Positions 1 to 64,000 of a stretch of DNA of 64,000 bases are shown in pieces. The stretch's first letter is position 1. Each line of letters starts with the position of its first letter. The stretch covers positions 1-64,000 of the forward strand of contig NMRA01000012.1 of NCBI GenBank assembly GCA_002633005.1, given 5' to 3'. Position numbers and translations under genes: made by a program. This DNA is from Phoronis australis (taxonomy: Eukaryota > Animalia > Phoronida). The notes under the pieces are model-generated. The model was not told the DNA's origin, did no database searches, and saw nothing but the letters and a program-made list of their open reading frames with translations.

Positions 1-331
1 CGAGATTCGTCCAAGAATGAATTTTTTCTATTGGAATTAATTTTCAGTGTCCGAAAATCACGCGACTTTACCGTACCGATGAAGCACTGCCAACTAGTAC
101 CCGCGGACCTCGGGACGGTGCGCATGGAAGGTTCCAGGAGTCCAGGACCTGTATGAGAGGCTACTTTGTGTTCACCTGTGTTGTAAAAATACCAAGGGAC
201 GTTGATGACCTGTATGCGAGATATCCTGGTGTTCACCTTCCTGGTGGCGTGCCCGTTCAGTAGGCAAGGGGGGAATGTTATAGATGTGCTTCCGGTGAAT
301 CATATGAGCCTCTGTTAGCTAATGGGCAATT

Positions 332-401
332 GCCTATTAGCTGAATGGTTAGCACGCTTGCTGGTTTTATGGGGGTCGCTGGTTCGATTCCCGGGTCGGG
401 T
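332..401 (+). mobile_element. tRNA-derived SINE head or tRNA pseudogene
   Basis: Pol III A-box TAGCTGAATGG (338-348) and B-box GGTTCGATTCC (381-391) at tRNA-like spacing; acceptor and anticodon stems do not pair well. Confidence 0.55.
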
Positions 402-850
402 AATCTCGGCTATTACTACAAGTTCTTTTCTTGAAGTCAGGGTCAAGTTTTCATGGCGAGTTTTGGATTGTCTGGACAGCCTAAGTTTTATCGTTTGGGA
501 AATCGATGCTTTTGAAGTTGCGCAATATGCCCCCCATCCCTGATTTTTAAATGGACAATTTATCACTCTTTTAATTGATAATTATTTCATTTTCAGAAAT
601 TCTGTCAAACTGCTGCGCATTGGCACTTTTCAAACAGCAGTCGTTAGTTCACCAAGTCGCCGCATGTCAGCGCCACGAGTGGCTACGTTGAAGTTCAATG
701 GCATCGCAACTTTGCTTTTCAAAATAAAGTTGTTACAAAAAGTTTTGTTGCGTAAATGATGAAATTCTTCATGTTAAGAATGATTTGTTTTCCCAAATGG
801 TCTTTTGTCTACTTTCTGATGTTTTTTTGCCATGATACGATCGAATAGTA

Positions 851-1110
851 CATGGGTAGCGCCGCAGCACTGAAAAAAGTGGGGCTATATAGCCTCCTCC
901 ACCCCCCTATCAGGCTATGATGTGCTGCTTATGTAGTAGTACTCATGGGCAGATCCAGGATTTTTAGTTAGGAGGGGGGGGCAGGGCAAAGTATTAGGCA
1001 GGATTTTATCCATGAGATATTTGCACCCTCAAGCTGCCAAATAAAATCTGGGAGAATTTTAAGGGGGCCATGAGCTGGCCCTCTTGCCCCCCCCCCAAAT
1101 CCACCAATCT
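851..1110. repeat. Two short hAT-like MITE remnants
   Basis: CATGGGTAGCGCCGCAGCACTGAAAAAAGTGGGGCTA (851) resembles 39402-39545; CATGGGCAGATCCAGGATTTTT (943) ...CCCCCCAAATCCACCAAT (about 1108) is a second degenerate TIR pair. Confidence 0.45.
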
Positions 1111-3415
1111 TATCTTGTGGTATGATGTGAAATTTCCTCCTAGCTCAGATGTTTGTATTTATTTCTAAGCTGATGTGCTGTCTTTGCTCTATTCCTTTTA
1201 AGCCATTGTTTTCATCAAACATGTCATGGGGTTGATGCTCCTGTTCCATATATGCAAACAACACATTTAAACAGCAATATCTCTGTAAAAAATTGATCCA
1301 AATTGTATGTAATACATACCACCATGTTCGTCTCAATGAGACAAATCGTTTGATATGCAACACATATATTTTTTTATTTTTTACAAAATTATGTAAAAAG
1401 GCAGATATTTTATACATAATCGTCTCGTTTCAATGGCCATTTTCTCAGTAACCGCTCACCCAATTTTTATGGTTTTTGCACCATTTCATTTCTCACAACA
1501 AGGGCTTTTCAAAAATGTATGACACGTGGGCATTGTAAAAAAAATTAAAAGACGTCCTCCCTACTGTTATGTACTATAATATATAGTATCGCGCCTGTTA
1601 TTGACATCATCCGCTTGCCGTTATGTATTATAATATATAGAAGGTTACTCTGTGAGTTAACTGTATGAAGACTATCGTCAAAATGCAGCTAGGTACCACT
1701 GATTGTGTGTTGAGCGCCGATAGATGTCCAAATAGCACGCAACCTGGGTAGTTCTACTCATCATGTTCGGTTTGCTAGTATCAAAATTCTATTAAAAAAC
1801 TTATGATGTGAAACCAGTTTCAATAATTTTTGTGACGTGTACATAATATGAAAGAATAACTGTTGATTGAAGAATCAGGAAGAAAAGAAACTGGCCAATA
1901 GGTGCCGCAATATTTCATGGCGCCGACAGCGGAAACAAAGGATTGCACCACAATTTTAGCAGCAGAATAACATAAGAAAGTCATATTTTTGCAACACCGG
2001 TAAATGATTTAGTTTACTGAAGGAAGAGCATAGTTTTTAATGGGAGCAAAAACAAGCACGGGTGCGCGTTATTGCAATTGAGGTGTGGAGCTCACTGTAT
2101 CAAGGTAAATCTTGTTTTTGTTTGTTGAAACATCGCCGACTGAGGATGTTTTTTTTTTCTATTTTACATTTGTAACGGCCAGTAAAGCCTGTGCCGATTT
2201 GCTACCAAGTACGCACTGCTTTCACATGTCTGGGTAGTCACACGGCAATTGCTCACTCCAGGCTGGTACTTTGCATCAGTTTCACGATATGGCGATAAAG
2301 ATAAGAATTTGCTGATTTAGAAATTTATTTCCTCTAATTTATTACCTAAACGGGTACTGTTGCTGAAATTTGACGTACCCTCGCGATGAGTCAGGGCTGA
2401 CCTCAGTAATTGTTGGCTGCAGGAGATGTGCGTGCTTCTCAAACTTATGATAATGCATTAAATACCATTCATCATATACAAAGAACAGGTAAAATTTGGA
2501 CAATAAATAATCAAGTTTGTATAAAAAGAACCAAACTGAAAATCACAAACAACCAAACAAAGTAACAAAGCATTTAAGCTCACGGTGATGTCAATAAGTT
2601 TTCAAGGACACCATGACTGTCATTCAGGAATCCTTCCTAAACTGATGCATAGGAACTCAGGTCACGGAAATAGATGGGAATAGTCAATGATTTTCTGATC
2701 TCGACTGAGCTACAAAATTGTGCTCTAAAAGTCTTTTAGTTTGATCGCAGAAAGTATGTGAACATTATGCCATGTTACATATTACTTAATTTGGTATGTA
2801 TTTTTAAGTTTTTGGACTAGATTGCCCTTTGAGATGAGGGTTTCTCGAACCTTTTTCGCAAAAATTGGCCGTTTCTGCAATATTTACATATATGTCTAGC
2901 AAAATATCTTCATTCTCATGGAACTTCACGAGTAGCGAGAAAAAGATTCAGCAGAACCATCTTGGAACCGCACAGCTGTGTGGAAATTAATTTACTACTT
3001 ATTTGAAATCAAGGGTTACAGGGCAATCACTCAAATTGAATCTCCCGCCAGGAGATAGAGTGATGCCGGGGAAAATAAAGACAAAGCATAGTTTCATGCT
3101 GAGCAAGTTGTGACTCTGCGTGCATACGACCATTGAAAACGAATGCTCCGAGTCGCTGCACGCTTCTGTGACTTTTTGAACAGAGATAAATCCTCATTTG
3201 ATAGGTAACTTGACATTTCGCTGTCTTGACTTCATGCTCACAACTCGCTTTAGCACCGACTCTATTCCTGTTGCCCATTTTGTACTTGGTTTCCTATCAG
3301 TCTCTCGACACATGGTGTGATTTGTTGACCTATTTTTAAGTAGGTCAACAGTTTATCCCGCCTTGGCTGGAGACAGTCACAAAACTAAAACGTTTTAGTG
3401 AGGATGAAGTTAATT

Positions 3416-3952
3416 CAGGGCTTGGAATTTTCCGCGGAAACGCGGATTTCCGCCTTTTTCAAATGTTCTGTCCGCGCATTTTATTATATTTCTGCATAAA
3501 AAATCGGATTTGATATAAAATTTCCGCGGCAAATTCCTTTCTTACCGCGGCGTTGCAGACGACGTTCACCTCGAAAAGCGGAAGTTGCTCTTTATGTTTC
3601 GGAGGAATGTAAATTGTCAACATTGCCGGGGCGTCTGGGAGAGCGTGGTGGGATTTTCAATGGCGCCTCGTGTTATTGTAAACCGCGGCGACAAATACTA
3701 CGGCTCTGCAGCCAAAAATGTGTGGGTTGGGAGTGGACGGATGAGCTAAAAGGACGCAGACGCATGCTAGTGATGGTGTTAAGGTTTTTTTAAATTTTTT
3801 AAAAATTTTTTTTAAATTTTCTTTTATTTTTTTTAGTCCTTCCGATTTTTGTCGGGGAAAGGTTCACATCGACCATTTCAAGGCTGGGTAGCGCGCATGA
3901 TTTGGGCCGTAAAAGTTTCCGCTTTTTTTGTCATTGGTCATTCCAAGCCCTG
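3416..3952. mobile_element. MITE with CAGGGCTTGG TIR and 6-bp TSD (hAT-like), copy 1
   Basis: CAGGGCTTGGAA...TTCCAAGCCCTG flanked by TTAATT on both sides; highly similar to 9675-10195. Confidence 0.85.
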
Positions 3953-4460
3953 TTAATTACACACTGCAAATTCAGTTGTCGTTGCAAGTGAATGTTGAAA
4001 TAGCAAACATGGTTAAGGCACGTATAGGACATATTGACCAAAAGCAAGTTTTCACCGAAAAATTAACATTTGTCGACATCAATACCAATACCTCCAAATT
4101 TTCCTAATTCAATCTACAACATTCATGACAAAGTGCAGCTGCCAACTATCTCCATTCATGTCAACCAATGCACATGCTGGTTAGGCAGCTTACATCATTG
4201 CCAGTGAATGCTTTCATTGACTGAAAACTGCAACATTAGATGCAGAGTCCACGGCGACACAAAGAGATTCATGATGGTAATTTGCAATTTCACAAGCTGA
4301 CCACAGTACGACCTGATGTGATGAGATCATTAGATTATGGTTGATTCTGGTCTGTAAATCGACTCATTTTGAGACCGCCTTTTAAATTCGTTATTTAGTC
4401 ATATATGTGTGCTTCTGTGGTTGTACTTGACTAGGAGGAACGGCAAGAAATTCGAAAGCT

Positions 4461-4902
4461 CCAGTGCCCGATTGCATGAAACAGTTCCAAATAGGGACTC
4501 GACTAAGTTCCTTAAATCTTCTGCGTACTTGTGGGCTTATGTAGATTCACTGATCATCCTTTTTATGGGATTTGAGTCTGCTAACTAAGTCAGTATGTGA
4601 CTTTGATATAAATCGCGAGTGAAGTCTACATTGAATGATCAATATTATTGAAATTAAGTAGGGATCTTTTCATGTAATGTCCCTAATTTAAGTACTAATT
4701 GCCTAATTATTTTGACTTAATTAAGGACTCAAATTATAGTTATATTGTTAGAAAATGTCATTGGTCAAAGAGGAGCTCATACTAATGATGAAATGATAGA
4801 AAAATACTACATCTGTGAGTAAAGAATGAAACAAATTCGCAAAAGATTTAAGGAACTTAGTTGAGTCTCTATATGGGACTGCTTCATGCAACAGGGCACC
4901 GG
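4461..4902. mobile_element. PIF/Harbinger-like MITE upstream of the BMS1 start codon
   Basis: About 60-bp imperfect TIRs: CCAGTGCCCGATTGCATGAAACAGTTCC...CTAAGTTCCTTAAATCTT versus AAGATTTAAGGAACTTAG...GCTTCATGCAACAGGGCACCGG; AT-rich non-coding interior. Confidence 0.7.
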
Positions 4903-5077
4903 AAACGTTTGCCTATTTTGCTTTTACGCAACCAGCGTGCAAGCTTGCTAACCATGCAGTTGATAGCGAGTGGCTAACAGAGGTTCACGGGAAATATGTC
5001 TACATCAGTGGTTACCCCAATGCATTTGGTCACTTGTGATATGTGTTACAAATTAATAAATATTTTTCTCTATAGCC

Positions 5078-8000
5078 ATGGAGGAATCTGCACCCAAAAA
5101 GCAGCATCGCCAGCCCCACAGTGGGCCAAAGGCAGAAAAGAAAAAGGCGAAGACTCAACATAACCAGGAGCTTACAGACAGACAGCGGAATCCAAAAGCC
5201 TTCTCTTATCACTCTGTAAACAAAGTTGCAAAGGCTGTCCGCAGGTATTGACACTGTAGCAGAGAGTGATTTTTATTTTGTGCAGATGTACTTTATCATG
5301 TTACCCGTGAATAAAACATGGCATTGTTTCATTTTGGCATTTTCTCGCAAAATAAGTTTGAGGCTAACACTTGTTGCTTTAAGAAATCACACAATCGTGT
5401 TATGTCGGTATTTATCCAGATATCATGCACAATCATATTTTTAATTTCTTATACCTATTACTGTATTTATTATTGTACTTATGTATACTATCAAATAAAC
5501 TAATAATAATATTTCTAATCCCTAGAAGGAGGAATGTGTTCTGGCTACTCAATATGTATTCAGAGCATTTGTCATTAATGTGCTTTTGTGTTAGCAATGA
5601 AAAAAATTAATCTGTGTCTTAGTTTATATTTTGAACCTTAGTTGGCTTTTCTGTCATCCATGTTCTCTTTGAGTAATCCTATAATTATTATAAGTTTGTT
5701 TGCATGCTTGTGTTTATTTGGGATGTTTTCTTATAACCTAATAACGACTAGTACGTTTGCATGGTTACTTTCAATGGTAAACCATTTACTTACTGTTCTT
5801 GCTTATGAAGATGCATCGGTAACTGTTATTGTCTAAATGTAAAGTGTTTATTTATTTCAGGACTTTGGACATACAAGTGAAAAAGCAACACATACCTGTT
5901 GTGGACAGAACTCCTGTAGAACCTCCGCCCATTGTAGTCGTTGTTGTTGGCCCTCCTAAAGTGGGCAAGACCACGTTGATAAACTGTCTGATCAAGAACT
6001 TCACTCGTCAGAAACTGACCACCATACAAGGCCCTGTGACCATTGTATCAGGTATGCTTGTGAATACGGCACAGCTTAGATATTGAGGATATTCAACTGA
6101 CCGTGGTCAGAACGTTAAACAAGAACTAAGTTACGCAGAGGAAAATTTGCCTCCATTGAGATTAATTGTAGTGTCCATTCTTTCTTGTACTTTGACTTAA
6201 AATCTTAGTGCACTTTGACAGAAGTGCCTCTCTGGTGCAGAGTTCGTTAAAAACGATATGACATTAATTGGTAGATCATTGCTAAGATGCGATCTGCACA
6301 CAAGGAGTATTTTTAGACAATACGAGCAATGCAGAAAGAAGTTATCTAGCAATCAATGTGGTATTGTTTTTAACAAACTCTGCACCAGTTTGACTTCTTA
6401 AGATATCTGTGAATGTCCATTGATTGATAATTTGCAATGACCATTTTGACTACTACTATTTTGCATTTCAAAATTGGTTTATTTATCCAATGGCGTCCTG
6501 TTATGCAGGTAAAAAGAAACGGTTGACAATTATAGAGTGCAACAGTGACATCAACTGCATGATTGACCTGGCTAAGATCGCCGATCTGGTTCTGTTGCTT
6601 GTCGACGCCAGCTTCGGCTTTGAGATGGAGACTTTTGAATTTCTCAACATCTGCCAAGTGCACGGATTTCCCAAGATAATGGGAGTGCTGACCCACCTGG
6701 ACATGTTTAGGAATACCAAGGTCCTCAGGAAGACTAAAAAGAAATTGAAACATCGGTTCTGGACTGAGATTTATCAGGTGGGTGACCCTTGTGAAGTTTG
6801 CTTCCTAGGTCATCAATTGTTTTAAACTGGTATTACAAATGGCATTGTAAGTTTCCTGAAAACTTGCAGTCATATAAGCTTATGCCAGACAACACAGTTA
6901 AAAGGAAAAGACATTCTTGCTTTGTTTCTACTACATGGTAAATAGTACTCTATTGTCGAAAAATAGATGTGCCAGGTTTTTATTTCATTACAAAAGACAA
7001 GATATGTAAAATCTTCTATTCTACATGGAGTTAGTTTACGGACAGTCAAAACTTTGGTTTGGGTGTCTGGTTAAAATGTTTTCTATTACTTTGGACACCT
7101 GTTTTCATCCATTCTCTGTGAATCCCGCAGTGAGTTATTACATGCACACCTTGCTCCAACTGTGAACCTGTTGTGTTTGTTTTTTGAATGATTTAAATGT
7201 CATTTAGCTTTGTTGATTTCCTTACTCCATAAGTTATACTAATTTCCATATTTCAGGGAGCCAAGCTATTTTACCTATCTGGCATGGTGAATGGGGAATA
7301 TCAGAAGACAGAAGTCCACAACTTAGGTCGGTTCATCTCGGTGATGAAATTCAGGCCCCTACAGTGGAGAAATACTCACCCGTATCTTCTGGCAGACAGG
7401 TGAGTTTTTGATAACAACTCTTGGATCATCATGTTGATAGGTGGATGCCTATGGACATAATTTGGACAAAGAATTACACTGCGTGCCCAGAACTTACAAT
7501 AAGACCAAATGCTTTGACTACTCTGTTAGCTGTGCATTAGAGTATTGTTGTGGGGTTTGAGGCTATAAATGTTTCTCACAATTTGAAATGGTTCGTTTTA
7601 GAGCCATTTGACTTAGAGTGCACAAGCATACCGTCAATGCAGTCTTATATGGAGACACCAGCTGGGCAACAGCAGTTTGCAAACAACTAGATCTGAAATG
7701 GAATTGTTTGATTGTGGTGGATGAAAACAGAATTGCAAAATGTTTGTTTATTCATGATAATAATTATGTAAAAATAACTGGAGCTCATCTGTCAAACATA
7801 TACGTCAGAGGTTTAAATGCTCCATGCATTTACTTCAAATTATGTGATTGCTTTTGAAGAATATTATGGTAATTTATGTTTTGAAAAAAGAGGAAAGGGA
7901 GTGGAGTGACTTAATTGGCTTGAAACTATATTGAAAATTATGTGTTTCTTCCCGCTACATTGAGATTTGTGTTAGCACAGTTGTGATCAGGAATTTTGAC

Positions 8001-11000
8001 ATTAGAGGAGGGAAATCAGGGAGGATTTTGAGAACTCCATTAAATGAAAGATTACTTAAAGTATGTAACCAAAATAATAACGTAATGATAACGTAGTTTC
8101 CAAGTGAATGCTCCCTTGTAGACTTGTTTGTAAATTATTCAGAAGCTCTTGTGAAGCTTTTGTTAGGACACTGGATTGTCGTAGGAATTGCCTATGCTGT
8201 GTGTAACTGTTTGGGAGTTAACTGGTATCAGGTGACTTACAAGGCCAAGGGGCTGGGGATGTGTTGCTTATACCGTAAACTTAATTTGTTTTTGTATTGC
8301 ATTCTGCGATGCATCCATGTTACTGTAATAAATAATAATATATAAGGAAAACAAAATATATTGGGTACATACGGCAAAGTCATCTTTTGGTGGAAAAATA
8401 AACTAGAGGACTCTGACAGTTGTAGTTTTAGTTCATTCTCAGTGGTTATGCTGTTGCTAGTTTTGTCCCCACACTAGTGACAGTATATACTTGATTTAGC
8501 ATCCTTTTGTACTTGTTATCGGTAATATTGTAAAATCATAATGAATTTGTTGAAGTTACAATAATTCTTTTGGTGTATTTACCAGCTTCATTAACATTCA
8601 CTCATTCTTAGAAATCCTGCGTCTTTAGTGAATGTGGCATTGTTCACTGTATTTTAGAATGGAGGACCTCACTGACCCAGAACTGATTCGTCAGCATCCC
8701 AAATGCGACCGCAAGATTTCCTTGTATGGCTACACAAGAGGAGTTCACTTCAAAAACAACATGTCCATTCACATACCAGGTAAGAAGTAACGTTGTCTTA
8801 TAGTTCTTGGTAAAGATTTAATTATTTCATAGGCTTCGTCGAAAACATGACTTAACTTTTTGTTTGAAAACTTGATACAGATTCGCTCGTAGTGTCGACG
8901 CAATCTCCTTGCTTTGGGTGTGCAGTTACACCCGAAGAAAGGAGATTGTTTTGACACTGCGAGCAACTCTGTATTAAGTTTTCAAACAAAAAGTTTAATC
9001 GTGTTTTCAACAAATTTTGTGTTAACGAAGGGCTGCTACTAAACTATACTTATTTCATAAGGAAGTTATTTATTCCATTGGGAGTTGGATAAATTATGAC
9101 ATGCTTTGGGTGAGCGTCCCTCGGGGGAGGTTGGGTCTAGATAAGGGAGATGGCATTTGAAATCATGTAATAATCATTTCATCCGACACACTGAACTTTT
9201 AATTTTACAAAATCATACATTAAAGCAGCTATAAACCTACCTTCCATCACAAAAAAAACTTTTGATTTAGACCACTTTCCACTGAAAACCTGTCTCAAAT
9301 CGTTCTTGGACATGATTTCAGGGCTTAGAAATAGCTTACAGCTCCTTACTGATTGAGACCATGGTCTTCATGTTGGCTTGTCAATGCGTATCATTTATAT
9401 ACCAAGCATGATCTTTAGGAATACTCACCTGTCACTTCTTTGCAAGTCCAGAAATCAATTTTAGACCAATTTTATAACTGAAAGAGCTAAATCAAAATTT
9501 TGCTTCTTGGACAGAAAGCATGAGTATATAACCACTTTCGAAATAAATAGAAATGAGAGCATTCAATTTTCATCAAATGTGTTGTCATCCTTTTCACAAT
9601 GCAATGAATCTGATACAAGTGTTTTGTGTCAACTTAATAAGAAGCAGCTCGAAAACAGCCAACCAGAGTTTCTTCAGGGCTTGGAATTTTCCGTGGAAAC
9701 GCGGATTTCCGCTTTTTTCAAATTTTCTGTCCGCGCATTTTATTATATTTCCGCGTAAAAAAATCGGATTTGATATAAAATTTCCGCGGCAAATTCCTTT
9801 CTTACCGCGGCGTTGCTGACGACGTTCACCTCGAAAAGCGGAAGTTGCTCTTTATGTTTCGAAGGAACGTAAATTGTCAACATTGCCAGGGCATCTGGGA
9901 TAGCGTGGTGGGATTTTCAATGGTGTCTCGTGTGATTGTAAACCGCGGTGACAAATACTACGGCTCTGCAGCGAAAAATGTGTGGGGGTGGGAGTGGAGG
10001 AGTGGATGGACGAGATAAAAAGACGCAGACGCATGCTACTGATGGTGGTAACTTTTTTTATTTTCTTTTTTTTTAGTCCTACTGATTTTTGTTGGCGAAA
10101 GGTTCACATCGACTATTCCAAGGCTGGGTAGTAGCGCGCATGTTTTGGGCCGTAAAAGTTTCCGCGTTTTTTGTCATTGGTCATTTCAAGCCCTGTTTCT
10201 TGACACTTTGTTGTTTTAAAAGTATTCCGTTTGATAACTTGTTTATTGTACTGTAGGTGCTCATGATTTCATGCTGATGCTGTAATATCAGTTGTGTCAG
10301 ATTTCCTACTGTCCAGTCTTGATGATTCATATACATTGTTTGCAGGCTGTGGAGACTTTCAAGTCAAAGAAATCAGTAACCTGCCTGATCCTTGTCCATT
10401 GCCAGACAAGGAGAAGAAACGGTCACTGAACGAGAGGGAAAGGGTCATCTATGCACCCATGTCAGGAGTGGGTGGGATTGTGTATGATAAGGATGCTGTT
10501 TATATAGATTTGGGAGGAAGTCATTCCCACACTGCACAGGACCAAGAGGTAGGAGTTAGCTGAAACTGATGCTTGATGGACTTTTTATAAACTTCACCAA
10601 GTGTGAAATGAAACTATAATGTTACACCTAAACCTAATTTTTTTTTGCAACCGTCTCAGCAATGCTGTATGATATTCAATAGAAATGTTCATTTCTTTAC
10701 TGGGTATTTAGCATTTTTTTCAGCTCAGTGAAAAAATCTTGGAAATGGAATTTTCTGATGCTTAAAGCAAGTAGACTACATTTTGTTGTTTAAGTAGGTG
10801 ACTTTAATTCTCACGAGAACTTAAAAACCGCTGTCTAGCTCCATTGTATTGTAGCTTTATTCATGAAAGATGTTCTTCTTTGAACATGGGGTTGGTTTGC
10901 TTAGTCAGTATTTTTGTCAACATTCTACTAGTTCTGTTGTCCAAAAATGATTACACTGGTGAAGTGCATAACGTCAAAAATATTTTGATTTTCCAGATGG

Positions 11001-13734
11001 AAGCAGAGCCATCTAGTGAGCTGGTGTCATCACTCATCACCGCTGAACATACACTTGATGCCAAGATGGCCTCCAGTGAATTGTCCCTCTTCAAAGATAC
11101 AAAACCTATGACATCTGAAGATGCAGAGAGGTATTCTCAGGTTTAGAACTATTTGTTGTAAATTCATTATCAACGGTACTTGTATACTCGTACTTTAGAG
11201 CTGAAGTGTTTTTGTCATTTTTATTATGCACCTACATATTCGTATGTGGACACATTATGCTGTCATCCCCGTCCAGCCGTCCGTCCGTGCGGTGTCCGGC
11301 GTCCGCTGCTCTATCTCCAAAGCCATTCAACGTATGTTTATGAAATTTTGCTCACATGTTCCTTTCATGCATGGGACGGCATGAGCAAACTTTCGGACGG
11401 ATCTGACTACCGGTGTGTCCCCTAGTGGCAATTTTAGTTTTTATGTTTATCTCTGTATCTTCAAAGGTCCTCAACGTATTTTCATGAAAGTTTGCATATA
11501 GGCATCTGTAAGTGAGATGAGGCTATCCTCCCATTTTTGGATGGATTCGGCATAGTTTGTGCCACCTAGTGGCCATTTTTAATGTTTTCAAGCTGCTCTA
11601 AGGATGATAGTGAAAATTGGCATTTATGCTCTTACTATGAAGAGGATGGCTAACGATGATTTTCGGACAACTTTGACTACTGTGGCGCCTCCTAGTAGCA
11701 GTTTTGTTTCTTTGCGCCCATGACTGTATCTTCTAAACCGTTTGCAGGATTGCAGGATCCTTACTAAATTTAGCAAATGTAGTTATATGATGTTGGCAAC
11801 AGATGACGACAACTTTCAGACGGATCGGACTATCGGTGTGCCCCTAGTGGCAATTTTAGTTTTTTAGGCTTACCTCTGCATCTTCAAAGGTCCTCTATGG
11901 ATTTTCAGAAAATTTGGAATATAGGCATCTATTGGTGAGATGATGCTATCCTCCCATTTTAGGATGGAATCGAGGTACTTTGCGCCACCTCGTGGTCATT
12001 TTTGCTGTCTTTTGGTGTCCACCCCTCGATCAACCAAACCATTCTAAGGATGATTGTGAAAATTGACATATATGTTCTCAGTGTGAGAAAGACGGTTGAC
12101 GATGACGAATTTTGACTACTGTGGCTCCTCCTAGTGGTAGTTTTGTTTTGGTTTGCGCCCATAGCTGCATCTCCTAAACCCACTACAGGATCTTTATTAA
12201 ATTTAGTGATTGTTTTTTGTGAAGCTAACAACAGACAACCACGTCTTTCAGGCGGATCCAACAAACACTGTGCTTAATAGTGGCAATTTCATTTTTTCTG
12301 TTTTCCTTTGTTTCTCTGAAGTTCCTTGACAGATTTTTATGAAGTTTGGTAAATAGCTTTCTACTATAGAAGTGATGTTCCAGTTTTCAGATGGAATGGA
12401 TGTTTTTGCGTCATCTAGTGGCCATTTTTATGAAACAAGTAAACAACCGTTGAAGCACACCGTTTACGGTGCATTCGTGGGTGCATTTCAACTCTCCTCG
12501 TTGCTCTTGTTTGTCTGCAATGAAACCTTTTAACCTGGTCATTTACTGATTGATATTTTTCCCTATAAGAGTAAAAAATGAAGTTGCTGACTAGATAATT
12601 TGAACTTGTATGTCTTGGTTGATAAGTGAGTAAATATGATGCACAACTTTTTAAATGTATCAAGACACCACACACATCCCATTTATGATTTCTGTGTTTG
12701 TGTTTCATAGAATTACTATTCCAAGTGAAATGCTGGTACAGGATGAGACTGGTAGATCACGAAGAAAGGCTGTGTTTAATGATGAACCTGAAGATGGCGT
12801 TAGCAGCAGTGAAGGGGAGGAGGAGGATGGTGACAGTGATTTTGATGCTGACATTACAAATAAGGTGGAGTTCACTATATTTTATGGTTGTGTTCAGTGG
12901 CCTTGTGCAGCGTGGGATCATGAAGTCATTTTGCTTTGCTGCCAAGCAGTTTTTGTCCAAGATTCGTAACTAAGTTTCTTTTCATTTCTTCTTCAAAGCA
13001 TTTCTTCCTTGTTCAGCCGCCAAGTGCTTTATTTGGAATGATGTGTTATTTGTTTTTTGTACTAATCATGAACTGCTGAGCATAATAAGTTCTAGCTAAA
13101 TGTCGAGTTTCTGTAATGGTAATTCAGCTTCCTAAAGTTTTAGTAATCAAATATGAATGTGTTTTCAGTAGCTTTATGTCAGTTTAGGATTTTTTCCACT
13201 TTAGGACCAAGAATTTGATGTTGTACCCGCCAAAAGACTGAAAGTTATGGAAAGTGACAGTGAGGATGATAACGAACTGGACATTCAGATGTTTGCAAAT
13301 AAAAGCAAATTGAAACATGGCAGTGTTGCGCAGCAAGAAAAGGGTGGGATTAAGTCTGAAAAATCCAATTTAAAGATGGAAAAGGAACTAGAAGAAAGTG
13401 AAGATGAAGATATGGGCGAGGAAGGAGGGGCTGATGAAAGTGACCAATCAGATAGTGAGAGTCAGCAATCTCACGAATCAGACACTGCGGAAGAAATTAG
13501 TGCTAGGCCGAAAAGAGGCGGCAACAAGCTGCCAATTGAATCTGTTGGTGCAATGAATCTTGGCACGAAAAAGTCCAAGACAAAATATGCTAACAGGACA
13601 GATGTTGTGTCCTCTTTGAAGAGACGGGCTGATGATGGAAATGACAAAAGCAAAGATAGACCTGGTGCACTATCATCTGGTGATGAAAGTGAAGATAGTG
13701 TTGGTAGTAGTGAGGATGAAGATGATATGGATGG

Positions 13735-13774
<40 letters not shown>

Positions 13775-16700
13775 GTTAATGAAAGTGATGCTGTAAGTGA
13801 TGGAGATGAGAGGGATAATGCCAATGACCCATTGTTCCACAGAGATGATGAAAATGAAGATAGTGAGGATAGTGCTGACCAACAGGAAGTAGGACTCCTG
13901 AAGTGGAAGGACAACTTAGCGGAGAAGGCTGCCCAGTCATTTTTTGAGAGACAGAGCAACACACCCAACTTGAGGAAGCTGGTGTATGGTAATGGTAGGT
14001 TATTGTAATGTTTGTACATTATACGTTGAAATAGATGGTGTGAGAGAGCTTCCAGTAGAACACTCTTTGTGTAATATAATTTTACATGAAGATGATACAT
14101 GTTGGTGGATGATTTGATCCCTGTGATAAAATGATTGTTTGCATTGGTTAAGTGTTAGTTTAAAAATGTTATGAAACAAAGTGGAATCCCTTTGCTAACA
14201 GTCTCCTGCATTTCTCTAAAAATAGTCCACTGTTGTTCAAAACTTTGAATATGCCTTTGAAACGTGTGTGAACTGCTAATTAGAGTTTGCCTGATATTAG
14301 TAATTGTTCCATTTGGGATTTAGTAAGAGAACATAGTTTGGTTGTTATTTCAGTGGCTGAGGTGTCAGAATCTGACTCTGATGAAGATGCAGAAGAGGTC
14401 GGTGGTTTGTTCACTCTAGCTAAGAAACCTAAGCACAAAGCGTCTGGTCCGAGTAGAGTGGATGACACAGATTGTTCAAGGCTTGGAAGTCAGGCGGGGG
14501 GCAAGGACTGGGAGTTGGATGAAGTCATGGACTCCATCAGGGACTGCTTTGTGACGGGGAAGTGGGATAAGTCAGAGGATGCTAAAACTCTGCTTGACCA
14601 GGACGGTTAGTGTAAACATAATGACGCGATGATGATATGTTAAGTAGATTGATTTTAATAAAACTTTAAGTGTGGTGAAAATTGAAGAAGTGCAAACCTG
14701 AAATACTTTTACCATGATTGTGTAGACACAAATTTTTGAAAATTTATGTTGTCATTCTTCACAATGAAATTGGACTGGTACCATGTGATTCAATGCAAGT
14801 ATGAAATCATCGGTTCTCTTCTATTTGACATCCAGATGAGCTCTATGGCGACTTTGTTGACTTGGAGACAGGTGAGGTGCATGAAGTTGAGGCTAATGAC
14901 CCAGGGAGTGATGAAGCCAGTGAAGAAGATATATCCGACAGTGGTGGATCTGACAAGGAGGAGGAAGGGGCAATGGAGGAAAAGGAAGATAAAGGTTAGT
15001 CAAGAGATATTCTCATGAAAACCTGTCAAAAGATGGCTTTTGGGGTAGTGAGCCTTCCTCCCTTGCATCTTATGGACATTTTTGATAACAGCGTTTACTT
15101 AGTTTGTTGTGAGTAGGTGTCAGTGATAAAAGAATGGTACAGAAAATCATAATTATTTTCTAGACTGACTGATTTAGAGATCGTGGAAATAGATAATGAT
15201 GGTGTTAAAGAAAAAAGAAAGGCATTTGTGTGTGGTTCATCAAGGAGAGTCTGGCTAGTCTGATTTTTACAAGCTAACACACTTAACTGTTCATCAGCAC
15301 AGTCTTCGTGTAAAGTGGTTGCACAAACATTTTAGTTGTTGAGAAGTGAGTTACAAAAATTTAATTCGTAGTAGCTCATAATTGTATCTTGATTAGAACC
15401 ATCTTCATTTTTGTTATTCTTCGGCGGTGGTCTTTAGTTAATCTGACATTACTATGCATGTGTAGAAGAGGTCTCAAAAGGAAGATCCAAGAAGTTGTCC
15501 AGGGAAGAGAGAGCTGCGAAAATGCAGGAGAAACGTGCAGAGAAGAAGCGTAGACTTAAAGAAATGTTTGACAAGGAATATGACGATGCAACAGCTGGAG
15601 AGAAAGGCACGTTTTTTGATGACTTGAAACAGGAAATGGACCAACAGGCCCAGGTGAGAATTTTGGAAGTATCTACTGTTTTTTTTAGTTTTCAGCGCTC
15701 GATGCTTAGCTTAACGCCAAGTCGCATTTGGCGGCTTAGCAAAAATCCTAGATCGCCAAACGAAATCTGAGGTTGCCAAAACTGAAAATCCTAGGTCACC
15801 AAATGAAACCTGAGGTTGCCGATCTGGCGTAAAAATCGTTGACTAAAAGAAGGTTGTACAGTCGTACCATGCCCCGTTCTTAAAAACTTTTGCATACCTC
15901 TCCAATTTCGCCCCATAACTGTACATTTTCTGTTTCTGCTGCCAATGAACATACAAAGAATGCAAGAGATCACATATACTAGTGGTGCTTATGTCTCCGA
16001 TTTTGCCTGATTTTTGACAAACAATTCCGACTTCCGTCTACTTCTTGTTGTAATTTAAGCGCACGTTTGATGATGTGTGCTGACTGCTGTAGTGGCAAAT
16101 GCATTGATTTCACGAAACAAACAGAACAATTGTGAATCAAAGGTAATCAATCATGAAAACTGTTAGTAATTTGATACTCACAGTGGCAACTTTGTGGTGA
16201 CTTGACATTTCTCCCAGGTCGTCAAACACTATCTGAGGATGCATCGGCAACCTGGAGGTCGCCAAATTGAGCGCTGGTTGTAATTGTATCTGCTGGATAA
16301 TTTTTGAAGTAGCGATAAAGCTAACTTCTACGTCAAGAACTGAGTCGGACTTTATTTAGATGACATAGCGTTATGAGTTCCTTAGTAAAATTAGAAGTGA
16401 TTTCTAGGCTTAGAAGTAACAGATAGTTATTTACTGCTTAAGAGCAGACTCTCCAACTTGGCTTGTTGTGGTAAGCCATGTTATGTGCCTAAGCATGTTC
16501 TTGAGTAATAACAAACTATTTATTTTGAAATCAAAATAACACTTCTCTGTTTTCAGCTCGGTACAATTTGAGATCAATTTTATAATGGGGGATGACCTAT
16601 TGAAAACTTAGTTTGACAGAGCATGAGTTCATAGTGGCTTTGATAGAAGACCGTGTGTTAAAACGCATTAGTGAATGTTGTTGCATTGAATTGTAGCCTC

Positions 16701-19700
16701 TAATTGTTATCATTGAAGTGCTGGTGCAAACAAAACAAAAATTAATTTCAGGCTGCTTTCCTGGGACATTATCCTCGATTCTGTTGATGATAGTAAGGGT
16801 TTGCTCTGCTTTTCTCTTGCTCTCTTGCAGTGAAATTGAAATAGAAAACTTAATGTCTATATTCAAAGGGATTACGTTGAGACTCAGGAAACAATCTATC
16901 CATCCAATTATTTCAGATGTTGTGTGTTCAAGTTGCTTTAGTTTTGATATCCTCTGTAAAGATCATTGTGTCTTTGCAGCTGAACAGAAGTGAATTTGAA
17001 AATCTTGACGATGATGTACGAGTGCAGTATGAAGGATTTCGCCCAGGGATGTATGTGCGAGTGGAGATTGAGCAGGTGCCTTGTGAACTGGTGACGACTT
17101 TTAACCCCACCTACCCGCTTATACTTGGAGGTCTGCTCAGCTCTGAGGATGGAATAGGATATGTTCAGGTAACTATAATAAATTAGTCTTTACCTAACAC
17201 AATGACAGGGAACATGTTGACACAGCATAAGTTGATCCGAGTCAGCTCCTGTCCACATGGCAACTTGATGGTACTGGGAGGAAGCTGCTCAGCTTCACAA
17301 TGGCAGTGTGTTAATGCTATTGTGAGTGCGAAGGTGGCCTATTGTACATGATGGTATTCTAATCACTCAAAATTTTATAGCAATGTCTTAAGCAAAATAT
17401 ACCGAAAGTTTGATAGTGTGTCCATAATGATTTTTATCCGACCTTTATTATTGTTCTGTAAAAACACCAAAGAAGTGTTTCCCGTGTGGGCTATTATAAG
17501 TAAATTCATTCAGTAAATTGTTTAAAACATCAACTACAAGTTATAAGATCTTTCTCGTTTGTGTGTAGGTGAGATTAAAAAAGCACAGGTGGTACAAGAA
17601 AATCCTAAAGACGCGTGACCCTCTTATCATATCCTTGGGTTGGCGGAGGTTTCAGACGATACCCATTTACTCAATCCAAGACCACAACATGCGCAACCGT
17701 TTGTTGAAGTACACACCCGAACATATGCACTGCCATGCCACCTTTTGGGGCCCGATCACACCACAGAACACAGGGCTGCTGGCTGTTCAGAATATTGCCG
17801 GACAAGTGGTAGGTTGTAGACATGAATTGCACAGATTTGTACTTAGTTTGGCACAAGTTTTTGCAAGTCTAAAAGTTATACTGTTGTAATTGTAACAATT
17901 CTGTAGTGAGTGCGTAAAATTGAGCTTTCTATCAATATGCACAAAGTGCAAAAAAATATTTCTCAAGGTGTGTAAAACTGCATCGTATTTATACTTCAAA
18001 ATTCATGTATTTGAAGAACAAATCTTGAGCCATGATAATGTTCATGGTTAATCACTTGTAAATCTTGTAAAATTTTATTATTTTTGTATCACTGTTTTTT
18101 TCTCAGCCCGACTTCCGCGTAGCTGCCACCGGTGTTATTGTCAAACTAGACAAATCAATGACCATCGTGAAGAAGCTCAAACTGACTGGCACACCCTACA
18201 AGATCTACAAGAAGACTGCCTTCATCCAAGGCATGTTTAACTCCAAACTGGAGGTGGCTCGCTTTGAGGGTGCCAACATACGGTCCGTGAGCGGCTTGAG
18301 GGGTCAGATCAAAAAGGCTGTGCATTCCCCAGAAGGGTGCTTCAGGGCTACGTTTGAGGACAAGCTACTACTGAGTGGTATGTGGTGTGTTGTTTATTGA
18401 ACATTCCACTATGTTGTTCAATAGTAGTAAATTCATGAAACTGTAGTGCTCTAAAAATATCTCAAACTCAAGGCTAAAAAATGAGTCAGGAGCCAATCTA
18501 CTAACTTATAATTTGTGACAGCATAATTTGAAGAGTGAAACAACCCCTTGATAGGTTTTTGACATCTTCACTGATCAGTCATGTAAAAATGGCTCTCGGT
18601 GTTACACCAAATATCAATGTTCGTGGTTTCACACTATCGGTGACTCAATTATCCATTGATTCATGCATGTAGAAATTGCAGTGGACATTAATTACCATTG
18701 TGGTAGTCAGCCAATTTCCTTAAGCTATCATGGTAAGAATGCCCAGATTCTTCCGAGGCATAGTTTTGTAGCTTTTGTTATCATAGCCAATAAGTTGGGT
18801 TTCAATTGAAATCACATTCCTTCGGTCTGTTCTTCCATGGCATCTATACAAAACCTTCTGAAGGCCTCTTCTCCACAGCTGTGTAAATAATGTCCTCTAT
18901 GATCGTTTCAGACATTGTGTTTGTAAGAACATGGTACCCTGTCCAGGTGCCACACTTCTACAACCCAGTCACTACATTACTGCTACCCCCTGACCTCAGA
19001 CTACAGTGGTGTGGTATGAAGACCACTGGCCAACTACGTAGAGAGAAAGGCCTGAAGGCTAAGGTCAATACAGACTCGCACTATAAGGTAATCTTTCTCC
19101 ATCGGAAAGTTTTTTCTCATAAGCAGCAAGTATTCATTGATCATAATCATTGTGTTGGGCATTGAGTCCGTTATTAAAGGAATCATGATTATGAAGTTTT
19201 AAAGGTAAAAATAATTTTTCATGTGTTACACATTCTGTAAAACCAGTTATCAACTTTTCTCCATGTGTTGCAATTCCTCTGTAGCCAACTTTGAACGTCC
19301 ATAAGTTTATAGACTGTGCACTTCTCTCTCACATGAGGACCGATGATTCCCAGTAGAATAGTAGAAATAAAAGTATATACTATGCAAATGTACACACAAT
19401 TATATTTCAGCCTATTGAAAGAAAAACTAAAGTGTTCCATCCACTGACAATTCCCAGAGAACTTCAGAGGAATTTGCCTTTCAAAGACAAACCTAAAGTC
19501 AGTAGAAAGGTGGTGGATCATGTGATGAGTCAGAGAGTAGCTGTGGTGCAGGAACCCAAGGAAAGAAAGGTATGCGTGGTAGAGCACATAGGAATGTTAA
19601 GGTTTTGCACTTTGTACCAATCTAGTATAGCCAATATTCAGTTCCGGAACAGATCTGATGGGACATCAAAACGTTTTCCTCAAATTTGTGAAATGGACAT

Positions 19701-20608
19701 AAATCAAAAGAATGGGAGAAAAATACTTCTTGGTTGCGTTAGTGCCTATCAAATTGAATTCCTTTGGCACATTTAGGAAACCGTTAACATATGCTTTTAA
19801 GGGTTAAAGATGGAGAGTTGTAGTTATATTTCATGAAATTTGAAAGGACTTTATTATTGGCAATCACTTTAAAATGATAGTGTCATACTCGGCAGTGTTG
19901 TTTTTCTTCTTAATTTCTGCTCTTTGACATTGGTCGAATAACATGCCTTACAAGCAAATGCATTTTGACCAAATCTGATTATTGCTGTCTTATTTACAAG
20001 AGTTGGCATCAGTGTTCTTCTTAGGCATTGGCGTCATTAAATTACCTTTGGCTATCAATTAGTTAAAGTGAATGGCTCAGTTTCTCAGTATTGTTACATA
20101 CTTGTACTAGAGACCTATTACCTCCCACCCCTAGTGGTCTACCTTTTGGGGTGCACGCACGTGAGCACACATGAACACTTTCCTTTGCACTTTTATGTTA
20201 CAGGTTAGCTGTTAACAGGATGCAGTTATCTGAATAGAAGATTTTTTATGTGTATTGGTTTTTACTGCAGAATAAAGGCTGGATTACATATCACTGTTGA
20301 AACCAAAGATCATGGTAATTAGAATGAATGTTCGGTACTTTATAAAATTAGAAAAGTTTTGTTTCTGCCCTAAAGTGAAATTCTTTTCTTTGTTTTAGAT
20401 TTCTCAGCTGATGAAAATGATGAAAACGGTTTACGAACACAAGATGAAAACGAAACATGCTGAAATGCGGAATCGGGCTCGCCAACATCAGAAAGAGACT
20501 GCCAAAGTGGACGCAAAACGTGCACAGAAACAGAAGGAAGTAAAGAAGCAGATCTTTCGTGTTCTTGGTCAGATAGAGAAAAAGAAGTCCAGGCATCAGA
20601 AGGACTAA
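5078..20608 (+). CDS. BMS1: Ribosome biogenesis GTPase BMS1, 18 coding exons
   Basis: Exons with GT-AG junctions: 5078-5244, 5861-6051, 6509-6777, 7257-7399, 8658-8779, 10346-10548, 10997-11130, 12711-12864, 13205-13994, 14354-14605, 14836-14994, 15466-15653, 16980-17168, 17569-17808, 18107-18377, 18912-19087, 19411-19569, 20399-20608. Recognisable peptides: RNPKAF; [31 protein letters not shown] (P-loop); [28 protein letters not shown]; [18 protein letters not shown]; [20 protein letters not shown]; acidic middle region; [29 protein letters not shown]; [12 protein letters not shown]; [10 protein letters not shown]; GLRGQIKKA. Confidence 0.96.
8835..9014. repeat. 180-bp fold-back palindrome (MITE-like) in BMS1 intron 5
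   Basis: Arms of about 75 bp: GAAAACATGACTTAACTTTTTGTTTGAAAACTTGATACAGA...CAATCTCCTT pairs with AAGGAGATTG...TCTGTATTAAGTTTTCAAACAAAAAGTTTAATCGTGTTTTC. Confidence 0.8.
9675..10195. mobile_element. MITE with CAGGGCTTG TIR and 6-bp TSD (hAT-like), copy 2, in BMS1 intron 5
   Basis: CAGGGCTTGGAA...TTTCAAGCCCTG flanked by TTTCTT on both sides; same orientation as 3416-3952. Confidence 0.85.
11218..12512 (+). mobile_element. Non-autonomous Helentron (HINE/DINE-1/pearl-type) with internal tandem array, BMS1 intron 7
   Basis: T-rich ends; subterminal inverted motif ATGCACC (near 11226) versus GGTGCAT (near 12468 and 12480); (GTCC)n microsatellite near 11271-11305; about 8 subunits of ~140 bp arranged as a ~425-bp higher-order repeat; short 3' hairpin CAAC..GTTG before CTCTTGTTT. 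Confidence 0.75.
13735..13772 (+). repeat. (GAT)n coding microsatellite, poly-Asp in BMS1 exon 9
   Basis: Uninterrupted GAT run in frame within the acidic region. Confidence 0.9.
15693..16276. mobile_element. Degenerate hAT-like MITE in BMS1 intron 12
   Basis: CAGCGCTC...GAGCGCTG termini and repeated subterminal GTCGCCAAA/GTTGCCAAA-like motifs; no clean TSD. Confidence 0.5.
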
Positions 20609-20872
20609 AATACAGGCTTAGGACAATGTTTTCATAATACGCTGACTGCAGAAAGTTACACAATTATGAAATACATAAATGACTTTTATTGTATATAATG
20701 AAACTATTTGGCTCCATATATTTTAATTTTTTTATTTTGAAAATGATAAAGCATCAAGTTTAACAAATTCACTTCACATTCAAAAGAATTTGAATCACGA
20801 TTTCAAACATTTTTCATCCTTCATGGGTCATCTTCAGGCCTTTCAGTTTACAATCTAAAACCAAATTAAGGN

Positions 20873-22223
20873 GAGTCAGAGAGTAGCTGTGGTGCAGGAA
20901 CCCAAGGAAAGAAAGGTATGCGTGTTAGAGCACATAGGAATGTTAAGATTTTGCACTTTGTACCAATATAGTATAGCCAATATTCAGTTCCAGAACAGAT
21001 CTGACAGGCCATCAAAACATTTTCCTCAAATTTGTGAAATGGACATAAATCAAAAGAATGGGAGAAAAATACTTCTTGGTTGCATTAGTGCCAATCAAAT
21101 TGAATTCCTTTGGCACATTTAGGAAACCGTTAACATATGCTTTTAAGGGTTAAAAATGGAGAGTTGTAGTTATATTTCATGAAATTTGAAAGGACTTTAT
21201 GATTGGCAATCACTTTAAAATGATAGTGTCACACTCAGCAGTGTTGTTTTTCTTCTTTATTTCTGCTTTTTGAAATTGGTCGAATAACATGCCTTACAAG
21301 CAAATGCATTTTGACCAAATCCGATTATTGCTGTCTTATTTACAAGAGTTGGCATCAGTGTTCTTCTTAGGCATTGGCGTCATTAAATTACCTTTGGCTA
21401 TCAATTAGTTAAAGTGAATGGCTCAGTTTCTCAGTATTGTTACATACTGGTACTAGAGACCTATTACCTCCCACCCCTAGTGGTCTACCTTTTGGGGGTG
21501 CACGCACGTGAGCACACATGAACACTTTCCTTAGCACTTGTTTTGTTACAGGTTAGCTGTTAACAGGATGCAGTTATCTGAATAGAAGATTTTTTATGTG
21601 TATTGGTTTTTACTGCAGAATAAAGGCTGGATTACATATCACTGTTGAAACCAAAGTTAGATCATGGTAATTAGAATGAATGTTCGGTACTTTATAAAAT
21701 TAGAAAAGTTTTGTTTCTGCCCTAAAGTGAAATTTTTTTCTTTGCTTTAGATTTCTCAGCTGATGAAAATGATGAAAACGGTTTACGAACACAAGATGAA
21801 AACGAAACATGCTGAAATGCGGAATCGGGCTCGCCAACATCAGAAAGAGACTGCCAAAGTGGACGCAAAACGTGCACAGAAACAGAAGGAAGTAAAGAAG
21901 CAGATCTTTCGTGTTCTTGGTCAGATAGAGAAAAAGAAGTCCAGGCATCAGAAGGACTAAAATACAGGCTTAGGACAATGTTTTCATAATACGTTGACTG
22001 CAGAAAGTTACACAATTATGAAATACATAAATGACTTTTATTGTATATAATAAAACTATTTGGCTCCATATATTTTAATTTTTTTATTTTGAAAATGATA
22101 AAGCATCAAGTTTAACAAATTCACTTCACATTCAAAAGAATTTGAATCACGATTTCAAACATTTTTCATCCTTCATGGGTCATCTTCAGGCCTTTCAGTT
22201 TACAATCTAAAACCAAATTAAGG
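20873..22223 (+). repeat. Near-identical second copy of 19527-20871 (end of BMS1 exon 17, last intron, exon 18 at 21751-21960, 3'UTR); probable haplotype/assembly duplication
   Basis: Starts right after the N at 20872. The copies differ by scattered SNPs and small indels in non-coding parts; the exon 18 protein is identical. Confidence 0.9.
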
Positions 22224-22562
22224 GAAAATTAGCAACCATTCAAGATGACCTGACATTGAAAACAAGTTGCACTGGTTGATTAAATCCTGATATTTTGATA
22301 AAAATATAAATCACTGGTTATCCTAGTTGAGATGTGTGGGAGATCAAAGTAACCGGGGACGACTTGGTGCAACGATTTGGTTTCCAAGTTCATATTTGCC
22401 TTATCTGTTAAACCTCTTGGAGCAGAGGAACAGTCCATAACATTTTCAAGTACAAAAGATTTAAATTTTTATTAAAAAGTAAACAAAGGACTAGTGCCAC
22501 CAATCACTATCCATAACACTCAAGACTCGATTAACTCAAGACTAACTTAATTAAAGACTCAC

Positions 22563-25500
22563 TTATTTCTTGTCATATTTGTAAAATCCTTCACCCGTCT
22601 TGACACCAAGTTTGCCTTCCGCAACGAGTTTACTCAATAGTGGACTCTCCCTGAACAGGGATTCTTCAGGGTAGTTTTTGGCCCAACCTAGAAAAAAAGT
22701 AAAGAAAATGGCACTTTTAGGCATCACAAACGGCGAGTTTGCCAACAATATGTAAAACAAATTCACATGGTTTCTGGAAGCCCTAACACGCAAACAAAAT
22801 GGTAGTAACATGCAGGGATACTTTGGAACTTGTAATTTGTGTTCTCGTCTGTTTCTTTAATAAAAGACGACTTCAATAAAGCATCAGTTGCAACAAGAGA
22901 ATAAGTTTGCCTTCATGAGTAAGTTCTGCCCAAAACTACTAAAATACAAATACATAGATAGAAGGGAAACATAACTACGCTGATTATCCCCTTATTCAGC
23001 TAAAATAGCTCATTATTCTATTTTTCAAAGGCTGGTTCATTTATAGGGGTCATTTTTGAAAAACACGACTAAGTCGAAAACTCCACAGGGTCTCAAATTT
23101 AGATGACCTGTGTATGGGTCACAGTTTTTTGGACAGCATCTTTTACGTGTGTAATTGTGTCAGTATGTGCACTAGGTATTAATGCTAAATTTGCTCAACT
23201 GGTCTGTATTGCTGTTAAATTGGAATAGCAATGCATTACGTATTGTTCATGTTACAAGCCAAAATAAGGTGATTTGCAAACACAGTTAAAATCCACCAGT
23301 TAGCCACAGTTTAACAATCACATTTCATCAACAAATTTTTTTATGTGTCAGTGATGCGAGGAGCACTCCTAAAAATATACCCCGTTTTGCGTCAAGTAGG
23401 TAATGATAAGTCGAGCAACTTTCATGACATTTGCACAGTACAAATCAAGCTAATAATGAAGTAAAATTTTCTTATTCTTAATTTAATTTTTTATAGAAAT
23501 TCGTCAGCTATAATTTCTCTTGTCCACCATATATTGTATTAAATAAGAGAACTGCCATATTCTGCAATTTCCTCTAAAATTTGTACAAGTTTTGTCAACA
23601 AGCTTTGCCTGCTGTTTTTGCAATTTGATAGCTTTGATGGCATCCAATACGGGCAAATTTTAGCAGACTTCTTAGTCTTTGAATTTGTCTTGTATTCCTA
23701 CAGCGCTTACTTCAGAGATTAATCATTCTCTAAATAAAAAGGGGGCAGCTAATTAACACCAAACCAAGAGTGACAGCAATTAAATATACACACGCAATCA
23801 ACAATATAATTTCCAAAGGGACCGCTCTTGACTGACAAACCTTCCAAGATAAACTTCATGGTGTCTAGTCCCACATAGTCGGACAACTCAAAAGGACCCA
23901 TAGGATAGGCAGCACCCAGTTTCATCCCTGTGTCAATGTCTCTGGCTGAAGCATCACCTAAAATACAGATAATAAAAAACAAATAAAACTTTCAATTAGC
24001 TGCTTTCAAGCCAAAACACATAAAGATAGAATATATATAAACAGGTATTGCATACGCACAGACTGCTGGAACAACTTGATTGCACACCTCAAACTTGATT
24101 TGTGGGATATATATTTCCAAAATTACATAATTGGTAGTTCACGGGCCATATGGGTTAGGTAAGACCTCACTGACATGTCTGTACATTTACCCAGAAATCT
24201 AGAAAAATAAAAAATTAAATCAGCAAAAGTAGGCCTATTTGAAACTAGAAATTTCGTAGAATGTGACTTTTGATTATATGCAAATCTGCCACTAATTAGG
24301 TCACGTGACCTTACTTTTTCAGGAAAATTAACCAAAAAAGAAAGGTATATTCATTGCAAAATAACAGGATCAATGACATGACCAAATTTTGTATGATATA
24401 AATCAATGTTAAACATAATCTCAAAAATACTATTACAGTTTTCTAAAGTTTTGTTTTTGTTTTATGCAACTTTTTGATGAAAATCATACAAACCCTACTT
24501 TTGATAGCCCCTCATGCAAAAGTGGAACATTTGAAAAACAATCTCCAACAGTTTTGTAGAACAGTCTATACAGCATAGTACCTGAAATTTCGATCAGCCA
24601 TTTCTGAGATACAATGTTCCAAAATTGGCCAAAACTGGACAAAACCTAGACACTTCAAAAAATTTCACGGCAAAAAAAAGCTTTCTAAGCATATACCTCT
24701 TGTTGTAGTAATTACCTCTCTCTAACATGCGCACGGCTTCTGCTATATATGGCACCAACAGTCGGTTTACGATGAATCCTGGAGTATCCTGAAAGTTTAC
24801 AAAAGCTCTAATATTAGAGTTAACGTGTTTCAGTCGATTTGAAGCCAGCCAAAGGGCTTATCAATTTGAGCATCAACTGAGATTCCCTAATGCAGCATCC
24901 AACTTGGCAAATGCAATCTCCTCAGATCAGGTTCGGCGACTTCAGTCCTATTGGCCACACTTGTTCTGACTTCTTAGTTTAGTTGCTCAAGTCCCCAAAT
25001 GGAACTTAATTCCATAATTTTCTGCTACTTTTTATGCACTGCAACAAATTGTTGGTGCTTTTGAAATTTCACTGCACATCGAGGCACAAAAACATATTTT
25101 TCAAACTCTTTAGATGAAAAGAGATCACAAGGGTCAGTGTTATAATGAGATTTTAACTCACAATCTCTACATTAGAAGACGTATAGCCCACAAGGCAACA
25201 CTATATCTTCAAAATATCAGTTATAATACATTTCCAACAGCTCTAAGATGTTAGCATAATTTGGTTGTGACATAATTACCTTGCATTCTACTGTTGTTTT
25301 GCCAAGTGCTTTCCCAAATGCTAACAAAGCACTGAAAGTGTCCGGTGAGGTGTCAGCTGTCTTGACAACCTGTGAAGACAGTTAAAAATCAAAAAATCTT
25401 AATTAAATATTTTCCCAACAAAAAGCTTTAACTGACAAATGCCAAGCTATAGGTGTAAACTTCAATCCAAAGAGAAATAACAAAGAGAAATAAAAAAGAG

Positions 25501-28500
25501 AAATAACAAAGAGAAATAATAAAGAGAAATAACAAAGAGAAATAACAAAGAGAAATAACAAAGAGAAATAACAAAGTCAATGTGTAGCAGAAAATGGGCA
25601 TAATTGTCATAAAACAATTTTTTACATGATGCATGATGGGAAATTTGGAGTTAAATTTGGCCTTAAGCATTGAAATGACTTTTAAACAAAACCCTGTTGA
25701 AGAACGCCCAGAAGCATTATAAGCTAACCAAAAACAGTCTTCTTGGCAAAATGCAACGCTTTTAAAGATTAACATTGCCCTTAACCTAAGAGAAGCAAAC
25801 TTAGGCACATCTATAAACATGCAGTGTCACAATGCACATTGTCTTAATACTACTGACCTCTACAAGTTTCATAACAGGCACAGGATTGAAGAAGTGCAGT
25901 CCTCCAAACCTGTCTTTGCGCTGCGTGCTTGAAGCGATGTCGGTGATAGGAAGAGATGAGGTGTTGCTGACGAACATTGTATGCCTTTAGATATAAACAA
26001 TGAGAACAACTTATGACGTAAAGGATTTCAACTTACACTGGATATGATCAATTAGGGCAGCTTATTGGAAAACCTTCAAGTTTTACCTCTGGTGTACCTG
26101 TTCAGGCAAACAGTTACTTTCAGTTCGGGTAAGTGGTATCCCTAATTTTATTTTAGTTTCCCTTTTTAGCACCAATGTTCAGTTTTGATCTGCTTGGCAG
26201 CCAACCTTGGGTTTTTAGGTACCTGAACTTATAGGACAATAAAAGAATGCCTTCAGTCAAAAAGCAATGTTTGATTTAAGCCATTTACTGTTATCAAATC
26301 TGTATCAGTAAATTCCTTAATCAGATTACAAATAATTTCCAAGACTGGGAAGAACTGATACAGGTTGTTATAGCTTCAGATCAGGCCCATTAACTTGCTT
26401 GTCCCAAAAAATACTCTCAGTCACCAATACAGTATGACAGTTAGAGGAATTTCAGATTTATTGTAACCAAATGAAAGAGCATTACAGAAAAGTGGTGTTT
26501 GAAAATGGTTTCAAAAGCCTTTGGCATACCGTAAGTTACAAGCTTGACTTGAATCATGACCCAGCAGAAACAAAGCCATATTACAACAGCAAATTAGTTA
26601 TGTAAATAAAAGGGGTGATTGGTTGGATCAGTAAAACGGACACAGTTACGACGTAACTTTATATACTTACTCAGGTGCAACCTTGTCAAGGGAAGCAAAT
26701 AATTTTTGTTTGATTTCAAGATTTTCTACAATGGCTTCAATAACAAGGTCAGTCTGTTTGGCAGCTTCTTCAGGGCTTGTCATGGTATCAATCCGGTCCA
26801 GGACCTCGTTTACAAACTGATCTCCTTCCTGAGAAGAACCAAAAGATAAACACGCGTTACATAGTAAAGCACGAATTCTGGTAACTGAAATCATCTCACT
26901 GTGGTACGCCAATAAAAGTTGCTATCAGATGATTCGTTTATCTCACTGAATGGTCTTTAGTGCGATAGAGTCTAATTTACTATAAGGAATTTCTGAAAAT
27001 AGGCCCATCCAAAAGTAGGCCCATTGGCGTATTTTAGGAAAATTTTCCATAAGGATGCCCATAGATGACTTTGTTGGCAATTAACTGTACAAGCAGAGCA
27101 TGACGAATAGTTTGCTGAATAGGAAATAAGTTTGGATGAATAAAATTCCTAGTGGTGAGATACAGATATATACATTAAAAAGATGTATTTATTTCTAATA
27201 GTTTTCGAAAATACACCTCCCTTCTGAAAATACAACCAGGTGTATATCCAGTTTTAAAAAGTCATTTTTTGAATATCTCCCCATGGGCCTATTTTCGGAA
27301 ATTCACAGTATTAGCCTGCCTGGTCACACAACTGATCTATATATCAGGTGTCCCAAAAGTGAACCACTTTTTGACAAGTAATTTCTCAGCAATTGACCAA
27401 CCGAATTTGTTCGAATTTTCACAATGTATCTCCAGGGTGTCATGAACATGTCTCAAAAAAATACAAAAATTATGGAAGTACTGTGAAATTCAAATCAGCA
27501 GCGTGAAAAATGCAACTGTGACTTTCATCATGTTCATGCTGTGTTGGCATGTGTCAGTCAAAAAAAAATGCCTGTCTGGGTCTCAACTGTACTGGTTCTT
27601 TATTGTCAGATCTGTATCCAAATCAGTTCTGTCCAATATTCTGGTTTGTAGGAATGCCTTTGAGTGAAAGTGATAAATTTACTATTGAAACCTATTTCAA
27701 GAAGAAAGGGTGGAGCGGAAGAAGAATTGTAAGGGAGTTAAAAGACGGGATAATTATGTCACGGGAGGAAATCTCGATGGAAAAAATACGGAAAAGCATT
27801 TCTGGTTGGAAGAAACAGCTCCATTTAATCATGGAGGAAGATGGAGGTCACATTGAGCATGGACTGAAATTTTAAGCCAGCTTCCTTTTGATATTTGACA
27901 GTACTCGCATAATTGGACACAGATCTCTTTGATATTTTGTACATTTGTTGATGATATCCTAAGGTTCATCTGTAAAAAATTTAAAAAATCTCTTTATCTG
28001 TTGCTGAGAAATTACTACTCAAAAAGTGGTTCACTTTTTGGGACACTTGATATATTACCAGCAGAAGTTCATTGTTATGCAGTGGATACACATAATTATC
28101 TCCAATATCTCCATCCATAAATGCTGTCCATTGTCAAGGAAACCCGACCTGTGTACTGTTGAGCTAATTGACTCTGACATTTTTGTTATGAAGCAAAAGC
28201 TGTGTCTTTCACAACTAAAGTTTTACAATACACCGATCTGAAGCATCAAATTAAGTTTGTATGTTGCGAAAATAATATCAGTTTTGTAGAGTGCAAACCT
28301 GTGGGTTTTCTGCATATTTCTTTTTGGCGACTCTAGACAGGCTTTTCTGAATCGTTGCCTTGGATTTGGCCAGCAGATCTTCTGACATATCCACAATTGT
28401 CACTTCATGACCAGTAGCTGCTGCCACCTATTGAAAGAACACTGTTATAGATCAATAGAGAAATAAAATAATTTTTGCAAACAGACAGGTTTACTGCCTC

Positions 28501-29540
28501 AGCCTAACGCACTTTAGGGTAGGAAATAACTCCTACTAGCCACTTGTGTCCTGGAAACTTTTCAGCTCAAGTAATAATCATTTCTATGAAAAAAGAGGCA
28601 TCATAAGGCTGTCATCAAACATTTTAAAACTGTCCAACTGTTGGAAACAAGACATATAACGCACAACCCACAGTTAGTTCTGGGCAAACCAGATTACAAA
28701 CAATGGATTTCTAGTACAAAACCATTCTGTGCGTCTGCTCAAATCTCCATAACTGTGGAAGCCAAGACTCCTCCATAAAATTTTAGGAAAAGCATTAAAC
28801 TTGCATCTACATCTAGAAATCTATTTTTAACTTAATAGTACTTTTTAAAAATCCATAAGATTCTTTCCTCATGGCCCTAAGGACTTTGAGCGTCATGAAA
28901 TCAGAAAGTCTTATACAATATAGGTAAGTAGGAGTTGACATCCATGGGTAAGCCAGTGTCCACGCACTCTGATTTGTCACACACAATGACTCAGTGAACC
29001 TTTTTGAAGGCGTTATGGTGGCTTTGCACCTTTTGTGTTCAGTTAGTTTGTATGGCTATGCTTGTCATTAAACTTACAATACATTGTCTACTTTATCTGC
29101 CATTGGCATATTTTGCCTACTTTGTGTGTTGGACAAATGCCAAAATCAGTCATTATGGTACACTACAGGCTAGTAATACACTACAGGGCGGACCTCAAAA
29201 AATCAAAGATATGGACCGTTTTGGGGTCCCATGTTACAGTATCGAATTTTATCACTTATAAAAAAACTTGCGATGACGAACACTGGATTCGGAATTCTTA
29301 CAGTGTTGCGCCAAGAAGGAAGTTCTACATTGTCCTGTGCTATGTAGGAATCGCCCTACATCGCACTGATTCCTACGTGGTTCGCAACACATGCGGCACA
29401 GTAGGCCATTTCGTGAAGCAGACCTGTGCAATTCCGGAGCCCATTTGTCCACCACCAATGATGGTAACATTTCTAACTGCTGCTGCTTTGCTAACAGATG
29501 TAACAAAGGTTCTAGTTAACATTTTTGTAGCGAATGCCAT
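22563..29540 (-). CDS. HADH: Mitochondrial short-chain 3-hydroxyacyl-CoA dehydrogenase, 8 exons
   Basis: Minus-strand exons: 29540-29424, 28427-28299, 26828-26671, 25984-25858, 25369-25280, 24788-24716, 23957-23841, 22687-22563. Presequence-like [12 protein letters not shown]; Rossmann motif [16 protein letters not shown]; [18 protein letters not shown]; SNTSSLPI; [19 protein letters not shown]; [16 protein letters not shown]; [27 protein letters not shown]; [14 protein letters not shown]. Confidence 0.96.
25468..25575. repeat. 13-bp minisatellite (CAAAGAGAAATAA), about 8 copies
   Basis: Directly visible tandem array in HADH intron 4. Confidence 0.9.
26978..27310. mobile_element. pogo/Tigger-type MITE in HADH intron 2
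   Basis: Left TAC..GAATTTCTGAAAATAGGCCCAT versus right ATGGGCCTATTTTCGGAAATTCACAGTA; TA at both ends; repeated GCCCAT motif. Confidence 0.65.
27344..28050 (+). mobile_element. Tc1/mariner-superfamily internally deleted element
   Basis: TA TSD; TIR TCAGGTGTCCCAAAAGTGAACCACTTTTTGA versus TCAAAAAGTGGTTCACTTTTTGGGACACTTGA. The internal ORF fuses an HTH-like N-terminus ([28 protein letters not shown]) to a transposase C-terminus ([20 protein letters not shown]). Confidence 0.85.
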
Positions 29541-29874
29541 GGCTTTCTTAATGGTATAAACTATAAAGTAGCAGCACGGTAAGCAAGCAAAACAATCGGC
29601 AATTAAACCGGAAGACCAAAGGTCAAGGAAAAATTTTTTGCAAAACCGTGACTTCAGTAATGTTACCCCATTAATAAAATTATACTTAAATCATCTCATA
29701 TCTTTTTATAAGGCAAAAAATAAAATAAAATAGTTTAAATAGAAAATAAAGTAATTTAATTAAAGATTTTGAGTTGCATACTAAATTATTTTTACGTACT
29801 TGTGATCAGTAGCTTTTGTTTTTAAACAAATTCAAGGTCAAGGACGTCAGTTTGTGGAGAGGAAATTGGTGAAC
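29541..29874. promoter_or_regulatory. Bidirectional promoter shared by HADH and GTF2H5(-YAE1)
   Basis: 334 bp between the divergent ATGs, with an AT-rich core. CCGGAAG (ETS-like) at 29608; AAGGTCAAGGA at 29619 and 29834; a perfect TCAAGGTCA at 29832; GACGTCA (CRE-like) at 29843. Confidence 0.7.
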
Positions 29875-32294
29875 ATGGTCAATGTTATGAAAGGCATTTT
29901 AGTGGAATGGTAAGTTGTTTTAACAGCACAAAATACATTGTGTTTACCTTTTATCTATTTTCAAGTGAACTTTCAAGTGTCTGCTATCTTGTCCTGTCTT
30001 ATTTTGTAATTCCCTGCGATTATTTGGCGCAGCACCGTCTGGAGACGTAGAAATCTAAGTGACTAAGACTAAGTCCATGATTAAAACGATCACTGATGGG
30101 ATCAGATCTCCAGGAATGATCGTATCACAGATGAGAGAAAGCACATATGAGTGCTCTCCAGGGACGATTATGACACAAAGGATGGAGGAGTTCGGAGCAC
30201 ACTAAGATAAAGATCCAGGTCTAGGTCAGCGGGCACAATTCACGGCATTAAGTTATATCATGGTCTGGTCATGGCAAAGTTACATTAAATGTTGTATTAG
30301 CTGGCTGCAGCTACTGCTACAGTCAAACAGGTTCGGCCTATTGTTCACTGTGAAGAGTAAAGTCTAGAGTGTACTTACATCACGTCCACACGGGACGGCC
30401 GCAAACTCCAGAAACCCCAGACGATCTTGTCACGTGGTCTTGAGAGGTGACTGGTCACGTGATGACAGGGTGACCTTTGCTGGGCACTTCTGGCGTCAGG
30501 TGTTGCACCAGGCCAAGACCAACATTGTAACGAAAAGGACATCGTGATGACAGGGCGACCTCTGCTGGGCACTTCTGGTGTCAGGTGTCGCACCAGGCCA
30601 AGATCAACATTGTAACGAAAAGGACATCACAACATAGAGACGCCACAGCTGAGACTGACGTCGATATTTACTACATATAGCACCACATAGCAAGTCAATG
30701 GTACTTCCATAGCTCCATAGATTTAATATCCAGGACACCGACGTTAGGTCTAATGGCACAATACATATTGTCTGTGTTATCATCCAAGTTGTTGCGCAGC
30801 AGCTGCATGAAGGGCCGTTCAGCAACAGCCACAGGGTAGACTGCTAGATAGGTAGAGCACAGGCACTTTCAATGACATTGTTTAATCAGCTAGACATGCC
30901 ACCGTCTCAACTGGCCCCTGTAGTGATGGTGAAGCTCCTTTTTTTCAAATTGTCCCTTCAAATTCCGCTTCTCAAATTCAAGTGTCTCAATTCAGCTCCC
31001 AGACAATTACTGAATTAAGTATATGTATTTGTAAGATCTAAAGCTAAAATTATGAGATTGTTTCAGTTTTGAAATGTTTGCCAGGTTAATAGCAAATTGA
31101 GTTTATTTGGATGGCAAGGTTGTGATGACACTGAGATCATTAAAAAACTATTGGGTATGTAGCAAAAATCGCTTATTTGGCCATCTTTTTTGGTTGAATA
31201 GTCTCTTTTTAACTTCATTCGGTGTTATCGTATGTAATTAGGAACTTTGGTAATCAGCACTGAGGAGCTAAAACAAAGTGTTCCACCCCAAAACATGAAC
31301 CAAAACAGTGGCAGGGGCTCCATGGGGTGTTACAGGCATGCAAGTTAACAGTCTCCTCAGCTGTGGGCGACAAAGCTATTCCAGAAAATGTGGAAATATC
31401 ACAGGACCAAGTGCATGTATTAGGCGACTATTGTGATGAATAACCTGTACAACTTCTCTTAGATGTTACGTGGCAAGAATCACTCTCGCCAGCCTCATAT
31501 GGACAACTTATAAGTGACTTTAGGGAAGCAACTAAATATTTGAGCAAATGATACAATTTATTGTCATATAGGAAATTTTAACCACTTTGATGATAATCTT
31601 GCCTGGTTTGTTGAACATCTCTTTGGCAAAGATTAGTGGAGATATGAGTTTGATACAGATGGCAGAATTTGGGTACTTTTGAAATCCTGGATGAAAGTAA
31701 CATACTATTGTACTAGAGGGTTATCAACACTTGTGTGCATAAGATTAACCTCTTTTGCTCCAACAAGAAACTGGAGAGTAAGAAAACATGACTTGGACTA
31801 GAATGAAGTGCATGCTAACTGACCGAGATAGAGGCATGCCTTTTTGGTGGGATGCTTTCAGCTAAATTCGTGTTATTTGGTGTTCATGGATATCAGGAAC
31901 TTAGACGAGCTACCCGGTCGCTTCGGACATTTCATGAACAGCATCCCTAGTTTCATAAGTGTGTGCAGTTAAGCTAGTTATCTGTCTTCTTTCACCAGTG
32001 TGATCTTGATGTGAAAATGAATTAATAAGTGTAAAGTATTTATAGCTTTTTATAGCTAAGTCATGGACTCACTCGTTACTTTAATTCAATGAATGTTTTG
32101 TCTGTTACAGTGACCCGGCCATGAAACATTTTCTTCTTCATCTGGATGAAACTAATGCATTGGGGAAAAAGTTTGTGATTCAAGACCTTGACGACACACA
32201 TCTATTTATTTCCGCAGACATCATAGAAACTCTTCAGAATAGAATCGATGATTTAATGGACAAGTTGTCCTTTCCTGTGACTAAGACAGATTGA
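29875..32294 (+). CDS. GTF2H5: General transcription factor IIH subunit 5 (TFB5/p8/TTDA), 72 aa, 2 exons
   Basis: Exon 1 29875-29909 (ATG in AACATGG context, donor TG|GTAAGT) and exon 2 32111-32294 (acceptor TTACAG|) join to give [72 protein letters not shown], closely matching TFB5 family proteins. Missed by the ORF track because it is split. Confidence 0.95.
30458..30627. repeat. 85-bp tandem duplication in the GTF2H5 intron
   Basis: CGTGATGACAGGG...TGTAACGAAAAGGACAT occurs at 30458 and 30543 with a few mismatches. Confidence 0.85.
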
Positions 32295-32308
32295 GGCTCT
32301 TATTGACC

Positions 32309-32791
32309 ATGGAACCTGTTTTTGTCCACGATGATGACGCTGAGTGGGTTGATGAAGGCAGCGATTACCCAGGCAACAGTAAAGAGTGGGAGAAGATGCG
32401 AAATGTTTGTACAACTGAAGGATATAAGGAGGGTATTGCTGCAGGGGAACAGGCTAAACTGCAGGAGGCATTTAATATGGGTTACAAGAAAGGCGTGTAT
32501 GCAACGGTGAACATTGCTAGAATGAGAGGACTGTTGAATGCAATCTTGTTCAGTGTACGGACTGGGATTTTGAAACCAGCAGGGAAGGATTTGGACAGAT
32601 GGATGAAGGACAGATGGATGAAGGAAGTGGATGAAGTAATAGTGAGCTTAAAGCAGGCAGAGGCTATGGTTGTCAAGGACAACAACATGGAAAGTGTTGA
32701 CTTGTTGGCAATACACAAGTCATGCGTCAGGTTATTGAATGAAATGGATGTAGAGGTGCCCCATGATGTTATTGGTGCATTCCTACTATAA
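32309..32791 (+). CDS. YAE1: YAE1 homolog (Yae1_N domain; Fe-S maturation adaptor for ABCE1/Rli1), 160 aa, intronless
   Basis: ATG at 32309 in ACCATGG context. Acidic N-terminus followed by KEWEKMRNVCTTEGYKEGIAAGEQAKLQEAFNMGYKKG...ARMRGLLNAIL, the EW..EGY.EG..AG...LQ..FN.GY..G glycine-repeat pattern I recognise from YAE1. LTO1/ORAOV1 shares the domain but fits less well. Confidence 0.85.
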   Translation: MEPVFVHDDDAEWVDEGSDYPGNSKEWEKMRNVCTTEGYKEGIAAGEQAKLQEAFNMGYKKGVYATVNIARMRGLLNAILFSVRTGILKPAGKDLDRWMKDRWMKEVDEVIVSLKQAEAMVVKDNNMESVDLLAIHKSCVRLLNEMDVEVPHDVIGAFLL

Positions 32792-33415
32792 TGAGTGGGT
32801 GCTAAGTTTGATGTAAAATTTCCCAATTGTATGTTGACAAGCAACAAAACTTGTTGATAGCACTAGTTATTCCAGTCCTTGTATAGTGGAAAAACAAATC
32901 AGTGGCTATATTCGGTGATATTGTATGTGAATCCGAAAAAAAATTATGCCCAGCGCATTTAAACTCACATGCTGTAGCTACTCATCATTTTGACATCTGG
33001 TCAGAGATGATGACCTCCTCAAAAGGCTGAGACCAGTTCTCCACGCTCTGTACTTATCAATCCGTTAGCTGCAATCACAACAATCCATACATCAATATCA
33101 TGTGTTTGATCGCCAACAGGGTGTGCGATAATTGGATTTAGAAGTGTGGCCTTTTTAAATCTGGTTTTAGAATTTTGAGTTGTACCTGTCCAGCCATTAG
33201 ATTCTGGGGTTCCTGTACTGAAACTCATGACTCTGCCCCCCATACACTTCGCAGAGGATTGTAAAATATAAAGTATGTTGCCACACAAGCCTTTTGTTTG
33301 ATAGAGTTACCATTGCCCCAATAGTCATGATGCTTTAGAGTAAGTTTGCCCCACGAGATGTCCAAGCAAAACCACCAGTTGTTAGTAACCAAGGATTTTG
33401 TCTCTAGTTCTGGGC

Positions 33416-33802
33416 CCAGGTCTTATCTTCTAACTGACCTTGCAATTATTTTTTACATTTTCTATTCTACTTTCATGCAAACTCAAGATAAGTTGTTCAA
33501 TGTCTGTTTTCTCTGCTCGAGTATGTTATGGTTTGTGCTGACAAGTTTCTAGTACCAGTTTGCAGTTGATGACCCCTGATTTGAGTTTCAGACTCGAGTA
33601 AAAACTCAAAATTTCGAGTTCAGCCTCATATTTATAGTGTTGATACTGGGGTCATCAGGTGCAAGCCAAGATTATACAGTCACCTGTGTAAATCATAGTG
33701 TACTTGAGCACTGAACAATAGACAAGTATTGTAAATTTGCACATAAGTAAAATCTCAAGTATAATTTAGAGTTAATTTCAAGTACAAAGATTAGACCCCT
33801 GG
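33416..33802. mobile_element. Fold-back Harbinger-like MITE downstream of YAE1
   Basis: Ends CCAGGTCTTATCTT and AAGATTAGACCCCTGG; internal inverted pairs TGCAGTTGATGACCCC/GGGGTCATCAGGTGCA and TGCTCGAGTATGTTATGGTTT/AAATCATAGTGTACTTGAGCA. Confidence 0.55.
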
Positions 33803-36500
33803 TGATTGATATTTTAATGTAGCCGATAGTACTTGTTGTTTGAAGAGAATATCATTTATATCCACATTTGGTCCTTAAAAATATTGTTCCCCTCACCCGA
33901 CCCTCACTACTCTGATATCGGTTTGTAGGTCAATAACATTGATTTTTCCACTTTTCATTGTCTGGGGGCACTCAATTTTGTTACAGATATGTTGTGTTTT
34001 TTCAATTGACTAATTGTCAATTTACCAATAAAGTATTTTGAATCCCACGCCTATTGTTCGGTGACCACTGTGTTCTTTACAGTTACTGTTTATTAGGGTG
34101 ATGTTAGCACTTTTTATTCCTTTACTTTCCCATTTGTTGTGAAAAATGTCTTATTAATTGAATAAGTATCCTCACTCCGTGAATTACAGCTACTAAGTAC
34201 AGCCTGTAACAGTTCTTAGTATGTGGGCCGTAGCACCGAGATAGTTCTCAGTACGATATCAAAAATGGGAAAGAGAGTGGGAACCGAGTCAGCATTGTAG
34301 AATATGAGTAAGAATCCGTCCAACGGTGTCTCATTCAAGTCATGTTGTTGGCAAAAGGTGCCGGTTTCTTCAAGTAACATCTTGTTTTCCAGTTATTTAA
34401 GGTTGTAGTGTTTCGAAACTGAAGTGAAGTTATTCACTACATCTCCATTTACTGTTTTCTGTACCATCGATTTTCGTGAGTCACTGTATACAAAAAGCCA
34501 CCACTATGGCTCTTGTGGAAACAAGATTCAAAAGAGTTCCCATAGTGTTACCAAAGGAGTTATCTGAACACAAGCAATAAAATTTGCTCGCGGTTGACAA
34601 CTGGCTTCACCAGATTGTCACTTGGGAGTAAGTGTGGCAAAAACATAGTTGTTGATGCAAGATAATTCCAAGCCAATAGATGGTGTTGCAGTGCCTGGTG
34701 GTCGATTTCTTTGGTCTTTCAAAAAATGAATGGATCACCAATAAAATCCCAGGTCATTCTGATGAAGCCAATTGTCCACACAACAGGTAAGTCCCAATGT
34801 GCTTGTTCAGATACGACCCTCTTCATAATGGATATTTAAAAGGCTGATGAACATTTGTGGACATTATAGTGAATTTTTATTGATAACAATAATCAATGTA
34901 CTTTATGGCGTGACGGTTTTATTTTTGTTGTATACCTACCAAGAAACAGCCATACACATTTATCATGACCTATAATTGTGCTCTCTGAATTCGTGACCAC
35001 AAGTGCAATCTAATGTTCACATTATAACAAAATAAAGCATAAACATGTGCAATAGTTTATTGCAAATTCACCATAATAATTTCACAATGCAATGTATACA
35101 CCAGACATATAAACTATGTCGAGAATATCCCAAGTGACACTAATAGCAATTTCCACATTCCAACACCAAATTGTAAACGAAACAGTTTCAAAATATGTAC
35201 AGTTTTAAAGTTTACGGTGATATATGCAACACTATACTTACAATATACAAAATAATGTCTATATGTTTAAAGACATTCTTTGTACCAAAAGTCTCACTGA
35301 ATGGTTTGTCTAAGTAAATTATAAGAAACCTTGGGCATCTTCACAGTAAATGTACCTTCACACAGCTGTGATATCTGCCAGTAAAATTTTAACACGCACA
35401 AAACTTATAACATTTGCAAGTAATCTTTGCTTCTACATTATATACATATCTAGCCAGCGCCTACTGTATTTTTCTTTAGAGCCTGTAATTCACAAGATCT
35501 GGCTTATGTGAACCATGCCACCCTCCAAAACAGGCAGTGCAGTGAAAGTTGGAACACGATTTGCACAGCTCCAATCGGGTATTCCACACTGTCCCATGAA
35601 CAAACGAGTGTAAATACTAAAACAGCACTAGGGTTTACAAAAGTTAAAAATTAGAGCACAGTATTCACGTTTTTAACGAACCGCTTTTAACATAGGATAA
35701 TAGTTGCAAAGCTACTGAAACCGAAATTTTTAAAATGAGCATTTAAAATATAATCAAGATTGTTTACATCACCAAGCAATGCTATGTGAAAAAAATTTAA
35801 CAAGACTGGTCGTTCAAATACAAAAATATAATCGAAATGGGGCAGAAACGGAACATCAGATCACTTGAGGATAGTTTGTTTAAGCTAGGAGCCGATGTAT
35901 TTGTAATCCTTCGGATAGATTTAAATGAGCTAAAATCATTGACAGTCTCAGACTCAAACTTGAACAACCAAACGATTGCAAACACTGCTTCCAAAATCTA
36001 TCACTCGTCCCTCTGTATTATCACATGCACGGCCAACATAACAAAATATATCTCAACTAGCAAGCACTGTTTAGAGTTCTGATAACATAGCAAGTCTTTA
36101 GCTAGGCTGATAAACATTACAAATACCAATATTTGTTCACAAGACAGAAGATGAAATACATCAATAAAAACTTGGCAACATTCTTTAAATTGAAATATAA
36201 TTTTACTCAATTGTATCAGACACAAAACAGTAGTATCCACACCATGCTCTGTACATAACTGTAACAATATTACTATGGCTGTACAACAAAATAGCTTCCC
36301 AAACAACAGCAACAGACCCTGCAAAGTTGCACGGACAAGACCAACCGTGTAATGTCATTGAAAATAGACTGTTATTCAAAATACTATCATACACTTGTAA
36401 TACTGTTACATATGAAAATCAGTAGTGGACAAGCAATGCAAATCACTTATTCTCATTTCTGCATTCAGTTAATTATTGGCCGCATGCTAGATGTTTATCG

Positions 36501-37835
36501 TCATTCTGACAATAACTGCTGTAGCAAACTATTCCGCTGATCAGCTGGTTTTATGTCTTCAATTGGAGTCTGAAACAACAGAAAACATTTAAGTTAAAAA
36601 ATGTATTCCCAATTGCTCTGCATTCAGTCGGAACTTTGAGCTATAGCGATACTTTATGAGCGACATGAAATAGCAATTTAACTTGACAAATACACCAGGT
36701 AGCGCCAGTGCTCATGAGTGAGCCTAAGAAAGGATTCAGCAGTGCGCTCAATCATCAGTAGCACCAAAACAGTCCCGACTCCTAAAAGATCACTAAAACC
36801 AAAACTTCCATCCTATTTTATGAAATAGATTTCGATTGGACACATAACTGAACTTGATCTGTCTTTGCTGTGGCGGAGTTGTATTAAGGACACCAGCAGA
36901 GTCCAAGAAGTGAACACAAACCATGACACAGCTGATACCATAGGACCAGGATCTAATCTCTGAATTTGGCTCACACACTCGAAACTGCACGATTCGAATA
37001 CAAAATTTTAAGTTCATTGAAGAGTACCATGCAATTGGTTAATCTTGAATTGAGTTTCAAGTATAGAGATTAGAACTCATTCTTAGTGACCCGGTTTTAA
37101 CACCTCACACATCACAATGCTTACCCTGGGTCCAACCTGCACTACGTTGACCGAGGTGGGTATATCCACTTTGGCAGGAACCCTGCCCTTCTTGACCACC
37201 TGGGACTCTTCCTTACCCCTCCCCTGGGGCGACCTCAGTTGAGAGCGGAATAGGTTGCTTGCAGGGGACACCTCCTTTGTATCAGCTATGATGAAAACAG
37301 ACAGAAGTGGCAAATGTTGAGTGGAACTGAAGTACAGCTAATAACAACATCCATTAATTTGACTTTTCACAGTTTTCATTCTTTATCACTCTTCATTAAT
37401 TATCGCAGTTTTTATTATTAGAAAGTAGAAATTCAACCTCCATAAACTCAATTAAACGCTTAGTACATTTCACTTACGAGGAGCATAGTATGAAGAGTTC
37501 GATCCTTGTTCAGACTTAATGCAGTCTAAAAAATTCTTGCACAACAAATGACCATGCCTATGTTATGATGCCCAACCAAAAATCGCTAATGAGGCACTTT
37601 AAGATGCAAATCAGTTATGACCACACCCACAACATAAGTTGATGAAGCTGTTTGCAGTCAATACTTACCATGTGATAGATTGTGCAGCTGCTGATACCTC
37701 ATGCGAGCCTCCTCCCTCTGTTGATGAATGACATCTGTAGACAAAGACGATATTCTATTGGGTGAACTGCTAGGTATATTGTAACCCGATGACTGGGGTT
37801 GTTGCTGCTGCTGCTGATGTTGCTGCTGCTGCTGA

Positions 37836-37870
<35 letters not shown>

Positions 37871-40800
37871 TTGCTGTTGTTGCAGCTCTTGCTCTTTTGT
37901 TAGCTCATCAACTGTAAGGACAGATATTTACCATAAAATAGACCCCTTTAAAATTCTGCGCTTATCCGTGAACATACAACCACGAGTTAAATATAATAGG
38001 AAACATTCGAGGGAGGCAGTCACTCAAAACCCATCAACTAGAATTCAACAAAATAACGCGGGTACTTACTCTGGGCAAGAAGGTCGTCAGGTATTTCAGC
38101 ATCCAGTACTGACATAGCGCTGGTGACAGGTGTGGGCTGAGCCCTGGCACTCACTACTGAGCGCAGCTCATTCTTTACATACTGTGAGGTGGAACCAGCC
38201 GTGCTCATCATGTTGGCACTAGATGAGAGTGACATGCTGTGGAGAAACATAAGTTAGTGAGCAATGTGTGAGCAATGTGTGCTTTTTAACAGTCGACAAG
38301 GAGGAAAGCAACACCAAACAATCCTATTTTGCACGCTTCTCATTAACTCAGCTAGTGCTTATAGATTTTGAGATTAAATCGAAATGCCTACGATGAACAC
38401 TTCGGCACTCATTTTGTTATTTAAAATATGATCCTAATGACAACAACAACTTAGGTTGAAGGTCGACACTTACCAATACTCATCTCTAATTTCCATATAA
38501 CAAAATACAAACAATTCGTGTAAGAATCATTTTCAAATGACAAAGTGCTCAAATCAACCCATTAGGAAGTTAATTATTAAAAGTTTTCACAAAAAACATA
38601 ATCACAATCGACATTACTCAACATTACAAAATGATGCAAATGAATTAATATTTTCATGGAACACACAGAGACTAAGTCCGAAGGAAAGATTATTTCATTG
38701 ACTTTGAACAAAATGAATAGTTGAAAATTTGTTACGCATTACTAGTGGGTCAGCATACAAGACCACTGCATTAGATTAATTCGGTGCTTTGATAGACTGT
38801 AATGAGGACCTAAGTGGCAACATCCGAGACTTACCCATCACTCATTCCATAGAAGTTTATGTCCTGGTCAAAATTGCCACCGGTATTAAAAGAGGACGTA
38901 GGGAGGCTAACTGAAGAGCCGTAAGGCGATGTCCTTGAACTGGGTTGTTGATTAGGTGAGACCATCAGGGGGTCTTGGGCTACACCACCAAATGGGCTCT
39001 GGGGACCCCTAGGGCTGGACCCACGACCTGAAAGTGAAGCAAAGAATGAAATGAGAACATATGCAGAATAAGCTCAATATAGCCTGTAACTTGCTTTATG
39101 CAATTCGTTGATTTGCTAGCAATTCCGCCGAAATGACTGGAAAATGCTAAGAATGTACTACTATAACGTAAGTCCAGATGAGCAATATACTCTATGTTAA
39201 AAAAATAGCAACATCCACAGACCACGGGTAATTACTGTTTCTTACAAGTTAAACTAACAGGAAACTGAACCAGTCCAGTAAAACTGGATTCCCAGGTTAT
39301 CAGTTATTTTTACAACTTGGTTTAACTAAATAAACGCCATGTTTTTCATCTCGACAAAATCCCAGTGCTGGTATGATCACGTTACACATCACCAGGAGGT
39401 CCCATGGGCAGCGCAGCAATGAAAAAGTGGGGGGCTAAAGCCCCCTCAGCCCCCCTGTGGTGCACCGCCTATAGACCTTGTGCGGCGTAGCACTGAAAGA
39501 AGTGGGGGGCTATAGACCCCAACCTCCTATGGTGCGCCGCCAATGGGTCCACTGTATAACATTTCATTTCGATGCATAACATTTTCACATTCTCGAAGTA
39601 AAATTAGTCATCTTTATACAGAATTACAGACTGAAGAGTAAGTACACGAAAATATTTCAAAATCATTCAACAAGGCCATCACTTAGTCTCACCAGCAGTA
39701 CTGATGGCTGGCATTGCAGCCTGTCGCTGCATCATTTGCTGACGTATCTGTTGGCGACGTTGCTGCAGCTGCTGCTGCTGTTGTTGCTGCTGCTGCTGCT
39801 GAATCTGCTGCTGTTTGTTGAACATATGCATACCAGCATCAGACTGGCTGTTGAACATACTGCCCTGTGGCGTCATCATGGTGTGTTGGGGGCGCTGTGG
39901 GGGCATGCTACCCAGGAAAGATGGAGACTGGAATACAGCAAAGAGTCATGTGGTGAACAGGAGTAGAACTTTGTGTTTCCTGGTAAGCACTAAAAACGTT
40001 CATCTCCAGGGGCTATGACCACCAAGTTTTACATGAAACTACAGTAAAAAAGCCCAACACACCAGATTAAATTCGAAAGTGAACATGAAGCTCACCATAG
40101 AATTGCTCAGTTTTCAAGTCCAATCTCAAGTTACTTTTGGAAGTTTTTAACACAATTATGCTATCCTTGGAGCCCAATTCTATTGATTACGGCCCTTAAA
40201 CAAGATACAAGCTGCATTTTTGGAACACTTAAGTGACCATCATATCACGCACACTTAAGTTATTATTATAAGTCAGAACAACAATTGGAATGGTTCAGAT
40301 ACGAGCTTTAGGGGGGTGTTTGCGGTGATTACAGGTTTGCGATTTGCAAGAGCTATGTTCCACTGACCTGGCCTGGCACACTCTGTTGCTGCTGCATCAT
40401 AGCCTGGGTGGGTCTGGCCTGAGGCTGCGGCCACTGCTGTTGTTGGCCAGGGAAGGAGGAGGGATTGGACGGCTGCTTCAGCACACCCATAGATGACTGA
40501 CTACTACTGGTCATGGCACTCTGATTGAACATGCTAGCCGAACGCTGTAAACAAAAAGACCATTTATCAGTTTCATAACCCACTAGCAGTAACAGGGTCG
40601 GTAACGTAATGATTCTGCAGCATCCAAGTTTGGATGGAAAATGGGGGAAATTTTTGCCCAGCTCAACTAGGTTGTACAACTTTTTAGTATGCAATGATTA
40701 CACGGTACAATCAAATATCAAAAAACAATTGGTAAAATCAAAAGCATTTGTAGCAAAGTGGCTATGGCAAAAAAGAAATTTCAGAAATTATATAATAGAA

Positions 40801-42250
40801 GTTACTTTCGTTAAAAATTGAAGTCTTTACCATAGATTGAATGAAGCAAATGCAATTTAACTGATCAACAGCACACCTTAACCCAAAACTGAACAAGATC
40901 AACAAATTATACTATACAGTGCAGAAACACGACTTATAATATATTATAGTAATTAATTCAAAGTTTCAGTAAATGTCAATTCCACTCCAGGATTACAAAA
41001 CTGAAGGTTTTCAAGTCACATGTTCCCATTGTCTTTATCGAAAGAAACCAGGAGAGTCAATCTCTATCACACTTACCGGTATCGTTACATTTGGAACTGT
41101 ACCACTGTTCATGAGATCTGCAAAGCTCTCAGCAAAACTACCATTTCCTTGAAGGGAGGGGTCCATATCCAAGCCACTACCCTGCAAATGCAACAGCAGC
41201 CATGACAAACCCATACATATCTCCACAATTATGCTCCCTGGTCATCATCCAACTATATCTGCAATGCACATGAGTAGTCATGACCAGTCACAACTATAAC
41301 TGCTCTGCATATGAAAAGTCATGACAAGTCACAACTATAACTGCACTGCATATGAAGTCATGACAAGTCACTTTTTCTCAACATATGTTGTCAATCATAT
41401 GTTGACAAAGGACGTTATTACACCCGAAAATTTCAGTTGATCCATTCTTGTTGTTTTATTTACCTATTTACGTGAAACAATAGTATCCTTGGGAGGATCT
41501 GGATCGACTTATTTAGTTTCAGATTTATTTTCTACATTATTTGTCAATCATACAAACGGAGACTTTGGTCAGCTTTCATTGCGCTTTTGTATCGCAATAA
41601 AAATAATACACTCCCAAATTGCACTATATGCAACCAATGCACAAGCAGATGTGAAGAAACTATTTGAATATTGTCAGGGTGAAAACACCTTTCCATTATT
41701 TCTCTTTCCCAACTTGGTCATCCAACAAGTTTAACATCACGACACTAAACATCACTTAACAAATGCTGGTTATTTTTCCTTCTCAATGTTTTGTCTTGTA
41801 AATCTATCATTTGTCCAGAAGATCAACAATAAGCAACTGGACATTCACCAGGCACCAGGACTTGAAATCAAACTCAAAATAACTTTCAACATGTGCTTAC
41901 ACTATGGTTACTTAACATTGCATTCAAGCAGCAAGGAAAATTTCCAGTTTGAGTTTGGAGATTATACCCCAGGGCCATGTGACTCGAATAAAGAAAGAGT
42001 CCCTACTTTATCATTAGAAAAGAGCTAAAGAAAGCAGCCAGGCAGCAAGGGAATGTTGAAGAGATCAAAGTCACATGTGTCCTGAATACTCGTAAGTGAA
42101 TCTCAAGTGCCTTACTATCAGTCTCTACTTCAACTTACCTGTTGCATGAAGCCACCAGCCTGCTGATACTGCTGCTGTAGTAGTGTGCGCTTACGCAGCT
42201 CTGTCAGGCGTTTCTGCTCCATCAGTCTCTGTCTTTGCTGTTGCTGCTGC

Positions 42251-42285
<35 letters not shown>

Positions 42286-45200
42286 CTGCTGCTGCTGCAT
42301 CAGAGACTGGCGGGCGTGGGGCGACATGGAGGGTCCACTACTACCATGGTAACCAGGGAACTGGCTAGATAAACCTGTAACAGACAACAGGAATACTAGT
42401 AGAAATTTGCAATAACACGAGAGACTTTGTCAAAAAATGGTATACAGAAGGCGCTACCCCAAAGCCATAGAGGCAGAAGTTTTCTGCAGACAAGCCCAGG
42501 GCATATGTTCAGAAAATGACATCTTCAAATCCAAAAGTTAAATAATACAGTGGACATCGTTTCAATGGACTTTTTTGCCCAATAATATGCTGTGACAAGA
42601 GTCTGATGTTTGCAATTCAAAAGGTTTCGGAGTTCGTTGCAAGTGAATCTGGGCAAAGTTAAGAAAATGCATTTTTTCAAATCCTCGTTTTAGACGTTTT
42701 GTCAAAAAAATATTCCTTTCATAAGAACTCGGGGTATCTTAGCAGATGGGCTTCCCTGTAGAAAACAGGTATGATTTCTGGATACACAGGTTGCGATTTC
42801 TTTCAACAGAAAAACTAATACAGTGTTTGTAGAGAGTTCTCTATAACGAAAAATGTCAATCAATTATGAAGAATAACAACTTGAATGTTTTCCCCTCGAT
42901 GCACTCTTTGTTCTTTCTTCTCTAGCACTGACAGCTCATGTCACACAGTGAAGTGACAATGATGAATGAAAATATAAAACCTTCAACACTGCACATCACC
43001 ATTGGCCACAACACCATCTACAAGTGCTGTTACTTTTGTTTACTATTTCAAACACACTTGACTAATTTACTGTACCAATGGACTCACCAGGCATGCGTAT
43101 CTGTGCCTGATGTGGTTGCTGCTGTGAGAACTGAGGTGACTGACTGAACCTGGGCTGAGCCTGTGGTGGTGGAGGCTGCAGAGGGGGTCCAGCAGCTGCC
43201 ATGTCCATACTGACAGGTGGTATAATGCTTGTCTGGCGCATGCGTCCCAATGACATGTTATCACTGCTGGCAGTGGTAGTGGCACCAATTGGCATTGAGC
43301 CCAGGCTATCCATGGGCTGAGAATACTGGTTGGTGGCTCGATCAGCCTCACCCATCAGCTGTCGTTGGATGGCGTCGATGGCCATTTGCTCATTGGGATC
43401 TGATGTGTGTGTGTTGCCACCAATGCCCAACAAATTGTCAATCTCAGAGACATCAGACGTCTCAAATACTTGTTGAATTTGTGCCAGCAACTGCGTATCA
43501 TCCAGATTGCTACTAGCAAAGTCCTGACTCGAGTAATCCAGAGCACTGCTATTATTATTGTTGTTGTTGATGTTATTTCCCATCATATTTACCCCACCAA
43601 CACCACCAATATCCATGGGCTGGGGCAACATCTGCTGCATGCTCCCAGGTTGACCTGGATTGGTACCAATCTGTCCTGGCTGTCCGTTGGTATTGCCAGG
43701 AAACGGCGTATTAGGATTTGTACGTGGATTGGCCCTCGGGTTGGCCGTACGGGATGGCTGCTGCAGATCATTTTGCAATGTGTCCGGCAATCCATTTTGG
43801 ACTGGGTTGAAATCAACGACATTTGACGGAGTTGGCAACTTGGGCATCCCCGCAGGGTTCGGACCGCCCCCTATTGGGGCACTCTGCACAGTCATTCGCT
43901 TCTTGGTGAGCAACTCAGCCAGCAAAACGCTGGATTTCTGGTTGCAGCCAGACGAAGTTGTGGGCTCGGTGTCCATGTTCTCTGTACTATCCACAAGGTC
44001 AGTGTTGGACATTTTACGTTTGACGCTGCTACGCATCTCATGCTGCAGTGTCTGCTTCTCCCACAGGTTTGTTAGCAATGAGTCAAGGTCACGGTCTTGC
44101 AGGGGCAAGCTGTTACTGCTGCTGCTGTTGCCACAAGCCGGCGTGGACAACAAATCATTGATGAACGAGTCGTTGGAATTGGAGTACGGATTCTGTGTAC
44201 TGTCTACATGACCCACATTGGTCGTCTGTTCTGATTTAACATGAGACAGCTGTTGCTGGTCTCCCATGTGTTGGCTAGTCACTTCCTGTTGAATACAAAC
44301 CACATATTGAAAGGTGATTGCATCCACATTTCAACTTGCTCTAGTCACTGGTTTAAAACATTCTCAACACAAGTGAAAGCTGTGCAACTTGCTGCACTAG
44401 GAATATTTTTAAAGCTTAACACATTAAGTACTTAGAAGTTCTAATTATCGCTAATTATCTAGAGACTAGAGAAGGACATTCACTTTCAACTACACTGATT
44501 GCGTAACTTGTTTTTCAACAGATCAGTCCTAGCTGCAACATAAGTGTTTACGGCTTGAATAATAAAGAGAAACACTTTGTAAAATGTTTCTCATTATTCG
44601 CCAGAAACTAACATTAAAACACAGAGGCATTCCTCTGGAGATTTCTGTTATATAGCAAATAATCCAACAATTAACATTATGTAAAGCTGCATTTTTGCAC
44701 CAGTCTTAATTTCACGTTCTTGTATGTTACTGTTGCCATCATGAATGAAAGCGTCAATTTCTAGCATGAGTGGTCAGCCAGTTAACTGTGCTGTGAAAGC
44801 AACATTTCCTGGTACACAATCAAGTATCACTGAATCCATTTTACTATCAAAAACAACCATGACAAATAATTGGGTATAAAATTCAACTTAAGTAATCACA
44901 GTCTGAAAATAAAACATTTATCGGCTATCGAGTAATTTGTACTAACTGTTGCTCTGTAACACAAACACAGTAAGGACACACAGTACTAACCAACCTCAAT
45001 ACCATGTTCATGAGGTACATGGCAACATCTTGTAAAAAAACTGATTTTCTTAAACTTTTGCATTTTACAGCAAAAAGAATTCACAAAGGTGACGAGCAGC
45101 ATTCATTGAAATAACTTGTCCCTTTCAGGAGATAGTTGAGGGTGTGAAGAATTTGGGCTGCATTGGAAAAGGCAAGTTGCGCCCTCTATTGCAATAGACA

Positions 45201-48200
45201 CTTACCGCTGACTGGTCTTCCTCTGTTAACAATTTCTGCATGATGTTACACTTGTCTTTCTTTTCCACTTGCTCATTTGTGTCGTTGAGTAGCCGCTACA
45301 AACGACAGTAAATAAAAACATTACAATCCCATGATTGTCAAAAGCTTATTGTTACCTGCAGTCCACACCAAAATTAGTATTCAACTGAAACTCTATGACC
45401 TGGTATGCAAATCAAAGAAAATAACTTAATTCCTTTCTTTCATATCCTTTGTGCAATGGACCCAACCACAAGACCGTGCACATCTGAAGCATCACAAAAG
45501 ACACCAGACCACCTGCACTTGTTTTTTCATATCTGTATAGATAAGTCTGAAACCATAATTGTGTCAAAAAATGTATATGTGGGCCAGTATACCTAATTCC
45601 CCTACCACACTGGTATTAATAACAGACCTTTAGAAGCATATTGTCAGCTTTCTTTGGTTCCGCCTCATTGCCCTTGTTGACCTCTCCAGGTTTAACCCCT
45701 GGATCAGTAAGGTCATCCTCCTCACTGAGCAGTGACTTAAGAACACTGCCACTCTTGCCCTTACTACTGGTGGGTGACATGCTCTCCTTAGTGTTGCTAT
45801 CAGGGTCCACCTGTAACAAGCACCCACACCTAGGTGTAACAACTTCAGAAAGATAACGGTATACAACAGACACAATACATGGTCACCGTCGACATTTTGA
45901 TTTTAATCACATAACTATTAGCATAAGGACTCCATGTCATAGAGAAAACGATAATTAATAAACAAAAAGTACTTAATGATCTACCATATACATGTATTTG
46001 TAACATACCAACACTGACAGACACATGTCCATAACATACTTTCCCTTTCACCCTCCAAGCACACAACATAATTATTTGTATTATTAACTCTGACATAGTT
46101 TTGTAATGCTAACTTAGATATTAAAATTGAAACCTCCACATAAACATTTTAGCATTTGCCATGGCTAAGGACTAATGTTGTTCAGAGTGAATACAAATTC
46201 TTTTAACCATCGTATTTTATATAAAAGTACTATCTGAAAATGCAACAAAGGAAAATATCAGGGTCACTTGCACAGTGCCACTTAGACTATACTTTCAGAG
46301 AGGTACTCAAACTTTACTATTGTCAGAAGTATAACAAGGGTCCTTCCGATAGAAATCCATGCATTCTGGTGAAGTGCTTTCTGCAATCAATCTATTCAAA
46401 TGTCGAAAAAGGTACTTTATGCATTGCCTAGTGAATATCAGGTCCCCCATTACAAAAGAGTTAAAAATGAGGTACACCTGCAATAGCTAACACTTCCCTA
46501 CATTTATTTTCACACAAAAATGTGTTTCCATGCACTTATCACTGAATCCCAACCTAAATATTTGTAAACATGGTTTACATTAACAAAATTCCCTTTTCAT
46601 TATACCTGAGGCTGATCCTGNCCTTCCCCCCCTCCCATACAGATTTTGCTGGAACAGCCCTCACACAAAAATGTGTTTCCATGCACTTATCACTGAATCC
46701 CAACCTAAATATTTGTAAACATGGTTTACATTAACAAAATTCCCTTTTCATTATACCTGAGGCTGATCCTGCCCAGGGCCTGGCTGAGGCGACACTTGGC
46801 TTCTCCTGGAGCTATCTGGCAATTCGGCTGGGTCGTCATCTGCATCGCCAGAGAGCAGACGTCGCAGCTGATTCTGAGGCTTGACTCCATCCTTGGATGC
46901 CTGGCGTATACACATCTGCCTCAGCTTGTCCTGAGGATTGTTGGGAAGGCCGGCCCGCATCTCCATGTTGCGCAGAGCATCCATAGGTGTGGTGGCACCT
47001 GGACTGGCATTGGAACCAGTGAAACCACTATTCGGTGTACGAGACATCCCTGTAACAGCATATGTTCTAGTTTTAAGAGCATATGCTTCAAATGGAACTT
47101 TACAATGATTTTTTGAAGCATTAAAATAGTTTTCATCAAACAATTTCACAAAGACCTAGAAGAACTCGTTGAGCGCAAACTTACATACCGTATTTGCCGT
47201 AATAACCGCCCATGCCTATATAAGCGCCCCCCAGACTTTGCTAAAATAAGCGCCCAGTCCATGAACATGTACGTGCGAAAAATACCTTACCTACAGTCCT
47301 AAAATTCTATAGTAACGTCTTCAATTTATCAATAATATCCGAGAGTCCTGAAAAAAGTCATTGTGTGCAGAATTTGTAGACCACGAGCCTCGCCATTATG
47401 TCGGTATTTAGCCGTGACTATACACTTCAAACTTCCTCCATGCCTCAAAACGAACACAAAAGTTCTGCTGATATTGCGGGGACCAATGGTCTGGCCTTTC
47501 AGAGCAGACGTAGTGTACTTGTCTATGGGATTGCCTTGTAGATATTTCCCGCTTTCAACAGGAATCCAAATTTCTTTGTAGGCCTACACATGAAAACCGT
47601 GAATCAAAGACTAATAAAAAGCTTGGCCAGTGTTAAAAGCACATGGCTACGTACATGAACCTGTCATCAGACATTAGTCAGGAACTATCCATTCATGAAA
47701 CGGGAAGCATAGCATCGGCAAGAAATGAGTATTGGCTCTAATTTCCGACAGTTTCTAATACTATAAAAATGTTTGTGTTATTTTTAAGATGAATTGTTGG
47801 CTTAACCATAATTGGTGTTTTTAAGCCAAATATCCAATAAAATGACCACTGACAGTGAATGCTTACACACCCTTACACCGAAAAATTACTGTCAGATAGT
47901 CACGTACGCCGCATCCAGCCATACGGCGACTAATATGGTCTTACCGTGACAAATGTCGAACGTTTTTAGCACATGAGACCGGCAAGTGCTGAATGAAACA
48001 CACTCTGGTTTAGGCCTACTGCTTGTGCAAATTTCTTTAGATACAATGCACATCTAGCTCGTTAGATTGCGTAGCTCTGGCCAAAAGATGGTATCTGCTC
48101 TGGCAAATGAACTCTGGTGACACGCACGCGCTTGCTTACTCACAGACAACTTCAAAACAAACGTCACGTGAGAACAACATGTGAGTTCGTCCAGACATTT

Positions 48201-51200
48201 TTCTCATGTTGCCGATCATTCATGTAGATGTTACGATGTACTAACACAGATTAGTACTTAAACCTGCCGTGATACGGACTCCATGGGAACTTATAAATCT
48301 TAGGGATGTACTTGGAAAACTTTTGGAGATTTCAGGTAATATGCTCGAGTCGAAACTGTATTTTTATTCAAGTATTCAAGTCTCGACGATTGCGAGGCAG
48401 GCAGTCGGCGAGTTTTCGCCCTGGGATTTCAGCACAATTTTCTGTAAAATGATGGTAATTTAGCAGCAAAATTTGATAGCAATGCACCACGATTTTGTAG
48501 AAAGTCTTTCATAGATCACAGATACATCACAGAGCGTAAATATGATGAATCTTAGCTTCCGATTTCACCCGTTTCAGAGACGGGGGTTTCAATGGCCTGG
48601 GGTTATAATAACAAACTTTTCTAAGCGCCCTGGGCGGTTATTACGGCGAACACGGTAAGGATAACTCCTTATTACGTAAAGCATTACTTGAACAAAATAT
48701 GATGTACACATGCATTGCCATAGTACACAAGCCTAGCATTTCGATTTTGACTACGATTTACATGGTTAAAATAAAACAAGAGTAAGACACAGTAAACAAC
48801 ACATTGCTTATTAACGGAAAGTGGGAATCAATAAAACTGCACAGTGACCACTTCAAATAGTTTCATAAAACAACAAAAGCCAAATAGTGGCCCCTGTGGT
48901 AACAAAAGAGAGCACTTCATGCAACAGAAATGTCCGAGAAAAAAAATGACAAAACACCTACAGAAATAAAAACACATTTTACAATTTCCTTTAAGCAATA
49001 TGCAATAATGATCTTACATAAACACTTTATTCACTAACCTCCAACACCTGATGTGCTACCACTTGGCCTCCTTGCCATTCCATACACTGCTGCCCTCCCT
49101 CCAGAAAATTGGCTAGGGTTTCCATAGCTGGGGCTACGTCCACCAGCAAATCCTGGTGACCTCTGACCTGCGGAGTAGCTTGGACTGCGGGCAGAGTTAG
49201 TATACTGTCCCACTGAGTTCTGCCGGCCGAGATAGCCCGGCGACTGTCCGGCCAAGTGACCCTGACTGTGAGTTATATTCACTGATGGCACAGCATTCCA
49301 GGCTGGATTGTCCCCGTAAAGGTCCCAGCTATTGGTCGACATGCCCATCATGTCATTCAAACTGAGGTCAGAGGTCGAGTTGAGGTCTAGGCTAGAGACA
49401 CTAGACACACTGGATGGGCGACGGCCACGCCCATAGCTAGCCATGCGCTGATATCCTGATGGTGGCATATTTCCAGCATTGGCATTGTTAGATTGAATGA
49501 TTGACTTCATAAGACTTGTCGAGGCCGACCCTTTCAGCTCAACATCAGAATCACATTCTCTGTAAAAGGATACTATCAGTAGTATGCAGTGGTCAAATAG
49601 GCAAGTTTTAATACAAGATTGGGTGCTGATTATTTACTCTTTACAGTGCCTAATAAACCTTTCAGCAACACATCAACTCATTACCAATTGTGCTGATCAG
49701 CGAGTCAACTAGTGAAGCCTACATTTCAATGACCACATCATTTGACTACAGGACGGCGGATTAACCAAATCCTGAATAACAGCGTTTTTCAAAAAATTTC
49801 ATTTTTTTGAAGAAATTTCTATTGGTTTAGAATGTGACACTGGGAGATGAAGTTCTAAAAAGCTTGGCAATCAAACAGTTAATATTAGTGACCTCGATAG
49901 ATACTGAACAATAGCTCAACAATTACTATAAAGCCAAACTTTATTAAGTATAACTTAAGATAAACAGAAAAGTCACAAACTCTCATCTCGTTCATATTCC
50001 AAAGAAGTGATCTAAGCACTAAGTAGGAAGTGGAACTGTCGTGACTGTTGTGTACAGTAACTCTTGTGTACACGTACCACACCGACAGATTGTATTGACC
50101 TTTACCTCACATAATCCCAAGTCATGGAAGCATGACATTTTGTACTACAAAGTCAACTTTCTGCGTAATGTCTGCTGCACACTAAAGCTTACAGAGGTTT
50201 GGTCACCAACTGACAGGGAAGTGTTTAGTAAGTTAGCCAAACTGTCTTTTTCTCAGATTAAGATTAAAGGGAAATGGTTACAGTTTGACATTTCCTCATA
50301 CCACACACTTTAGATATTTCCTTCACTAAAGTTGTATGCAGAGCAAAATGACATACCTGTCTGATAATTGATCAAGCAACATTACATAACACGTAGAGTG
50401 CTTAGTTGGTCACAATAATTTTATTTATGATATAGTTTCACCTGTAAGCATCATGTTCATTATAAACATTCATTGCACTTGCAAACAGACCTTTGCAAGG
50501 AAGATTTTAAAACGAACATTTCCCTATAAGGTTGTAAGACCTTAGAATAATGTCCAAATCTGGCTAACTTCATCATACCAAAGAAATGGCTAAACAGATT
50601 CATACGAAACTTTCAAATACTATGCTCTGAGCACTGTTTTTGCCATTAGAAATACTGTGTTTAATTTGTTCACTTTTGCACGAGAGGCTGTCAAAAGTAG
50701 GACTTTTATGATTATCATAAAAAAATCAGTTGTATAAAACGGAAACAAAAAGATAACTAAGAAATTGGTGCAATCTAGAAATTCTACAAACTTTCTACTT
50801 TACACTTTCACGGAGTTAAAATCTTTAGTTAAGTAAATAGTTGGCTAAATACACAAATTTGTCAGTAAGGTCCAACATAACCTTGACAACACAACGAAAT
50901 GTCAAAAATATGTCAGTTTTGACACTTCACATAAAAAACATGCAGTTTTAACAAAAAATTCAGCTTGGCCAAGTTTGTGTGTGACTGGGCAAGCGCACAT
51001 CTGGCAACTCTCGTCTTGTCTACAGATTAGCAAACACACTCTGACTTGTGCTGAAGCAACTTGCACAAGTTACCCTAACTCCATGAAGAGGGGTAAGTTG
51101 TCACATGTCACGTTTCCTCTGCACAAGTAGCACCCACACTGCTACTAAACATAGTGACAACTCATTTTAGGGTTAACTTGTCCTAGGTTACCTCTAAGTA

Positions 51201-54200
51201 TGACCGGCACTTTGTTTTCTTACCTGACTATTGAGTGGGTAGAGAGGATGTAACCAGACTCACTACCACCACTGTTACACAAGTCACTCTTTGTCTGTAC
51301 AAACACATAACGATTCTCCTGCAGCTTGAAACGGTAAACCATAGAAATGTTGGATCCACTCTTCAAGACTGAAAACAAAGAATGCATGACAATTAACCAC
51401 AAGTAATAGATTTAGTGTTGTAATTCTACATTGCTTTTTCACAGCGTATGAACTGAGACTTACTTCGAAACCTAAGACTTGACGAGACTCCATTTAAGAC
51501 CATGAAAAAACGTGAAGTAACAAGATTTTAATGAAACAGGCCCTAGGACCCATTGTTCATAGAAGTGTAAAAACACCAGTACACCAAGTTTTGTCATCTC
51601 CAACTTCATATATTCTGAAAAAAGTAAACAATGTAGGTTAATTAGAAATTGTTATTTCAATTTTCCTGTAACTGTTACGAAGAAAATGCCTTAGATTCAC
51701 TGTACCACATATGCAATAATTTAAATCCCTGGTAACAACTGCGATGCTAGTGACCTTTACATCCTCAAACAATTTGAGCCCCAAGTGTATCCACAGCTCA
51801 ACATGCTGTCACTATCCGCTTATTCCCGCTTGTACTCTAGCATTTCCCACAGCCAAGGCGGCTGGGGTCAACCCACAGCCTTGGCAATTAAATATGGGTT
51901 TACAGGTAATTTGCCAACAACAGGTGTTTACAGAGTCAATAAGATACAGCGCATCCTTCTCGATTGTGATGAAATTATACCAGTATAAGTCTCTATTTGA
52001 TGAAAAAAAATCAAGAAAATGCCAGTAGCTATTTGCTCTCTTGTAAACAGTCAACACAGCGCACAGGCTTAGTGCAGAGAAATTCATAACACACGCACAC
52101 ACACCTCTGGACTGCAAAGTGAATTTCAACAATTTTTATTATGATGTGGAGAAATAAAAGTATTCCTACAATTACGCGTTATCACACAAGTGTAATTATG
52201 ATGCTTTCCACAGCTTTCTGGGTTGATATAAAAGTATTTTTGTAGCAAACATTTTTAAAAAGTCATACCAGTGAATATCACCTTAATGTTTCTATTGTAT
52301 AGCAGCTTTTAACAACAATAATGAAAATAATAAACAACAATAATGAAAATAAAAACAACAACAACAACAATAGCAAGATATTTACCAGACACACTATTAC
52401 CATCTCTCTGCTGTACAAACCAACAAAAAACCGCTGTCATAACGCGTTGCTACGACTACTCAGAAAAAGAGCATGTATCTACCTGGACACATACTAACTG
52501 TCCTGATTATTAATCTGCAGTGCACAGCCGCAACAATGACAACATTGGAACACCTGCGGCCAGGGCAACAGTCAATATAGCTTTAGACCATTTCAGCATC
52601 CATCGAAGGAAGACATAGACACCATGTGTATCCACACACACCTTTCCAGGGATGAACTGTTATTTAAACAGAGTAACTACTGTCACTAAGCAAACAACCT
52701 GGGCTTTATCCAGAGGAAGATAAGATACAAACATCCTCAAGTTCAAATACCCAACTGACTACAGCACAAGAAAGTGCAGCCATACTGACAATAACGAGAA
52801 CAGATCAAATCCAGCACAAGTGATCTCTCCCTTAAAAGGACAATGACACTTTCTTGTGATTTTCTATGAAATTTACTACTAAGGAGTTAATCAGTGTAGT
52901 CACTAATTATGACATCCTGTTTGTACATTGTCTCTACCATGAGCGACTACATATTCACTAATAGAGGAAGTTAATGAAAAAAAAGAATGGAAAAAAACCA
53001 AAGCGACTCAAATACAAAGCGATGTCCCTGCAATAGGAGCACAAAGTGACTTTGAGTTTACACATTTATACTAGGGCAAAATCTTGCCAATTGCAGACTA
53101 AAATACTTGCCAAAAGTGACCTTTTTCATTTTTCAAGGTCTTCTAAGACTCAGTGATGAAAAGGTACCTTTTCATAGTCTAGTTGGCTTGGTAAACGTAG
53201 CATAAGGCCATTTCCTGGTAATTTTTCATTATCAACTGATTGAAAATTTTCCCATAATCTCCTGTCATTTGGTAGCTAGGTGAGACACCTATGGGCCACC
53301 ACTAGAAAATTGTTTTTTCAAAAATAGTGTCGGATGGTAACTAGGGTACAGAACTAGAGTCTAGTAAAGCATAAACTAGTTGTGACCCATGTTTCCATAA
53401 ACAAACAAAATTTCACTTCTCCTCCACATTGTCTCCTAACTTGGTGACATTAAACTGTAGGTTCATGCCAGCAGCAGCAATGGAAGCATTTCAGAAGTGA
53501 AGACTCATTCAGCCAGGAAAATGTGTTGCCCGTCAGGCGGCAATTTTTATAAACAAATCTTTTGTTTCTTCACAACCAGAATTGCTTTTAAAGTGATAAT
53601 TGGATGTCGAAGCACATTCACTCTCTGCAAGAAATTTAAAGATAAATACAGAATGCCTTCCACGACACGAACGAGTCCTCTAAAGTTAGAAGTTTGGCTA
53701 CATAACTGATACAGAAAACATCAGCAATTTTTAGGGTAACTCGAACCATCACTTGCAACTATTCACATTACTGGCGTTTCAGATACTGGTTGAAGTGCTA
53801 CTAAATACATTGGCTTTTTAGCCATAGTATTAGACGGGTAGAACTATCATTACGTCTGCACCAAATTCTAGCTTTTCATTGCTCGTCAGTGTACTATGTA
53901 TACAACATAGCCTGTCATGTAGACATTATTCATGACTATATTTGCCAACCTTAGCCAAAATATGAAGCCTTCACCTTTTTTACACATCAACTCTAAGCAT
54001 GAACTACCATGCAGTCTATGACTAATTTTTTGAACGCTTGAGTAACATCGACAAATAATACTTTTAACAATGATTTATAAGAATCTCCAATTTGCTCACT
54101 AAACATAAATTTCATAGTAACTGTACAAAAAGTGTAAGGACACCTGAAAGTCTGATTATGACATTAGCATTTCAGGCTCGAAGACATCTCTCTGGCACTG

Positions 54201-57200
54201 AAAAGTGTTTTCAAGGCTATGCCTCAATAAAACTCATTCACCGAGAATTCTTACGCAACAACCCAAGATTGCAATTACGAGGAAGGGAAATCATGGAACA
54301 ACAAAAGCAATCAATAACACCAAACTGCATTGTCAGTTAGGGAGACTGTCCACAGCCACTTCCAATGTCACAAACAGCCATGACTCATCAGAGACAAATT
54401 TCATGCACCTCAGCTGACTTGTGTCCACTGATAACTCTCATAGTCATGCTCTACTAACCCTACACCTGACTGTCTTACACACACAGTTGTTGTTGCATTA
54501 ACCTACTGACCTGTCAACAACAACTAGCCGTCACCAGGGTACTGTAGCAGTGTGGAACCATCCTGGTATCACTGAATGACACTTCATTAGACACTGTTAA
54601 TCAATCAATCAATCAGGTGACCGAGGATTCAACTGACTGTCTTCCACAAACGAGCACTTGCACAAGTACACGCACACTAACACACAAATACACAGTGGCA
54701 CATATGCAGACACCTCTTTTGATTTAATACATGAACAGCAGAGGGCACTGAGTACATTACATACCTGTGGAAACTACTGAACAACATTTGAATCAATTCT
54801 TTGAAATACAAAAGTGGAACTTTTTGCCAAAGAAAACTAAAAAGCCATTTTGCAACAAGCAAAATTTTACCTTCTTTAACTCGAAAATGGACTACCATGA
54901 TACAGAATATTGTGAGACCGATTTCACCTCCTAAGAAACAAGGAAACCTGTTTTGGTTGTCTTATTTTTGAAATCCTTAATGAAGTCCTCAACAGGAGGC
55001 GCTTATCTTTTCAAAATTTCCACAAAAGATGAAACTGTCCAAAAATCAACATTACTGACTTTCCTTACAGGGAACTCATAGGTCATATTTCATGAAGGTC
55101 CATCAGAGAACAGTAGAGGGGGCCAAAGTAATCAGATCCGTCCAAAAATCAACACTTGCTGTGCTTTCCTCAATAGGATCACAAGTGCCAAATTTATGAA
55201 TACACATAAAAGAACATGGTACTGATATTAAAGGCGAAGGCAACCTTTTCTCATGTCATTTTTAGAAAAAACAAAGTTCGTTGATTATCCCAAACATATT
55301 TTTCACTTATTTACTGCTTTTCGTAATTTAATTAATTACTCGTTGTCTACTCCGCAAGTGGCGTTTTTGGAGGCAAGAATTCGCGCCAATTTCTTTTCAT
55401 ATAGTCTGACTGTGAGAGCAGTCGAGTCAGTCATTGCTCTACCTCCGTTGTGATAAGTTCGGTCGTCATTTGCTTTTGCTTACGAGTCAGTCAACATGCC
55501 ACGCTGTTGCTGCGTACTGGGGTGTACTCATTATCGTCTCACGTACAGAGGAAGAACTGTCCCACTTGCCCGAGTGTCCCGCGACACACTCCCACTGGAG
55601 GGTGATCTGAGCACCCAAACTGCTTACATCCCGCCGTGCGACTCCCTCGCCACACACCTGGCACCTTCCAAATAGCTCCAATACAAGTCCACAATAAACT
55701 TATCAAACTTAGGCTCACCGATCTGTTCATTGGATGACGAACTGTCCTCTTCACTGGGTGTCGAACTGGGCCTGTATTCACTCCCACTACTCAACATCGC
55801 TGCAGGGCTGCTTACAGGCTCTGGGCTAGAGACAACAGCACAGGGCGAATCACTGCTAGTTCCCGGAATTGCACGCAATGGGGTACGTTCGGAGGCACGG
55901 GTAACAGTAGATGAAGTGCCTCCAGTCACTGTATATAGTGGCCACAGCTCGCGAGGCTTCTCGCTTCAAAAACGCACTTCTCGGGGTTGGCGATGGGGCA
56001 CTGCCGGGAATCAACAGCAACGGTATGGTACCCTTCTTCAGGCGTTGTTTCGCAGGGACCTTCATCAATTCAGCGTACATAATCTGACGGCAGAAAATGC
56101 TTGCCACACACTCGGTAACCCTCCATTACTTTGTACGTTGCGTGAACGGGTAGCGCTGCGTTCTTCACATGAACGAGCTAGCCAAGAACGGCGAAGTGTG
56201 TCATCCTTCGGAAAGCGACGCAAGGTACCCAAAGCGCGTGTGAGACGATAATGAGTACATCCCGGCACGCAGCAACAGCGTGGCATGTTGACTGACTTGT
56301 AAACAAAAGCAAATGACGACCAAACTTATCGCAAACGAGGTAGAACAATGACTGACACAGTCAGACTATAATGAAAAAGAAATTGGCGCAAAACTCTTGC
56401 CTCCCAAAACGTCACTTCCAAAGTACAGGACGAGAAATTAAATTACGAAAGGCTGTAATTAAGTGAAAACTGTGTCTGGGATAATCAACGAACCTCATTT
56501 TGGCTAAAAGTGACATGAAAAAAGATTGCCTTCGCCTTTAAGGCAAGCACAAAACACACACGTTGACTAAAGAGAGCATCAGAGTAACCAAGATTTGTCA
56601 AAGAAGCGAGTATTTATAAACGTAGACACAAAGAGAATAAATAGCTATCATGTGCAGTAGGTCCAACTAAAATTTAGTCAGTCATACTTCTATTGTCAGA
56701 CACACACGCTCTCAGTTTCAGAGGCATAAGAGATACAGTCACTGATGTTGGATACCTGCGTGAACGCTCCTACTCCTTTACATATGAATAAGAGGGCACA
56801 TGGAAACCACAAAACTTGTAGAATTTGTTCTCTACTCTGACGAATGCAAGTTTTGTGGTTCTACAGGTACACTATCCTGCATGCAACCAACACTATATTA
56901 GGGACGCGACAAAAAATTTCCTTTTCCACATTCAGCAAAGAACTTGGAAAGGTCACAGAATAAGCTTTCCAATGATATATTAACTTTCTGTGTCAAGTGG
57001 TTCAAACGTTATCGCACTTTTAAACATCAAAATTGCACCCATGTAATTGACAATTGTTTCAGTGTAATTTGGTGTTAATACTGGTTACCTTTTTTGGCAT
57101 GTATGTCACAAAAATAACTATAACATGGTCACCCATGGGTCAGTTTTCATTATTCAATTTATTTCTAAAAGCTTACAACACAGAGATTAACCCTATGAAA

Positions 57201-60200
57201 ACATATTTTAAATGTCAAAAACTCAACCAAGATGGCGGATCAAAAATGGCAGCCAACTTTCATTTGTTGACAAAAAAAAATATTATCAATTAGATAAACA
57301 ATCTATTTCTATTCAACAATAAATTGGAAAACTTGTTGGGTCTTCCAAAAGCAAACCACAAATATTTTGCAGCCAATTTCTACTAAACTGAAATTCAAGA
57401 TGGCCGAAACACCGTACCAGAATTGAAGGCAGCTGTCACAAACATTCTTGGAATATAGTCACGTTATGTATCAAACTGATCACAAAACTTAGTAATCACT
57501 ACAGAAAACAATAGCACGGTTGCACTTTTTCTTACTACAATATATTATATACAGGTAATTACTGTAACAATATAAAGTAAGTCTACCCAATCGTTGAGGG
57601 TAGGATACAGCTAAATTAAAAGTTACTTAATTTCGGACAAAAACATTATTGCTGAAATTGACATTTTCCAAAGCTTACTACATTGCTGCAAATGCTCAAA
57701 CTTTTAACAAATGGTTTTGACAGCTGTACAGGGAAAACCATACTAACAATGAAGTAAAGTATTTTTATTCGTTATTTTTCATAGACTTCCAATCTTTTCC
57801 ACCATATTGTATCATATATGGAAGAATTTTTTCGTAGGCAGCACCTAACAATTAATATATTTCCAAATGCATATTCATGTTTTGCTTACTTAAACACAAA
57901 TCAAGTCATTGTTAATCAAATCTGCAGGTAGCTCCTGCTTGTGGACATCGTACTAGACAGCTTTCTCCTCGCCCTCTTCAAATCTTTTCAATAGCTCACA
58001 CTGTACAATTCTTTCCTCTTTTGGAGATTTTCCACTTTTCATGGTACAGTGATCTTTCGACGTTTTCAATCCACATTTTCAAAATCTGTCTGCTTACAAT
58101 ACGAGCAGCCTTAACATCTAGGGTTTGTGTCCAAATCAGGCAAGTCCCTGCTGACCTCTAAAACTTTGCTCTTCAATTTTTCTCAAGTTGCACCCAGCTG
58201 TGTTTCTGTTTTTGTTACTTTTGCCTTTAGTCTCTTTTTCAGTTCTTTGCTCACTTCATCTGCTTGAATTCTTCAGGGTCACGATGCTTCTGTCCAAGAT
58301 GGATAGCCGCTTATATTATACCTATTCTCTTGTCTTCTGTTAAAGCTTTCAAGAAAGGGCAACCGTTCTTTTTTCCTTGGAGGTACGATATCTGTAAAGT
58401 AAAAATATGCTTTTAATAAAAGTAAATGCATGCGACTTGTCCGTCTTATCCACCTGTACAGCATAGACCAATCTGTGGTCTTGATAAAGTATTCTTATTG
58501 CATTCGCAATCCATTATTTCTCAAAACTTTTAAATCACCTGAATTACCAACCCTGATTACTACATGGCTAAAAAGATCACATGCAGTCTATCAAGACATT
58601 GAATCTTGACAGGCTTTGGTAAGTGCAAATAACTGTAACATATTGAAAGTCAAACTGCAAAATCAGCCGATTTAGAATGTAAACAAGAGTCATCGACCAA
58701 TGAAAATAACGTAATAAGGTTACGTGATCCAAAATTCACAAGAAAAATTGAGTCCAAAAACACAAATGCCACAAATTTACTTAAAACTCCGCAGAAGCGC
58801 CGTAAATGTGTCACTGAATGTTAGATGGCCATACAAACAAATGTATGACAGTGGAATCAATTTAAGAAAGCTGAGCCATGAAGCCTCAAATGTATGACAG
58901 TGGAATCAATTTAAGAAAGCTGAACCATGAAGCCTTTCACTGAACGTAAGCCAAGTCTCAGCAACAATGGCTGAACAAGGCAGTCGACAGACTGCTCATT
59001 TTATTATCAAAGCCTAAAATAAATACAATTTCTTAAATATTTCACAGAAAAGATAATAATAGACTGATTAAATTATTGTATGCAAAACATTAGCTAGACT
59101 AACTCACCTTTTGGAAATGTGATCGGTCAAGTTGGACAGCAAACTTTGTCGGCGCCTCAACTCAAAACCACATGGCAAATACAATGAAATGTATGACAAA
59201 TGACACACTAAACATGTGTTCTGCGTCATCATATCATGAGTACAGTTGCTTCCGTTAATTTCATGGGGAAGGAAAGATTTTTTTCAGAGGTCCCTCTGCA
59301 GGCTCGATGAAAAGCAGAATTCAGCACTCGGCCAATATTGGTAAGCAATGCGCGTGCGGTTTGTCACGTTCCTCATACTATGTAGCTAATAAGCCACCAT
59401 AGCAGTTTGCTCACACAAATAACAAACAGACCACCAAATGTGGGTATATTATCTAAATGAAATGTTTGAACACGTAGTCCTGGTCAATTATGAAACTTAT
59501 TTCTAAAGCATAAAGCGGTCATAGTTACTCTCCCATTTTCTTACAAGTATAAATTTCTCAGTAAACCTTAGCAATCGTACACACTGTAAACAGGCTTCCT
59601 AAACAACATGGCTCATGAACCCATAACAGGTCTCGCGCACCTCTAAACTCACATTTTTTACTCACATACAGGCCAGCACCAACAAAACATGGCTAATGCA
59701 TACCAAAAACAAGGCTCATAGATTCACATGACTAAAAATCACACGCACGAGTTCGTGAGCCGTGATTACAGGTGTCAGAGCTCGGTTTGCAGGACAAGAG
59801 CTGTGCTTTTATGAGTCAGTGAATTGAGTGCAACAGAGGACTATGAGCGGTATTCATGAGTGCGCGAGCACTGTTGTTGTGGTAGCCTGATCACAAAGCA
59901 TGCTGCTGCAGATATAGGGCACCAACATTTGATTTCTCCACTAAAGCCACAGTAACATCTAAGAATGCCAGCTTTGACAGAATTCTTACAGATGCCCCTT
60001 ATCTTTGATTCAGTTTCTACATTGCTTATGCCAGAGGCCCCTTTTTCAACAAGGTCTCAATGGTCAAACATAGGCGTGTTGTCATTTTTTCTTAAGAATA
60101 TGTCACAGTCCCATCCAATTTCATTGTTATCAATCCATTCAAAAACATCAGAGCGTTAACTGAGTTAACACCAGTGACTAAGAATACGAATACCTTCTAG

Positions 60201-61083
60201 ACATCTCCCGAGGCAATCTCAAACATCAACATCGACATTTTAGGATGACTTTGGCCAAATCATTCGAAGAAACGAATAAAAATTCATCAGCATCAGATCC
60301 AGTTTACCTCAAAATTTCTCTTTTATTTTGTGTGCACTGCTTACAAGAGCACAGAACATACCACACAAATAAAACAGACACTCAAGTTTTTTCCAAGAAC
60401 AGTTTTGAAATATGACAAAGAATTTCCAGTACACAGTACGGAATGTAACAGTTGGAAGCGTTCTCTACAACCTGATTTGACTTGTGACAATAACATGTTT
60501 GAAATTCAACGTGGCGAGTTCCACCATTTTTCAGCAAAACAGGACATTTTAAACGTGAAGCACCATTCCAAATACCTCAGGTATTTTCGCAGCTTATCAG
60601 AAGTCAAAGTTATCTGCACATTTGCTAATTTCAGTCAAGTGGCTAATCATTCTCTAGCTTGAAAGTCACATGACTTGCCCTAAACTGAAATTGGCTGCCA
60701 AAAACTGAAGCGTTTCGGTTTGGTACCAATTAAGCGCACTAAATTCCAAGAACTTGCATATTTATCTCTCATGTTACGAGCATGAATTTTCTAAAATGTT
60801 CGTGAATTTTGTAATTCTGGTTGAGTTTGAATTTTCTGTTGTGGAGAACACTGTAGTAAATAGCCATATAACTTTTCACGTAGCCATATAAATTGTCACG
60901 TAGCTATATAAATTGTCACATACTGAAAGTTATGAAACCTAACTTGCTGATTAAGTGTTGCAGCTGTGTAACCTACCTTCTTGTAGATGCTTGGAGATAT
61001 TCGATCCATCGTTGACATGACAAAAATCCTTGATGTTTTGGCCAACAAACTCCCCAGGATGATAGTTACTCAGCGTAATGTTG
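36501..61083 (-). CDS. Nuclear receptor coactivator (SRC/p160/NCOA, Taiman-like), partial; 5' bHLH/PAS-A exons not found in this window
   Basis: Phase-consistent minus-strand exons: 61083-60977, 51368-51224, 49559-49039, 47049-46757, 45810-45628, 45295-45206, 44285-43088, 42374-42139, 41181-41077, 40544-40368, 39927-39693, 39027-38835, 38236-38070, 37911-37669, 37285-37125, 36569-36501. PAS-B-like GQNIKDFCHVNDGSNISKHLQE|VLKSG...YRFKLQENRYVFVQTKS...ILSTHSIVR. LxxLL boxes LRRLL, LKSLL, LKRLL, LDSLL, LAELL. CBP-binding-like DDTQLLAQIQQVF...SEIDNLLGI. Poly-Q tracts. C-terminal SLLQQLLSE* as in SRC-1a. Confidence 0.9.
39402..39545. repeat. Two tandem short hAT-like MITE remnants
   Basis: Two ~70-bp units GCAGCAATGAAAAAGTGGGGGGCTA...GGTGCACCGCC and GTAGCACTGAAAGAAGTGGGGGGCTA...GGTGCGCCGCC; related to 851-910. 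Confidence 0.5.
41270..41371. repeat. 41-bp tandem repeat, about 2.5 copies
   Basis: AGTCATGAC(C/A)AGTCACAACTATAACTGC.CTGCAT repeated. Confidence 0.8.
46661..46770. repeat. 110-bp duplication of 46511-46620 across an N gap (46621); probable assembly overlap
   Basis: CACACAAAAATGTGTTTCC...ATACCTGAGGCTGATCCTG occurs on both sides of the N and includes the NCOA splice donor. Confidence 0.85.
47188..48655. mobile_element. pogo/Tc2-type non-autonomous DNA transposon (about 1.47 kb) in an NCOA intron
   Basis: TA TSD; 25-bp TIR CCGTATTTGCCGTAATAACCGCCCA versus TGGGCGGTTATTACGGCGAACACGG; subterminal TAAGCGCCC repeats near 47221, 47248 and 48622; no intact transposase ORF. Confidence 0.85.
55030..55205 (-). 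repeat. Helentron-related core-repeat fragment
   Basis: GTCCAAAAATCAACA is repeated about 102 bp apart; GTAATCAGATCCGTCCAAAA is near the reverse complement of TTTCGGACGGATCTGACTAC at 11391. Confidence 0.45.
55232..56537 (-). mobile_element. Kolobok-like non-autonomous DNA transposon with frameshifted THAP/zinc-finger transposase N-terminus
   Basis: TTAA TSD at 55228-55231 and 56538-56541. Termini AGGCGAAGGCAA...TTGCCTTCGCCT (RR..YY). Imperfect inverted repeats of about 300 bp (55232-55542, 56240-56537). Minus-strand remnants across frameshifts: MPRCCCVPGC...RFPKDDTLRRSW, VCGKHF, RLKKGTIP (THAP), then KFIV..ELFGRCQVCG..CVAGHSGKW. Confidence 0.85.
56899..59296 (-). mobile_element. Possible old DNA transposon with decayed coding remnant
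   Basis: Weak inverted ends AGGGAC..AAAAAATTTCCTT and AAGGAAAGATTTTTTT..GTCCCT; internal CAAGATGGC/AAAATGGC motifs; the minus-strand stretch 58392-57890 after a TTTTACAG acceptor reads as a Lys/Glu-rich protein with several stops. Confidence 0.3.
58838..58935. repeat. 49-bp tandem duplication
   Basis: CAAATGTATGACAGTGGAATCAATTTAAGAAAGCTGA(G/A)CCATGAAGCCT, two copies. Confidence 0.9.
60861..60920. repeat. 20-bp tandem repeat, 3 copies
   Basis: TAGC(C/T)ATATAA...TCAC(G/A) three times. Confidence 0.85.
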
Positions 61084-63539
61084 CTGCAAATGAAAACGAT
61101 CGATGTAAAAGCCAGAAAAAAATCCCTTAACAAGTCTTGTAGAATTGGCAACTAACGAATCAATGCATAACCTAACCTGAATTATACACCAAACATGCAG
61201 TTTCAAGGACTCAGGTAATAGTAATGTCCTGTTTACCCGAGTTAATTGGACTGGCAACTGAAAATCAGCACTTGGGGTGAATTTATTTGGTAAATACAAA
61301 AGGAAAAGAGCTATATAAATACAAAATTGCACAACAAATACTGAATCTTTAATGGTAAAAATCATCTGCTTTCATCATCCAATTAGTTACTAAAATGCAA
61401 TTGTTGGTTGAGAAGTGAACAAAGACATTCAATATCCCAGAACCGATTCTGTCTAAATTCACTTTTAGAATTCTTGTCAACCACCACTAACTTATGTTAT
61501 AACCGATTCGCCTTTAGCAAATCGAGTACGTTGTAATCAACACTCGCTGCACTAGAGAAAAACTTTTTGAAATATTGAAGACAGCATGGTCTGATATTAA
61601 AACCAGTTTAGAATGACTCTGTTTGATACACTTTATTTAATGTTTATGTTTTTTGTGATATCACCAAATTAAGATCTGCACTCAACTACAACACTAGTAC
61701 AGTTGCGCCAGAGAGTGGCATCACTGTCAAATACAGTAAGAATGTATGCAAAACATCCACCTGTCAGAAAGAAGGTACATGATAGCAAAAATTATCTGTA
61801 AAAAAAGAGGAATATCCAGGAATCATACAGCCATATGCCTATTGGTCACATACACATCAATACACATGAAATTGAGGTTTTGCTGACGTTTCCGCATAAA
61901 AAGAAAATAAAAATTTCACGTGTCCCCCATTTTGTACTCTAAATTGGTGAAATTTTACATCGTTGCAATCCTATTGGGTAATAGCAAACAAAATCAGGTC
62001 TTCTATAAAAGCCAAGTTAAAAAAGTCAAAGACTGGCTCCAGCTAAAGGGTCACATTTTAGATATTCTTCTAAAATGTTTAAAAAGGTGACAGTGTGCAC
62101 CCTTGCCTAACATCAGTTAAAGATATAAAGTATTCTTAAAAACCTTCTATAAGAATCCCATTTGACTTGATATCCAGATACTTTCAATTTTTCTCAAAAT
62201 TTTAGAGCTGACAATTTTCCTTTATCATTTTTCCCACAAAATTCTGCAAATACAGTTGAAGGCTATGGAAAAAGCTATGCACTGATTATACATTTTTCTG
62301 CCTGGCTTAGCTAACAGACTGAACTAGTGCGTCTTGAAAGATACATATTGTCAGTTCTCGCATTCCGCACTCCCACTCTTCTCAGCTGTGAGGTAAGATT
62401 ACATTGATTGTATAATGGTTGTGGCGCTATGCGCACAACCGGCTCCGCCGTCTTTTGTCCTTCAGAACCGCTGGGAAGGGGTGAAATGTGACATCCATCC
62501 ATGGACATTTATCTAGCTTATTCCACTTCCTTCAATCGGCATTGCAGCTCACGGCACAGCAGCAACACTCTCCGACATGATTTCAATATGATATAAAATA
62601 TAAAGTGTTCAGATGACAAATGCTAACATGTGAATCTCCATACGAGCAAAAGCGAGGCTGCTGACCTGCCTGCCATATCTGGAGGTGTGCCGCTATTTCG
62701 TACCTCACGGCATGGGAGAGCAATCAATGCGGAAGGCAAGAATTGCGCTCTTACTCTTGTTGTATCTGTGCACCTTTTGACACCACTTATCCACTCTAAC
62801 TGTGTCTCATTTGAAATACAACACATCTGACACAAGGCTAATCAGCAACATTGTCTCAATACTGCGACATAAACATAAATATAAAACCTGCATTGCTAAA
62901 AGTTGTCAGGCGCACCTGCTAGGAGGTACATACTCAACATTTGGACTAGCAAGTCAAAACGTTCAGCAAGTAATTCCTGACCATTTCACCTGTAACGTAA
63001 TCCTTGCGTACATTATCATTGGAATACCGAGGAATAATTAAACAAAAGCAATGATGCTAATTGCCGGCCAATTAAAGCACAAAGGTTCTCCATCAAATAC
63101 AGGGAAGTAAGCAACAGGCTTCGAACATTATTTGCCTTCTCGTTTTATATGATCAAGACAGAAATCCCAATCAACAACAGATGACGTTAAATTGAAAAAT
63201 ATGCCCCTAATAATAACCTAATACGAAAGACTTGTTATATAAGCGTTATGTGAACAAAATTATTCAACAATTGTCACATGACGAGTAACGACACAAAAAC
63301 ACCGTTACCATCAAGCAATTAACTTCTGTAAAACGGAGTCGTGGAATCAAAGCCTGTAAGAAAATCCATCACCAGAACAAAGCATGACATTTGGAAACCA
63401 CAGCACCAAGTGAAACAGTCAATCAACTTGATGCATACCCTCAAACGAGGTACGTGCTAAGCACAATGTACAATGGTGTAGGGCTAGTTAACATCAAGCC
63501 AAATGTACTGAAGACCTATCACAGAATTTGGATATCAAG

Positions 63540-63790
63540 GCAGACACAATCACAATTATCCACTAGGGGTGTCACTGTGATCAGAATCGTCCAAAAAACA
63601 TCACTAACCATACAAGAACTCAGTAGATAATAAGGCAGACACAGAGAGGACTAAAATTGCCACTAGGGGGCATAACATCAGATCTCCTTGAAATTCATGT
63701 TGTCCAAGCTCAATATGAGCGTATCTGCCAACTTTCATGATTCTTCAAGCAGCTGGGCAGATGGGGAGGCCGATGCCAAAACACAGACGT
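63540..63790 (-). repeat. Helentron-related fragment, opposite orientation to 11218-12512
   Basis: CTAAAATTGCCACTAGGGG (63651) is the reverse complement of CCCCTAGTGGCAATTTTAG (11419); a second CCACTAGGGG lies at 63560. Confidence 0.5.
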
Positions 63791-64000
63791 GTAAATAATG
63801 AAAAGGGCTCAGCTGGTGCATCCGTAACTATCGAAGATCTTGGTAGCCTGGGTGTGGAGCCAAAGGTTAAACACTAAAATAGCCACCACGAGATATAGTG
63901 GTGGTCAGACCCGTCTGAAAATCAACAGTAGCTATGTACTCCCAACAGGAATACATCTACCTAATTTCATACTGATCCTTAAAAAAATAATAACACTGGT

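Follow-up and report, generated by a model that had tools for sequence, protein, structure and literature searches.

Layout of the GTF2H5-YAE1 locus

The window, a 64-kb stretch of Phoronis australis DNA, carries GTF2H5 (TFB5) and YAE1 next to each other on the plus strand. The first encodes a very small protein of DNA repair, the second an iron-sulfur helper. GTF2H5 has two coding exons (29875..29909 and 32111..32294), and its spliced product deduced from the sequence has 72 aa. Its ATG at 29875 is flanked by A at -3 and G at +4, and its TGA lies at 32292-32294. The exons are separated by a GT-AG intron of 2201 nt (29910..32110), which contains repeat-derived pieces and has no RNA depth over its last 150 nt. 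The stop codon is followed by an intercistronic spacer of 14 nt (32295..32308) with neither an AUG nor a poly(A) signal, and then by the intronless YAE1 ORF of 160 aa (32309..32791). This ORF starts with an ATG at 32309 in a strong context (A at -3, G at +4), ends with a TAA at 32789-32791, and is one of only two ATG-started plus-strand ORFs of at least 150 aa in the window. The YAE1 frame is +2 relative to GTF2H5 and is shut upstream, its stop-to-stop frame beginning at 32285. The sequence therefore agrees with the original prediction of an intact, intronless YAE1 ORF that follows the GTF2H5 stop in a different frame and shares no long frame with it. Stop read-through and a shared frame were considered as well, and both were ruled out by the different frame and the upstream stop.

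The common transcript has a 5' leader of at least 33 nt (29842..29874), with five molecules of RNA run X4 ending at 29842; its true start may sit slightly upstream of this position. At the other end, RNA depth defines a common 3' UTR of at least 1.6 kb (32792..34400). A hexamer scan found the first AATAAA after exon 2 at 34027, as predicted, and no ATTAAA within 32111-36500. Upstream of the leader, an HADH-like gene lies head to head with GTF2H5 on the minus strand (ATG at 29540), and its 3HCDH_N match (E 6.6e-4) is below the cut-off. RNA ends cluster at 29600 and 29608 on the minus strand and at 29842 on the plus strand. The unstranded interval of ~235 bp between them (29608..29842) is likely a bidirectional promoter common to GTF2H5 and the HADH-like gene.

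Identity of the two proteins

GTF2H5 exon 2 matches the Tfb5 family (PF06331) with an E-value of 1.6e-19 and 70.1 bits against the curated Pfam cut-off of 23.5, and the protein is 84% identical to a Lottia protein. The only Pfam match of the second ORF is Yae1_N (PF09811; E 2e-8, 34.2 bits against a curated cut-off of 27.5), and the ORF belongs to neither the zf-HIT Swc6 nor the REX1-B partner type. Its deca-GX3 region spans codons 38-76. Residues G38, G42, G46, G58, G74, Q52 and F55 are common to all 20 rows of alignment A1 (the window and 19 relatives), W27 is kept alongside them, and positions 54 and 70 are Ala where many rows have Gly.

Lto1 is described as marked by a C-terminal W/F (PMC4523923, in part). 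The second ORF ends in Leu and has no such C-terminal Trp/Phe. The names LTO1 or ORAOV1 occurred for none of the 18 YAE1 hits looked up, several of which are named YAE1. By its C-terminus and the names of its relatives, the second ORF is classed as YAE1-like rather than LTO1/ORAOV1.

RNA coverage across the two ORFs

RNA from Phoronis australis comprised the contig set X1 and the raw stranded runs X2-X4 (one study), of which ~18-19% of each raw run was used, with splice joints and loose ends reported only at 3 or more reads. The GTF2H5 intron joint (listed as 29908>32110, GT..AG) was found in 6, 5 and 9 reads of X2, X3 and X4, respectively, and also in one X1 contig. RNA in 32100-32849 was on the plus strand only, and every 30-nt bin was covered when X2-X4 were summed; X2 alone had one empty bin (32640-32669), which lies beside a polymorphic indel. 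The original prediction had proposed RNA-seq from the 29909/32111 junction through YAE1, and these joint reads together with the continuous plus-strand depth are as it expected.

The bin containing the GTF2H5 stop, the spacer and the YAE1 start (32280-32309) had depths of 3.0, 2.67 and 4.0 in X2, X3 and X4, and positions 32297 and 32307 were covered by 3, 1 and 4 reads. This bin is a trough with a summed depth of 9.7, yet 7 of the 24 bins are lower. The mean summed depth was 19.7 in exon 2 versus 14.9 in YAE1, so the step up expected from a separate YAE1 promoter was not seen. In X3, depth fell from 4.8 to ~1 across the GTF2H5 stop; this drop is mild evidence against one RNA species and could hide a 3' end. 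Downstream, depth ran beyond the AATAAA at 34027 up to 34400, the end of the examined stretch; therefore, this signal is indeed the next one but not the only 3' end.

X1 contig 5 covers 32224-33642. A contig is by itself no proof of one transcript, and the same is true for short reads as evidence of single molecules. In X4, five molecules begin at 32464 and five end at 29842 (mates not linked). If these are mates, they would be copies of one 422-nt fragment that runs from exon 1 into YAE1. Single molecules bearing both complete ORFs would be consistent with these data.

The end of the intron (31950-32099) had zero depth in 4 of 4 runs. Exon 1 was the sole loose end in 31950-32849 (before 32110, 4 of 4 runs), and no splice joint other than exon 1 to 32110 was listed there at the 3-read threshold in the four runs. 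At ~3-4 reads per run, nothing near the spacer pointed to a second start, a poly(A) end, a leader or an alternative exon. A spliced-leader trans-spliced operon was also considered and was rejected, since no loose end occurred near 32295-32309 in 4 of 4 runs (low depth). These results indicate that the GTF2H5 and YAE1 ORFs are very likely carried on a shared mRNA. The predicted single mRNA for both ORFs is thus matched by continuous stranded RNA with no other ends at the available depth.

The main rival is that the YAE1 frame lies silent in the GTF2H5 3' UTR and that the protein comes from a minor monocistronic isoform, made either from an internal start in exon 2 or by splicing of exon 1 to a cryptic acceptor near the stop. 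Two acceptor candidates exist, a CAG ending at 32289 and a GAG ending at 32295, whose use would leave short upstream ORFs or an in-frame join. Joining exon 1 to either of them would keep the YAE1 frame in register, and the pyrimidine shares before them (0.6 and 0.5) are comparable with that of the true acceptor (0.55). In flies, only 45 of 159 dicistronic loci are given as exclusively dicistronic (PMC4528330, in part), and an isoform with a share below ~10-15% would escape at low depth. However, the acceptor at 32110 is used by all 20 listed junction reads, neither joints nor loose ends are listed around 32289-32309, depth does not rise at YAE1, and the intron end is empty. No monocistronic YAE1 isoform was listed at 3-4 reads per run over the spacer and the 3-read threshold. 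Such an isoform as the source of the protein is considered unlikely, and YAE1 is probably produced mainly from the GTF2H5-YAE1 mRNA.

Selection on the YAE1 frame

Within-species variants were counted from 14 rows in codons 1-160, with site 32373 counted twice (two alleles) and the stop-codon row left out. Eight changes were synonymous and six nonsynonymous, giving a pN/pS of 0.19-0.25 and a binomial p of 0.002-0.011, depending on the assumed transition bias. In codons 31-75, six synonymous and no nonsynonymous changes were found. Only one indel is listed within the ORF, an in-frame tandem duplication of 15 nt near 32593 that varies between individuals. In the 3' UTR, 8 of the 10 listed indels have lengths not divisible by three (one intron row left out). 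A variant in X2-X4 alters the YAE1 stop codon, behind which a TGA follows immediately, and the window and the haplotypes of X1 and X2-X4 all have an intact frame. The YAE1 ORF is under purifying selection within the species. The original prediction had suggested a look at selection on this frame, and at a pN/pS of ~0.2 it is not neutral.

These data bear on whether the YAE1 frame could be an untranslated retrocopy in the GTF2H5 3' UTR, with a working YAE1 elsewhere. The ORF is intronless, and its identity to relatives is at most ~34% over longer matches. HMMER found 136 YAE1 hits, none below 1e-10, and a word-indexed search confirmed 0 of 37 candidates. In a tree built from 135 of these hits plus the window row by a quick method only (P0028 was left out as repeat-driven), the window row was unplaced within a 60-row group with support 85 that includes named animal proteins. 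Its long branch speaks for a retrocopy, but branches of the same length occur in other invertebrate YAE1 rows. The low pN/pS, the in-frame nature of the only indel, the frame intact across haplotypes, and the retention of the conserved glycines, W27, Q52 and F55 also argue against a retrocopy, which is highly improbable.

Proposed translation of YAE1 from the shared mRNA

Nine AUGs lie upstream of the YAE1 AUG. Four share the GTF2H5 frame, among them those at 29887 and 32121, each with a G at -3; the other five do not. The out-of-frame AUGs open ORFs of 1-10 codons, all closed by 32256, and their number in the GTF2H5 coding sequence (5 observed versus 3.7 expected under synonymous recoding) shows no depletion. 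The signature of leaky scanning, a weak first start with few upstream AUGs, is not present at GTF2H5-YAE1.

If ribosomes nevertheless reached YAE1 by leaky scanning on the bicistronic mRNA, they might be aided by the short leader (~33 nt) and by restarts after the 1- or 2-codon ORFs in exon 1. Several of the out-of-frame AUGs with their 1-10 codon ORFs have a pyrimidine at -3, and leaky scanning is reported to drive algal bicistrons as well as fly stoned and Snapin (PMC11892635, in part). In contrast, the first AUG stands in a strong context (A at -3, G at +4), a G also occupies -3 of the AUGs at 29887 and 32121, AUGs are not depleted, and the locus is the reverse of the algal pattern. Leaky scanning is considered quite improbable here. 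Since the first AUG is strong and the nine AUGs show no depletion, termination-reinitiation is favoured over it. Reinitiation is also favoured by the AUG-free spacer, because the YAE1 AUG is the first one after the stop and stands in a strong context.

YAE1 translation on the bicistronic mRNA could also start at an internal ribosome entry or tethering element in exon 2. The fold of 32200-32340 was no better than shuffles (z 0.36), Rfam gave no match in 29500-35500, and TGGGA, which we take to be the TURBS core motif, is absent from exon 2 and the spacer. All three observations count against this route, which seems very unlikely, although FlyBase curators are cited as finding most fly dicistronic pairs unfit for the scanning model (PMC4528330, in part).

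The best explanation is that one spliced mRNA gives rise to both proteins, with YAE1 made by ribosome restart, i.e. termination-reinitiation, after GTF2H5; we put its probability at roughly 0.55. The spliced GTF2H5 RNA runs via the 14-nt spacer into the YAE1 frame. Ribosomes would finish the 72-codon GTF2H5 ORF, and a small share would stay on the mRNA after termination, cross the AUG-free spacer and restart at the well-placed YAE1 AUG. The predicted output would be much p8 and little YAE1. The original prediction had treated the p8 ORF as an upstream ORF that can carry a second gene. The carrying of a second gene stands, but an upstream ORF of the leaky type does not fit the strong start and the eight further AUGs.

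Long first ORFs are described as working against reinitiation, whose classical 40S type prefers spacers of 40-140 nt (PMC10275272, in part). Reinitiation of the 80S type in yeast is described as better with shorter spacers (PMC11952965, in part). At GTF2H5-YAE1, the 72-codon first ORF and the spacer of only 14 nt are costs for reinitiation.

TFB5 neighbours in other genomes

Sixteen TFB5 loci were found in a metagenome scan, and all 16 have a long same-strand ORF 26-92 nt past the TFB5 stop. In L002, the downstream ORF is of the zf-HIT type after a spacer of 26 nt. In L004-L016 it is HhH/OGG-like after 36-79 nt, with Pfam run on 3 of these 13 loci (an OGG hit in L012, a weak HhH in L008 and no match in L004). 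In L001 and L003, a BolA-like ORF follows TFB5 and is itself followed by a GWT1/PIG-W ORF after 93-97 nt (Pfam on L001). The 13 loci L004-L016 are probably algal; many are near-duplicates, and they represent few independent cases. C at -3 and no out-of-frame AUG were found in 13 of these 13 algal-type loci. The reverse holds for the window and for L001/L003, which have A at -3 and 5 or 6 out-of-frame AUGs.

Six database proteins from one cluster have TFB5 and CDC26 joined in one frame. They carry a Trp where a relative stops, and the linker bears an indel, which suggests that a gene caller read through a TGA over a TFB5-CDC26 pair. These proteins thus probably represent gene-caller read-through of an adjacent pair. 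BolA plus PIG-W, and CDC26, are therefore two further candidate TFB5 partner sets.

YAE1 was downstream of TFB5 in 0 of the 16 metagenome loci. None of 26 long TFB5 proteins contained Yae1_N, none of the 136 YAE1 hits matched TFB5, and the Atlas cluster listings contained no mixed TFB5-YAE1 cluster. TFB5 scans confirmed 0 of 2 stretches in viral_contigs and 0 of 162 in genome_contigs. In Branchiostoma and Mizuhopecten, the only two comparable taxa, the GTF2H5 and YAE1 accession numbers are thousands apart, which is an indirect measure of adjacency. The contig that carries TFB5 in Mizuhopecten is 805 nt long. Conservation of the adjacency, which the original prediction had raised, was thus not borne out in the metagenome loci or in these two taxa. 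The pairing is likely lineage-restricted, with YAE1 having landed within a housekeeping gene's 3' UTR, where it uses that gene's promoter.

Possible feedback and significance

YAE1 loads Fe-S onto ABCE1, which removes ribosomes at stop codons, and a feedback between YAE1 and ABCE1 through reinitiation is conceivable. When iron, Fe-S supply or ABCE1 activity goes down, more ribosomes would be kept past the GTF2H5 stop. These ribosomes would restart 14 nt further on at YAE1, and more adaptor would be made to restore ABCE1. Against this, reinitiation upon Rli1 depletion is described as without marked AUG preference, and the Rli1 level as not limiting for bicistronic output in a yeast strain (PMC11952965, in part). 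The pairing also looks lineage-restricted, and TFB5 carries many partners without such a logic.

The TFB5 ORF itself may be a reusable carrier, with at least five downstream partner sets (Swc6, REX1-B, YAE1, BolA plus PIG-W, and CDC26). A joint reading, in which the GTF2H5-YAE1 pair senses ribosome recycling while the TFB5 ORF carries second genes by leaky scanning in algae and by reinitiation in some animals, is quite improbable.

If YAE1 output rises on recycling failure, Fe-S supply and ribosome recycling would be connected in a direct homeostatic loop. Natural cellular mRNAs that need a restart after a full coding ORF are poorly understood, and GTF2H5-YAE1 offers a compact test case with a strong first start, an AUG-rich first ORF, a 14-nt spacer and a conserved second protein. 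YAE1 adds a new partner to the TFB5-first bicistrons of flies and algae, and the arrangement seems to recur with many partners. Annotation pipelines would miss or fuse such TFB5-first arrangements.

Comparison with known systems

Fly Tfb5 (p8) and CG31917 (p18, Swc6-like) are encoded by a dicistronic mRNA, as the original prediction had stated, and a review states that the Tfb5-Swc6 dicistron is found in all arthropods (PMC7013941, PMC2276209, PMC4528330, each in part). Only dicistronic transcripts are given for the fly pair, with ORFs 54 nt apart (PMC4528330, in part). GTF2H5-YAE1 resembles it in the short TFB5 ORF that comes first, the unrelated second protein and the short spacer. It differs in the partner, YAE1, and in a spacer of 14 nt instead of 54 nt. 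The fly p8 and p18 products reportedly interact (Herrera-Cruz 2012), and we know of no link between p8 and YAE1.

Green algae have a REX1-S (TFB5)/REX1-B bicistron (PMC7896298, in part), with a spacer of 14 nt in Auxenochlorella (PMC7896298, PMC11892635, both in part). In leaky-scanned algal bicistrons, the first start is described as weak and upstream AUGs as few (PMC11892635, in part). As in GTF2H5-YAE1, TFB5 comes first in REX1, and the second ORF lies past a short spacer in the same or another frame. In contrast to GTF2H5-YAE1, the algal first start is weak and no out-of-frame AUG is present, in keeping with leaky scanning. Both algal REX1 products act in DNA repair, whereas YAE1 does not do so directly.

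A similar order, with the small conserved protein encoded first and the larger conserved one second on the same mRNA, is described for human bicistronic transcripts, for example ASDURF-ASNSD1, PYURF-PIGY and MIURF-MIEF1 (PMC13303939, in part); GTF2H5 and YAE1 are absent from the main text of that paper. The Yae1-Lto1 complex is an adaptor for Fe-S insertion into Rli1/ABCE1 (PMC4523923, in part), and the second ORF appears similar to Yae1 in having the deca-GX3 region and lacking the C-terminal W/F of Lto1.

No report of bicistronic YAE1 expression, or of YAE1 as a TFB5 partner, was found in the open-access literature. The predicted novelty accordingly holds for the GTF2H5-YAE1 pairing within that literature but not for the TFB5-first layout, which is already known in flies and green algae. 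What is new is YAE1 as the partner, together with the AUG-rich, strong-start anatomy and the likely mechanism.

Genomic surroundings of the GTF2H5-YAE1 locus

GTF2H5 and an HADH-like gene are arranged head to head in the window (29540-29875), and the RNA 5' ends of the two genes are separated by about 235 bp. Repeat-derived pieces at 30380-30680, 31280-31311 and 33589-33623 are located in the GTF2H5 intron and in the 3' UTR, and they draw many reads of other transcripts on both strands. Exons of a plus-strand GTPase gene with Tsr1/GTPase Pfam matches span 6424-19776; we take this gene to be BMS1-like. On the minus strand, 40353-55965 holds the exons of a gene that is rich in Q and carries LxxLL motifs. 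This gene is presumably NCOA/SRC-like, and a Pfam search of four of its exons returned no matches.

Small genes ahead of other ORFs

Two TFB5 loci of the metagenome scan, L001 (194-2481) and L003 (515-1985), are candidates for a tricistronic unit. On both contigs, which are without the TFB5 intron, TFB5 is followed by a BolA-like ORF (106 aa) and then by a GWT1/PIG-W ORF (522 aa in L001). The first spacer is 92 nt in L001 and 86 nt in L003, the second is 93 and 97 nt, respectively, and no AATAAA was found within these spacers. The first start is strong in both loci, with six out-of-frame AUGs.

In six members of a protein cluster (P0022 and P0166-P0170), a single called protein comprises TFB5 and CDC26, an APC/C subunit. 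These joined calls likely represent a bicistron whose TGA was read through by the gene caller.

The YAE1 protein P0115 was called with a partial MEA1 domain ahead of its YAE1 part. This call hints at one more lineage in which YAE1 closely follows a different small gene.

Comparison with known TFB5 pairs

At L002 (90-772), TFB5 is followed after a 26-nt spacer by a 155-aa Swc6/ZNHIT1-like zf-HIT ORF, which is the arthropod arrangement. At L004-L016, an ORF of 227-234 aa with HhH/OGG-like matches begins 36-79 nt after TFB5. These loci probably carry the REX1 pair known from green algae, here from small species.
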